From NCBI RefSeq assembly GCF_036365525.1, contig NC_090412.1, positions 6,676,123 to 6,740,122 of the forward strand: a stretch of 64,000 bases of DNA, read 5' to 3'. The stretch is from Heterodontus francisci (Eukaryota). Of the stretch, positions 1-64,000 are shown one piece after another (position 1 is the first letter of the stretch; each line of letters begins with the position of its first letter). Below the pieces are notes generated by a model. It ran no database searches, was not told the DNA's origin, and worked only from the letters and a program-made list of their open reading frames with translations. Made by a program: the position numbers and the translations under genes.

Positions 1-254
1 AAGTTTTTGGTCACTTGGCCTAATGTCTCCTTATGTGGCATGATGTCAAATTTTGTTTGATTACGCTCATGTGAAGCATCTTGGGCTGTCCTACTATGTT
101 GAAGGAGCTAAATAAATGCCACGTTGTTGTTGCTTTTCGAGGAACAAAAGCAAAGCAAGTAATAAGTGGTGAGCAATTCATTGAAAACGAGTAATGGTGA
201 AGTGTTTTTATTGGTTGTCGAGAAATTTGTATCCGTTACACAATATGACAATGA

Positions 255-603
255 GGGCGGCACAGTGGCGCAGTGGTTAGCACCGCAGCCTCACAGCTCC
301 AGGGACCCGGGTTCGATTCCGGGTACTGCCTGTGTGGAGTTTGCAAGTTCTCCCTGTGTCTGCGTGGGTTTTCTCCGGGTGCTCCGGTTTCCTCCCACAA
401 GCCAAAAGACTTGCAGGTTGATAGGTAAATTGGCCATTATAAATTGTCACTCGTATAGGTAGGTGGTAGGGAAATATAGGGACAGGTGGGGATGTTTGGT
501 AGGAATATGGGATTAGTGTAAATGGGTGGTTGATGTTCGGCACAGACTCGGTGGGCCGAAGGGCCTGTTTCAGTGCTGTATCTCTAATCTAATCTAATCT
601 AAA
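255..603 (+). mobile_element. HE1-type tRNA-derived SINE
   Basis: Pol III A box TGGCGCAGTGG, B box GGTTCGATTCC, CR1-like 3' tail (gggccgaagggcctgtttc) and (TCTAA)n end; five related copies in the window. Confidence 0.9.
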
Positions 604-2206
604 ATCATTTTTGCCACAGACGTAGTTAAAGCTTGGAATATATTATAGACAAATTAGTGCTAATATTTACTGCTGTCTGAGAATACTTTGGACAATGTAT
701 TGGCAAAACTTAAAACCCACAAGTAAATTTTAAAAACTTAAACCCACATTCCAGAAGGGAATAAATGACATGGTTAAGGTTTTGCACGCAGAAAAATAAA
801 CCGATTTCAGCTGGATCGGAAATCCAGCCAGCAAGAGTGAAGGATTTGAGTCTGGGAGCTCTTAAAGAGAACCCTTTTTAAGGCCTCTCTTAGAGCAGTT
901 TCAGGGTTTGTTTTCAAACAGAAACCTGATTTCACAGAGAAGCTATGGAGCAGCTGCTGGAGGGTGTTGGAGGGGAACTGCGAAATCGTTGCAACAGAAG
1001 AGATTATTGTGAAATGCAGGGTGAGGAGGGAAAGCTATTTTAATAAAAAAGCTGACATTAATTCTCTCAAAAAAGGCAAAAGCTCGTTTTGGGAAGTAGT
1101 TCTATAAGAGACTTAGGAACATGTATACGTCCTCTGGGATTAAAGGAATGTTTTCTGTTTAGCACCTTTCACCAGTTAAATGCTCAAATCTGTTGTGCAG
1201 GTTGCCCTGTTGAGTGGAACAAGTGTTCCTGATCATACTGTTATTAACAATAGGGCTTTTCATCTCTCAGTTGTTTGAGATTTTACTTTGCACAGAATGT
1301 CTGTTGGACTTATCTACCTAACCACAATGACTGGACCCATTGTATATGCAACACTTTGAGACAGTTCGAAGCCATGTGATCAGGTACTCCATAAATGCAA
1401 ATCTGTCTGTTCCTCATCGGAAGGAAATGTACAGTAGCTTTCTGCAAGTAAAGTTTGGAGGTTTTATTGATCGATTTGAGCTGCAGCCACGTTGCCTGTT
1501 CGCACAGCCTCTTGGAAGCAGAAAACCATTTGCCAGCAGTCTCAGAGCTTTTGAAACAAAGATGTTTGTAGGGATTGTGGAGAGAGTGTGTGTGTGCGCG
1601 CGTTTTGGATGGTAGGAGGGGAGGGGTCGGTACGAAGTATCAGGGCAGGGTGAGACAATACTGAGATTTCTTCCTTTTAATGAGGCTCTGGTGAGTTTGG
1701 TTCCTGAAGCAGAGCAATGTTTTACCAGGCCCCATCCATTTACAGTCATTGCTCAGGTACTCCCCATGGGTAAGTGGTCAAAGTAGGCGCAACCCGAGGT
1801 CAGTTGGATGCTAATTACTGGTGGACGTTCCTTAGATTGGCAGATGCTTGTAAAATCCTCGCTCCGATGCAAGGTTGCATATCAATATCATTGTGCGAAA
1901 CACTGAACTTGACTAATCTGCAAACTACCACTTCTGAAAGGAACATACAAGTATTAAATCTGCTGAGAAGCTGTTGATTTCATTTTGTTCAACTTTCCTC
2001 AGTGACGCTGCATCAATTGCCACAGCACAGACCAAACCACTCAGCAGTTAAAGTTTGATGATGTCCTTCTTCACAATCGCTGTTCAGTTTCCACATGCAT
2101 AGTGCAACTCAGCTGTCTTCCCCCTGTTTTCCCCTGCAAGCCAGCTCCCAGGACCAGACAGTCACCAAAGGTTTAAAGGCTTAAATTGTGGCCGATCCTA
2201 CATCTC

Positions 2207-2536
2207 GCACAGTGGCGCGGTGGTTAGCACCGCAGCCTCACAGCTCCAGCGACCCAGGTTCAGTTCTGGGTACTGCCTGTGCGGAGTTTGCAAGTTCTCC
2301 CCGTGACCGCATGGGTTTCCACCGGGTGCTCCGGTTTCCTCCCACAGCCAAAGACTTGCAGTTTGATAGGTAAATTGGCCATTGTAAATTGCCCCTAGTG
2401 TAGGTAGGTAGTAGGAGAATGGTGGGGATGTGGTAGGGAATATGGGTTTAATGTAGGATTAGTATAAATGGGTGGTTGTTGGCACAGACTTGGGCTGAAG
2501 GGCCTGTTTCAGTGCTGTATCTCTAAATAAATAAAT
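2207..2536 (+). mobile_element. HE1-type SINE
   Basis: Same family as 255-603; (TAAA)n tail; ATCTCG occurs at both ends (possible TSD). Confidence 0.9.
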
Positions 2537-3577
2537 CTCGAGTACAAGCCTAATAAACAGTTGGATTCCCGCACTCCTCAGAGTGTGGTTTTCTCCTTTA
2601 TAGAATTATCAGATTGTGACAGCACTCAAGGAGGCCATTCGGCCCTTACTTGGCAAAGGATTAATTTTGGACAGCAGCAAAAACTTAACTTGGCATCACT
2701 CCAGCATCCATATTTTACTACATCAGTTAGGGAAGCATAAAAATTGGCAATGGGCGTTGTATGGATATGGTAGTTTCAGTGCTTCTGATGGTAAATTAGC
2801 AGCCCAGATGTTGATGAATTCAGGTTCCACCATGACTAAGTTGTGAAATTGATCTCAGTAAGTTGGGTAATTTGTGGAAAATCCAACTTGTGTATCACTT
2901 ATGTCCTTCAGTGGAGCTGCCATCCCTATTTGGTCTGGTCCACTGGGAATGTGGTGTAAGCAGGCACAACCTGAGGTCAACTAGAAGCTAATTCCTGATG
3001 GAATTTCCATTGACTGACTGCATACAACCGGCCCCACACTCCTGTCGGCTGAAGTGGCTGAGGAAGTCATTCAATGGTAGAAACAATTGCTACCAAGTCG
3101 AGGGCTTACTGCCATCTTCGGCTTCACAGGGCGTGGAGAAATGTTCAATAGATAGTGCCTTTCCCAAATCTTGAGACAAAGAAATAGCCCAACAAGTCCA
3201 GACCTTTTCCTTGGATCACTCTGACCTTCACCTTCCAACTGCTCTCTCTCCAGAAACATAGCCAATTGAACTTGATGCAGTCACACTGTTCCCTGCCTGG
3301 TAACTTACTTCTTGGCTCTCTAGCTCTTTGGGTGAAAAGAAACCCACCTGATTTTTCCCAGCAGCACTCGGCCTGCTGACTCCCAAATCAGCAAATATCT
3401 GAATTGTTTCATTTATTTTGTGGCAAAGTCTAACTGTTGATTGGGGATGGGGAGGCAGTGCTGGGTTGAGTGTTCCACCACTCTCAATTCGGCAGTTGTC
3501 TCCGCTGTACTGTTCTTCCAAGTCTACTCGATCTGATCTGCGAACTTATTCTCTGGAGACTATACAAAAATCTATGC

Positions 3578-3885
3578 TCACACACCCACTTCAATACTGA
3601 GGGAGTGCTGCATTGTCAGAGGTGCCATCAAGTTCAATTGGCTAAACCGAGGCCCTGTCTGCCCTCCCAGGTGGACGTAAAAGATTCCACGGGCCTCCAT
3701 CAAAGTAGAGCAGAAGAGTTCTCCCTGGTGTCCTGGCCAATATTTATCCTTCAGTCATCATCACAAAAAACAGATTATCTGGTCATTATCACATTGCTGT
3801 TTGTGGGATCTTGCTGTGTCTAAATTGCCTGCCGCATTTCCTACATTCCAACAGTGACGACACTTCAAAAGTACTTCATGGGTTA
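3578..3885 (+). mobile_element. Deu-domain SINE (SacSINE1/AmnSINE-like), partial
   Basis: Core ...aaaccgaggccctgtctgccctcccaggtggacgtaaaagat...cagattatctggtcattatcacattgctgtttgtggg..., repeated many times in the window. Confidence 0.8.
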
Positions 3886-6800
3886 CACCTTTTATAGGAG
3901 TGTACCATTTTTACATAAAAGGCAATTATTCAGAAGACCTTGTTTTCTAATTCATTTTGTTTCCATAAAAAAAAATTCCAGGTTTTGTACTTGCTTTCCT
4001 CCTGATGGGAATTATTTCGGGAACGTGGCGAAGGAAGTTCCTTGCTCCCAAACAGATAAATTCCCGAAAATGCCAAGCTGTTTTGCTGCCTTGAGTAAAT
4101 TGTCTGTTTGAAAACTATAATGAATATTATCAATGTGGTAGAGAAATGAATTGGCGCAGCAGTGGTGACACAGAGCAGTGCTATGTGGGTTTATGGCCGT
4201 GATTCCCTCGACACCACCGACTCCCCGCTCTGAGCCATGCAAATATGGAGATGCGCTAAGCAGAGGGCAGGTGCTTCCCCCATGGGGGCATCCTCGGTTG
4301 CTGCAGTTCGGTGCTTCCCCCAATAGGAAGGAAAAATCGAAAGGAGAGTCAGTCCGGAGTTGGTGTTGCACACTCGGAGATGCACAACACAACAGCCTCA
4401 GTGGAGTTTTCAGTACTGTCACCAACACAGGCCAACGCTTTCCTCCTCAGGATTACATTTATTTCAAAGAGATTTGAGAAAAATAGGTTTGGGTCAGTGA
4501 CTAAGCAGAAGGGTTTTTTTTTTCCTGTATTACTGGCCGCCTGTGCCTTGCTGAAAAGAGAAGGAATGAAACTATCAAAAGCGGAGAGCTCCCACAATCC
4601 CCTCTATAATGGCCATCAGCAAAAAAAACTTCAACAGGTAAAGAAAGGAAGAGGTGTCATCGATATAGCATCTTTCACAACCTCCGGACCTCTCAAAGCA
4701 CTTTACAGCCAACCAAGTACTCTTTCAAGTCTTGTCATGGTTGTAGTGTAGGGAACACGGCAGCCCATTTCCCACATTATGCTGGAGGAATCACTACATG
4801 AATACCCACCTCCTGCCATCCCACCCCCACACTCCCACCATGTCCATCCTTGCACCATCCAGTTTTCCCAGGCTAATTGGAAAGAACATGCTCTTCGAAA
4901 CCTAATGGGATGATTTTCACCAGACAGACCAAAATCCTTTGTCCCCATCTCCAATATTTCTGTAACGAATAACCAGAATTACTGTAGGCAAAAAAATTAA
5001 AAACACGCACTTTATATAGCTTTCCAATGATCTTTCTCTCTCAGTTGCTCACAGCGAGAAAGTCACCTTTAATTCTTGTTGACTCCAGGATGATCGTAGA
5101 GGGTTGACGACTCTGATCAAGCTCCGCAATTTAATAGGTTAGATTTAGACAAGCTCCTTCTACGCTGCCCCACCAAATTCACCCTGATCCCAGCCTCTCT
5201 TCCTATACCAGTGACATTTTGTGGGTCTTTCAGAGTGCAAAATAGGTTGCCCCTGTTGAAATTATGTTGAGCTCGTCCCGGTGAGCAACTTTGTTTCAGT
5301 ATAGTAATTCCAATAATTGAGCCTAATGGCTGGAAGGAAATGCTGTTCCTGTTGGCTCCTTTAGATTGTGAGTGCTTGCACTGAACTATACAATCTGCAA
5401 TAAAGGTTCTCAAGAGAGACAGGGAGAGCAGTTCTGGGGAGATGGACGGCAGCCAAATTGGCAAGTCAAGCATATTTAAAATTCAATTTCTTTGTATCTA
5501 AGAAATGTCTTTTCTGTATAAGAATCCTCTTCGTGACTGCAAATAATCAAACACAGTACGCAGTGGGTCATCTCTGAAGACAAGCTATTAAACTGAGGCC
5601 TCTGTTGAGACGGTTCATTAAGAGGTCTTATGGCACTATACGAATTAGAGAAGGGAGCTTTTCCCTTGCCCTGACAAAGATTCCCCCCCCCCCCCCCCCC
5701 CACAACCAGCAGCACCTAAAACGGGAAAACTGGTCTCCCATCTCATTGCTGTTTATGGGATCTTGCTGTGTGCAAAATAGCCGCTGCACTTTTCTATAAA
5801 ACAATAATGACTTCAGTTCAAGAGCAGTTCATTCACGAAGCTTTGAAGCATCCTGAGACACAATATAAGGCACCACAGAAAAGCAAGACATTACGGAGCA
5901 TTGATGTGTATGAAGTTATAAAAATGCATTTATATGTAAAATTCTACTGTTACACAGTGCAACCCTTTTATTTGATTTACAGTTAGGGGGCAGGGTTACA
6001 CAGAAACTTTAGTGCACTTTTTGTTTTTTTTTGTTCATTTCCTGTTGTGGTACACTCAGAAATCAATGTTTTTGCTGGGGCCTTATGCTCACGTCCAGTT
6101 CTTGCAGTGATTGATTGTATCTCCCTTTTTTTCCCCTCCTCGAATTGGTCTTCACACAGCAGCCAAATTAACTGTGGTCAAAGGCTGTAACAGAAGAACA
6201 AGGCAGCTACAGGAGAAGGTGGAAGCCATTGTTAGCCCCCTACCTTTTGGTTCAGGAAACTATCTGTAGATTAAAGGCACTTTTAGGATTGAATCTTGCA
6301 GCACAGAAGACCTTTCACGACTCTCTGCCAGAGTTGTCCCACACCCCAGCTTTTTCCCCCATAAGCCTGCAAGTTAGTCCTCTTCAAATACATGTCCGAT
6401 TGCCTTTTAAAGGTTCCTGTGGAATTTGGTTCCACAACCCTGTCATATAGTGCGTTCCAAATTGCAACCATCTGTGTGAAGATATTTCTCCTCATTTCCC
6501 CCTCTAGTTCATTTGCTAGTTATTTCAAATCTATGGGAGCAAAACTTGGCGTGTTGCAATTGTTAACTGCATTGACAGACAGGAGACGGATTCTGGAATT
6601 TTCATTGCGATATGAACAGGTTCAGCAACACTCACCTATTCCATTCGCTTCAGTACTTCCAAAGTTTTTGTGATACACCAAAGTCTGGTTCCTTCTCTCT
6701 GATTTGTAAGAGATGGGGCCAGCTGGTTATTGGAGGCAATGAGCTGTGATGAACACCAACAATATAACGGGGGTTGTGCGTGACTGGAAGCATGTCCTGA

Positions 6801-7656
6801 AGTCCAAACTCGTGCTATAGAGTCATAGTACCGAAGGAGGCCATTCAGACCATCGAGTCTGTGCTGTCTCTTTCAAAGAGCAATCTAGTTAGTCCCACTC
6901 CCCCACTCTTTCTTCATATCCCTGCAATTTTTTTCTCCTATTTATCCAATACCCTTTTGAAGGCTACTATTGAATCCACCGTCCTATCAGGCAGTGCATT
7001 CCAAATCCTAACCACTAGGTGCATTAAAAAAATGTGTATCCTTTGGTCCTTTTGCCAATCACCTTAAAACAATCACCCTCTGGTTATTGACCCTTCAGCC
7101 CTCAGAAACATTTTCACTTTAAAATCATCAAGGGGTTTAGATAGAGTAAGTATGCACCTCTAACAAATCTCCTCTTAGCCTTCTCTGCTCCAATGAGAAC
7201 AACCCCAGCTTCTCCAGTCTGTCCACATAACTCTAGTCCCTTATCCCCGGTACCATTCTGATAAATTACTTCTGTAACCTCTCCAAAGTGCATGTGAACT
7301 ATCAAAACGGCTAAGATATTTAACCTCTTCACCTATGTAATAGTTTTGTGAATCTGTGGGTTGAAGAATTGTAATTCCTTAATTCATTCCCTCTACCACT
7401 GGCTGCAGTGCATACCATCTACAAGATGCAGTGCAGCAACTCACCAAGGCTTTTTGATGCACCTTCCAAACCCGTAACCTCTACCACCTAGGAGGACAAG
7501 GGCAGCAGATTCATGGAGACATCACCATCTGTATTTTGCTTTTATGTTGTTGCAGTTTATATTTCCTGTTGTAAATGCAGTTTAAACTCATTTCCTAATT
7601 GTCACTGTGTGATTTGTGCAAGTTGCCTTGTCTTTTTATTTGAATATTTGAAACTT

Positions 7657-8711
7657 GAATCATAGAAAGTTTAAGGCACAGAAGGAGGCCACTTGGCCCA
7701 TCGTGTCTGTTCCGGCTGGAAAACGATCCACCTATTCTAATCCCACCTTCCAGCATTTGGTCTGTAGCCCCTCTGATTACGTCACTTGAGGTGCATATCT
7801 GGACTCCTTTTGAATGAGTTGAGGGTCTCTGCCTCAACTACCCTTTCAGGCAGTGAGTTCCAGACCATCACCACCCTCTGGGTGAAACGTTTTTTCCTCA
7901 TCTCCCCTCTAGTTTTTCTACCAATCACTTTAAATCTATGGTCCCTCGTCACTGACCTCTCTGCTAAGGTGAATAGACCCTTCACCTCCAGTCTATCCAG
8001 GCCCCTCAAAATTTTGTACATTTCAATCAGATCTCCTCTCAGCCTTCTCTGTTCCAAGGAGAACAACCCCAGCCTATCCAATCTTTCCTCATAGTTGCAT
8101 TTTTCCAGTCCTGGCAACATCCTTGTAAATCTCCTTTGTACCCTCTCTAGTGCAATTACATCCTTTCTGTAATGAGGTGACTGAACTGCACACAGTACTC
8201 AAGTTGTGGCCTAACCAATGAGTTATACAGTTCCAGCATAACCTCCCTGTTCTTGTATTCTATACCTCGGCTAATAAAGGAAAGGATTCCATATGCCTTT
8301 TAACCACCTTATCGACTTGTCCTGCTACCTTCAGGATCTGTGGACATTCACTCCAAGGTCCCTCACTTCCTCCACACTTCAGTATTTTCCCATTAATCGT
8401 GTATTCCTTTGCCTTATTTGACCTCCCCAAATGCATCACCTCACACTTCTCTGGGTTGAATTCCATTTGTCACTTTTCTGCCCATCTGACCAGACCATCA
8501 ATATCTTCCTGCAGCCGACAGCTATCCTCCTCACTATCTACCACACGGCCAATCTTTGTGTCATCTGCAAACTTCTTGATCATGACCCCTATATTTATGT
8601 CCAAATTGTTAATATAAACCACAAAAAGCAGGGGACCCAGTACTGAGCCCTGCGGAACGCCACTGGAAACAGCCCTCCAGTCGCAAAAACACCCGTCAAC
8701 AACTACTCTTC
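7657..8711 (-). mobile_element. CR1-clade LINE 3' portion (RT C-terminus and 3' UTR), frameshifted
   Basis: ORFs MEFNPEKCEVMHLG... and ...YEERLDRLGLFSLEQRRLRGDLIEMYKI...FTQRVVMVWNSLPERVVEA; tail TTCTATGATTC. Confidence 0.92.
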
Positions 8712-9640
8712 ACAAGTACAACGTTAATAGATTTTAAAAAAAGAAACAAGCCATTTAATTGCCATCAAAATGGGTTTGCTCGATCAAGGTCAGGAGCTAC
8801 AGGTTGCAGACCCCTGCCCTAACCTGTCAGCCACCTGCAAATATTACCATTAAACTACACAATTGTGCAGAAAAGCTTCAGACAGAAATGTGACCACATA
8901 GAGTTGGGGAGAGGAACATCAGGGGTAATTGGAGAGGAGAGAGATGGGAGACGTAACTGGCTCAAAAAGGGGGGATTCATCCCCCTCAGACCCTTCATGC
9001 TCTCCCCTAACCCCCCTGGGTGGTTGCAATTGTGGCCACAGGAATGGAACCTGGGAAATCTAAATGGTTCAATAAGGAGAGTAACATTCGGCACATCATT
9101 TGTTTTTTTACCATTACTGTTTAAGAACACTTGACACCAGGTCTGACTGCAGTGTGGAAAATGTTACATCTTGTGTTTGCAGAACCAGGATGTAATTTAC
9201 AAGCAGAGAAACGTACCCAATTTGATTGATTGCCAGTAGCCTTAAGATCTGTAAAACTGTAAAGCATATTTTTCCACACTGTGTTTCCACACTGCGCACA
9301 TAAAATTCTGAAGGAGGATGGGGCAAGTTAGACGGTAATGGAGACACTTTTCACCTTAAAAGTGAATTGAGTATATTGCTGTGAGTATCTTTGAGACGAG
9401 GTAACATGGGTGAGTGGTGGAGTGCATGTGGATGTTTATAATTCCAATCAGGCTCAACCTAGGGAAGGTGTTGAACCAGTGTCAAGTCATTTCTTTCACC
9501 AGAGAGAAGGCGGGGGGAGGGGGAGAGAGAGAATCAAATAAAACATGATGGGCCAACCCCTATTCCTTTTACCACCATCATTCAGCTCTTGTGAGGGAGG
9601 AAAGTATCAGGAGAGGTCTTGGGACATGTTATTTTTCCAG

Positions 9641-9884
9641 AGTATAAAAGGAAAATACTGCGGATGCTGGAAATCTGAAACAAAAACAAGAAATGCTGGA
9701 ATCACTCGGCAGGTCTGGCAGCATCTGTGGAAAGAGAAGCAGAGTTAACGTTTCGGGTCAGTGACCCTTCTTCGGAAGAAGACCCTTCCGAAGAAGGGTC
9801 ACTGACCCGAAACGTTAACTCTGCTTCTCTTTCCACAGATGCTGCCAGACCTGCTGAGAGATTCCAGCATTTCTTGTTTTTGTT
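9641..9884. mobile_element. Palindromic Penelope-derived insertion (two inverted pLTR ends)
   Basis: Arms 9679-9778 and 9785-9884, 2 mismatches in 100 bp; flanking direct repeat TGTTATTTTTCCAG at 9627-9640 and 9881-9894. Confidence 0.85.
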
Positions 9885-10480
9885 ATTTTTCCAGTGTGTG
9901 GAACCAGGAAATGATTCATGCCATGGTGGGAGGGGTGCAGAAGAATCTTTCAAAATAAGTTGGGGGGGAGATTGGGGGCTGGGATGATATTACGTAGTAA
10001 ATTTAGATTGAAGTTCATTGAAGACTAATGTCAAAGGTTCCTTTCAGTGGTCTTTGGAGGGTGTGTGTGGGCTGTGCATGGGGGCAGCTCATTTGAACTG
10101 TGTACGTAGAGCTTAGGAAGGAAGCTTTTGCTGTAATATGACGAGCTTATTCCATTTATCGTTGAAAGAAAAAAAAACAAATGTTTTAGAAAGCGATTGA
10201 GGACAGACTCACTGCTCCAAGCTGCCTTTCTTGGCTGTGCACACCATTTGGAGTCTCTGTTTACTGAAACATTTTTAGTATTTTTTTTACTCGCTTTCAA
10301 AGGCCAAACTTTCAGGGGCAGGTCATTATTTAGCATGTTTTTATAGGCAGAAAACATCAGATCACCTTGAAATTTACACTGGGCAAGATCAACCTCTGCT
10401 ATTCTAATGGAGGAGTTAACCTGTTTATTTTAACTGAATGGGTGCTTTTATTAAAACAGCGGACAAGGGAATCTCATTCG

Positions 10481-10760
10481 AAAACGTGCATTTATATAGC
10501 ACCTTTACCATAGTAAAACATCCCAAAGTGCTTCACAGGAGCGTTATCAGGCAAAATTTCATACCTAGCCATATAAGGAGATACTGGGAGAGATGAACCA
10601 AAGCTTGACCAGAGAGGTGAATTTTAAGGAGTGTCTTCAAGGAGTGAGAGGTTTGGGGAGGGAATTCTAGAGCTTGGGGCCCAGGCACCTGTAGGGACAG
10701 CCACCAATGGTGGAGCGATTGAAATCAGCGATGCACAAAAGAATCAGAGTTAGCGAGCAT
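10481..10760 (-). mobile_element. L2-like LINE 3' fragment; other copies at 1-130, 18625-19010, 26075-26270, 32965-33350, 36130-36520 and 55095-55500
   Basis: Recurrent ...gcatttatatagc...cttcacaggagcgttatc...gccacataaggagat...gggagggaattccagagc... block. Confidence 0.7.
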
Positions 10761-11406
10761 TTTACAGTTTTACCACAAATTTCAAAGCCCGTGTAACTTC
10801 TTTTGTCCCCTTTGATGTCCTTTAATCAAAGCATTTTATCTAGCAGGCTACTGGCAAATACAGCAGAAATCCAGATTGTGAGCTCCACAGATAACTTATG
10901 CACACCTTCCTCCAGTAAGACCTGAATGTGTGTGGTTTGAGGCTGTCGAAACCGCTTACGACTAAGTCACTTTAAAAAAAAAATAAAGCAGAAACATGAC
11001 ACAGTCAGAGAGTTGAGACTCAGGTTGGAGTGTTTCAGGAGGCATTTACAGACGGTTTCTAAAGGTGCACTGCTCTCTGGAGGGTGAATAAGCTTTTTGC
11101 TGCTCTGTTACATGTCTCGAGTGACTGCTGCCAGCTGCCATTTTAACTCTTGAGTTTGCAATGCAAATGAGGGAGTTTATCCAGACAGTAAGATCTGGAG
11201 CTGACTAGACGAGGAAAGAGCTGCAATAAAACAGTTTGTACATTGTGAGCAGGATGCTCACTGTCCTGTGTTAGTGGGTGAGAGTGTATGTGTGGGTGTA
11301 AATAGGCCAGAAGACAGCACTCGCACGTTCTGAAGTGTCACTTTGTTACAGATGCAAGTACAAAGAGACAATTAATGATCCAGGGCCCAACATTTACAAG
11401 CAATTA

Positions 11407-11547
11407 CTGTTCTGATGAAAGGTCACAGACCTGAAACGTTAACTCTGCTTCACACTCCACAGATGCTGCCAGACCTCTGAGTATTTCTAGCACTTTATCT
11501 GTTTTTATATTTCAGATTTCCAGCATCTGCAGTATTTTGCTTTTACA
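11407..11547 (+). mobile_element. Short Penelope-derived element with hammerhead core
   Basis: CTGATGA-A-AGGTC-aca-GACCT-GAAAC-GTT, then about 100 nt shared with the other copies; CAATTA on both flanks. Confidence 0.8.
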
Positions 11548-11669
11548 CAATTAACTACATTTGCTTCTTATAAGCAATGGCCTTAAAAAGGACAGGGCAA
11601 AAACATGATAAAAATTCCACAGACCCCATACTACCCGTTAGTAACCCAAGAGAGAAGAAAGAATTAAGA

Positions 11670-12095
11670 TATTTATATAACACCTTTCACAACCTCAGGA
11701 AGTCCGAATTTTACAACCAATGAGTAGTCACTGTTGTAATGTAAGAAACACAGCAGCCAATTTTCACACAGCAAGCTCCCACAGACAACACTGTGATAAT
11801 AACCAGTGATGTTGGTTTTAGTGATACTGGTTGTGGGATAAATACTGGGGGGAACTCCCCTGTTAGTTTTCGATATAGTACCAATGGATCTTTTATGTCC
11901 ACCTGAGAGAGCAGGCGTGGACCTTGGTTTAAGGTGTCATCCAAAAGGTGACCACTCTGCCCCTGACAGTGCAGTGCTCCCTCAGTGCTGCACTCGGATT
12001 GTCAGCCTACGCCTTGTTCTCAAGGTCTCTGGAGTGGGACCTGAAGCCACAGTCTTCTGACTCAGAGGCAAGACTGCTACCCACTGAGTCACAGT
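11670..12095 (-). mobile_element. Deu-domain SINE, near full length
   Basis: tRNA-like head near 12095, Deu core, and a tail ending ...aaggtgttatataaat on the minus strand. Confidence 0.8.
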
Positions 12096-12994
12096 TGTTG
12101 GACAAGAGTTGCAAGCATGTCATATAAACATTGACAGTACTGCACCTTTCCTGCTGTTAACTATACTTCTCTGTGGCCTGAATTCAAGTTACTCTAGTTA
12201 GGTATTGATCCTGTTTAGCCAGATGAAGCATTTAACGTGTGAAGCTGTTGCTCTTTGACACTAGTTTCAGAACGGGCAAAATTAGTGTATAAGTGTTGTG
12301 TGCGGTGGGTGGGGAGGGTTGAATGAGCTATTTTCTGTCACTGTGGTCAGCTCTACATCAAAAGCATGAGGTGATGAGGGTGTTATTGAAGAGACCTGCA
12401 GTCTTCAGGAGAGTTGCTAAGTGGAAATAAAATACATATTGATTCAAATGTTCGTGTATCCTTGCAGAAATTTGGTTGGCAGCACTATTTTGCAGTGTGG
12501 TACCATTGTAAGCAGTGTCTGTTGCTGGAGGAGGAAGCAAGAGAGCAAGTATTTCAGGAACTAAACAGTTTCACTTGCATCCAATCGAGTTTGAGTTCAC
12601 TTCGCATTCTCTTTAAATTCTTATTCAATTTCAACTCTTTATGAGGTGCTCCTCCCTTTAACACCTTGATCAAGAGGGGTTTGTGTGTGATTGGGCGTGC
12701 CTGTTAGAATCAGAGTAAATTTGTTATTTTGAAGCATGTTTTGCCTGGCAACCAGTGATAAACCCAGTGCTTTTTTTTTGGCACCAGTGTGAGCCAAATT
12801 AGAAGAACACAACTTGTAAAAATGAGACCAATTGCTATTTCAGATACTGCAGTGAGATTAAGTCAGATTTGAAATTGCACGTCTCTGAATTGGCACAAGT
12901 CCGACACAACAGTTCTTTTGGCAATCAAAAAGCTTCTCTCTGATTCGCACAGGGAAGCAAAGTGCCTTCTTGTTATTCCACTTATCACCCTTAC

Positions 12995-13073
12995 CTTGTA
13001 TAACAGTGTTGAGAAGCAGGATTACAGTCCAAGTGAGGAATTGGTAAGTTATCTTGCTCTGAATATCCATCAT
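12995..13073 (-). CDS. VSIR: Putative signal-peptide exon of a nested antisense gene, probably VSIR (VISTA)
   Basis: Minus strand ATG ATG GAT... encodes MMDIQSKITYQFLTWTVILLLNTVIQ-G and ends at a strong phase-1 donor AAG|GTAAGG (12994). A hydrophobic leader with a phase-1 intron is typical of Ig-superfamily leaders. Identity is inferred from the known nesting of VSIR antisense in this CDH23 intron; no IgV exon was found in the window. Confidence 0.6.
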
Positions 13074-13109
13074 TAGATTCCTCTCTCCCTGAACCAATCT
13101 TCTTTCATC

Positions 13110-13320
13110 TGCTAACTTCCTCGTCTGTGTTTGTATGTGAGAAAGAGAAACAGAAATCCTCGGTAATGTTGACTGTACAAGCTTTTGGTATCCACTTCAG
13201 GTCTGACAGTGCAAGGGAGCTAGTTACTGGCTGCGGACTGAACATGATGCAAGGAACTAGAAGCCAGTCATTTGCATGAAGGCGGAATAGAAAAATACTC
13301 GGTTTTAATTGGCCCTCACT
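13110..13320 (-). promoter_or_regulatory. Candidate proximal promoter of the nested gene
   Basis: Minus-strand CCAAT (13308-13312), octamer ATGCAAAT (13270-13277) and ETS-type GAGGAAGT (13115-13122) upstream of the leader ATG; motif matches only. Confidence 0.3.
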
Positions 13321-13579
13321 TCAGTGGCATTTTTCTTTGCTACTAACAAGCAGCAGGAGAGTTTGTTTTGAATTGAGAGAGAATTAAGTTGCCGCCTATT
13401 CCCAGTTGTTTGCATCTGTGCCCCTTTCAAGGAGACAAATGTAAAATATACCTATGTCAGTCTGGAAAAGTAAGACAAACTTAACCATCACCTTCATGTA
13501 AACTGACAGCCCAGAAACAGCCTGAAATAGAAGCTTTATGACATATGCGGGCAATGGATTACACTCAGTGCAGTGAGAC

Positions 13580-13854
13580 TATAGTTGCCAACTCTACTTG
13601 GATGTATCCCTGGAGGTTTAATCACAGACCCTCCTGTCTGCGATTGCCCCTCCCAGTCAAACTCCCTTTTTACCCCCATCTCCAATAATTATAAAACTAT
13701 TAAATGAAAGTGTTCAAAGAAAGTTTTTTTTGAAAAGCACAGTTTGTTTTCATGACCCAATGGTTATTCTCCCGTGTTGTTCCCAGCGGCATCCAGGAGA
13801 TTAATCTTCCATTCCTGGAGACTCCAGAGCAATCCTGGAGGGTTGGCAACCCTA
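13580..13854. mobile_element. hAT-like MITE; degraded relative at about 15300-15620
   Basis: TIRs TA(TA)GTTGCCAAC...GTTGGCAACCCTA; 8-bp TSD AGTGAGAC/AGTGAGGC (13572-13579, 13855-13862). Confidence 0.75.
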
Positions 13855-14486
13855 AGTGAGGCAAGGGCTAGACGTAGTTTTCGATGATTTGGTGTTAAAT
13901 CACTTTTGTGGCACTGGAAAATAAAAGTGTAAGCAAGTGTAGTTTTTTTAACGCAGCAGTGCAGAATTTATAAAGAGGGGAAGTGAGTGCTAACGGCACA
14001 AGATTTATTTGCAAGCAGTCCCTGAGGTGGGGCAAGAAGGGTGATGCACCAATTCCTGTCCCATTGAACATTTTGTTTTTTGAAGTGATGTTTCAAAGCC
14101 TGCTGCCATTTCTGCTTCGAATGTCAAAAAAAAATTCTCCCTGGAGGAATAATTTTAATTGCGAAAGTAAATAGCAGTTCCTTTTGTTGGGAACTTAACC
14201 CAAGCAATTTGTGAACTGAAACATTATCCAGCACGCAGTTAACCCCACACACTGCTGCCTTCCATGTTCATGAGATGCAGATTCCATCTGTCCTTGACCC
14301 AGATCCTGTGGTAGGTGAGAGATGACCACTTCAAGGACATGGTGCACAGTTGCCACCTCAGTTTGGACGTGTTCCTGCAGAGAATTAAGGTATCACTGGC
14401 CCAGACAGAGCAGCAGACAGAAGTTAACACATAGAGCTGCTGCCAAGAAAAGTGGCATCTGAAGAGAGATAAAAGGGGGAGATTCT

Positions 14487-15190
14487 TTTTTTTTTGTTCA
14501 TGGGATATAAGCATCAGTGGCAAGGCCAGCATTTATTGCCCTTAGCTAATTGCCCTTGAGAAGGTGGTGGTGAACTGCCTTCTTGAACCGCTGCTGTCCA
14601 TGTGGTGCAGGTGCACCCACAATGCTGTAAGGAAGGGAGTTCTCGGATTTTGACCCAGCGACAGTGAAGGAACGGCGATATATTTCCAAGTCAGGATAGT
14701 GTGTGGCTTGGAGGGGAACTTGCAGGTGGTGGTGTTCCCATGCATCTGCTGCCCTTGCCCTTCTAGGTGGTAGAGGTCATGGGTTTGGAAGGTGCTGTCT
14801 AAAGAGCCTTGGTGTGTTGCTGCAGTGCATCTTGTAGATGGTACACACTGCTACCACAGTGCGTCGGTGGTGGAGAGAGTGAATGTTTAAGGTGGTAAAT
14901 GGGGTGCCAATCAAGCGGGCTGCTTTGTCCTGGAAGGTGCCGAGCTTCTTGAGTGTTGTTGGAGCTGCACTCATCCTGGCCAGTGGAGAGTATTCCATCA
15001 CACTCCTGACTTGTGCCTTGTAGAAGGTGGACAGGCTTTGGGGAGTCAGGAGGTGAATTACTTGCTGCAGAATTCCCAGTTTCTGGCCTGCTGTTGTAGC
15101 GACAGTATTTATATGGCTGGTCTAGTTAAGTTTCTGATCAATGGTAACCCCAAGATGTTAATGGTGGGGATTCAGTGATGGTAATGCTGA
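14487..15190 (-). mobile_element. CR1/L2-group LINE 3' fragment (separate family)
   Basis: ORF MEYSPLARMSAAPTTLKKLGTFQDKAARLIG...SLHHRRTVVAVCTIYKMH (RT C-terminus-like); related pieces at 7385-7530, 50415-50550 and 54390-54640. Confidence 0.8.
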
Positions 15191-16136
15191 ATAAAGATAT
15201 GATATTTAAACAAGGGATAAAATAAGCTTGTATATCAATACATTAAGATACAGCAGGAGAAAAGGATTCTGGGTTGGGAAGGACAAAGGTGAACAGACAT
15301 TTTGCCTCCAACAGCCCTCCCTCTCCACCATCCCGCCATTGGTTGCTAGACAGGTCCATTTTCACAGCACACGAGCTTCCCACAGCCAATCAGAAAGTGA
15401 TCAGACTTTTCGCTGCCTGACTGTCAGTCAAACAGCTACTTTCCACCTCTAATATATTGAAAACTAATCAATAACAGCATTCAAAGAAAATTTCAGAACA
15501 ACACCTTTTTTTTTTGTATGGCCCCCCCGCCCCCCATGACTTTTCTCTCAGGTGTTGCTCGTAGCCGTGTCCTGGAGATTAATCTCCAATTCCTAGACAA
15601 ACCTGGAGAGTTGGCAATCTGAATATGCTGGTCTAACGATTTTAGATAAACAATCGTTCAGCCAATTCAGCAGGGACAAAGTGAGTCATTGTGCACAAGA
15701 TTGCTGGGAGTGTCCCGTCACACAGTGGGATGGGATTACTGAGGACCAGGCTAGTAGACATAACGTCACTTCTGATTCCCAGGGCTGTTTGCATTGCTGT
15801 GTGGAGAGGGGGCGGCGGGGTACATTTCTGGGTCTTTGGCCCAGGTGATTTGGGGTTGGGTGTGGTCTGGAGCTTTAAAGGGGAATTTAACCGTATGTTG
15901 TAGAACCAGCTGTTGTGATGAGAATGTGGAGCTCACTACCACAAGGATGTTTGAAGAGAGTAGCATAGATACTTTCAGGGGGAAACTAGATAAGGACATA
16001 AGGGAGAAAAGAGTAGAAGGATATGTCAATAGAGTGAGGTGAAGTAGGTTGAGAGGAAGCCTGTGAGGAACATAAGCACCATCATAGACCTGTGGGGCGA
16101 ATGAGACCAAACTGGTGGGGTTTCTGATGAGAAAGA

Positions 16137-16430
16137 ACAACTTGCATTTCTATAGCACTTTTCACAAGCTCAGAACGTCTCAAAGCACTTTACAGCTAAC
16201 GAAGTAATTTTGAAGTGTAGTTACTGTTGTAATGTAGGAACCACGACAGCCAGCTTGCACACAGCAAGATCCCACAAACAAGAACGTGATGATGACCAGA
16301 TCATTTGTTTTTGCGATGTTGGTTGAGGGTTAACTGTTGGTCAGGTCACCGGGGGAGAACTCCCTTGCTCTTCTTCGACACTGAGCCCAGGGGATCTTTT
16401 ACATTCACCTGAGAGTGCGGACGGAGCCTT
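16137..16430 (-). mobile_element. Deu-domain SINE, 5'-truncated
   Basis: Reverse-complement match to the same core and tail. Confidence 0.8.
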
Positions 16431-17579
16431 GATCTAATTGGTCATTTAGCCAACTCGATTGGTTGTCTTTGCACGCCCTCGGTAAATTTCCATTGGAGGG
16501 TTATCCCCTACTTGTTGGAATGTTTGATTTGAACCTCACTTGTTGTCAGTTGTAATTGTCATTGGCTCACATTTATATAGAACAATCAGACAAGTTTGAT
16601 GCAAACATCTAGTTGATGTAGAAGTGTACTGCCCAAATGTGTCACCCGAAGTGTGACATTGATCATTTTGCTGGACAGAATATATTATACACACAAGTTG
16701 TATTGTTATGTAATGTACACAGGAAGGTCGTAGCTCGGCAATATCAGAGTGCATCGGCTCTGGCAATTCATCACTGGGCTGCTGTCACGATATTGAAAGT
16801 TATCTTCCTCAGGTTAATGTCAGTCATGGACAATCTGATCTCCAGTGAAACGTCTGGCGGGAAAGTTGTGTAAATTGTAAGGAAGAAGAAAAAATATCAC
16901 CACGTTGTGATCAGAATGGCAGGACACTCTGAGACCCAGCTACTCAGTTTTGTTTTAATTCTTGTCCTTCGTGTTGTCCTCTGAACCTGTTGACTGTGAA
17001 TGCTCGGATGCAACGTGCTCCTAGCCTCGCTTAACTTCTACTTAACACGAACATTTTGTAGTGGCAGGAGGAAGTGGAAGCAAAGTAGTTTTGTAATGAG
17101 ATTTGTGAAATCTGTTCCTTTTGCGCAGTGTGACAGACTGCACACAATTAACATTTTTGCAAGATGGGTATTGACTTCAAAACATGACAGGGATATTATT
17201 AAAACATCTGCCTGGAGGAAATTGATTGGAGCTTATCCTTTTCATTAGAATCTGAGGTATTCAATCGTATCTGTTCCCCATTGGAATAAAGGGTGTTGGG
17301 AATTTGGGATATCCAAATTTTACCAGTTCACATACCAACACGAGTTGTGAATAGCAGGAGCTGTAGACTATGTGGGGAGAGATCAGTTCCCTTACATACA
17401 AATAAAAACCTTGAATACATTTTGAAGAAGATCCAATCTGGTGGTTTCCAGTCTGTAATCATTAGTCAGACGTTTCAGAGGATGTATTTTCAATCCAGGT
17501 TACTCCCATCCAGATAAGTGTAGGAAATTGCTGTCACCAGATGGAAAAGGACACGCAGTCCACCTCAGCTTATCCATCC

Positions 17580-17775
17580 AGTGCTGCGCTGTCAAAGGTG
17601 CTGTTTTTTGGATGAAACGTTAAAACGAAGCCCGGTCAGGTGAATGTAAAAAAAAAAAACAAATTCCACAGTATCTCGAAGAAGAGCAGGGGAGTTCTGG
17701 CCAGTGGCCTGGGCCAGTATCTATCCCTCAATCAACAGCATTGAAGGAAAAACAGATTATCTGGTCATTATCAAA
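17580..17775 (+). mobile_element. Deu-domain SINE fragment
   Basis: gaagagcaggggagttct...aacagattatctggtcattatca. Confidence 0.7.
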
Positions 17776-17822
17776 TTTACCTTTTTCCTAACTTGAACCC
17801 CTGTCCTACTGTCGCTGTTTAG

Positions 17823-17912
17823 CTTGAAGTCATGTTTCTGGCCTGTAACTTGTTCTCCTTGACTATAAGCATCAAGAAAACAGTGGTCATGGGACAAGGT
17901 GTTGCATCTCTG
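17823..17912 (+). mobile_element. RTE RT-domain fragment
   Basis: FLACNLFSLTISIKKTVVMGQ resembles the RTE motif F..AC..FGLTIS.KKT.VM.Q. Confidence 0.55.
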
Positions 17913-19242
17913 TGCCCTCTGCCCGCCACACTTCCTGCAGGATTCCAGCTGCCCTCCATTTCCAAGTATGGTATCATCTGCAAACTTGAGAGGCCATTTC
18001 TATTGACCTTCTGCATTGAAGTCATATCAAAGTGCCCTGTTTCAGAACTTGTGTTCTCAGTTTAAAGTAATTTTCGTACTGATCAGGGAACAGCTCAATC
18101 AACAGGAGAGAGTATGGGTTAGCTCAGCAGTGCTTACACAGACAGAAACTGGAGCTGAACTTCCAGTTGAGGATCAAAGGTTTCATGAGACATATTCAAC
18201 TGAAAATGTGAAATGCTCTAGATTGTTGGGTGTCTGAATGAAATGATTACATGCGTACAAAGTGAGGGGCATAGAATTGAATAGAAATTACAACGCAACC
18301 GGATCATCGGACTCAACCACACGAGCCATAGTCCTAATCCCATGTGCCATATCCCTTTATTCCCCTATTCTTCAAGCACCAATCTAACCCTTCTTAAATA
18401 TTAGTATAGTCTCTGCTTCAATCACTAACTTTGCTAGTGCATTTCACAGCCTCACAACCCTCTGTATAAAAAGTGTTTCTCCTACTCTCTGTCCTAAATC
18501 TCTTTCATTTAATCTTTGTCCCCTTGTTCTAGACACTGCACCCCTCCGCCCCTCAACTCAACCATTGGAAACAGTCTGGTTCTATCTACTCTGTCCCATT
18601 CCTTCATCACTTTAAACATCTCAAGAATAACATGCATTCATATAGCCCCTTCTTGACCTAGTAAAATATCGCAAGGCGCTTCACAGGAGCGTTATCAAAC
18701 AAAATGTGACGCCGAGCCACATAAGGAGATACAGGGCAGGTGAACAAAGATAGGTTTCAAGGCGGAGAGAGCGGTAGGGAGGTGGAGAGCTTTAGGGAGG
18801 AATTTCCAGAGCTTGGTTATCAGGATAAAACCTGGTGCTGTACCCACAAGCCTCTATTGGCTATTACTAGAAGCTCATCATGTGAAAAATGGCCAAGGTT
18901 TTTGGTCATCTATTCTAATACCTATGTGGCTCGGTGTGATAACGCACCAGTGAAGTGCCTTGGGATGTTTTACTATGTTCTGGGGCGCTATATCAATGCG
19001 AGGAGTTGTTGGAAATGGAGTACCCTGGAGTAGCAAACCATGCAGGCCTCCTGGGACTTAGCCCATGTAGCAGCATGTTTAATATGCCAGATATCTAACA
19101 AGTCACACTGCTTTATCACTTGCCACAGACTCCGTTTCCTGTCTGTGTTTATCTCGGCAGCCACTGGGTTTTAGACAGCGATGTTTATTTGGGTTTTTTT
19201 TTGCCCCTGCCAATCTTTGTCTCCACACATGCAGCTACTCAC

Positions 19243-19353
19243 CTTTAAGCGGACGCATCTCTTCAAATTTTCGTGCAGCAAGCCAAGAGTAACTGATGTG
19301 CTGTTTCCCATCTCTGCTTTTCGAGACCTCTGACAGCCAAGCCCGTAGTGTAC
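19243..19353 (-). other. Candidate upstream minus-strand exon, 111 nt, of the nested gene
   Basis: Acceptor cctcctgtgtattcccag, consensus donor AAG|GTGAGT. Open frame with ATG at 19311 in good Kozak context (gagATGG) encoding MGNSTSVTLGLLHENLKRCVRLK. Confidence 0.4.
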
Positions 19354-19666
19354 CTGGGAATACACAGGAGGGGTAACTAGCTACAGGTTGCAGATAATTA
19401 TTTGGGTTCATGCCTGCATCACCTGGAAGCTCACAGACTCCCCTCTGCCTCTTACCCTCATGATCCACAGACATTGCAAATAAATTGACCCCAAAACCTT
19501 CTGACCGTTGATGTTCATTCTGTTGCAGTGTTGGCAGAGTGTTGCAGCTTATCTTCACCAGATGTATTATAATTGCGCATTTCTTCTGTCGAAGCTCTGG
19601 GTGTGACCATAGCATAAAATTATTTTCAGTCACATTTTGGAGACGAAAGGCAATATGAACTAAATT

Positions 19667-19705
19667 GAGTTCTGATGAAGGGTCACTGACCTGAAATGTT
19701 AACTC
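19667..19705 (+). ncRNA. Minimal type I hammerhead ribozyme motif inside a short Penelope-derived element (19666-19801)
   Basis: GAGTT-CTGATGA-A-GGGTC-act-GACCT-GAAA-T-GTT-AACTC: stem I GAGTT/AACTC, stem II, conserved core. TSD-like ATAT(G/A)AACTAAAT at 19653-19665 and 19802-19814. Confidence 0.6.
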
Positions 19706-19891
19706 TGCTTCTCTCTCCACAGATGCTGCCAGACCTGCTGAGTATTTCCAGCATTTCTTGTTTTTATTACAGATTTCCAGCATCTGCAGTATTTTGCTTT
19801 CATATAAACTAAATGATGCAATTTAAGATGGGGTGCAGGAAAAGAGAGATCTCGAGGCAAAAATCTTAAAAGCTGGCAGGGCAAGTAAAAG

Positions 19892-20522
19892 AAAAGCAAA
19901 ATACTGCGGATGCTGGAAATCTGAAATGGAAAGAGAAAATGCTGGAAATAATCGGCAGGTCAGGCTGCATCTGTTGAGCGAGAAACATTTAACTCTCCAC
20001 CTTGCTCTCACGCTTGTCCCTTAGCCCTCGGTCTACTGCAGGCTTCCAGTGAAGCGCAACATAAGCTCAAGGAACAGTTTTGATTAGGGAGCTTGCACCC
20101 TTCTGGACTCAACATTGAGTTCAACAATTTCCGACTGTAAGCTCTGCCCCCATTTTGTTGCCTTTTCTATGCAGTTTTCATTCTTGCTCTTGTTTTGATC
20201 TTGTTTTTGCTTTCAGATGGCAGCTGTTCATTCACACCTCCACGAGACACATCTTCTGTTTCATTATTTCTCTCATTACCACTCCCTTCGGCACTGCCCC
20301 TCCAACTCTTCTGTCATTTAATCTCTCCTGTCTTTTCATTCTCTCACAGACCTATCCTTTTACTCTTCTTACCACCATCCCCCATTTGACCTGCTTAAAA
20401 CCTATTACGTTTCTAACTTTTCCCAGTTCTGACAAATGGTCACAGACCTGAAACATTCTTGTTTCTCTCTCAACAGAAGCTGCCATACTTGCTGAGTATT
20501 TTGAGCATTTTCTGCTTTTATT
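19892..20522 (+). mobile_element. Penelope-like element remnant: inverted terminal piece (19892-19990), GIY-YIG C-terminal remnant, 3' UTR/pLTR
   Basis: 20026-20135 reads, with disruptions, LGLLQASSEAQHKLKEQ..LGSLHPSGLNIEFNNF, typical of Penelope endonuclease C-termini. A degenerate hammerhead core lies at about 20425-20460. Confidence 0.75.
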
Positions 20523-20596
20523 TGCCGTTTCTTTGTTCCTTTATCTGTCCCCATGATATGTTTATGGTGCGAGATTTACACTTCTGTGTAAAAAAA

Positions 20597-21062
20597 AGAC
20601 AGACTTCCATTTATATAGCACCTTTCACAACCTCAGAACGTCCCAAAGCGCTTTACAGTCAATGAAGTACTTTTGAAGTGTTTTGAACTGTTGTAATGTA
20701 GGAAATGCGGCATCCATTTTGTGCACAGCAAGATCCCACAATCAGCAGTACAATGATGACTAGATCATCTGTTTTAGTGATGTTGATTGAGGGATAATTA
20801 TTGGCCTGGACACTGGGGAGAACTCCCCTGCTCCTCTTCAAAATCGTGCCATGGGATCTTTTACATCCACCTACGGGGACAGACAAGGGCTTCTAGTTTA
20901 ACGCGCTGCTCCGAAAGATGGCAACTTCGACTGCGCAGCACTCCCTCAGTACTGCACAGGAGTGTCAGTCTTGACTTCTGTGCTGAAATCCTGGAATGGA
21001 AATTGAACCCAGAACATTCTGACTCAGTGCTGAGTACTACCAATGGAGCCAAGGTTGTCACA
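20597..21062 (-). mobile_element. Deu-domain SINE, near full length
   Basis: Head, core and tail on the minus strand. Confidence 0.8.
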
Positions 21063-21133
21063 GCTATTGTTTGAGGCCTAGCTTCTCTCCCAGGGTCAGA
21101 GAACATATAGGAGTTATGGTGGGGGTTGTTAAA

Positions 21134-21180
21134 TCTCTCTCTCTCTCCCTCTCTCTATCACTTTCCATCTCTCTCTCTAT
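21134..21180. repeat. Imperfect (CT)n microsatellite
   Basis: tctctctctctctccctctctctatc... Confidence 0.8.
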
Positions 21181-22534
21181 CACTTGCAAACTCTTTCTCA
21201 CAGTATTTCTCTTTGTTCACTGTCGATTTCTTGTTTTTGCTTGGTGGATTAGTTAGGAAGGGGATCTTATCAGAGTTCGTTGGAAGTAAATAGGAACGGG
21301 TTAAGGACATAAGAAATGGGAGCAGGAGTGGGCCGTATGGCTCCTTGAACTGTTTAATAAGATCATGGCTGATCTTCTCCCTCAATTCCACTTCCCACCC
21401 TATCCTCATATCCCTTGAATATACTCAACAGTGAACATCCTCAGGCCTCTGGACTAGAGAATTCCCAGGATTCACAAGTCTCTGAGTGACAAAATTTTTC
21501 CTCATCTCTATCCGAAATGGCTGACTCTTTTCCTAAGACACTCAGTACCTAGTCCGAGACTGTCAGCCAGGAGGAACAGCTTCTCAGCATCTACCCTGTC
21601 AATAAGAACATAAGAAAAAGATATTTTCTCTAAACCAGAGGTAGGGAAGAAAGAAAGGAAAGAACAGGAGTTGGACCTGCACACGGCTTGATTGCAGGAT
21701 TCTGATGTGAGCTAACTAGGACGGAAACTCCCCAGTCTAACAGAGATGGTCAAACTGCATTCTGTTTGTGGAGCAGGCTATGGAAAATTGAGGCGTTGAA
21801 AGGTCATTGTCTTCCAGCAGTGATGCATCATGGTCTGCCATGGTCCCCTAGAGTTTGCCCTGTGGATTTTGGGAGGGATTTCCCGGAGTTTTTCTTGAAA
21901 TTTGTCTTGTGGACAGGGCAGGCATGGATGGGTTTGATTCTCTTCTCTCACCTTGAAGTATGTTGGTGTTTGCAAGAGGACCTGTGGGAGTTTAGTATCT
22001 GCAGGGTGTCCTCATTACAGACTGGAAACCACTAAGACGAGTGAGGGGAAGTGCATGGGTTCCAGCTGTATTTTTGCCAATGGGACGAACATGAAATTGC
22101 TTGGGAACAAAAATTCAACTTAAATTTCTTGAAAGGGACAGAAATTACTTGTTTGTTGCTTTTCATTTAAGCTTTAACCCCGCCCTTGCAAAAGTTGCGT
22201 TTCTGCCGGGCGGAAAATGTATTCCCCTATAGGAATAATTTGCATCTCTAAAATTGTGGGGGAAGGCTTCTTTTGTGTGTAAACTAATTTATAAATAAGG
22301 GGTTTACGATGCAATCACGAAAGCATGCAAAGGACATTTCCCCTGCATTCTTTCTAGCGTGAAAACAATTCCTTTGTTTCCTTTATCCACTAGCTCAGGT
22401 CTCCCAAGTAAAGCAATGGTACAGGTGCAACAAGCATTTAAATTATTTGGCACTGGTGAGAACGTAAAGTAAACTTGCCAATTAAATAAGGCCAACACCC
22501 AGAATATAATGGGTCATCTTGGTTTCAGCTGAGA

Positions 22535-23070
22535 TGTTAAACCGAGACCCCATCTACCCTCTCAGGTGGATGTATAAGATTCCCATGGCACTGTTCAAAG
22601 TGGAGAAGGGGAGTTCTCCCTGATGTCCTGGCCAACACTTTCCCTTGGGCCAACATCACAAAAGAAAACCAATTATCTTGGTGATTTTCACATTGTGAGT
22701 CTTTTTTTCTCTTTTGCCAACTACCTGGGTCGCATATAAAGTGTGGGGAGAGGGGGAAGGGTTGGCAAAGACTACAGGCCATAAAGGACCCAAAAGAAAA
22801 AAAGATCTTGCATTTATGTAGTACCTTTCATAATCTCAGGACGTCTCAAGGCACTTCACAGCTAATGAAGTACTTTTGAAGTGTAGTCACTGTTGTAATG
22901 TAGGAAGCATGGAAGCCAATCTATGCACAGCAAGCTCCCACAAATAGCAATGTGATAATGACCTGTTAAATCTGGTGAAGTTGCCCTCCACTGCTCCTTT
23001 TTTCAAAATAGTGCCATGGGGTCTCTCACATCCAACTCAGAGGGCAGACGGGGCTTTGGTTTAACGTCTC
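22535..23070. mobile_element. Two Deu-SINE fragments in inverted orientation (22535-22700 +, 22803-23070 -)
   Basis: Core matches on opposite strands. Confidence 0.7.
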
Positions 23071-23769
23071 CTCTGTTAAGGTGGTCGACAAGTGCCTGAT
23101 CACTCCCTCTCTCACCACATGGGACCCGAGCACCTGGCAGCCAAGAAGACCAATATTTCCTCAAGGGATGGGGGCAGAGACCATTGGATCCAGGAGGTAA
23201 GTGCCAACTCCCCACAATCGGAGCCCTCCACAACCCTTCCAGCCTCACCCTGACTTCGCTGAGGTGTCCAATTCCCCCCTTCCCAACTGCTCTCCCCCAT
23301 CCACACCCCCCCCCCCAAAAAAAAGGCCTCCAACCAGTTCAAGATGTGTAATGCATCCCGAAGGTCAGTTACTTTGGCTATTGTGACCTATTGTCATTCA
23401 CTACCAGAGAATGTCCTCTGCAAGACTTTAGTCTGGGTGTAGTGCCGTTCTTGACTATCAGCTGGCAGGTGAAGAGTTGGGGTCTTTATGGTGTGGCATT
23501 GATATTGGAAGGATGACAAGAAAATACATCCTTTGGTACATAACAGGCCAAAAATATCAAAACTAAGTCTATCCTGCAGCATCATTGCTCTGAGTTTGCC
23601 AGACAGTATTACCATAACCATGAATGGATATCATCTGGGCTTTATCAATGGTGACTATTCCTTTCATTGAAGCAGCCCATTCTTACATATCATTGTATGT
23701 GTAACAACGTTCCAAAGGTGGTAATGTATTGTGTAAAGCTAGTTTCGATTATGTGCCAAAGCAAATTGT

Positions 23770-24130
23770 TGTTATTTTTATTCTTTCATGGGATTTGGGT
23801 GTCACTGGCAAAGCCAGCATTTGTTGGGCATCCCTAATTGCCCTTGACAGCTGAGTGACTCTTAACAGCAAGCCAATCACATTGCTGTCTGGAGTCAAAT
23901 GTAGGCCAGACCAGGTAATAACAGGAGATTTCCTTCCCTAAAGGATATTAGTGAACCAGATGGATTTTTATGACAATCAATGATTATGGCACATTACTCA
24001 TTTTTTTTATTAATTAAACTTATAATTTAATTGAATTTAAATTCCGCCAGCTGCTATGGCGGGATTAGGACCCATGTCCCCAGGGCATTAGCCTGAGCCT
24101 CTGGATTACTGGTCCAGCGGCCTTACCACT
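23770..24130 (-). mobile_element. tRNA-head SINE sharing its 3' tail with the 14487-15190 LINE family; second copy at 60080-60460
   Basis: Minus-strand tRNA-like head near 24130; tail ...aattagggatg...aaatgctggc...gccag... matches the LINE 3' end. Confidence 0.6.
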
Positions 24131-24776
24131 GCATCCTCTCCCTTCCGTAATTACTTCTTTCATTACTTCATTCCTTAATTACTGGATGATTCTTTGTCAA
24201 TTTATTTTTTGGTCCCAAGGACTTTGGTACAAATCCAAATTGTAGCAATACAAAACGTAGCAAGCCAGTTTACAGATTATGGGGGGGAATTTGGTTTTGT
24301 GCAATTTCTGTCCCATTGAAGCCAAAGGAAATAAGAATGGGAGGAGTTGCAAAGCGGACTACTGGCTCTCTAGTACTAGTTTTACTCGATCGCACATAAT
24401 CTACCCTCTGAGTGTCTTTGCTTGTCTGATGGGTTTTTTTAAAAATCTTTTGGCTCGTTTACATAAAATGGCAAATTCAATCCAAAGACCAAATGATTCA
24501 ACATTATGATGGGCTTTGATAGTAAATCAGGAGAAACTGTTTCCGAAGCAAGCGGGTTGGTAACCGGAGGACATGGATTTAAGGTAAAAGAACCGGAGGG
24601 GAGACGAAACTTTTTTTTATGCAGCGAGTTCTCATGATTTGAGAGGGTTGGCAGAAGCGGATTGAAAAGTAACTTTCAAAAGGAAATGTGAGAAAAAAGG
24701 AAAAAATTTCAGAGGAATGGGGCAAGAGAAGGGAAGTGAGACTAATTGCACAGCTCTTTCAGAGAGCTGGCACAGG

Positions 24777-24995
24777 GCCCATTGCACGAAGCCAGGCAGT
24801 GAAGGATAAAACTGGAGCCCAATCTTAACACAGTTGTATAAGCTTTTATTTACAGAGATACACAATCCAAACATGCATCTCCTAACTCAACAACCATAGT
24901 TTCAGTCTGTGACTATTTATAGGAGCACAAGTGAATCCCCAGTTAATGCCCAACATCTGCATACAATTAAACACACCATTAATGTACCATTAACA
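24777..24995 (-). mobile_element. LTR-like insert within a CR1 3' UTR
   Basis: Interrupts CR1 with ACAGG duplicated (24772-24776, 24996-25000). The minus strand starts TGTTA and has TATAAATAG and AATAAA. Confidence 0.45.
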
Positions 24996-25071
24996 ACAGG
25001 CACACTGTGCTGAATGGCCCCCTTCTGTACTGTACAATTCTATAACTAACTCTGTGTTCTGTTTATTGCAG

Positions 25072-25293
25072 GCGACAACTACAGTGCTTGTAAGTATTTT
25101 GGATGAGAATGACAATCATCCTGCATTTCAGCAACAGCAATATGACATCACCTTGGATGAAGGGCCATCAACCTTGAATTCTTTCAACATAACAGTGAAC
25201 GCAACAGATCAAGATGAAGGCCCCAATGGAACCATTGCATACGCCATTGTGGATGGTAATATTGGCAACACATTCACTGTCCACAGTATCACA
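25072..25293 (+). CDS. CDH23: Cadherin-23 coding exon (about human exon 39), 222 nt
   Basis: Acceptor ttattgcag, donor GTGAGT. Encodes ATTTVLVSILDENDNHPAFQQQQYDITLDEGPSTLNSFNITVNATDQDEGPNGTIAYAIVDGNIGNTFTVHSIT, with cadherin DENDN and DxD motifs; collinear with recalled human CDH23. Confidence 0.97.
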
Positions 25294-26551
25294 GTGAGTA
25301 TTAAAGGTTACAATTGGAATTCCCTTTGCAATTAGGAACAGTTAGAGACGTGGCTTTGTCATGTGATCAGGGTGGGGCGGGAGGGGAGCTCACTATGGGT
25401 CATCACGCTTGGTCACATTATGAATGTAGACATGGAGTGCCTCTGGCATTTTTAGCCAATTTGTAAATATGTTCTATCAGAAAGAAAGACTTGCATTTAT
25501 TTAACGCCTTGTCACAAAGTACTTCACATACAGCGATTTATTCTGCAGTGCAATGACTGTTGTTACGCAGGTAACTATCGCAGCCCTTCATGCAGAGCAT
25601 GATCCCACCGACAGCTAAAAGATGACTGATGCGTCGATGTATTTCTGATGGTTTGGTGCAGGGAGGAATGCGTTGACCAGAGGCACTCAAAGCACGCTGC
25701 TTTTCTCCAAGTCGTGAACGTATAACATCCAACTTGAACCATTTGGTTCAGCTTTCAACTCTCAGCCCATCTCCAACAGGAAGACATCTCCAACAGTGCA
25801 GCATTCCCTCAGTACTGCACCGGCTGAACCGTTACTGTAGATCATGCAGTCGAACATCCTCGCTCATTTCACTGGATTTCTGCTGTGACTCTAACAGCAA
25901 TCTGGCAGAATGCCTCGGGAACGGCCGAGACCTGGATAGGGCAGGTCCTGACCTGAGTTAGGAAATCCTTACAAAGGGCACAACCTCCATCCACCCCTTA
26001 ACAGAACCAGCCAGTTGAGGGACTCCATACATTGGGAGTTCCCTCTCCCGCAAATATGGTGTAAGACTTGAAACAACAACAACACCTTGCATTTAGATAG
26101 TGCATTTAACGTAGCAAAATGCAAGTTGTAATCCCAAGGCACTTCACAGGAGAATTATCAAACAGAAATTGACACCTAAGGAGACATCCAGACAGTAGAA
26201 CAAAAACTTGGTCACAGAAGTAGGTTTTAAGGAGCATCTTAAAGGAGGAGAGAGGGATAGAGAGGTGGGGTGATTAAAAAATCGGGACCATAATCTGTCC
26301 TAAAAGGTCCTTCATATATGGATAATATTTTCAGACTGAAGTTATACTGCAGGCATTGTTCTGTGCATTGGAAGCATGTAACAAACTGTGTTCTGTGGGC
26401 TGCTCCTATTTAACATTAGGAGAACAAGTGAGAGTGTCCATTCTCTTGTTGCATTAAGAAGACTGCACACAAAGTTTTAGGACGTTCCGAGGATGTCCAA
26501 AGGACAATATGGACATAGCGTAAATGCAGTCATGTTAATTCTTTGTTCTAG

Positions 26552-26671
26552 GGTCAGATCAAGGCAGTAAAGGAATTGGACTATGAGATATGTCATGGCC
26601 GCTATACACTTATCATTACAGCCACTGACCGGTGTCCAAATCCACTCCGCCGTCTGACCTCCACTGCCACT
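26552..26671 (+). CDS. CDH23: Cadherin-23 coding exon (about exon 40), 120 nt
   Basis: Acceptor ttgttctag, donor GTAAGT. Encodes GQIKAVKELDYEICHGRYTLIITATDRCPNPLRRLTSTAT; phase 0-0. Confidence 0.97.
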
Positions 26672-26804
26672 GTAAGTATTTCCGGGTAAAGAAAATGCTT
26701 TGCTGTAAGATCCAACTATTCATTGAAGCCACAAATAAAACATCAACAGTAAAATGCTGCTCAAACCATCTGCACAGCCTGTGCAATTTATTTCAAAGAA
26801 AAAT

Positions 26805-27266
26805 AGAAGGACTTGCATTTCTATAGCGCTTTTCATGGCCACAGGGTGTTCCAAAGCGGTTTACAGTCAATGAAGTACTTTTTAAGTCTAGTCAATGTTG
26901 TAAGTTAGGAAGTGCCGCAGCCAATTTTCACAGAGCAAGCTCCCACAAACAGCAGCGTGATAATGACCAGATAATCTGTTGTGATGTTGATTGAGAGATA
27001 AATATTGGTCAGGATACCGGGGAGAACTCCCCTGCTTTTCTTCAAAATAGATCCATGGGATATTTTGTGCCCACCTGAGAGGGCAGGTGGAGCCTTGGTT
27101 TAATGTCTTATCTGAAAGGCTGTACCTCTGACACTCCAGCACCCCCTCAGTATTGCACTGGAATGTCAGCCTGGATTTTTGTGCTGAAATCCTGGAATGG
27201 GACTTGGAGCCCACAACCTTCTGATTCAAGAGGCGAGAGTGCTACCCACGGAGTCACAACTGACAC
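26805..27266 (-). mobile_element. Deu-domain SINE, near full length
   Basis: Head, core and tail on the minus strand. Confidence 0.85.
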
Positions 27267-28964
27267 CTATCCAAACCACTGTGACCATTCCTTTTTGTAC
27301 TAATTATCCTTTTCTGTGGCCTCCCTAAGGGAGTTTTGTACCACTTTTTAGGCAATTTTTAAGTTGGGACACCAGAAGTAAAAGGCTGATACCACAGCCT
27401 CAGCTGACAGCCTAATAGCAAGGAAGAACATGGTGGGAAAGCATGGGGACACAGTCCACAATGAGACATTGACAATCACGAGCTACACGCCCAGGAATTC
27501 TTACAATATTCACCCTTCAAGTGCTACTCTCTCCACTCTTCTTGTAACCCTGTGCACCATCCACTCCACTATTCTAAAACTTACTCCAAAAGTTTTGGTT
27601 TCTCTGGAAATTTCACATCCTGATGCGAGTCAATGAGATGTGTGTCACTGACGAGACATTGCTGGCAAAGCTGATGTTCAACTTGAGGAAGTTGTATTTT
27701 CAGAAGTACAGCACTTTGAATGTGGCATTTAGCTAAGGCCCTGTCTGCCTGTTAGGTGGGTCTGAATGATCCTACAGCACTTTTGGAAAGGAGATGCAGC
27801 AAGTCTCCTAAACCAGATGCCCCTCTCAGTCGATGCCACCAAAAATAGACTTACTGACCAATCATCTCATTCTGTTTGTGCGGCTTTGACGAGACTTCAG
27901 CGGCACCTCCAGAAGGCCTTGAGTACTACCCTGAAATTCTGCCGACATCATGACTCCTGTAATGATGCTTGAATTCACAACCCTCTACCTTGAAAGTGGT
28001 AACACCGGAACCAAATCAGCACTGTAAGGAAAGGGTTCATCAGACTTGAAGTTTGTTAATATTATACTGATATTAATTTCTTTTTAATATTAGCTTTTAG
28101 CTTTTCCCTGTTCAGTGAGTCCCTCTTAGCAGAATGGGAGTGCAATCATAAGGTAGGCTTGCTTTATTTTATACCCAGACGTGTTTATTATAGACGCAGT
28201 GGAAAGTCTAGACAGTAAATCTAATGAAAAGACATTGCAGGCAAAGAAGCTCCCTTTGTTTATTCTGACCACTCTGATCCTACATCTCCCTTCAGCCTTG
28301 CAGGGAAGCAGGAGATGTACAACAGCTTTATAATAGCTAGGTGTCATTCCAGACAAGTGAAGATAGGAACCCTTGTTAGAGGGGTACATGGCCATCATTC
28401 TGCTGTATAGTTAATGAGTAAGGCAGTATGTTTTGGACCATCAATTCAATAAATTAACTCCTGAAATATAACATTCAATCATGGGATGGTAATATATTCC
28501 AGGGACCGTGAGTTCCAACAGGGTCACGTCTGTGAACACTCCCTGCTGCCTGATAGATGGCCTTTGTTGATTCATTGAATCCTTTTTGGTGGTGCTATCC
28601 AACTGTTTTTCAGCCTAATGAATTGATTGACAGATATAACCAGAGTTAGGGAGATGTATCATAGGAGCTGGAATATGCGGATTGTGGTGGAGGTACAAAA
28701 TGTTGGTGTAGGGACAGATACTTTCGAATTAGATTTTAAGGTCAGATCAACTTGAGCTCAGAACTGTAGTGTGTCTGGATTCTGCAGCAAGTTGGTTTGC
28801 ATTGCACCAGGCCAGAACTGTACAAGCCACACTCCGTTTAATTTCCATACATCTCAAGCTGTGATGACTAAGCGATCCGAACAATTGTTTGTTTAGTCTC
28901 ACAGCACCCTCTGGATGATCCTCTGATCAAGTGTTGGCCGCTGACCTCTCTCTTTTCTCTGCCA

Positions 28965-29190
28965 GCCAGGGTGGTAAGGGTCTGGAACTCACTGCCTGAA
29001 AGGGTAGTTGAGGCAGAAACCTTCAACTCATTCAAAAGGAGTCTGGATATGCACCTCAAGTGCCGTAATCGGCAGGGCTACGGACTAAATACTGGGAGGT
29101 GGGATTAGAATGGGTGGGTTGTTTTTAGGCTGGCACAGACATGATGGGCCAAGTGGCCTCTTTCTATGCCTTAAAATTTCTATGATTCTA
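28965..29190 (+). mobile_element. CR1 3' end, same young subfamily as 7657-8711
   Basis: Highly similar 3' UTR ending ttctatgattcta. Confidence 0.85.
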
Positions 29191-29450
29191 TTGGGATCGG
29201 TCAGTGATTGACCTTGACCAGTCTAGCAAAGTGTTGCTTTTATTTTGTTTGAATGCGTGGAGACAGACAGAGGCACACTTGGGTCATTAACTGTGATCAG
29301 AGAGGAAGAACATTTGATTCAATCTGTCCAGTTTGAGCAGAATTTAGTTAAAAACCAATGTTCAAGAAGGAGATCCAAATTGAGTTCCCTCTTAAAACAT
29401 AAATGTTGAAATTGCTACAATTTAATAAATCTGTTTTTCTCCTGTTGTAG

Positions 29451-29631
29451 GTAATTGTCAACGTGAATGATATAAACGATGTGACCCCAAGATTTCGTCA
29501 CACTTACGAGGGTCCATTTGACATCACCGAGGGTCAACCAGGTCCAAGAGTCTGGACATTCCTTGCAAAAGATGAAGACTCGGGCCCAAATGGGCAAGTA
29601 GAATATAGCATCATAGCAGGAGATCCCCTTA
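29451..29631 (+). CDS. CDH23: Cadherin-23 coding exon (about exon 41), 181 nt
   Basis: Acceptor ctgttgtag, donor GTAAGT. Encodes VIVNVNDINDVTPRFRHTYEGPFDITEGQPGPRVWTFLAKDEDSGPNGQVEYSIIAGDPL; EGQPGPRVWTFLA is diagnostic of CDH23. Confidence 0.98.
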
Positions 29632-29962
29632 GTAAGTTTGAACAAAATAAGTTACGCAGTCTGTAAAGTGTGGGGGCTAATTAATGATCTACACCCTCTC
29701 CAAGAAATATTAATGGATTCAATATAAAATAATTACAGTTTTGCGTTTTCAGTTTAAGAAAAGGTTGAGGCGAACAACATAAATGCCTTTAAGGGGAAGC
29801 TAGTAGATGAGGGAGAGAGGAATAGAAGATTATACTGATCGGGTGAAGACCACTATAACAGGGGGCAGAAGAATTCCATCACATCATGCAAGCAACCGTG
29901 ATTTGGGGATTTTGAAAATTCACCAATCTTGCGTAGGTAACATCTGCTAGTGTGGAGTAATA

Positions 29963-30555
29963 TTAAAAAAGACTTGCATTTATATAGCACCTTTCATCGC
30001 CAAAGGATGTCCCAAAGCACTTAACAGCCAATGGAGTGATTTTGAATAAAAGCAAAATACTGTGGATGCTGGAAATCTGAAATAAAAACAGGAAGTGCTG
30101 GAAATCTTCAGCATCTGTGGAGAGAAACAGAATTAATGTTTCATGTCTGTGACCTTTCATCAAAGCTTTTGAAATGTTGTCACTGTCATAATGTAGGAAA
30201 AAAAGCAGCCAATTTTCACACAGAAAACTCTCTCTCAAATCAGCAAAGTGTTAGGGATCAGATAATCTGCTTTTTAGTGATGGTGATTGATGAATAAATA
30301 TTGGCCAGGACACTGCGGAGAATTCCCCTGCTCTTTGAAGTATTGTCATGGGATCTTTTATGTCCACCTGAGAGGGCAGATGGGACTTCAGTTTAACATT
30401 ACATCCAAAAAATGCATCTCTGACAATGCAGCACCCCTCAGTACTGCATTGGGAGTGTCAGCCTCGATATCTGCACTCAAGCCCTTGGAGTGGGACTTGA
30501 AACCACAACCTTCTGACTCGAGGCAAGATTTCTATCCACTGAGCCACAGCTAACA
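29963..30555 (-). mobile_element. Deu-domain SINE interrupted by a Penelope-derived fragment (30047-30166)
   Basis: The SINE resumes after the insert; TTTTGAA is duplicated at 30040-30046 and 30167-30173. Confidence 0.8.
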
Positions 30556-31142
30556 TAAGGACAAGCAGAATGTGTTCATCCAGTTCAATCATAGTTTTTT
30601 TGCAAATGTCTAAGCTTTTTTTTTTGTCTTTAAGAGGTTGCTGACCAAAGTCAATCAGTAGCAGCGAACTCTGTCCATTAAAGGAAGACGGTGTTGTCCA
30701 CATGGACAGACTCATTCCCAGAGTAATAGTCAAAGAGCTATATGTGGCAATCTAGAAAAGCACAATTCCCGTTTCGGAAGAATTGAGAACATTTTGTTAA
30801 TGTGAAAAAGTGTATCGCAATCCTTCAAAAGCCTTTTTGTTTCCTGATTTCTAGCATTTATTGCCATTCTGTGCTTGTCACATACGCAATGCGATTGCGA
30901 GAGATCTAGCATGAGAAGGGTGGCAAATGATACAGTACACAAGGCTTATATCATTTTGCAAAATAGTAGAAAACAGAAAAGGGGTATGGAGAGGTTAGCA
31001 AAGGAGAAAGATAGATTATGACAAGCACAGTGCCTTATAACAGCATTACTCTGTCAGCAATCCCAGTGGTATTTTATACGCAGTGGTTTTTACATGTTCT
31101 GCAGATAATGCCTGAGGAACATTCCCTTTTTTTGATTTACAG

Positions 31143-31276
31143 ATGAGTTCATTATTTCTCCAGTAGAAGGGGAGCTTCGTGTGAGAAGAGACGCTGAGTT
31201 AGATCGGGAGAGTGTTGCATTTTATAACCTAACCATAATGGGCAAAGACAGAGGAACCCCATCACTGAGCAGTACG
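31143..31276 (+). CDS. CDH23: Cadherin-23 coding exon (about exon 42), 134 nt
   Basis: Acceptor gatttacag, donor GTTAGT. Encodes (N)EFIISPVEGELRVRRDAELDRESVAFYNLTIMGKDRGTPSLSST. Confidence 0.97.
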
Positions 31277-32164
31277 GTTAGTGCTTAGTCTGTTCACACT
31301 CCCAACACCTCGTTTTGATATAAGCACACAGCATATTCCTGTCAGCCAACCTTGTAAATCTCCCGGGTTTTTGGACAGTAATTGTTATCAAGCAATAGCC
31401 TGCCCTGTAATTAAGGATAGGCAGGTTAATTCATGTATGTCCCTCCTTCCATTAGGCTTTTGTTCTCAATCCATCAAAGAAGATGTCTTTCAACTTTCCT
31501 CCTTCCTCTCTTTCTTAATTTCTTCCTCATTTTCCTTCCTATGTTCTTTCCTCCTCTTGTTCCTTCACTCTTTCCTCCTCTTTAGTTCTTTCTGTTACAT
31601 TTGCACAACGCAGGCACAGGCCATTATCTCTGTCATTAGAAAGTATCCGGGTTTGTGGCCCAAATGAAACAGCAGCAGGGACCCTCTGATCAAAGGCGCC
31701 CTGAGGAGGTCCATGGCTAATAGAAGCTTTCTGATGATGGCTCCAGGACTTCGCCCTGCACTGAAAAAAAAAAATTATGCGCCAGGATATTGAGAATCTG
31801 TTTGGGCATAAAACAGAATTTCTGTTCCCTACTTGCTCAGCTTCAATTGAATTGAAAATCTTCAAACACCCTGAAAGCAAATGAGAAGTCTAATTCAACA
31901 TTACAGACTTCCCAGTGCACTGACAAAACCCTTTAACCCAAGTACAATATCAATCCTTATGGCTTGGCCCAAAATTTCGTTAATCCTTTAACCTGCAAGC
32001 CATGTTCTGTATTATGCCCTGTTTTATAATGGAAAAACTTGAGAGGAAGTGCGAGCAAACATAGGATTTTCAGGATGTATATTAATTTGGATAAGCTTGA
32101 TCAAATCCCAGTAGTAAGTGCGAGTCATGTTTATTCTGCTGGTACTGATGGCCTGTTTCTTTCA

Positions 32165-32676
32165 GTGACCCGACTGGAGTGTTGTGTCCGATTCTGGGTA
32201 TCGCACTTGGAGAGGGTGCGGAGAAGATTTACCAGAATGATACCAGGGATGAGGGGCTTCAGTTATGTGGAGAGACTGGAGAAACTGGGATTGTTCTCCT
32301 TAGAGCAGAGAAGATTCAGGGGAAATTTGATAGAGGTGTTCACAATCAGGATGGGCTTTGATGGAGTAAATAAGGAGAAACTGTTTCCTCTGGCAAAAGA
32401 GTCGGTAACCAGAGGACACAGATTTAAAGTAATTGACAAAAGAGGCAGAGGGGGTCTTTACACAGTGGCTTGTTATGATCTGGAATGCACTACCTGAAAG
32501 GGTGGCAGAAGCCGATTCAATAATAACTTTCTAAAGGGATTTCGATAGAAACTTAAAGTGGAGAAATTTGCAGGGCTATGGGGGAAAGAGCAGGGATGAG
32601 TGAAATTAATTGGATAGCTCTTCCAAAGAGATAGCAGGGCTGAATGGCCTCCTAAGATTCTGTGATTCTGTTCTAT
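32165..32676 (+). mobile_element. CR1 LINE 3' fragment abutting a CDH23 acceptor
   Basis: LERVRRRFTRMIPGMRGFSYVERLEKLGLFSLEQRR; ends ggctgaatggcctcctaagATTCTGTGATTCTG. Confidence 0.9.
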
Positions 32677-32680
32677 GCAG

Positions 32681-32890
32681 ATACTAGTCGGAGTACGTGT
32701 CCTGGATATAAATGATAATGATCCTGTGCTCCAGAACATCCCCATGAACTGCACCATCAGTGAAAACACAGCCGTGTCCACAAGTGTCACCAGGGTTCTG
32801 GCCACTGACATTGACAGTGGCCGCAATGCTCTCCTCACCTTTAGTATCACCGCAGGAAACACCGAAAATGCCTTTTTCATCAATGAAACA
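32681..32890 (+). CDS. CDH23: Cadherin-23 coding exon (about exon 43), 210 nt
   Basis: Acceptor ttctatgcag, weak donor GTTAAG. Encodes ILVGVRVLDINDNDPVLQNIPMNCTISENTAVSTSVTRVLATDIDSGRNALLTFSITAGNTENAFFINET; frame continuous with flanking exons. Confidence 0.95.
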
Positions 32891-33499
32891 GTTAAGTAAT
32901 TTATTGATTTAAGTGCACGGATGTTACATGATTTATATTAATAATAAAACATACATGAGGCACTAAGTCTCATTCACCCATCACCCCCTGTGCTCGCTGA
33001 CCTATATTGTTTCCCAGTCCAGCAGATATCATTCTAATCCTTGTGTTCAAATCCTTCCAAAGGCTTGCCCCTCTATTTCTGAAACCTCCCCCAGCCCTAC
33101 AATCATCCGAGATCTCCGCATTCGGTTAGTGGGCATACTTTCAACCACCTAGGTCCGAAGCTTTGGAATTTCACTCCCTAAACCTCTCCGCATCTCATCC
33201 CTCCTTTAAGATGCTTGTTAAAACATAGCTGTTTGTTTTGGTCACATGTTGTAATGCAGCCTCCTTTGGCTCGATGTCAGTTTTTTTTCCCATTATGCTT
33301 TTCTGGAGCATTTTGGGATGTGAAAGGTGCTATATAAATGCAAGTTGCTCCTGAAATATTGTTGGTGTTGACTGTGTTAAAGTAAAGTTTCTACCTCCAG
33401 TATCTAAGATTCAGCAGCATAGCTCAGTCTGCAGCATATTCTCCTTCTGCTTCAAACGGTTGTGGGTTCCACTTCACTCCAGGATTTAAGCACATAATC

Positions 33500-34280
33500 T
33501 TAGAGTCATTGCAGGTCAGAAGGAAACCATTCAGCCTATCAAGCCCATACTGGCTCTCTGTAGAGCAATCCAGTCAGTCTCATTGCCCTGTTCTATCCCC
33601 ATAGTCCTGCAAGTTTATTTCCCTCAGGTGCCTATCCAATTTCCTTTTGAAATCATTGATCGTCTCTGCTTCCACCACCCTCATAGGCAGTGAGTTCCAT
33701 GCCATTGCCACTCGCTGCGTAAAAAGTTCCTCCTCACATCCCTCCTCTATCTCTTGCCCTGTGTCCGCTAGTCCTTGTACAATCAGCTAATGGGAACAGC
33801 TTTTAATTGTCTGCCTTATCTAAATCTGTCATCATCCTGTGCACCTCTATCAGATCTCCCCTCATTCTCCTTTCTCCAAGGAGGATAACTCCAGCTTCTC
33901 CAACCTCACGTTGTAACTAAACTCCCTCATCCCTGGAACCATTCTGGTAAATCTCCTCTGCGCCCTCTCAAGGACGTTTACATCCTTCCTAAAGTGTGAT
34001 GACCAGAACTGGATGCAATACTCCAGTTGCTGTCTCTAGTTGGGGACTAACCAGAGCTTTAAAAATGTTCAGCATAACCTCCTTGCTTTTGTACTCAATA
34101 CCTCTATTTATGAAGCCCAAGATCCCACATACTTTGCTAACTACTGTCTAATATGTCCTGCCACCTTAAACGATCGATGCACATGAACCCAAGGCCCTCT
34201 GTCCATGCACGCTCTTTAGAACTGTGCCAGTAAGTGTATATTGTCTCTCCCTATCCCCTCTGCCAAAATGCATCCTCACT
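33500..34280 (-). mobile_element. CR1 LINE 3' fragment
   Basis: Reverse complement of CR1 RT C-terminus and 3' UTR; same family as 39455-40245. Confidence 0.85.
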
Positions 34281-34371
34281 GCTGTGTGATTAGAAATGCT
34301 TTTTGCATGGGTATCTGAATTTATTTGTGATTCCTTGCTCATGTTAATGTCTCCTGTGATTTGCGTTACAG

Positions 34372-34479
34372 TTTGGCGTCATCTACGTGAACAGACCATT
34401 GGACAGGGAACAGACTGCTGAATATCGACTCACCATCACAGTCAAAGACAACCCGGAAAACCCAAGACACGCTCGAAGA
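34372..34479 (+). CDS. CDH23: Cadherin-23 coding exon (about exon 44), 108 nt
   Basis: Acceptor cgttacag, donor GTAATT. Encodes FGVIYVNRPLDREQTAEYRLTITVKDNPENPRHARR. Confidence 0.97.
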
Positions 34480-37293
34480 GTAATTATTTTAAACGCTATT
34501 GGACACAGTGTTGCTACAAATGACCATGTCATCTTAGCATTTGGAGATACATTGAAGAACATGTTTTTTTAGTAAAACTTCACCAGGATGTATATATTAA
34601 TATTTATATGGAATCATAAAATGATACAGTGCAGGAGTTTAGCACCTAACGTAATAAATAGGAGCAGGAGTAGGCCATGTACACCCTCAAGCCTTCTGCA
34701 CCATTCGATAAGATCATGGCTAAATGACCTCAACTCCACATTCTCGCCCTATCCCTCTATACCTTGATTCACTTAGGGTCCAAACATATATCAATATCAG
34801 CCTTGAATATATTCAATGACTGAGCATCCACAGATCTCTGGACGAGAGAAAAACCAAAGATTCACAACCCTCTCGGTGAAAAAATTCTCCTCATCTTGGT
34901 TCTAAATGGCCAACCTCTTATCCTGACACTGTGACCCCTAGTTTTAGTTTTGAAAGAGCAATTTAATTGATCTCACTCCTTTGCTGTTTCCCCATAACCC
35001 TGCCATTTTTTCCCCTGTTCAAGTATGTATCTGATTTCCCTTTTGAAAGGTATTGAATCTGCTCCCACTACCTCTTAATGCGAAGAATTCTAGATCACAA
35101 CAACTCCATCAAAAAAAGTCTCCTCAACTCACTTCTGGTTGTTTACCACTTTAAACATCACATACAATATTGATTTACTGGAATAGTACCAGGGATTGGG
35201 GATTGTAATTATGAGGAGAAATCTGAAAAACTCCCTCCATCGGAGCAGAGAATGTTCAGGTGAAATCTAATAGTCTAATTTCCAAATTTTGAAAGGGTAA
35301 AAAGCAAAGGATTATTTCTACTTTTCAGTAAATCAGGAGCAAAGGAGCATAAATTGGGGAATAAATACCAGTCATTTGTAAGGTAGAGGAAATGTTTGAC
35401 TCAAAACATTATCTGAATTGGGTTTTTTTTTTGCGAGGCAAAGGTATGGACCCAAGGAGAGTAGATTAAATTGAGAAACTGATCAGTCATGATCTAATTG
35501 AATGGCAGAACATGTCAGTGAGGCTAAATGGCCGCTTCCTGTTTCTTGTCTTCCTAGAATATAAAATCCATCCAAGTTGTATAAACACTAGAAGTAGGAA
35601 GATATTAAAGAGCAGGATAATGATACCTAGGAATGATCGATCTGATATGGAGCCAGCCTGGTATGATGAGCCCAGTGACCTCAAAAGCCACAAAATCAAA
35701 ACTTAATTTGTTTCAATCAGACATTTGAATCCCAAGTTTGGATTCCTGCCTTGAACTCATTCCAAGATATTTGCTATTTTTCTGTTAATTTTAAGTGGTT
35801 GCTTTGTATCCAGTGCAGGAATGAACTGTGAGTGTCCGTGTCAGTGATACACACCTGATGCGTGGTAAATTATTAATGAGTATTTTTCAGTGAATTACTG
35901 AGAATTTTCACTGCTGGTGTGTATTTAACTGGAGAATGACTGTCCTATGGTGCAGGTCTAGAAACATTTGGGAGTAGAAGGTTCACTTTCGGGTGCGTAA
36001 CCAACCATGCACAGGTAGCATGCACCTGAACTTCACCCGTACCTATATTCAATACATTGAGTGAACTGTTGGTACCTGTTGCACCTCAGGAGACAGATCG
36101 CCCCAAGGCATAAATTTTGGGCCTCGACCAACAATAACTTTCACTTACATAGTACCTTTACCATAGTAAAACATCTCATGGTGCTTCACATGAGTGTTAT
36201 CAAACAAAATTTGACACTGAGCCACATAAGGTGATATTATGGAAGGTGACCAAAAGCTTGGTCAAAGAGGTAGATTTTAATGAGAATCTTAAAGGAGGAG
36301 AGAGAGGCAGGGAGGTTTAGGGAAGGAATTCCAGAGTTTAGGTCGAGGCAGTGAAAGCGTGGCCACCAATGCTGGAGCAGTTAAGACCAGGGATATGCAA
36401 GAGGCCAGGATTAGAGGAGCCCAGATATCTCAGAGGGTTGTGGAGCTGGAGGAGATTATAGAGATAAGGGGGGAGGGATTTGAAAACCAGGATGGGAATT
36501 TCAAAATCAGTATGTTGCCGGAATGGTAATAGCCCTCAGGTAAGTCCCAGGGAAAGAAGTGTGAGAAAGGAAGGGGGTGGATCGTGGGGTGGCAGCAATC
36601 CCCGGGACTGCTGCAGAGCTGGAAGGAACCTCCTCCTGGCTGCTCATCGAACGCATTGTTGCAGCTTAGCCATAGCTTCCCAGCACCTGCTCCACTCATG
36701 CAATTCAAGAGAGGAGTCTTAAAACAAGCATTAAGACCCCTCATTTACATATATGAGACCTTGCATCTATTTTAGGCAACCACCAGGAGTGCCTGAAAAA
36801 TCAGCCAATCCAATCTAGGGATGGTGTTGAGACTGGGAGACAGTGCCATGAATTTGGTAACGAGAACAGAAAATGCTGGAAGCAGGTGAGGCAGCATCTG
36901 TGGAGAGCGAGGGAGACAGCGTTAATGTTCGAGGTGAATGACCTTATGTCAAGCATGGCATTGGAGCTTTTTGACCACGTTCTACGCCCAAAATACAGAG
37001 CAGGGTCCAATTTCATCACCCCCTCCCCCACCTCTTTTGAGTGATTGCTTCAAATCTATTTACAGGCAAGTTCCTATACTCAACTTTGTTTTGTGGGGTA
37101 GCTAGAAGGTGCGGAAGGGTGTGGTGAGACCGGGGACTTCAGGAAGGAAATTCCGGAGTACGGGAACACGTGAGCCCGAGGAAGAAATGATGGAGTTGAA
37201 AAGGAAATAAAACTCACTCTCAGCAAGGTCTGAAGAGATTGGTCTTTTCGTGTTCATGGATGTGGGTTCAGGATGTTGTCTCTGTCTTGCCAG

Positions 37294-37396
37294 GATTCTG
37301 ACTTACTGACTATCTCCATCTCAGATGAAAATGATAATAGACCCCTGTTTACCCAGACGTCATATCAAGCTGAAATTCCCGAGAACCCTGAAGCAG
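37294..37396 (+). CDS. CDH23: Cadherin-23 coding exon (about exon 45), 103 nt
   Basis: Acceptor tcttgccag, donor GTAGGT. Encodes DSDLLTISISDENDNRPLFTQTSYQAEIPENPEA(G). Confidence 0.96.
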
Positions 37397-38212
37397 GTAG
37401 GTCTGTAGTTGCAAGCAATGAGCAGACTGAATCTTCGAAGTAAAATTCCTCTACTTTTACTTAGATTAAATTGCCTTCCAAGACAGCTTTAGCGAAAGCC
37501 CACTTGACATTTTCAATCCTGCGCTTTCCCTCATTGGTTATGAGCACACGTGATACTTACTGCTCAGTTCTGCCCCATTTAATTCTGCATTTTGTGGGAT
37601 CAAGATCATCGAGAATCTCCGCTGCAGATACTTCTGTTAAGTTATGAGGAAAGATTACATAAACTAGACCTGTCATAGCCTGAAATATGGAAGGTTAACG
37701 GGTGATTTGATTGAGAAAAGAAAAAATGGCTTGTATTTCTTTAACGCCTTTCACCACCTCTGGATTTCCCAAATCACTTTACAGCCAATGAAGTGTAGTC
37801 TGTGTTGTAATGTGTGATTGAAGTTTTTAGGATTTTAAAGGGAATTGATGAGAGAGAAACCTTTTCCACTTTTAGAGGAGAGAACCTTAGAATCAGAACC
37901 AGTCAATTCAGGAGAGAAGTTAGGAAATACTTCTTCATGTAAAAGGTGGTAAAAGTGTAGAAGTCTCTCTCATTTAAAAAAAAAGCAATAGATGCTAGCT
38001 CGATAAATAATTTAAAACCAGAGATCAATAGGTTTTACCTAGTCAAGAAATATGGAGGCAAGGGGGATAAGTGGAGTTCGGATACAGATCAGCCATGATC
38101 TGATTGATTGGCGGAACAGGTTTGAGGGGCTGAATGGCCTACTCCTGTTCCTAACTCCCAAGCATAAACCAGCCAAAGCTTCATTTCTGTTAGAGAATTA
38201 CTTCTTTTCCTA

Positions 38213-38725
38213 ACAGGAAAGACTTGCATTTATATAGCACCTTTTACGTCCTCGGGGCATCGCGAAACGTTTTACAGCCAATGAAGTGCTTTTTGAAGGA
38301 TAGTCAGCGTTGTAGGAAACGTGGACAGCAAGATCCCACAAACAGCAATCTGATAATGACCAGATAATCTGTCCTAGTGATGTTGGTTGAGGTGGATAAA
38401 TATCAGCTAGTACACTGGGGAGAACACTGCATCTCTTCAGATTAGTACCATAGGATCTTTTCAGTCCACCTGAGACAGGACCTTGCAGAACCTCTAACAG
38501 TGCAGCCAAGGGATAGGAAGATTCCAGCAATGTTGGTTCCATTTTGAAGAGCAGGAGAGTGCTGGCCAAAATTAACCCCTGAACTAGCATCAGTGGATAT
38601 GCTATTCTCTAGTTCTGCATTGAGGCGTTGGCATAGATTCTTTACCCAAGTCTCTGGAGTGGGGTTTGAACCCACAACCTTCTAACTTAGAGGCAAGAGT
38701 GTGCTACCCACTGAGCCACAGCTGA
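38213..38725 (-). mobile_element. Deu-domain SINE with internal rearrangement
   Basis: Head near 38725, tail near 38213, extra segment at about 38490-38610. Confidence 0.75.
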
Positions 38726-38946
38726 ACATGGGGTCCAAGTAATTATCTACCTCGTGAAGGAACTCTGCAAATGGACAGATTCAAACAAAGGGAAACCCAA
38801 GACTTGAAGCTCTATCCTACTTGCCCATGCTATTATCCTAAGAATTGGTTTCAAAGATATGACTAGTCGTCCAAAACATAACTGTTTAAAAGTTAATGTG
38901 TCACTGACTGAAACCAAAGCATCTTAACTCGTTGTTTCATCTCTAG

Positions 38947-39072
38947 GTAAACAAATCACAGTGACAAATGGGCCCATTTTAGCCTTCGATAATGATGAAG
39001 GACCAAATGCTGTGGTCAGTTATCGATTACAGGGTAACTGGACTGAATTGTTCACTGTGGACAGAAACACCG
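38947..39072 (+). CDS. CDH23: Cadherin-23 coding exon (about exon 46), 126 nt
   Basis: Acceptor atctctag, donor GTGAGT. Encodes (G)KQITVTNGPILAFDNDEGPNAVVSYRLQGNWTELFTVDRNT(G). Confidence 0.96.
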
Positions 39073-39454
39073 GTGAGTTATCCCCCTTCTGTTATACAGA
39101 GCGAGAAAGGAAGATTTTTGTTCAATAGTGCTCAACACATCCTGAAGAAATATCTTCAAGTATTTTACATCTAGGAAATTATTCTGAAGCCTACTGACTG
39201 TTAAAAGGACAAATGTGGCAGTCAGTTTGCTTGCAAACAGCAATGAGACAAATGACTAGGCAATCTCTTTCAGGCAGCATTAGCTGAGGGACCATCAGAG
39301 AGTTTAATCTGTGTTTACTATCTCGTGCAAAGGACAGCATCTCCAACAGGTCAATGGAAATAAAAAAATATTGGAGACAGATGGAAAACAGACTGATGAC
39401 TTGCTATCGGCCGTTTTACTCTGGCACAAGACCAAGATCGACCCCTTTGAGTTT

Positions 39455-40245
39455 CATAGAGTCATAGTCATTTACAGCACAGAAGGAGGCCATTCAGCCA
39501 TCAAGTCCATGCCAGCTCTCCACGGAACTATGCAGTCAGCCCCACTCCCCGGCTCGATCCCCGTAGCCCTGCAAGACCATTTCTCTTAGGTGACCACCCA
39601 ACTTCCTCTTGAAGTCATTGATCTTCTCCACTTCCACCACCCTTGTGGGCAGCGAGTTCCAGGTCATTACCACCCGCTGTGTAAAAAAGAAAGTGCTTCC
39701 TCATTCCCCCTGCATCTTTTGGCCACAACTTTAATCTGTGTCCCCTCGTCCTTGTACCATTTGTTAATGGAACAGCATTTCCTTGTCTAACTTATCTAAG
39801 CCTGATATAATCTTGAACACTTCTAATAAATCTCCCCTCAATCTCCTTTGTTTCAAGGACAACAAACTCGACTTTTCCAACCTAACCTTTTAACTAAAAT
39901 CCTCCAATCCTGGAACCATTCTGGTAAATCTCCTCTGCACTCTCTCAAGGACCCTCACATCCTTCCTAAAGTGTGGCGACCAGAACTGGACACAATACTC
40001 CAGTTGGGGCCTAACGAGGGCTTTATAAAGGTTCGGCATGACTTCCCTGCTTTTGTACTCAGTGCCTCTATTTATGAAGCCCAAGATCCCATATGCTTTA
40101 CTAACCACTCTCTCAATATGTCTACCATCGTCAAAGATCGATGCACATGCGCTCCCAGGTCCCTCTGTTCCTGCACACTCTTTAGAACTGTGCCATTAAG
40201 TATATTTTGCCTCTCTTTATTCCTGCTGCCAAAATGTATAACTTC
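39455..40245 (-). mobile_element. CR1 LINE 3' fragment
   Basis: ORF ...LYKALVRPQLEYCVQFWSPHFRKDVRVLERVQRRFTRMVPGL. Confidence 0.92.
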
Positions 40246-41172
40246 TCCATTTCACACTCAGTTTCTGTTGGAAACTCCACACCCAGGCCCAGTTAGGATC
40301 AAAGGATTATGCAGGTCTGGAAGAGGCCATGTGGCTACACCAAAGTTTGAAAAGTACTCGTCTGTATTCTATTCTTCTGTGATTCATACCCCCCCTCAAT
40401 GGATTTCTGTGCCCCATCAGGAAATTGAATTCCAGCTTCCAACATGGTTCTCAATCGTTCAAAGGCAGAGCTAAAATCTTCAGGGATTTGAACCTCAGTG
40501 GGCATATGACCATTGGGTGTTATGTTCAGGACCCTAAACATTGGGTCATTCCAACACTCCATCCCAACAAAAATATTGCATCAAAAGAAAAGTTACATTT
40601 GGTTAGTTTTCCAGTAGTAAAAGTCCAAGCAGAAGAGACTGTGCAGTGAAGGGAAATTCCCTAGGATGTGCGTTGGGGAGGTTTGGTTTATATGGGTGGG
40701 ATTTAAAGAAAAACTCAGCCTTGAAAAGAGGCCAATAACAGGAGACTTTATTGAGGCTGATGAGAAACTAAGCAAATCTGGAGCTGTCGACTGCTGGACA
40801 AAGGAACAAAGCCACAACCTAGTTCAAGGCAAGTTGAGGACTGATGCCAGGAACATGCACACTGAGAAATCCTTTGAAAAGGAAGGAGGCCAGAACTTCT
40901 GTTTGTTCAAGAGGTGGGATTGTAGATTCCAAAGAAGTATGAAGTATATGGATGAATGGACTGTACTTTGTGAGGAAACAGTTAAGATGGCGCAACTTCT
41001 TAACAATTAGAGCAGAATATTCACTAAAATATATTGCATTTTGGAAGTGGAATTGTTTTTTATTTGCCTCCTGGTTTTGCTGAGATTTTGTATGATGATC
41101 TTATCTATCTCAGACGAATGTGATGAGTTTAATTAATGCATTTGATGATTTTGTCCTTGAAACATTTTCCAG

Positions 41173-41376
41173 GGATTGTTTCTGTGGCACCAGGAAATAT
41201 CATTGACAGGGAGTCATTACCCACCGCAAGTCTGGAGTTCACCTTGATAGCAGAAGACATTGGTCTACTGAAGAGTGTGGCTGGGCTTGTAGTAGCAGTC
41301 CTGGATCAAAATGACAACAGGCCAGTCTTCACCTCTCCTTTATTGACAGTCCACGTTCAGGAAAACAGCCCCTCAG
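41173..41376 (+). CDS. CDH23: Cadherin-23 coding exon (about exon 47), 204 nt
   Basis: Acceptor ttttccag, donor GTGAAA. Encodes (G)IVSVAPGNIIDRESLPTASLEFTLIAEDIGLLKSVAGLVVAVLDQNDNRPVFTSPLLTVHVQENSPS(G). Confidence 0.97.
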
Positions 41377-43280
41377 GTGAAATAAGTTATTATCGGGTCA
41401 TAAATGTCAATGAACTGTTAACTGCTGTTGCTAGATAGACAAATGTCAGATAGCTTGGAAGCAATAGTTTGGAGAGCTAGAAATTCCCCACATTCAATGT
41501 GTACTCAGTTGGGCAAATATTGCATGGGACAAGGCAGAATGTCTCAAATGTCCTTTGTGTTTGGACACTCTTTGAGTGATTCCTTGATGCTACTAGAAAA
41601 TTGGCAGGCTATAATCCTCTTCCTTCCCTTTCCCCATCCCACTTTCTCCTATTTATCCTTGCACCTGTATCCTCTGTTTTCTTCTCTAGTTTGGTTTATT
41701 TAATATTGCTGCCTAATGTGAACAGTGGCACTTGCAATCATGGACTGAGCTATCAAACACTCGCATCTGACACATTGCAAAGCTCATGGTAAAAGCTCAC
41801 AAATGGTCCACCCCACCCTCTTGGAGCATAAAGCAGCATCGTTCTTTTAAAATCTCCTTGCTGAAGGTTTGGGTGGCTAATGGCTCCATGATATCTGGGA
41901 GCTGGATCTAAGTCTGGCCAGACTGATGGGATGTACACCTCTTTGCTGGCTGTAAGGATCCCAAATGAAATTAATTTGGAAAATCTCCACCTGGTTCCCT
42001 GTGATAATCATTCTAATTCAGCCTGTAATTCAGCACAAAAAATTGGGAGTCTGAATCAAAGAGGTCACAAAAAGGAAGGTACAGGACATGTCCGGTTTGT
42101 GTAATACAGTGCAGAGGGCTGTTTGGTTAGCAATTGGCAATGTTGATGCGACTAGGAAGCACTTGATCCTTGTACTAGCTCCAAAAGTGGGAATGTGTTC
42201 CATTTTCTTTTCTAGCATTGCTTATGTGAAACACAAGAAAAGGGAAGGAAAACAACAGAACACATGCTCATTGGCACCAGGCTCAGGGGGTTGAACATTA
42301 TCTGTACAATACTCATTTTTTTTTTGTCTTGGTTTAAGTTCAGTGTTCTTTTCCTCTAAATCTTTAAAAATATGTGCATTTGCGGTCACTCAACATCTCG
42401 AAGTAGAAGTGCCATCCAATATCTTATGCTAAATCTTGCAAAACAGTCTTCCTCATGCAAACCACACACACAAAATTATTTTCAGCTCTTATGATTGAGT
42501 GGCCAAATTCACTGCAAGATGCAGCACGGAGTGAGACAGATTGCAAAGGTCCCGGTTTGGTTCCTGAGTCTGCTGGTATTGTCTAGAGTGTTACTGGCAA
42601 AGCTACAATCAACTTTCAGCATCCCTGGGCTGACTGGAAGATATGACCAGGATTTCCATTCCTGAATGGGACAGCATCAATGCCCATCTCTTATCCTGCT
42701 TGCATTCACTGCCTAGGCAAACACCTGAGAATGGTGACTTACAGAAGACTATGGGCTCCTACAGATCCAAAGTTGGATAGAATTCCCCCGCACCATCCAA
42801 TCTTCCTTCAGTTTCCCCTGTGCCAACCGCCGTCATTGGCTGAGACGGTACGAAGGTCCTCTGACTCCAAGCCTTGAATGTCACTTTGAGACCAGCTGAT
42901 CAGAGTTAGGAAAGTGGGCCTCCGGTCTGTCTAATTTACTGTCTTTTGCTGTTTGTGAGTGGGGAACCTTTGCTCAGAACTTCCTAATTGGAGCACAGCT
43001 TTGAGCAGTAATCAGCATGTGAGGAGTCAATGATACAGGCCCATATTCCATCTGACAATGACATAACTGCATTGGGATTCCTATATATAATCCTTCTTAG
43101 GACAATTATTCTTACATAAACTGGAAATAGGGTCTTCTTTTAAGATAGTGGGATTGACAGAAACAAATAAAAGAATTGCATTTTCTCGTAAAAATCCAAA
43201 CGCGAGAAACCAGTTTCTTGTGAGAGAATTTTCCTTGGTCTGAGAAGACAGATACATTGCAGTACCTTTTTGTGTTGTAG

Positions 43281-43742
43281 GTTTTAGTGTTGGCCAGGTA
43301 ACAGCCACAGATGCAGATGTTGGTCTGAACCAGCAACTGAGCTACCGAATAGAGGGAGGTGCCCAGGATAAGTTTATCATTGACCCCCGCCGTGGAGTTA
43401 TCAAAGTGGCCAATGGAGTAACTGTAGACCGAGAGGAAAGAGGCTCCTACGCACTCACTGTGGTAGCAATGGATCATGGTACCCCATCATTGTCAGCAAG
43501 TGCTACTGTGAATATTGTAATTGATGATATTAACGATTGCAGACCCGAGTTTATTAACCCTGTCCAGACTGTAAGCATCAGTGAGTCGGTGACTGTTGGT
43601 GCCACCATAGCAAACATTACAGCTACAGATCGGGACCTCAACCCCCAGCTGGAGTATTACATCATCGAGCTTGTTGCTAAAGATGACACAGATGAAGAGG
43701 TACAACAACAGCAAAGGGCCTTTGACATCAATTTTCAGACAG
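43281..43742 (+). CDS. CDH23: Cadherin-23 coding exon (about exon 48), 462 nt
   Basis: Acceptor tgttgtag, donor GTAAAT. Encodes (G)FSVGQVTATDADVGLNQQLSYRIEGGAQDKF...VDREERGSYAL...DDINDCRPEFINPVQTVS...ATDRDLNPQLEYYIIELVAKDDTD...AFDINFQT(G). Confidence 0.98.
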
Positions 43743-46443
43743 GTAAATCTTAAACACAGGCTTGCCAAAAAAAACCCACAACAATTGTTAAAAACGTCAA
43801 GTCTTTCTTTTGCTTTAAGTATCAGTTTGCTGGACTGGTAATGAAGAGAAGTCTGATTCATTGGTGATAGGTCAACTGATTGTGATTGTGCTGCTGTCTG
43901 GTCTTCGTCCCCTGGCAAAGGGAGCTGTAGTTCCTTTTGATTATATTTCACTTCTGCCAAGCTTCTGGAGTGCTCACTCCTGGTTCAACTACCCATTTCT
44001 CATTCCACAGGAGTATGGAAACATGATTCATGCTCCAGTTGTTTGTTTCAAGAGTTTCTATTCCATCAAAGAAGTTCACAACATAAAAACGAGGAGCAGG
44101 AGTAGGCCACTCGGCCCCTCAAGCATGCTGTATCATTAATAAGCTCATGGCTGAACTTCTACCTCAAATCCACTTTCCCGCCCATTCCCCATACCTCTTG
44201 ATTCCCTTAGTATTCAAAAATCTATCGATCTCAGTCTTGAATATACTCAACGACTGAGCATCCACAACCCTCTGGGGTAGAGAATTCCAAAGATTCACCA
44301 CCCTCTGAGTGAAGAAATTCTCCACATCTCAGTCCTAACTCATCGACCCTTTGTGCTGCGACTATGACCATAGTTCTAGATTCTAGTTCTGGTATATCTT
44401 GGGCTTATTGTACCAACTAAGATCTGGGGTCTTGCAGGAATGTGATTCGATATTCACGCTGGTACCGCACTCACTAATTGGTATAAGAATTTGCCATCAG
44501 TGATATGCAAGGAACTGAAGCAATTAAACTGCCTGTTCCATGAACACAGCAAGAGCACCTCAGTCAACAGGGCTACTCACTCTGCATCAACTATGGGCAA
44601 CGCCACCTGCTAACATGTAGCTTTCATCCACATCATTTCCCCCTATTTAATCAAAGGATCAGAAAGAGTGTCAGATTCCAGAGGGACTGTAACTTGGGTG
44701 GTCCCTACAGCTAGCCTCTGTATCCTGCCCTCAGAAGAATGCTTTTGAAGGTTTTGCAAGGGGGAGAGAAATGAATGGACAGCTTAATGACCAAAGATGT
44801 AATGATTCAAAGATCTGCCTGCAGTGGGCAGGTGGAGTGGAGCAATCCCTTTACTCTTGAGAATAAAGATCACGTTTACATATTGAAATTTTCGCAATAA
44901 AGCAGAGGTGCCCAATATACTTTGGTTTTACAAAAGCATCAGGGAATTAAGTATAAAACAGGTGCAGGAGACTAAATGGGCATTTGAGGTAGTTTTCTCA
45001 CTATTGACTCACAGCACTTACTGGTATTAAAGGGACATCCCTCAATTCTGATACTCTGGTGGACCTGTTCTGGTTGCACCAGCTTCCTTGGTGTCCTTTT
45101 GGACATTTCAATATCCTTGATAGAATGTGGCATTTTTCAAAGCCTTAAACCCCCGCCCCCCCACCCCCCCATCTATTCATAATATGGTTCTATAGTCCTA
45201 CCCATCCCCTAGACTCCACAGAGCATGTTACCTTTTGCCCTTCAAACATTGCAGTTCTCCACTCTCAGACCCTTTGTCCAATATAATAAAGGACCACTTT
45301 CGTGCAAAGTGCCTGGCATTATCTAACTCAGGTTTCCCTTGTGCCAGCATTACATTGTACTGGTGACGTTAGGAAGCTCGGGCTGATGACAAAGGTAGGT
45401 ACAGCCTTTGAACTAAAAGTTTAGGTGGTTTATTAATTTTAGAACTTCATCACTGGTTTTGTAGAATTACTGCAGTAATCTATTGGTGAGGATTATGTAT
45501 AGATTTTTAGTGACTGATGAATGCTTTAAAAACTACTTCAATGGCTGTAAAACACTTCGGGGAGTCCTGAAAGGCTCTATATAAATGTCAGTTCTTTGCT
45601 TCTTTATTCTGATAGTTATTGCCCTGTTTCTTGGTAGTACTTGGAAACAGGAGCAGGACATACTGTCCCTCAAACCTGCTGCACCACTTAATAACATCGT
45701 GACTGATACCCTCCCCCACCAAATTGAGGCTAAAATCAGCTTCTTACCCCATATGCTACAAACCCGTAGCTAACCATTGGCGAGAGAGAAAAGTTAACTG
45801 ACAGGGCACCCATCGAGATGCTTCACTCCAGCAATTTCTGGGTCATTATGAAAACCAAGAGGGTGTATGTGTTTTAACCAATGAATAGCGATACACTGAA
45901 GCAGCAATGGGTTCTCCTTGCGAGAGGCATTTAAGGCAGCATAGAGGGAGCTTGATCCAACAAAACCTCTGAAGGAGAAGGGTGATAAAATGGCGCGATT
46001 TTAATTTGGTGCGCAAATTTTCCTTTGTGCTGGTTGACCTGTTGACCCCTTAGAGCTGTTAACTCCATGGACTATTTCTGAGCTGCATCTAATGCCCACT
46101 TGGTATTATTCAAATAATCTGTTCTTGACGTATTTGAGGTTTACATGGTCAGTGCAGTTTTAAAAATGAATAATCCTGTGATAGGAAATCCAAGCAAGCT
46201 AGTTCAAAAATAATGAAGACTGCCCAGAGAGAGAGGGCGATTTTGGATTCTTGTACCAGCGTCTATTTTTGAACGTTGGATTAAATCCTCTTTGCGTCCA
46301 GATCATCCATCACAATGATAAGCCTCCTTCCCAAGGAAGGAAAGAATAAACACTGTTACTTACACAACATTCAGTGATTGCAAACTTCGCTCTAAGTCCA
46401 GGGAACATTTTTCCAACTAACAAGCTTGCTATTTCTTGTCCAG

Positions 46444-46560
46444 GTGCTGTGTTTGTAAGAACCCCTTTGAATCGGGAGCTGGTAGCTGTCTACGAACTCA
46501 CTATATCAGTACATGACAATGCTAGTGATGTAATCAGACATTCTGTCAGTGTTCCCAATG
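46444..46560 (+). CDS. CDH23: Cadherin-23 coding exon (about exon 49), 117 nt
   Basis: Acceptor cttgtccag, donor GTAAGA. Encodes (G)AVFVRTPLNRELVAVYELTISVHDNASDVIRHSVSVPN(A). Confidence 0.97.
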
Positions 46561-46773
46561 GTAAGATTTTCTCATTCAATTTAAAAGTAGCCACTCCAGG
46601 ACAGCACTGTTTAGGTAGGATGTGACATCTCTCAATTCCTGATCAATACTCTGTCCAGTTTAGCTATGGAAGTGAAATGCTTCTGTAGATGATGACAGCT
46701 ACTATTTTAGAATAAAACTTTGCGTTTAAAGAATAAAACTTTCCTGTTAGAAAAGTACTTTCTATATAAATAT

Positions 46774-47229
46774 TGTAGCTTAGTTAGACGACTGCTGATT
46801 GAGGTCTTGTGTAATCAGCTATGTCCTTGGTGAATTGAGGAGGCATGCTGACATTCTTGTTATCTTATGTTTTATGGAGGTTAGGTATGGTGTTATCAAC
46901 GTGGAGATAGGAGTAGAACAGATAGTTGCTAGGCGAGAGATAACCGACATTATTGATAGGAAGTCCTATTCAAGGATGTTCAAATTATATAAGCCAGAGC
47001 TCGGAGGTTAGATGTTAGAATATTCTTGAAGCAAATTGGAAATGCTACAGGTAAGACCCTACGAGATTGATCACCTGGAACCTTGTGTTATTAGTCAGGT
47101 TGTATGTTTAACTGTTTAATTACAGCCACTGCAATTGAAATTCTTTATGCTGGGTTGGAATTTCTTTAATATTTATAATAAACATAGATTCTTTGGAACA
47201 AGCCTCCCTCTAGTCTTTCAGGTATGACA
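46774..47229 (+). mobile_element. Possible solo LTR
   Basis: TG...CA ends, TATATAA near 46986, AATAAA near 47177; no TSD found. Confidence 0.35.
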
Positions 47230-47885
47230 GAATCGAATCTCATATATTTAAGACACAAGGGAAGGCTTCAAGTCCTGGAGATGGTGCAGAGAACAGTCTT
47301 AGGGCTGATCCGTAGCAACCAAATGACTAAATTAAGAGAAAGAACTAGAAATTTGGGCTTTTGCATCTCGAAAGGTGAAAGGTAAATGGTGGAGATTATC
47401 GCAAAGGTAAATTGGAGCGTCGCCATCACATGAGCGCCAAGAGGCTCAGAATCCAACTGGTGCGAGACAGTTTTAGGAATGAAGTCAGGAAGTTCATTAC
47501 GTAAAGAGCAATCAATAATTAAAATGGACTTTCAAGGAGGATTGTAGAGAGGATAGCCCTGTGATTATTTAAGGAGCAGTTGGATGTGTTGGACTGTATG
47601 TTAGTTCTGTACGGTGGAAAGCAAGTTCAGGACTGAAATCAGGAAGTTTATCACCTAACGCTTGACTATGGGGATTGGGTGTGATACCGTGAGATTGGGG
47701 GAATGGGGAGAACATCAGAAATTGGAATAGGAGTAGGTCGTACAGTCCTTCAAGCCTTCTCTGCCATTCAGTAAGATCATGGCTGATATCAACTCCTCTT
47801 TCCCATCCCTTCCCCAAATCCCTTGATTCCTTTAACAGAATTATTAATCTTATTTAAATCTATATATTTCTTTGGACTATTTCAG

Positions 47886-48110
47886 CAAAGCTGACAGTGA
47901 ATGTCCTGGATGTTAATGACAATCCTCCCCGCTTCAGACCATTTGGCGTGAATATTTTCACTGAAAGGATTCTGGAAGGGGCAATAGCCGGGACAACGCT
48001 GCTCTCTGTATCAGCCGTAGATCCTGATAAAGGCCCCAATGGACTGATCAACTACGAGCTCCTGAACCTTCCTCCCGGGGATTACATCAGACTGGAGGAT
48101 CCTGCAGCAG
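47886..48110 (+). CDS. CDH23: Cadherin-23 coding exon (about exon 50), 225 nt
   Basis: Acceptor tatttcag, donor GTGAGC. Encodes (A)KLTVNVLDVNDNPPRFRPFGVNIFTERILEGAIAGTTLLSVSAVDPDKGPNGLINYELLNLPPGDYIRLEDPAA(G). Confidence 0.98.
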
Positions 48111-48523
48111 GTGAGCATAGGGGAGAAAGTTCTATCAATCTTCGATGTCAGCACACTTCCCATCAATGAACACCATCTGTCACAGTTTTGTCCACTCACT
48201 TAATCTGTCAATGTCCTTTTCCATCTTCCTGCTCCCACCTACCCTATTTTACTGCTGCCAAACTTGGTGTCATCTTTAAACTTGGATATATGAGTACATC
48301 GATATCTGCAGAGATCCCATTGACTCTGTCAATATTTACTGGGATCCAGCATAGAAGTAGTTTGAAAGCTTATGGTTTAAGCACCAGCTGGGATTGATGC
48401 ACTGCAGAGCTGATGTTATGTGAGCAATTATCTTTAATAAACACTCTTTCCACACCCTCTACCCACCCCCTCCCTCACCTCGTACACTCCCCCACTCCGT
48501 CCCATTCCCACTTCTCCCCGCAG

Positions 48524-48693
48524 GGAAAATAGTTGCAAGCCGGACAGTGGATTACGAAGAGGTTCAGTGGCTGAATTTCACAGTGCGAGCAGTGGATCAC
48601 GGATCGCCACCTCGATCTGTAGAGGTTCCGGTTTATTTACAGATCAAGGACGTCAATGATAACAACCCTGTCTTTGTGCAGTCTTCCTACCAG
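48524..48693 (+). CDS. CDH23: Cadherin-23 coding exon (about exon 51), 170 nt
   Basis: Acceptor ctccccgcag, donor GTAACT. Encodes (G)KIVASRTVDYEEVQWLNFTVRAVDHGSPPRSVEVPVYLQIKDVNDNNPVFVQSSYQ. Confidence 0.98.
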
Positions 48694-49166
48694 GTAACTG
48701 TGCCATCCCATAATGGACAGTGAGTAGCTCCGGATGCTAGAAGATGTAACTCATGACCAATCTGTGGTGTGCAAGGAGCAGGAGTAGGCCATTCGGCCCC
48801 TCGAGCCTGCTGTGCCATTCAGTACAATCATGGCTGAACTCCACTTTCCTGCCCTATCCCCATGTCCCTTGTTTCCCCCAGTGCCCAAAATCTATCGACC
48901 TCTGCCTTAAATATGCTCATCGACTGAATATCCACAGTCCTCTGGAGTAGAGGTGAGTGAAAAGACTTCTCATCTCAGTCCTAAATGGTTGACCCCATAC
49001 CCTGAGACCATGACCCCTAGTTCTAGACACTGCAGCCATACGATATCTCTGATCCACAGTGCACCCTGTGACGTAGATCTTGACTTTGTGCGATAGCGTA
49101 AAATGAATTATAGTGAATCAGCAGCCATCCCTCCCGGCTATTGAAGTCAGAATGGATCGGCCACTC

Positions 49167-49992
49167 GGGCTGGATGTTACCAAGCCCTCGACATTGTGAT
49201 CTATGGCGGAGGGGGTGGGGTGGGCCTGAAGATGGCTCTAGTTGAGGCCTGCCACAGACCTCGATGCTGGTAGGGCCCGGCCCGATCCTCCCCTGCAGCG
49301 GCAAGGCTCCGTGGCGGCCCCCACCGCTGGGTGACGTGAAACTACTTAACATATGTTAATCAAGTGAATGGATAAATTACAATACACACACCTGGAATCC
49401 CGAGGGCCCACCATGATCTTCAACACGGTGGACGGCACTCCCACGCCTTCCATTCCCCGACCGTGACACTGGTGGGGAGGAGGGTAAGATTTTCAGTGTT
49501 GGGGGGTGGGGGGGCGTTTGGAAGAGGCTCTAATACACGTAATGGGTGTAGGGGATGGTGGGAAGGGTTGAAGTTCAAATTGTGTGCAGTCTGGGGGGGG
49601 AGGGAGCGCGGGGGAGAAGTCACATTTAAAGGTTAAGTGTTTTGTGGGGGGGGAAGGGCAATTAGTTATTGGGGAGGGTGGGAAAGGGACGTTAGAAATT
49701 TATTCATTTAATTTTGGGGGGATATTTCTTTAAAAATTTAAATATGTCGGCAGGGCTGGCAGCCCTTTAAAAAATGGCACCTGAGCCTGTGCACAGGCAG
49801 CTGATGCCATTGTCGGGCAGGGATGGACAGCCCCCCCCCACTCCCCTGCACAAGATTGGGGAGGGGGTGCGGTCACACCAGCCATTTAAATGAGCTGCCG
49901 CGCTTGAGATTTCAGTGGCTCTTTGGCGTGTGCAGATCGTCACTTCTTGAGCACGCCACTAAAATCAGCAACGGGCTTTTAAAATCCAGCCC
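49167..49992. mobile_element. GC-rich non-autonomous DNA transposon (Harbinger-like MITE)
   Basis: Imperfect about 20-bp TIRs gggctggatgttaccaagccc / gggcttttaaaatccagccc; no coding capacity; TSD not clear. Confidence 0.6.
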
Positions 49993-50226
49993 GTAGAATG
50001 GGAATCGCACTCTCTGGCTCCTCACTGTGTATGCTTGGCATTTCCTGTACCACCATACAACCAGTAACTGCTACCACACAACTGGCAAAGAATCATCATC
50101 TCAGGGTAAGATGGACCTTTGCTGATGTTTGTAGCTTCCGATTGTTCACCCGCAATCTCGTGCTGCTGTTGTGTCGGATGTTGGCTCTAATTAACTTCTC
50201 TTCCTCTGACCTGCGCGCTGATACAG

Positions 50227-50364
50227 AAGCCAGTATTCGAAGATGTCTCCTTGGGCACGGTGATTCTCCAAGTTAGTGCCGAGGATGCAGATAATGACAG
50301 ATTTTCCCAGATTGAATACAGCCTTGTGGATGGAGAGGGCCGGTTTGGAATCAGTCCCACATCG
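50227..50364 (+). CDS. CDH23: Cadherin-23 coding exon (about exon 52), 138 nt
   Basis: Acceptor gatacag, donor GTAGGG. Encodes KPVFEDVSLGTVILQVSAEDADNDRFSQIEYSLVDGEGRFGISPTS. Confidence 0.95.
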
Positions 50365-51367
50365 GTAGGGTCCATTTTATAAAGCATTTAAAACGATCTT
50401 TTAGAAAAAAAAATCATTCTGGGGATATGGGAGTCACTAGTGAGTTCAGTTTTTATTGCCCATTTCTAAATACCCTTGAGAAGGTGCTGGTGCGTGGCTT
50501 TCTTGAACAGCTGTAGTCAGTGTGGTGGAGGTACATGGGCAGTGCTGTTCCAACCCTCTGTGTATCAGCAATCTCATCATCACTGCTGGAAGACTTCCCC
50601 AATTGCTCTCTCTTGTGAAATTGTAAATGTGCTTTCACAATTGTGTTGAAGCAGCCAACGTCAGAAACAATATAACCAATGCATAGCAAACTGAAGCAAT
50701 CTTAACCTCACAATTATGGATATGAATTCATGAGCTCATTCTGAGCTGTTGGTAATGTAGCCCCCATGTGCACCAACAGTTTACCTCCCCCGATGTGTTG
50801 TGGTCATGTTTCGGTCACAGTACTGTACTAACATCCCCGCGACCCCCCCCCTCCCCAAGGCAACGTGGGACATTGAGCTCAATAATCTCATTTTACCTAT
50901 GAGTGACGCAGAATATACAGTACAGAAACAGGCCATTCGGCCCAACCAGTCCATGCTTCCATTTATACCCCATTCCACTTGTGGGCTAAGAGCAGGATAA
51001 ATGACCATGGAAACTGCCAGATCATTAAAGTCATTAAACCCCAACTGGTTAACTAATGTCCTTCAGAGAACAGAACATACTACCCATACCTGGTCTGGCG
51101 TACACACCACTCCCATCCCTCACCGAGGGGTGCGGGGGGGGTGTTGGCTCGCAATTCCCTCTTAAGCAGTCCACTCTGTTGTGATCAATCGCTATAAAGA
51201 AGATCCACCACCATCTCCTCAGAACTATAGGGATGGGCAATGAATGTGGGTTTGCCCACGTCACGCACGTCCCAAAAACAATTTTTATAAAGTCACTCAT
51301 AGCGTCTTGAACAAAGCTTTCTTTCTCCAAATTTTAACCTTAGGGTTCATATCTATTATATCTGTAC

Positions 51368-51810
51368 CTAGATCATAGAATTATACAGCACAGAAACAGG
51401 TAATTTGGCCCATCGTGTCTGTGTCAGCTCTTCAAAAGAGTTATTCAGTTCTTCCCACTTCCCTGCTCTTGCCCCATAACTCTGCACATTTTTTCCCTTC
51501 AAGTATTTATCCAATTCCCTTTTGAAAGTTACTATTGAATCTGCTTCCACCGCCCTTTCAGGCAGCACGTTCCAGATCACAACAACTCACTGCTTAAAAG
51601 TCTTTCACCTCATGTCACATCTGGTTCTTTTGCCAATCATCTTAAACTGTATTCTCTGGTTACCGACCTTCCTGCCAGTGGAATCAGTTTCTCCTTATTT
51701 ACTCTATCAAAACCCTTCATGATTTTGAACACCTCTATCAAATCTCCCCTTAGCCTTCTGTGCTCTAAGGAGAACAATCCCAACTTCTCCAGTCTCTCCA
51801 CATAACTGAA
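51368..51810 (-). mobile_element. CR1 LINE 3' fragment
   Basis: FSYVERLEKLGLFSLEHRRLRGDLIEVFKIMKGFDRV plus 3' UTR. Confidence 0.9.
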
Positions 51811-51871
51811 GATGTTGTAATCCCACATATTTAAATATGAAAGGAGCTATACTCATTTAAATAACTTGAAA

Positions 51872-52190
51872 GGGGCGGCACAGTGGCACAGCGGTTAGCA
51901 CCGCAGCCTCACAGCTCCAGGGACCCGGGTTCGATTCTGGGTACTGCCTGTGCGGAGTTTGCAAGTTCTCCCTGTGACCGCGTGGGTTTTCGCCGGGTGC
52001 TCCGGTTTCCTCCCACAGCCAAAGACTTGCAGGTTGATAGGTAAATTGGCCATTGTAAATTGCCCCTAGTGTAGGTAGGTGGTAGGGAATATGGGATTAC
52101 TATAGGGTTAGTATAAATGGGTGGTTGTTGGTTGGCACAGACTCGGGCTGAAGGGCCTGTTTCAGTGCTGTATCTATAAATAAATAAATA
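51872..52190 (+). mobile_element. HE1-type SINE
   Basis: A and B boxes, same body, (TAAA)n tail. Confidence 0.9.
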
Positions 52191-52386
52191 GTTTAGTAGA
52201 TGTTAATTTTATGGAAAGCTTTTCAATTATGAAATTTCATGTTTCTGAGCTGTAAACAATGACGATATTGTAATGCAGAGTCACGTTCCATTGTATTAAT
52301 AGGATTGAAAGAAATGTTTGTGTTAAGGTTATTGAAAGTGAGTGGAAGTTGTCACAATAATTAATTGTGCTCCTTTTTACATAAAG

Positions 52387-52506
52387 GGGAATATTTATAT
52401 TCTGGCTGCACTTGATCGGGAGAAAAAAGATCACTACACACTAACAGCTGTTGCCAAGGACAACCCAGGTGATAATCCGAGTAATCGCAGAGAGAATGCC
52501 GTCCAG
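52387..52506 (+). CDS. CDH23: Cadherin-23 coding exon (about exon 53), 120 nt
   Basis: Acceptor ttttacataaag (AAG type), donor GTAACT. Encodes GNIYILAALDREKKDHYTLTAVAKDNPGDNPSNRRENAVQ. Confidence 0.96.
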
Positions 52507-52627
52507 GTAACTCCCACACCTGCTGACAGGTGATTCCAGTTGTTTCGTGCTCTTGGCGTATCTACAAGGGCGAGTTCCGATTAAGTTAATTACCAAATAA
52601 AAATGATCCTTGGTAATCACGACACTG

Positions 52628-53138
52628 GGCGCTGGTCACTATACCTCAGGAAAGATATATTTGCCTTGGAAGGGTGCAGCGCAGATGCACCAGAATGACA
52701 CTGAGGCTAAAAGGGTTAAATTATGAGGACAGGTTGTGTGGACAAGGCCTGTATTCCCTTGAGTATAGAAGATTAAGGGATGATCTAATTGAGGTGTTTA
52801 CGATGGTTAAAGGATTTGATAGGGTAGATAGGGAGAAACTATTTTCTCTGCTGCGACATAACCTTAAAATTAGAGCTAAGCTGTTCAGGAGTGATGTCAA
52901 GAAGCACTTCTTCACACAAAGGGTCGCGGAAATCTGGCACTGTGTCCGCCAAAAAAGCTGTTGAGGTCGGGGGTCAATTGGAAATGTCAAAACTGAAATT
53001 GATAGCTCTAGGTTCGGCAAGGGCATTAAGGATGACAGAACGAAGTTGGTTAGATAGAGTTAAGTTACAACTTAGCCAAGATATAATTGAATGCCAGTAC
53101 AGGCTCAAGGAGCTGAATGGGGTTCTCCTGTTTGTATG
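52628..53138 (+). mobile_element. CR1 LINE 3' fragment
   Basis: QRRCTRM...YEDRL...LYSLEYRRLRDDLIEVFTMVKGFDRVDREKLF. Confidence 0.88.
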
Positions 53139-53944
53139 TTCATTGTCCAGGGCCTCAGCCTACCCTGTTCACGCAGTTGGCACTAGCCTCATATTCTCCT
53201 CTCTCATCATCTGGCCTGTGATGTTTTGTGCACCCTCTCCTCCCTTCATCTAACTTAGTAAGAGACGATTCAGTTGCCACAGTCCACTCTCTGGAACTCC
53301 ATCCCAAAACCCTTCTGTCTCACCACCTTTCTATGTACCTCCATCTCAACATTCATCTTTTCAACCAAGCCTTCGTTCACCCCTCCCATCCCTCCCTCTA
53401 TGGATCAACGAGCTTTCTCCTTCAACCTTCCAGTTGAAGTTAGAGGCAATGTAGAAGGTGCAAATTGTCATTTTGTGGGCAAACACAGCAGCCCCAGGGC
53501 ACATAGCAACATCCCACAGACAGAGCACCCCTCCGACTGTGACAGAAACACAGGCACACACTCAGAAGGAAGCAAACGATTTTCAAGATAATTTAACGTT
53601 ATATATTTTTTTAAATATGTGTATTTCTCAAACAATTAAAATGTTTGATTTTTCAAAGATGCTGCCATAGCCATCCAGGTGAGGCCTCCCCTATTACCCA
53701 GTACTTCAAAATAATATAAGTAAATTGAAAGAAAGTGTGACCTTGCACAGTGTGTTGCACTTTCAACATGGTCCTGGCTGCTCTCTAAGGTTCCAGAAAC
53801 TTCAGTCCACATAAGTCTTCTGTCTATTAACAGAGACTATTGACATTTACCACAGGAAGGGACAAAATGTTCCAGAAAAGGTCTTAGTGTTATCTATTGC
53901 TGCCTTACCTTTCAGTATAATACTCAATCATTCTCATTAAATTT

Positions 53945-54262
53945 CACAGTGGCGCAGTGGTTAGCACCGCAGCCTCACAGCTCCAGCGACCTGGGTTCAA
54001 TTCTGGGTACTGCCTGTGTGGAGTTTGCAAGTTCTCCCTGTGTCTGCGTGGGTTTCCTCCGGGTGCTCCGGTTTCCTCCCACAAGCCAAAAGACTTGCAG
54101 GTTGATAGGTAAATTGGCCATTATAAATTGCCCCTAGTGTAGGTAGGTGATGTGGTAGGAATATGGGATTAGTGTAGGATTAGTATAAATGGGTGGTTGA
54201 TGGTCAGCACAGCCTCGGTGGGCCGAAGGGCCTGTTTCAGTGCTGTATCTCTAAACTAAAAA
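53945..54262 (+). mobile_element. HE1-type SINE
   Basis: A and B boxes, same body, CTAAA tail. Confidence 0.9.
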
Positions 54263-56881
54263 TCCGCTCTTGGAACTTAAATAAAGATACAAGCCATCCA
54301 GTCTTTCACCTCCTTCGAATAATGACATTGTCCACTGGAACTACTAGGACTGGCATGCTGGGACCTCAGTTTAACAGCTTATGTGACTCTTTTTATTTGT
54401 TTCATGGGATGTGGGCGTCACTGGCTATGCCACCATGTATCGCCCATCCCTAATTGCCCTTGAGAAGGTGGTGACGAGCCGCCTTCTTGAACCGCTGCAG
54501 TCCATGTGGGGTAGGTACACCCACAGTGCTGTTAGGGAGGGAGTTCCAGGATTTTGACCCAGCGACAGTGAAGGAACAGCGATATAGTTCCGAGTCAGGA
54601 TGGTGTGTGGCTTGGAGGGGAACTTTCAGATGGTGGTGTTGGCGTCACTCTGTATGTCACTCCCTCAGTGCGGCACTTAAGTGGCTCAGATTGTGATCTT
54701 GCAATTTGAAATGGGGCTGGAACCTACATCCTTCTGAGTTAGAGGCAAGAACGCAGCCAACTGAGCCAAGCTGGTACACCACGTATGTACGGCAGGTTCT
54801 ACATCAACATGCAAACCACAAGTACAAGAGTCTCACATTCATCTCATTACTCATTAGCTCAACAGAAAATGGGCAGAAAAATCTCTAAAGAGGAAGTGTT
54901 AAAACCATGAGGTACTTACTGGGTGGCACAGTGCTGCAGAACTTTGCTCTTTAACCTCTGGCGTGAATCAGATCTAACCAAGACTGATCGGATGAAAATT
55001 TACTCTAACTTGAAGCTGCACTGATCTTGGGCGGAATGAAAGGAGCAGTCACAAGCAGTGAGCTTGGGAACATAAAGCCGTTCCTAATTTGCCACAACAG
55101 CGTACATTTATATAGTGCCATTAAGGTAGTAGAATGTCCCAAGGGGCTTCGCAGGAGAATTATCAAACAAAATTTAACACTGAGCCACATAAGGAGGACA
55201 GGTGACTAGGTCGAAGAGGTAGGTTTTAAGGGGCGTCTGAAAGGAGGAGAGAGAGGTTCAAGGGGGAATTCTGGAGCTCGGGGTCCAGGCAGCTGAAAGC
55301 ACGGCCACCAATGGTGGAGCGATTAAAATTGGGGATGGTTAAGAGGTCAGAATTGGAGGAATGTGGAGAGATCAGAGAGTATTGCAGCACTGGAGGAGGT
55401 TACAAGAGATGGGGACAGAGGCGAGGCTGTTGAGGGATTTGACAGCAAGGGTGAGGATTTAAAAATTGAGTTGTTACTGTACTGGGAGCCAGTGTGGGCT
55501 AGCAAACACATTTAGCACAAAATTTAGCACATCACTTGTGGGAGCAATAAGAGTAGCCAAAGGTGAAATTAAGGTCAAAGACTAATTGCCAGATTTTGGC
55601 ATGCCCTCTTCAAAATATTATCTACATTTTTATGTTCACTGAAAGCCTCGCCTCAAATGTTTTCTGCTGCTTGGCACTGACAGTAAACCAAGAACACACG
55701 ATCGACCAATTCAAATAATATTTTAAAATGTTTCAAAATAAATTGAAGGGGACAGGATGCAGGAAGGTGCTCTTTCGACATAGTCCTTCCTATTTCCAAA
55801 GGTTCTTTCCTGTTCTAGAACATTCTTCCCACACCAGACTGCTGTCTGCAGATTGATGCATCACACAGGAATGGACACAGTAGCTAAATGGTGTCAGTGG
55901 GAGATTTAAAAATCACAAAGGTTGCTGGGTGAAAAAATACTTCATATTTTCCTCTTGATCTCTTGTCAATCATGAAATTCACTGCATATATTGAGCTTTC
56001 TGATAGGATGTAAAGTATCTGAGATAAATGCAGACTGTCGTAAGTGAGGACCTTACACTCCAAATCAACCCTTCCAGGTTTTAGCACTGCCGATACTTCC
56101 AGTTATTAATTTTAATAACTGGAAAATCAAGAGTTCTGAGCTCTGTATCCAATTCTCCGGAATCCCAGAAAACTTATCCAGTGACCTGTTTCAGTGCCAA
56201 ACACGAGATCCCAAAAGACTATGGATGCTCTGTCAATTGGAGATTTCAAGAATCAGAGAACAGATAGCTGTGTAATGGTATAAAGGGAAAGGGAGCAAAG
56301 GCAGATAAATGGAGTTGAGATACAGGTCAGCCATAATCTAATTGAATGACAGAGCAGGCTCAAGGGGCTGAATGGCCTACTTCTGTTCCTGAAGTTACTA
56401 ACTCAGGCACTAACTAAGATGTAGAAGGTCATCAGCTGCAGTCTTCCTGTTTTACCATTGGAACCTACCATAAGCAGTCAAGAGATTGAGGCCATCTGAA
56501 CATATGAAGTAGGAGTAGGAGTAGCCCATTCGGTCCTCGAGCCTGGGCCACCATTCAATACGATCATGGCTGATCTTCTCGCTCAACTCCCCTTTCCCGC
56601 CTGTTCCCCATATCCCTTGTGTCACAAACTCTTATCAATCTCAGCCTTGCATGTACTCAATGAATGAACATTCACAACCCACTGGGCTGGAATATTCAAA
56701 TATTCACAACCCTCTGAATGAACAAATTTCTCCTCATCTCAATCCTAAACGGCCAACCCCTTATTCTGAGACTGTGACCCCGCCTAGCTCTAGACTACCC
56801 AGACAGGGGAAACGGCCTCCCAGCATCTACCCGGTCAAGCCTTCCCGGTCAGGTCCTTATGGTTAATTGCCTCACTCTATT

Positions 56882-57170
56882 AAAGACTTACATTCATCTA
56901 GCACCTATCACAACCTCAGTACATCCCAAAGTTCTTTACAGACAATGAAGCAGTTTTTGAAGGATATTCACTGTTGTAACGTGGGAAATGGGGCTGTGCC
57001 ACAAATAGCATTGGGATAATGACCTTTTTTTGGCAGTTAGTTACAGGATAAATGTTGGCCCCAGGACATCAGGGAGGACTGCCTGCTTTTCTTCAAAATA
57101 GTGACCATGGGATGTTGTAAGCCCACCTGAGAGGGCAGGCAGGGCCTCGGTTTAACATCTCATCCAAATG
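56882..57170 (-). mobile_element. Deu-domain SINE fragment
   Basis: Core and tail on the minus strand. Confidence 0.75.
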
Positions 57171-57588
57171 ATCAGGTACTTGGCCAAGCAAAACCCTGGA
57201 GTGGTGAAATCTCACCTCCTCCCTGATCAAGATATCCCCGTCGTTCGAATGGACAACCAACCAACCTATGAAAGGAGATGCAGCCAAAGGTCATTCTGCT
57301 TCTTTCGCCCTTTTTTAAAACGAGCTTAACCAATTTCCTGAGGATTGCATCACCCGTTTCTGAGAAGTGAAAGAGGATGTGGTGACTTTTGTAATGTGTC
57401 AAACATTCGCAGACGAATAACAAAGGGCTTTAAACACTCGACCAAGTGATTGGCAGAGCCAAATCCAGAGAACACCAATTACTTTTGTTGGTAAGCTGCA
57501 GCACTATATTGTCCCTTATTTAAAGTTACGGGGGGAGGGAGGTGGTTTCCGATGTTTCCACGATCCAGTGTTCCTTAAGGTTCACCTT

Positions 57589-57905
57589 TAATCTTCTTGT
57601 TCTTCTTTGGCCTCCTTGTCCCGAGAGACAATGGGTAAGCGCCTGGAGGTGGTCAGTGGTTTGTGAAGCAGCGCCTGGAGTGGCTATAAAGGCCAATACA
57701 AGAGACACAGACTCTTCCACAGGTGCTGCAGATAAAATTGGTTGTCGGGGCTGTTACACAGTTGGCTCTCCCCTTGCACTTCTGTCTTTTTTCCTGCCAA
57801 CTGCTAAGTCTCTTCGACTCGCCACTCTTTAGCCCCGCCTTTATGGTTGCCTGCCAGCTCTGGCGATCGCTGGCAACTGACTCCCACGACTTGTAATCAA
57901 TGTTA
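57589..57905 (-). mobile_element. RTE-clade LINE 3' end
   Basis: WESVASDRQSWQATIKAG...FICSTCGRVCVSCIGLYSHSRRC (RTE C-terminal zinc-finger-like motif) followed by a GAA-rich tail. Confidence 0.85.
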
Positions 57906-58014
57906 CCTTTAATAATCCACACCTAAACCCTCTGGGGGAGAAAAAAAAGAATGACCTGCATTTACAGGTCAAGCCTTCCCGCTCAGGTCACTATGGTTAA
58001 TTGCCTCACTCTAA

Positions 58015-58320
58015 TAAATCTTACATTCATATAGCAGCTTTCACAAACTCAGACTCTCCCAAAGTGTTTTACAGCCAATAAAGCACTTTTGAAGCGTAAG
58101 TCACTGTTGTAATGTAGGAGACACTGCAACCAATTTGCACACAGCAAGCTCCCACAAACAGCAATATGATGAGGAACAGATTAGCTTTTTTAATGGTGTT
58201 GATCGAGGGATAAATATTGGCCAGGACACTGGGGAGAAATCCCCTGCTGTTCGTCGAAATTATACTGTGGTATCTTTTACATCCACCCTAGAAGGTAGAC
58301 GGGGCCTCGGTTTAATGACT
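58015..58320 (-). mobile_element. Deu-domain SINE fragment
   Basis: Core and tail on the minus strand; shares its flank with the 56882 copy. Confidence 0.75.
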
Positions 58321-59095
58321 CGAGAGTAACCTCCATATTAGGCAAACAGTTGACTGCCGGGTTCTCTATCTTGGTTTGCAGACCTTGGTGATTAGATTGT
58401 GTGTCAGACACCAACTGATCAGATCAGAACTCTCCTCCAATCTCTAGTCATCAGCAATAATGAACATACACCTTTTCATTGATATCACAGTTTCACAGTG
58501 ATTGGAACTCACCACTGACACTTCTCAATATACATTACCAGCTCAAATTAAGTTAAGAGTTTGAACTTTTAGCCACAGACAGGCTCTCACTCTCTGTCTG
58601 TAGGGACCACCAAGAAATGCACTTGTTTCAAAGAACCATTTTGCCCATTTAAGACTGGCTTTCAACAGGTGAGAAGCAAATCTGCTTCGAAACTCAGTCC
58701 CACAGTTAGGGCTGATGTCTTACTCTGGATGCCCAGTGCATGAAATGTACCTGAGATGCCCCTGGCGGCAGTTAGCTGCATGTATTTGTGGCCCACCTTT
58801 CGCATGGTCCAGGGTTTCCTAGCGCAGCCACTTCACCTCCCCTTCCCACTGGTCGTCCTCCCCACCCCACCCCTTCTCACTCCCCATTCCCCGCCCTTCA
58901 AAGTGCCGAATAAAAAAGGGGTGGAGTGACTGTCACATCACTTGGCTCTGGTCAGATTGGGACGTGGACTCTGAGCTTACGTTATCACTATGACAATGAG
59001 GTGCGCCCAGAACCATTTTCAAGCTGACTCAAAACGGACAGTATAACTGCTGCTCGATTCTCGTGGGCTAATGCAGTTGTTATTTATTGCTACAG

Positions 59096-59273
59096 GTGCT
59101 GGTGACTGTTCTGGACGTCAATGACTATCGTCCCCAGTTCTCCAAGAACGTGTTTAGCACCAGTGTGTATGAGAATGAACCAGGAGGGGCTTCCGTGGTA
59201 ACCATGACTGCGTCAGATCTGGACGAGGGGGAAAATGCAGTGTTACAGTATAGTATTCAGGGGCCTGGTGTCG
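59096..59273 (+). CDS. CDH23: Cadherin-23 coding exon (about exon 54), 178 nt
   Basis: Acceptor tgctacag, donor GTAAGA. Encodes VLVTVLDVNDYRPQFSKNVFSTSVYENEPGGASVVTMTASDLDEGENAVLQYSIQGPGV(E). Confidence 0.98.
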
Positions 59274-60624
59274 GTAAGATAAATAGTTATTTAATCCCTT
59301 TAAGGGAACAATGTACATTTTATTTGAATGTTTTTCTGCTCCCCGTTTATATTTCAAAGCTCCTTACTTTGCATGCCACACAAGGTGCCTCACCACTGAA
59401 TAGAGCATGTTGCTAATCTCCCTTCGAACATTCCCAGAGCAGCTTAGAGTTTGATCCTGCTGCTCAGAGATTTGCGAGAGGCTGAGAGACAGGAGAGGGA
59501 TGGGGTAGCTTGCTTTGGTGAGCTTTCTTCTTCCTCTGGATGGTGCTTCACCTCCACTCAGGATCTCCTCAGGGATTGGATGGCCTCACGTAGTTAGGTA
59601 CTGAGTGGGGGACATCAGCAGCAGGGAAAAGGAGGGATGATCTGGACCCAAAACAATTGGGTGGGGATTGGGGAACCCCACAATGTGTTAAACCGGCCAA
59701 TCACAATTCTAAACTCCTTGAAAAAACATTAACATTTCACATCACCATTACAGGGTCAATAAACCAGCTCCCTGTACAAGAAATCAATTAGAGCCAAACA
59801 AAAGTCCCATATATTTTATTAAAACTCTTCACAATGCATGTTAAGGAAAGATTATGCACCGTAATAATTAATCGCTAATTGACGCTAAAGGCAAGAAATT
59901 ATTGTCAATAATTGTGGATAAATTTCCTTCCCTGTTTTTGCGGAGGCCTTAATCTGTTTTTTTTATGTCAGGTGCTCGGTTTTCCGAGGGCACTTTCTTT
60001 TCTCTCCTCTCGAGATTTAGCTCTCTTTCCCCACCCCAGCATATCTGCCTCTTCGTCTCACTTTCTCTGCCCTTTTTTAAAATTCTTTCACGGGTTGTGG
60101 GCGTCGCTGGCTAGGCCAGCATTTATTGCCCATCCCTAATTGCCCTGGAGAAGGTGGTTGTGAGCTTCCTTCATAACTTGCTGGGCCATTTCATAAAAGT
60201 CAGTCACATTGCTGTGGGTCTGGAATCGCACAGAGGCCTGGCCAAGTAACAACCACAACTCTGTTTCCCTAAAGGGCATTAGTGAACCAGATGGGTTTTT
60301 ACAACAATCGTGGTAACTGTAGCTTTTTATTCCAGATTTATTTAATTAACTGAATTCAATTCACAAACTGCCATGGTGGGATTTGAACTCTTGACTCCAG
60401 ATTATGTGTCTAGGTCTCTGGTTTACTAGTCCAGGAACATAAGCATTGTGTTACAATGCCCACATATATGTACTCTTCCCCCTCTCTTCCTCTTACTCAG
60501 ACTGTGGCCTAGAAATACACATGGACCTGTTTTCGCTGCATGACAAGGGGTTTGCCAGCAAGGAGAGACTCTAGGATTGCTGGAAATTTTACATGTGGGT
60601 CATCTATTCTCTCTTTCCTTTCAG

Positions 60625-60836
60625 AGGCTTTTAGAATTGATGAGAACACAGCTGTGATCACCACCACACGACTCCTGGAATCCTACGAGAGATTTAATTT
60701 AACCGTTGTCGCCACTGATCGAGGCAGGCCACCACTCTGGGGGACAACTTTGCTGAAGATTGAAGTGATTGATGTGAATGACAATCGGCCGATGTTTGTC
60801 AGACCTCCCAATGGGACGATATTGCACATCATGGAG
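60625..60836 (+). CDS. CDH23: Cadherin-23 coding exon (about exon 55), 212 nt
   Basis: Acceptor ccttttcag, donor GTAACA. Encodes (E)AFRIDENTAVITTTRLLESYERFNLTVVATDRGRPPLWGTTLLKIEVIDVNDNRPMFVRPPNGTILHIME. Confidence 0.98.
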
Positions 60837-61071
60837 GTAACACACCTGGTGCAGGTCCCTCTGACCCACTAACAGTGAGAGTCCCTCGGACAGACCAGTA
60901 ATGGGAAAATTTTAAACAACAAAATGTTGGTTAAGAATAAAGAATAATTCTAAACTCTCTTTAGGCAGCATTAGAAATGGGACAGTAGTTTGTAGTTTTG
61001 CACATCTCATGTGGCAGGAAATTTATTGGTTTATAAAGCTTATCAGGAAGAGTTAAGAGAACATTACACAA

Positions 61072-61429
61072 GGCGGTACAGTGGCGCAGTGGTTAGCACT
61101 GCAGCCTCACAGCTCCAGGGACCCGGGTTCGATTCTGGGTACTGTCTGTGTGGAGTTTGCAAGTTCTCCCTGTGTCTGCGTGGGTTTCCTCCGGGTGCTC
61201 CGGTTTCCTCCCACAAGCCAAAAGACTTGCAGGTTGGTAGGTAAATTGGCCATGAGAAATTGTCACTAGTATAGGTAGGTGGTAGGGAAATATAGGGACA
61301 GATGGGGATGTTTGGTAGGAATATGGGATTAGTGTAGGATTAGTATAAATGGGTGGTTGATGGTCGGCACAGACTCGGTGGGCCGAAGGGCCTGTTTCAG
61401 TGCTGTATCTCTAATCTAATCTAATCTAA
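61072..61429 (+). mobile_element. HE1-type SINE
   Basis: Near-identical to 255-603; (TCTAA)n tail. Confidence 0.9.
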
Positions 61430-61784
61430 GTCTGAAGTGAATAAAGGCCATTCAGTCCATCAGTTCCATTCTATCCAGTGTCTAGTCTCATTGTCACTGA
61501 AATTCCTGTGTATTGGCACTGCTGAGTATATTTTGTCCATACCTGTAGGAATATAAACAAGTGGAAAATGTGATAGCCATTCACTAAACTGATTCCAAAA
61601 TGTAAACAGTCCCACTCTACTTTCTGTCTCTTCTTCTGCTCAGTTGCTTTTTTAGCCAAAAAAATATATATATTTGTTTCCCTTTTAAGTTTCTGGACTA
61701 TCAGCCCCTGCAGTACAGGAATGGACCCATGGATTGAGACTGGGATAACCTTAAACTTTTGTTGTACTTGCTTTTGTTCCCTAG

Positions 61785-61976
61785 GAGAGAGACGCAGGGT
61801 TCAATGTGTATGAGGTGCTGGCTACTGACAATGATGAAGGTTTGAATGGAGCAGTCAGGTATGGCTTCCTGAAGACAGCGGTCAACAGAGACTGGGAGTA
61901 TTTCAGCATCGACCCTGTCACTGGGATCATCAATACTACAGCCAGGCTGGACCGGGAGAGACAGGCTGTCTATAAT
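61785..61976 (+). CDS. CDH23: Cadherin-23 coding exon (about exon 56), 192 nt
   Basis: Acceptor ttccctag, donor GTGAGT. Encodes ERDAGFNVYEVLATDNDEGLNGAVRYGFLKTAVNRDWEYFSIDPVTGIINTTARLDRERQAVYN. Confidence 0.98.
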
Positions 61977-62403
61977 GTGAGTGATTGGTGTGCAGCGTCC
62001 TGTAATCTCTGTCATTGTACAGACAACGCGTCTGTTTATAGTGGGAAGGAATATTTGGATGTTGTCTGAAATCCAACTTTCTGTGTATTAGGGGATGCTG
62101 TCCATTCCATCTCCCAGGAACCTTATAAACTTAATGCAGTCTTATTTAATTGCAAGGGCAAGCGTCCACATCCGCCCATGCTTCCAGTGTTATGAAATCA
62201 CTGCCAGGTGTGAGTAACACTTGTGCAGAGCTCTTTCCTGTCTGGCAATGCTGGCTGCAGCCAGCAGTATAGCCAGGTCTTGTCAGCTGTGCTTCACTCT
62301 GTATCTAAATTTAACTGCAATGCAGACTTGAATAGATGGCCTCCTGGGTTTTTGCCCCACTGTTCACTGCTGAATAGCAAGAACAGGTGGGTCTTTTTTT
62401 TTT

Positions 62404-62541
62404 AAGAACATTACAGCGCAGTACAGGCCCTTCGGCCCTCGATGTTGCGCCGACCTGTGAAACCATCTGACCTACACTATTCCATTTTCATCCATATGTC
62501 TATCCAATGACCACTTAAATGCCCTTAAAGTTGGCGAGTCT
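62404..62541 (-). mobile_element. Young CpG-rich CR1 3' end
   Basis: Reverse complement ...ggtcggcgcaacatcgagggccgaagggcctgtactgcgctgtaatgttc; same tail type as the HE1 SINEs. Confidence 0.75.
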
Positions 62542-63059
62542 TGCTTTGTACTTGGCCTCATTGCTGCCATTGATGAACTTGAAGCATGGTTTCTGAATAT
62601 GGGGGTGTGATTATTTTGATCATGTATCATTGCTGACAGTGAAAAGCCATCAGCAGCAAATCAGTAGTTTGGGAGAGGAGACAATGTGTATTTGTTATCA
62701 GTGAGTATTGACACCTCAGCAAATGAGTTGGAGGCAGAATGAGACTTACAGCAGGTCTCGCAATAAAGAGTCTGTTTAATACAAACTACAAATGGGGTTC
62801 ATGATGAAACAACAGCAAAGTCTCCTCATAATAAAAGCAGGGTTATTTCTGCAGCAAAATGCAGTGAGTGGAGAATAGTCACATACAATTTATGTGCAAA
62901 ATCAGTCTCAGTCACGCCAGACAGGATTGAATGGGGAAATTGCCCAGTTGGCTCCAGTTCTGGCCAAGAGTAGAGTTAACGCTATATGCAGCCTTTTGTG
63001 GTAACGAGCAGAACGCTAGCAATGCATCTTCTTTTCATGATTCTTTGTTTTCTTTTTAG

Positions 63060-63173
63060 CTGATTCTCCTGGCGTATGACCTTGGGCAACCTGTTCCCTA
63101 TGAGACCACACAGCTTCTGCAGGTGGCTCTGGATGATATTGATGACAATGAACCACTCTTCCTCAAACCACCT
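63060..63173 (+). CDS. CDH23: Cadherin-23 coding exon (about exon 57), 114 nt; gene continues beyond the window
   Basis: Acceptor ctttttag, donor GTAAGA. Encodes LILLAYDLGQPVPYETTQLLQVALDDIDDNEPLFLKPP. Confidence 0.97.
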
Positions 63174-64000
63174 GTAAGAACATTGCAGTAAACATAGCGA
63201 ATACGGTCATTTACCGAGAAACAGCAGGATTCCAATAACTATGGGGACTTGTATATTGTATGCAAGAATCTTGGGCCATCGTGCCTGTGCTGGCTCTCTG
63301 AAAGCGTAGCCAATTAGTCCCACCCTCCTGCTCTTTCCCCATAGCCCAGCGGACTTTTTCATTTCAAATACATATCGAATTCCCTTTTGAAAGTTACTAT
63401 CAAACCTTCCACCGTCCTTTCGTAGAATCATGAAATAGTTACAGCGCAGAAGGAGGCCATTGGGCCAGTCGAGCACTTGATGGCTCTCTGCAAGAGCAAG
63501 TTAACTAGTCCCGTGGCCCTGCCCTTTCCCCATAGCCCTGCACATCTTTCTCTTTCAGGTGCATATCCGATTCCCTTTTGAAAGCCATGATTGAATCTCC
63601 CTCCACTACCCTTAGTGCGTTCCTCATCCTAACTATTCTTCGTTAAAAACAAAATCTCCTCCTCTTCCCTCTGGTTCTTTTGCCAATTCTGGTAAATCCG
63701 TGTCCTCTGGTTACCAATCCACCCACCACTGGAAACCGTTTCTCCCTAGCTATTCTTATCCAAGCCCCATATATTATTAAACGCATTTATTAAATCTCCT
63801 CTTAACCACCTCTACTCTTAGGAGAATAATCCCTGTTTCTCTGAGTCAAACTAAAATGTAATGTCGTAGGGACAGGGACCTTGGAAATCTGTGTGAAAAT
63901 GAGACGAGGGTTTCTAATGCTACTTTGAAATTGTTCTGATTTAAGTCTAAGATGTAATGGGATGTATGAAAGGAACCAGGCTTTACAGATATATTTTTCA

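What the first reader, a model, noticed from the sequence alone, without database searches (positions are those of the whole stretch)
12989..13124. Antisense nested gene leader exon inside the CDH23 intron, probably shark VISTA (VSIR)
Seen: a minus-strand 26-residue hydrophobic leader MMDIQSKITYQFLTWTVILLLNTVIQ ending in a strong phase-1 donor, 12 kb upstream of the first CDH23 exon here. Known: mammalian VSIR, a B7-family immune checkpoint, lies antisense in the CDH23 intron preceding this exon, with its leader exon nearest that exon. Inference: the nesting of this checkpoint gene in a hair-cell tip-link gene dates at least to the jawed-vertebrate ancestor, and the IgV exon lies left of this window.
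Basis: partly seen in the sequence, partly recalled or inferred. Interest (0 to 1): 0.7.

Follow-up and report, generated by a model that had tools for sequence, protein, structure and literature searches.

The report
First exon of shark VISTA gene
This is the ordinary, already annotated first exon of a shark's VISTA (VSIR) immune-receptor gene, which lies on the opposite strand inside the same intron of the hearing gene CDH23 that holds it in humans, so the arrangement is likely as old as jawed vertebrates.

Summary
Confirmed, and already annotated. The minus-strand leader (coding 13073-12995, 79 nt, phase-1 GT donor) is the first coding exon of VSIR/VISTA. Six more exons lie 21-41 kb to its left, outside the window. 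The seven GT-AG exons reproduce the 299-aa NCBI protein P0001 (XP_067876535.1, named VISTA) letter for letter. Contigs from 4 of 4 laid runs (2 samples, 2 studies) join base 12995 to the IgV exon. The gene sits antisense in an 80,000-nt CDH23 intron. Flanking exon sizes (129+228 | 222, 120, 181 nt) match human c.4489-4845 | c.4846-5368, and published human coordinates put a VSIR-annotated probe in that same intron. Ancestry of the nesting in jawed vertebrates is therefore well supported from two lineages. C10orf105 is nested antisense too. Corrections: the exon runs 5' of 13124, and the second ATG (13070) is the likelier start. Shark VISTA keeps all six cysteines and a His-rich ectodomain. It lacks the amniote 17-19-residue insert, a contiguous HHH triad and the tail YxxQ motif. 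Checkpoint function in sharks is inferred, not shown. Low novelty.

The parts
12995..13073 (-). VSIR/VISTA exon 1, coding part (79 nt, 26 codons + 1 nt, phase 1); likely signal-peptide exon. Second ATG at 13070 is the likelier start (25 codons)
   Evidence: N-terminus of P0001; spliced contigs
12987..12994 (-). 5' splice donor gtaagggt of VSIR intron 1
   Evidence: all 4 laid runs have a loose end at 12995
13074..13314 (-). 5' untranslated part of exon 1; contigs reach 13158, 13254, 13314 and (low depth) beyond 13800; true start not determined
13073..13108 (-). 11-codon upstream ORF (MKEDWFRERGI) whose TAA overlaps the first ATG by one base; use untested
1..12994 (-). In-window part of VSIR intron 1 (21,443 nt in all). 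It leads to exons 2-7 left of the window, on G000:C42 minus strand: exon 2 IgV 6667266-6667673 (408 nt), exon 3 6666300-6666368 (69), exon 4 TM 6662382-6662492 (111), exon 5 6656540-6656567 (28), exon 6 6654291-6654469 (179), exon 7 with stop 6648371-6648396 (26)
1..25071 (+). In-window part of the CDH23 host intron (80,000 nt in all; it starts after a 228-nt exon at G000:C42:6620966-6621193, the equivalent of human exon 38 ending c.4845)
25072..25293 (+). CDH23 exon downstream of the host intron, 222 nt, phase 0 (equivalent of human c.4846-5067)

Best explanation
The feature is the first coding exon of the shark's VSIR/VISTA gene, spliced in phase 1 across a 21.4-kb intron to the IgV exon, and it likely encodes the signal peptide of a type I membrane protein that probably acts as an immune-inhibitory receptor, as VISTA does in mammals. 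Shown: seven exons on the minus strand, all inside one 80-kb CDH23 intron, give a 299-aa protein with a hydrophobic leader, one IgV domain with six conserved cysteines, one transmembrane segment and an 88-residue tail; spliced contigs join exons 1-2-3. Inferred: transcription from its own promoter 5' of about 13160-13310, independent of CDH23 (as reported for mammalian microglia); start at ATG 13070; signal cleavage near Ala29; three disulfides as in human VISTA; nesting inherited from the common ancestor of sharks and bony vertebrates. The checkpoint function and its ligands in sharks are untested.
For: Exact reconstruction: the one boundary set that reproduces P0001 plus stop has AG acceptors and GT donors throughout, 900 nt. 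Spliced form: 4 of 4 runs have a loose end at 12995 whose 30 letters equal the first 30 nt of exon 2; single contigs of 2013, 808 and 1854 nt (X2, X3, X4) carry exons 1, 2 and 3 in a row, and all four runs skip the 897-nt intron 2 at CT..AC. Identity: the top four PDB sequence hits and top four fold hits are human VISTA; 14 of 16 closest full-length proteins are named VISTA by their source; one match in the own genome, 15 candidates scored. Leader conservation: N-termini of 17 of 18 cartilaginous-fish proteins hit this exon best in the 264-kb region. Same intron: shark exon sizes 129+228 | 222, 120, 181 equal the spacing of human splice variants c.4489-2, c.4846-3, c.5068-2, c.5187+2, c.5368+1 (PMC6826400 table); human c.4825 = chr10:73,501,658 (PMC13510221), c.4846-3 = 73,537,434, and probe cg23968456 'CDH23; C10orf54' = 73,521,631 (PMC11090417) lies between them.
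Against: The runs are only guessed to be RNA, are contigs, and sample S1 may be the source of the annotation itself, so only S2 (organism B) is independent; low-depth contigs also lie in intron 1 (X1 depth 7, X3 depth 4). Only exons 1-3 and the start of exon 4 have contig support. The human placement rests on one probe annotation and three papers whose genome builds I could not align from the text (PMC13510221 labels its numbers GRCh38 although they fit the other table). Function: the shark protein lacks the stretch carrying human H100/H101, lacks a contiguous H153-155 triad, changes F94/Q95 and has no YxxQ in its tail. These are the residues tied to PSGL-1/VSIG3 binding or proposed signalling in humans (PMC8088836). 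No signal-peptide predictor was available. One isoform from another shark (P0009) has a different N-terminus with no match here.
Confidence: 0.96

Rival explanations
1. The leader is a chance hydrophobic frame in intronic DNA, or the first exon of some other gene, and VSIR uses a different leader.
For: One isoform from another shark (P0009) has a different N-terminus.
Against: Contigs in 4 of 4 runs join 12995 to the IgV exon; 17 of 18 cartilaginous-fish N-termini match this exon; it is the only site passing the leader filter between the IgV exon and the next CDH23 exon.
Confidence: 0.01
2. It is the VSIR leader exon but not the first exon: an untranslated exon further upstream splices to the AG before 13124, as the finding's coordinates imply, at least in a minor isoform.
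For: A pyrimidine tract and AG lie at 13150-13125; contigs drop rare variants, and 3 loose ends were not shown.
Against: Contigs of all four runs pass 13124 without a joint, and no loose end is listed there.
Confidence: 0.07
3. The gene is VSIR and the nesting is ancestral, but the shark protein does not work as a pH-switched T-cell checkpoint; pH-selective PSGL-1 binding would be a later, amniote or mammalian gain, and the shark protein would use other ligands or another role.
For: The 17-19-residue insert is in 5 of 5 amniotes and absent in 11 of 11 non-amniotes aligned (2 residues in Xenopus); a contiguous F-G HHH run is seen in the three mammals aligned but not in the shark; no tail YxxQ.
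Against: Histidine still makes up 13 of 155 ectodomain residues (8.4%) against 8.6% in human (PMC8088836); H137, H144 and H145 lie in the F-G loop; the six cysteines, the R90-D140 pair (R87, D125) and the tail motifs are kept.
Confidence: 0.35
4. VSIR entered this CDH23 intron independently in sharks and in bony vertebrates.
For: Only two lineages were placed (this genome and human); no intermediate genome could be inspected.
Against: Same intron out of about 70 (count recalled); a second nested gene, C10orf105, is also inside CDH23 in both.
Confidence: 0.01

Closest known systems
RefSeq XP_067876535.1 (P0001), named V-type immunoglobulin domain-containing suppressor of T-cell activation, Heterodontus francisci, by NCBI
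   Same: Letter-for-letter the product of the seven exons found here, including this leader.
   Different: Nothing; the annotation starts at the first ATG, whereas the second has the better context.
Human VSIR / VISTA / PD-1H / B7-H5 / C10orf54 (PDB 6U6V, 6MVL, 6OIL, 8TBQ)
   Same: Single IgV without IgC, six cysteines in register, His-rich ectodomain, one TM, tail without ITIM/ITSM, location in the same CDH23 intron.
   Different: 30-33% identity in the ectodomain fold alignments; shark lacks 11 residues of the His-rich stretch and has a longer F-G loop with H..HH instead of HHH; no YxxQ; host intron 80 kb against about 36 kb in human (computed).
Other chondrichthyan VISTA orthologues (P0002-P0018, including chimaera P0018)
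   Same: 62-87% identity to P0001 in the aligned sets, same leader type in all but P0009, same domain order.
   Different: Their gene positions relative to CDH23 could not be seen: the protein tools give no genomic context.
PD-L1 / PD-1 and other B7-CD28 family IgV domains
   Same: V-set fold (Pfam PF07686 E 2.8e-10); weak sequence and fold hits.
   Different: PD-L1 scores far lower (E 0.0067 in sequence, about 1e-6 in fold) and lacks VISTA's extra disulfides and long C-C' loop (PMC8088836).

Membership tests
VSIR/VISTA orthologue | Single IgV domain (no IgC) whose best match is VISTA | tested here: met
   top four sequence and fold hits are human VISTA; model has one beta-sandwich region
VSIR/VISTA orthologue | Canonical Ig cysteine pair plus four extra cysteines (human C44/C178, C83/C145; PMC8088836) | tested here: met
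   C43, C53, C80, C130, C131, C173 present and invariant in 16 of 16 aligned proteins; the bonds themselves were not measured
VSIR/VISTA orthologue | Type I topology: leader, ectodomain, one TM, about 90-aa tail without ITIM/ITSM/ITAM | tested here: met
   hydropathy peak 193-211, 88-residue tail with no Yxx[QLIVM]; leader cleavage not predicted (no SignalP)
VSIR/VISTA orthologue | Gene wholly inside a CDH23 intron | tested here: met
   all seven coding exons lie between the CDH23 exons ending at C42:6621193 and starting at window 25072; human statement in PMC7525281, PMC9986543, PMC8235942, PMC10028170
VSIR/VISTA orthologue | Histidine-rich ectodomain | tested here: met
   13 of 155 residues, 8.4% against 8.6% in human
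Human-type pH-selective PSGL-1 ligand | Contiguous H153-H155 triad and H100/H101 cluster | tested here: not met
   shark F-G loop has H137 and H144-H145 separated by six residues; the H100/H101 stretch falls in an 11-residue gap
Human-type VISTA tail | Tail SH2-binding YxxQ motif (PMC8088836) | tested here: not met
   absent in P0001; present in the dunnart P0041; 1 of 6 tails tested has it
Immune checkpoint (function) | Inhibits T-cell or myeloid activation; binds PSGL-1 or VSIG3 | not testable with these tools
   needs cell and binding assays
Signal peptide exon | Cleaved N-terminal hydrophobic leader | tested here: inconclusive
   basic residue K7, hydrophobic core (9-residue mean 2.73), lies just before the residue where human crystal constructs begin; no cleavage predictor or protein data

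The most novel reading that the evidence does not exclude
Two antisense passengers, VSIR and C10orf105, have stayed inside CDH23 since sharks and humans split (about 450 million years, from my own knowledge), VSIR in the very same intron, because the locus is under a shared regulatory constraint; and shark VISTA preserves an ancestral form from before the amniote His-rich insert and the HHH triad, so the acid-pH switch that drug makers target would be a late addition. Intron-level conservation in a shark was not found in my ten literature searches, but the one paper most likely to report it (Flajnik et al. 2012) could not be read.
Probability: 0.15. Interest if true: 0.45.

Novelty: already known. 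Interest (0 to 1): 0.17.

Why it matters
As a gene call it adds nothing: RefSeq has the protein with this leader. The modest value is comparative. It pins the VSIR-in-CDH23 arrangement to the same intron in a shark and in human, which dates it to early jawed vertebrates, when adaptive immunity arose (own knowledge). It also offers a natural VISTA variant without the histidine triad and insert tied to pH-selective PSGL-1 binding, useful for asking which VISTA functions are ancestral.

Tried and rejected
Acceptor at 13124 (implied by the finding's coordinates): contigs pass through it, so rejected as the main form. Alternative leader like that of P0009: no match in the 264-kb region (best E 0.61). 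Another leader-like exon between the IgV exon and CDH23 exon 25072: none passed the filter. A missed CDH23 exon inside the host intron: no convincing one in motif scans (one loose motif hit at -36847 is not cadherin-like by eye), and exon sizes leave no gap against human. Paralogues: one match in the own genome, of 15 candidates scored. CpG island at exon 1: none, CpG observed/expected 0.17-0.35 in eight 500-nt windows. Jawless-fish relatives: none named among the 120 listed of 361 hits or among 10 of the 150 listed unnamed representatives that I looked up; this is weak and says nothing firm about absence. No RNA holder listed as RNA on record. Flajnik et al. 2012 (PMC3709836) is not held. Literature searches listed no paper whose title or abstract start reports VSIR nested in CDH23 in a fish or shark; some searches listed only 20 of 69, 25 of 34 and 12 of 34 papers. 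PMC12341078, PMC7721185 and PMC7290473 passages and the one held supplement of PMC10287777 gave nothing on the intron. Earlier scan notes: none. The AlphaFold model is moderate (mean pLDDT 66.4, pTM 0.47) and was used only for the fold search.

Full report
Observation. The minus strand carries ATG at 13073 and a 79-nt open stretch ending at 12995, followed by gtaagggt: 26 codons plus one base, phase 1. A filter for ATG + 12-39 open codons + phase-1 GTRAG + hydrophobic core, run over both strands of the window, returned only this site, from its two adjacent ATGs (no shuffled control). The plus strand holds cadherin exons (Pfam PF00028 in 6 of 6 plus-strand stretches given; the seventh stretch, the leader frame, had no family). 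In the alignments shown, their best-scoring stretch is CDH23. The first of them in the window starts at 25072.

The rest of the gene. The window is G000:C42:6676123-6740122. I fetched the 200 kb to its left; negative numbers below are extrapolated window coordinates (contig position minus 6676122). A motif scan found a minus-strand Ig exon at -8449..-8856. It matches Pfam V-set (E 2.8e-10), and its four best PDB sequences are human VISTA (E 1.9e-18 to 4.2e-18; next pIgR 7.4e-9). A protein search gave 16 hits among 38 candidates, 14 named VISTA by their source. The first, P0001, is 100% identical, begins with this leader and is RefSeq XP_067876535.1. Among AG/GT boundaries near the tblastn hits, one set of seven exons translates to P0001 plus stop: 13073-12995 (79 nt), -8449..-8856 (408), -9754..-9822 (69), -13630..-13740 (111), -19555..-19582 (28), -21653..-21831 (179), -27726..-27751 (26); 900 nt in all. 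The own-genome search found one copy among 15 candidates scored.

Splicing evidence. Seven runs hold part of the stretch; none is on record as RNA. I laid 4 of the 7 (2 samples, 2 studies). All four have a loose end at 12995, and its 30 letters equal the first 30 nt of exon 2. In X2, X3 and X4 one contig carries exon 1, exon 2 and exon 3 in order, and all four runs skip the 897-nt intron at CT..AC, which fits the minus strand. Against: these are contigs of guessed RNA, S1 may be the annotation's own source, and low-depth contigs lie in intron 1. Contigs pass 13124 without a joint, so the finding's right edge is not an exon boundary in the main form.

Start codon. The first ATG has C at -3 and is overlapped by the stop of an 11-codon upstream ORF; the second has A at -3 and G at +4. 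Nine of the 15 other proteins in alignment A1 start at the position of the second Met. I infer a 25-residue leader exon product, cleaved near Ala29; no predictor was available.

Which intron. The gene lies between a 228-nt CDH23 exon ending -54929 and the 222-nt exon starting 25072, an intron of 80,000 nt; neighbours measure 129, 120 and 181 nt. A table of human CDH23 splice variants (PMC6826400, one passage seen) has c.4489-2, c.4846-3, c.5068-2, c.5187+2 and c.5368+1, which give 357 (=129+228), 222, 120 and 181 nt. Human c.4825 is chr10:73,501,658, in exon 38 (PMC13510221, passages), c.4846-3 is 73,537,434, and probe cg23968456, annotated 'CDH23; C10orf54', is 73,521,631 (PMC11090417, passages). 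So human VSIR sits in the equivalent intron (intron 38 in NM_022124.6 numbering; IVS-37 in the table). Caveats: a single probe annotation, and the genome build is labelled inconsistently across these papers, though the numbers fit together. The antisense orientation of human VSIR is recalled, not shown by a call.

How it likely works. Shown: an antisense seven-exon gene inside a CDH23 intron, spliced from this leader, encoding leader, IgV, stalk, TM (193-211) and an 88-residue tail. Reported for mammals: VISTA expression appears independent of CDH23 (PMC7525281 and PMC9986543, passages), and VISTA keeps T and myeloid cells quiescent, binding PSGL-1 at acid pH through histidines and also VSIG3 (PMC8088836, abstract start and passages). 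Inferred for the shark: own promoter, signal-peptide targeting, three disulfides, inhibitory role. The six cysteines are invariant in 16 of 16 aligned proteins from chimaera to marsupials, histidine is 8.4% of the ectodomain, and the model's four best fold matches are VISTA. Against a human-type pH switch: the stretch with H100/H101 is an 11-residue gap, the HHH triad is H..HH, F94/Q95 differ, and the tail has no YxxQ. A 17-19-residue insert is in 5 of 5 amniotes and none of 11 non-amniotes aligned. A2 holds 16 of the 120 proteins fetched by then, chosen by me for taxonomic spread.

What is known. The protein is annotated. The human nesting is stated in four reviews or papers (passages). Ten searches listed no paper reporting the nesting in a fish or shark, judged from titles and abstract starts. 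Flajnik et al. 2012 on B7 family evolution, seen only as a reference entry in PMC11599192 (passages), is not held; it and its supplements may already say so. Named orthologues came from sharks, rays, chimaera, ray-finned fish, coelacanth, lungfish and tetrapods; none from jawless fish was named, which is weak evidence.

Verdict. Observation confirmed, interpretation supported, novelty low. Interest 0.17: an annotated gene, with a tidy but expected piece of conserved gene order.

Noticed in passing
L013:8669-9085, minus strand (extrapolated window -110915..-111331): A 138-aa uninterrupted frame matching Pfam DUF5527 (E 2.8e-54), which I recognise from memory as C10orf105. It lies antisense between CDH23 exons near -123,400 and -82308. 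In human, probe cg07571519 (chr10:73,472,315) is annotated C10orf105 3'UTR and CDH23 body (PMC10287777, passages). A second nested gene is thus shared; the exact human intron was not fixed.
   Followed up: partly
VSIR exon 4, G000:C42:6662382-6662492: The TM exon is 111 nt and phase 1-1, so it can be skipped in frame. P0005 (Mustelus isoform X2) and P0017 (Chiloscyllium, hypothetical) lack it; they are the 2 of 120 fetched proteins without a TM-like stretch. A secreted shark VISTA isoform is possible; the laid contigs of X1 and X3 continue into exon 4.
   Followed up: partly
window 13108-13073, minus strand: An 11-codon upstream ORF ends in TAA overlapping the first ATG (TAATG); a 46-codon ORF starts at 13245. 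Five proteins from other sharks have a short in-frame N-terminal extension in this region instead.
   Followed up: no
P0001 residues 102-103 in alignment A2: A 17-19-residue insert is present only in the five amniote VISTA proteins aligned; it corresponds roughly to the His-rich stretch of the human protein.
   Followed up: partly
window 24994-63188, plus strand: Seventeen cadherin-motif frames, the 25072 exon included, run through the window; only four were delimited (to 31276).
   Followed up: no
window about 7785-8709 and 14545-15125 (minus), 32030-32494 (plus), 39830-40471 (plus): Frames that look like decayed LINE (CR1-type) reverse-transcriptase fragments, recognised from memory in the ORF list; not tested.
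   Followed up: no
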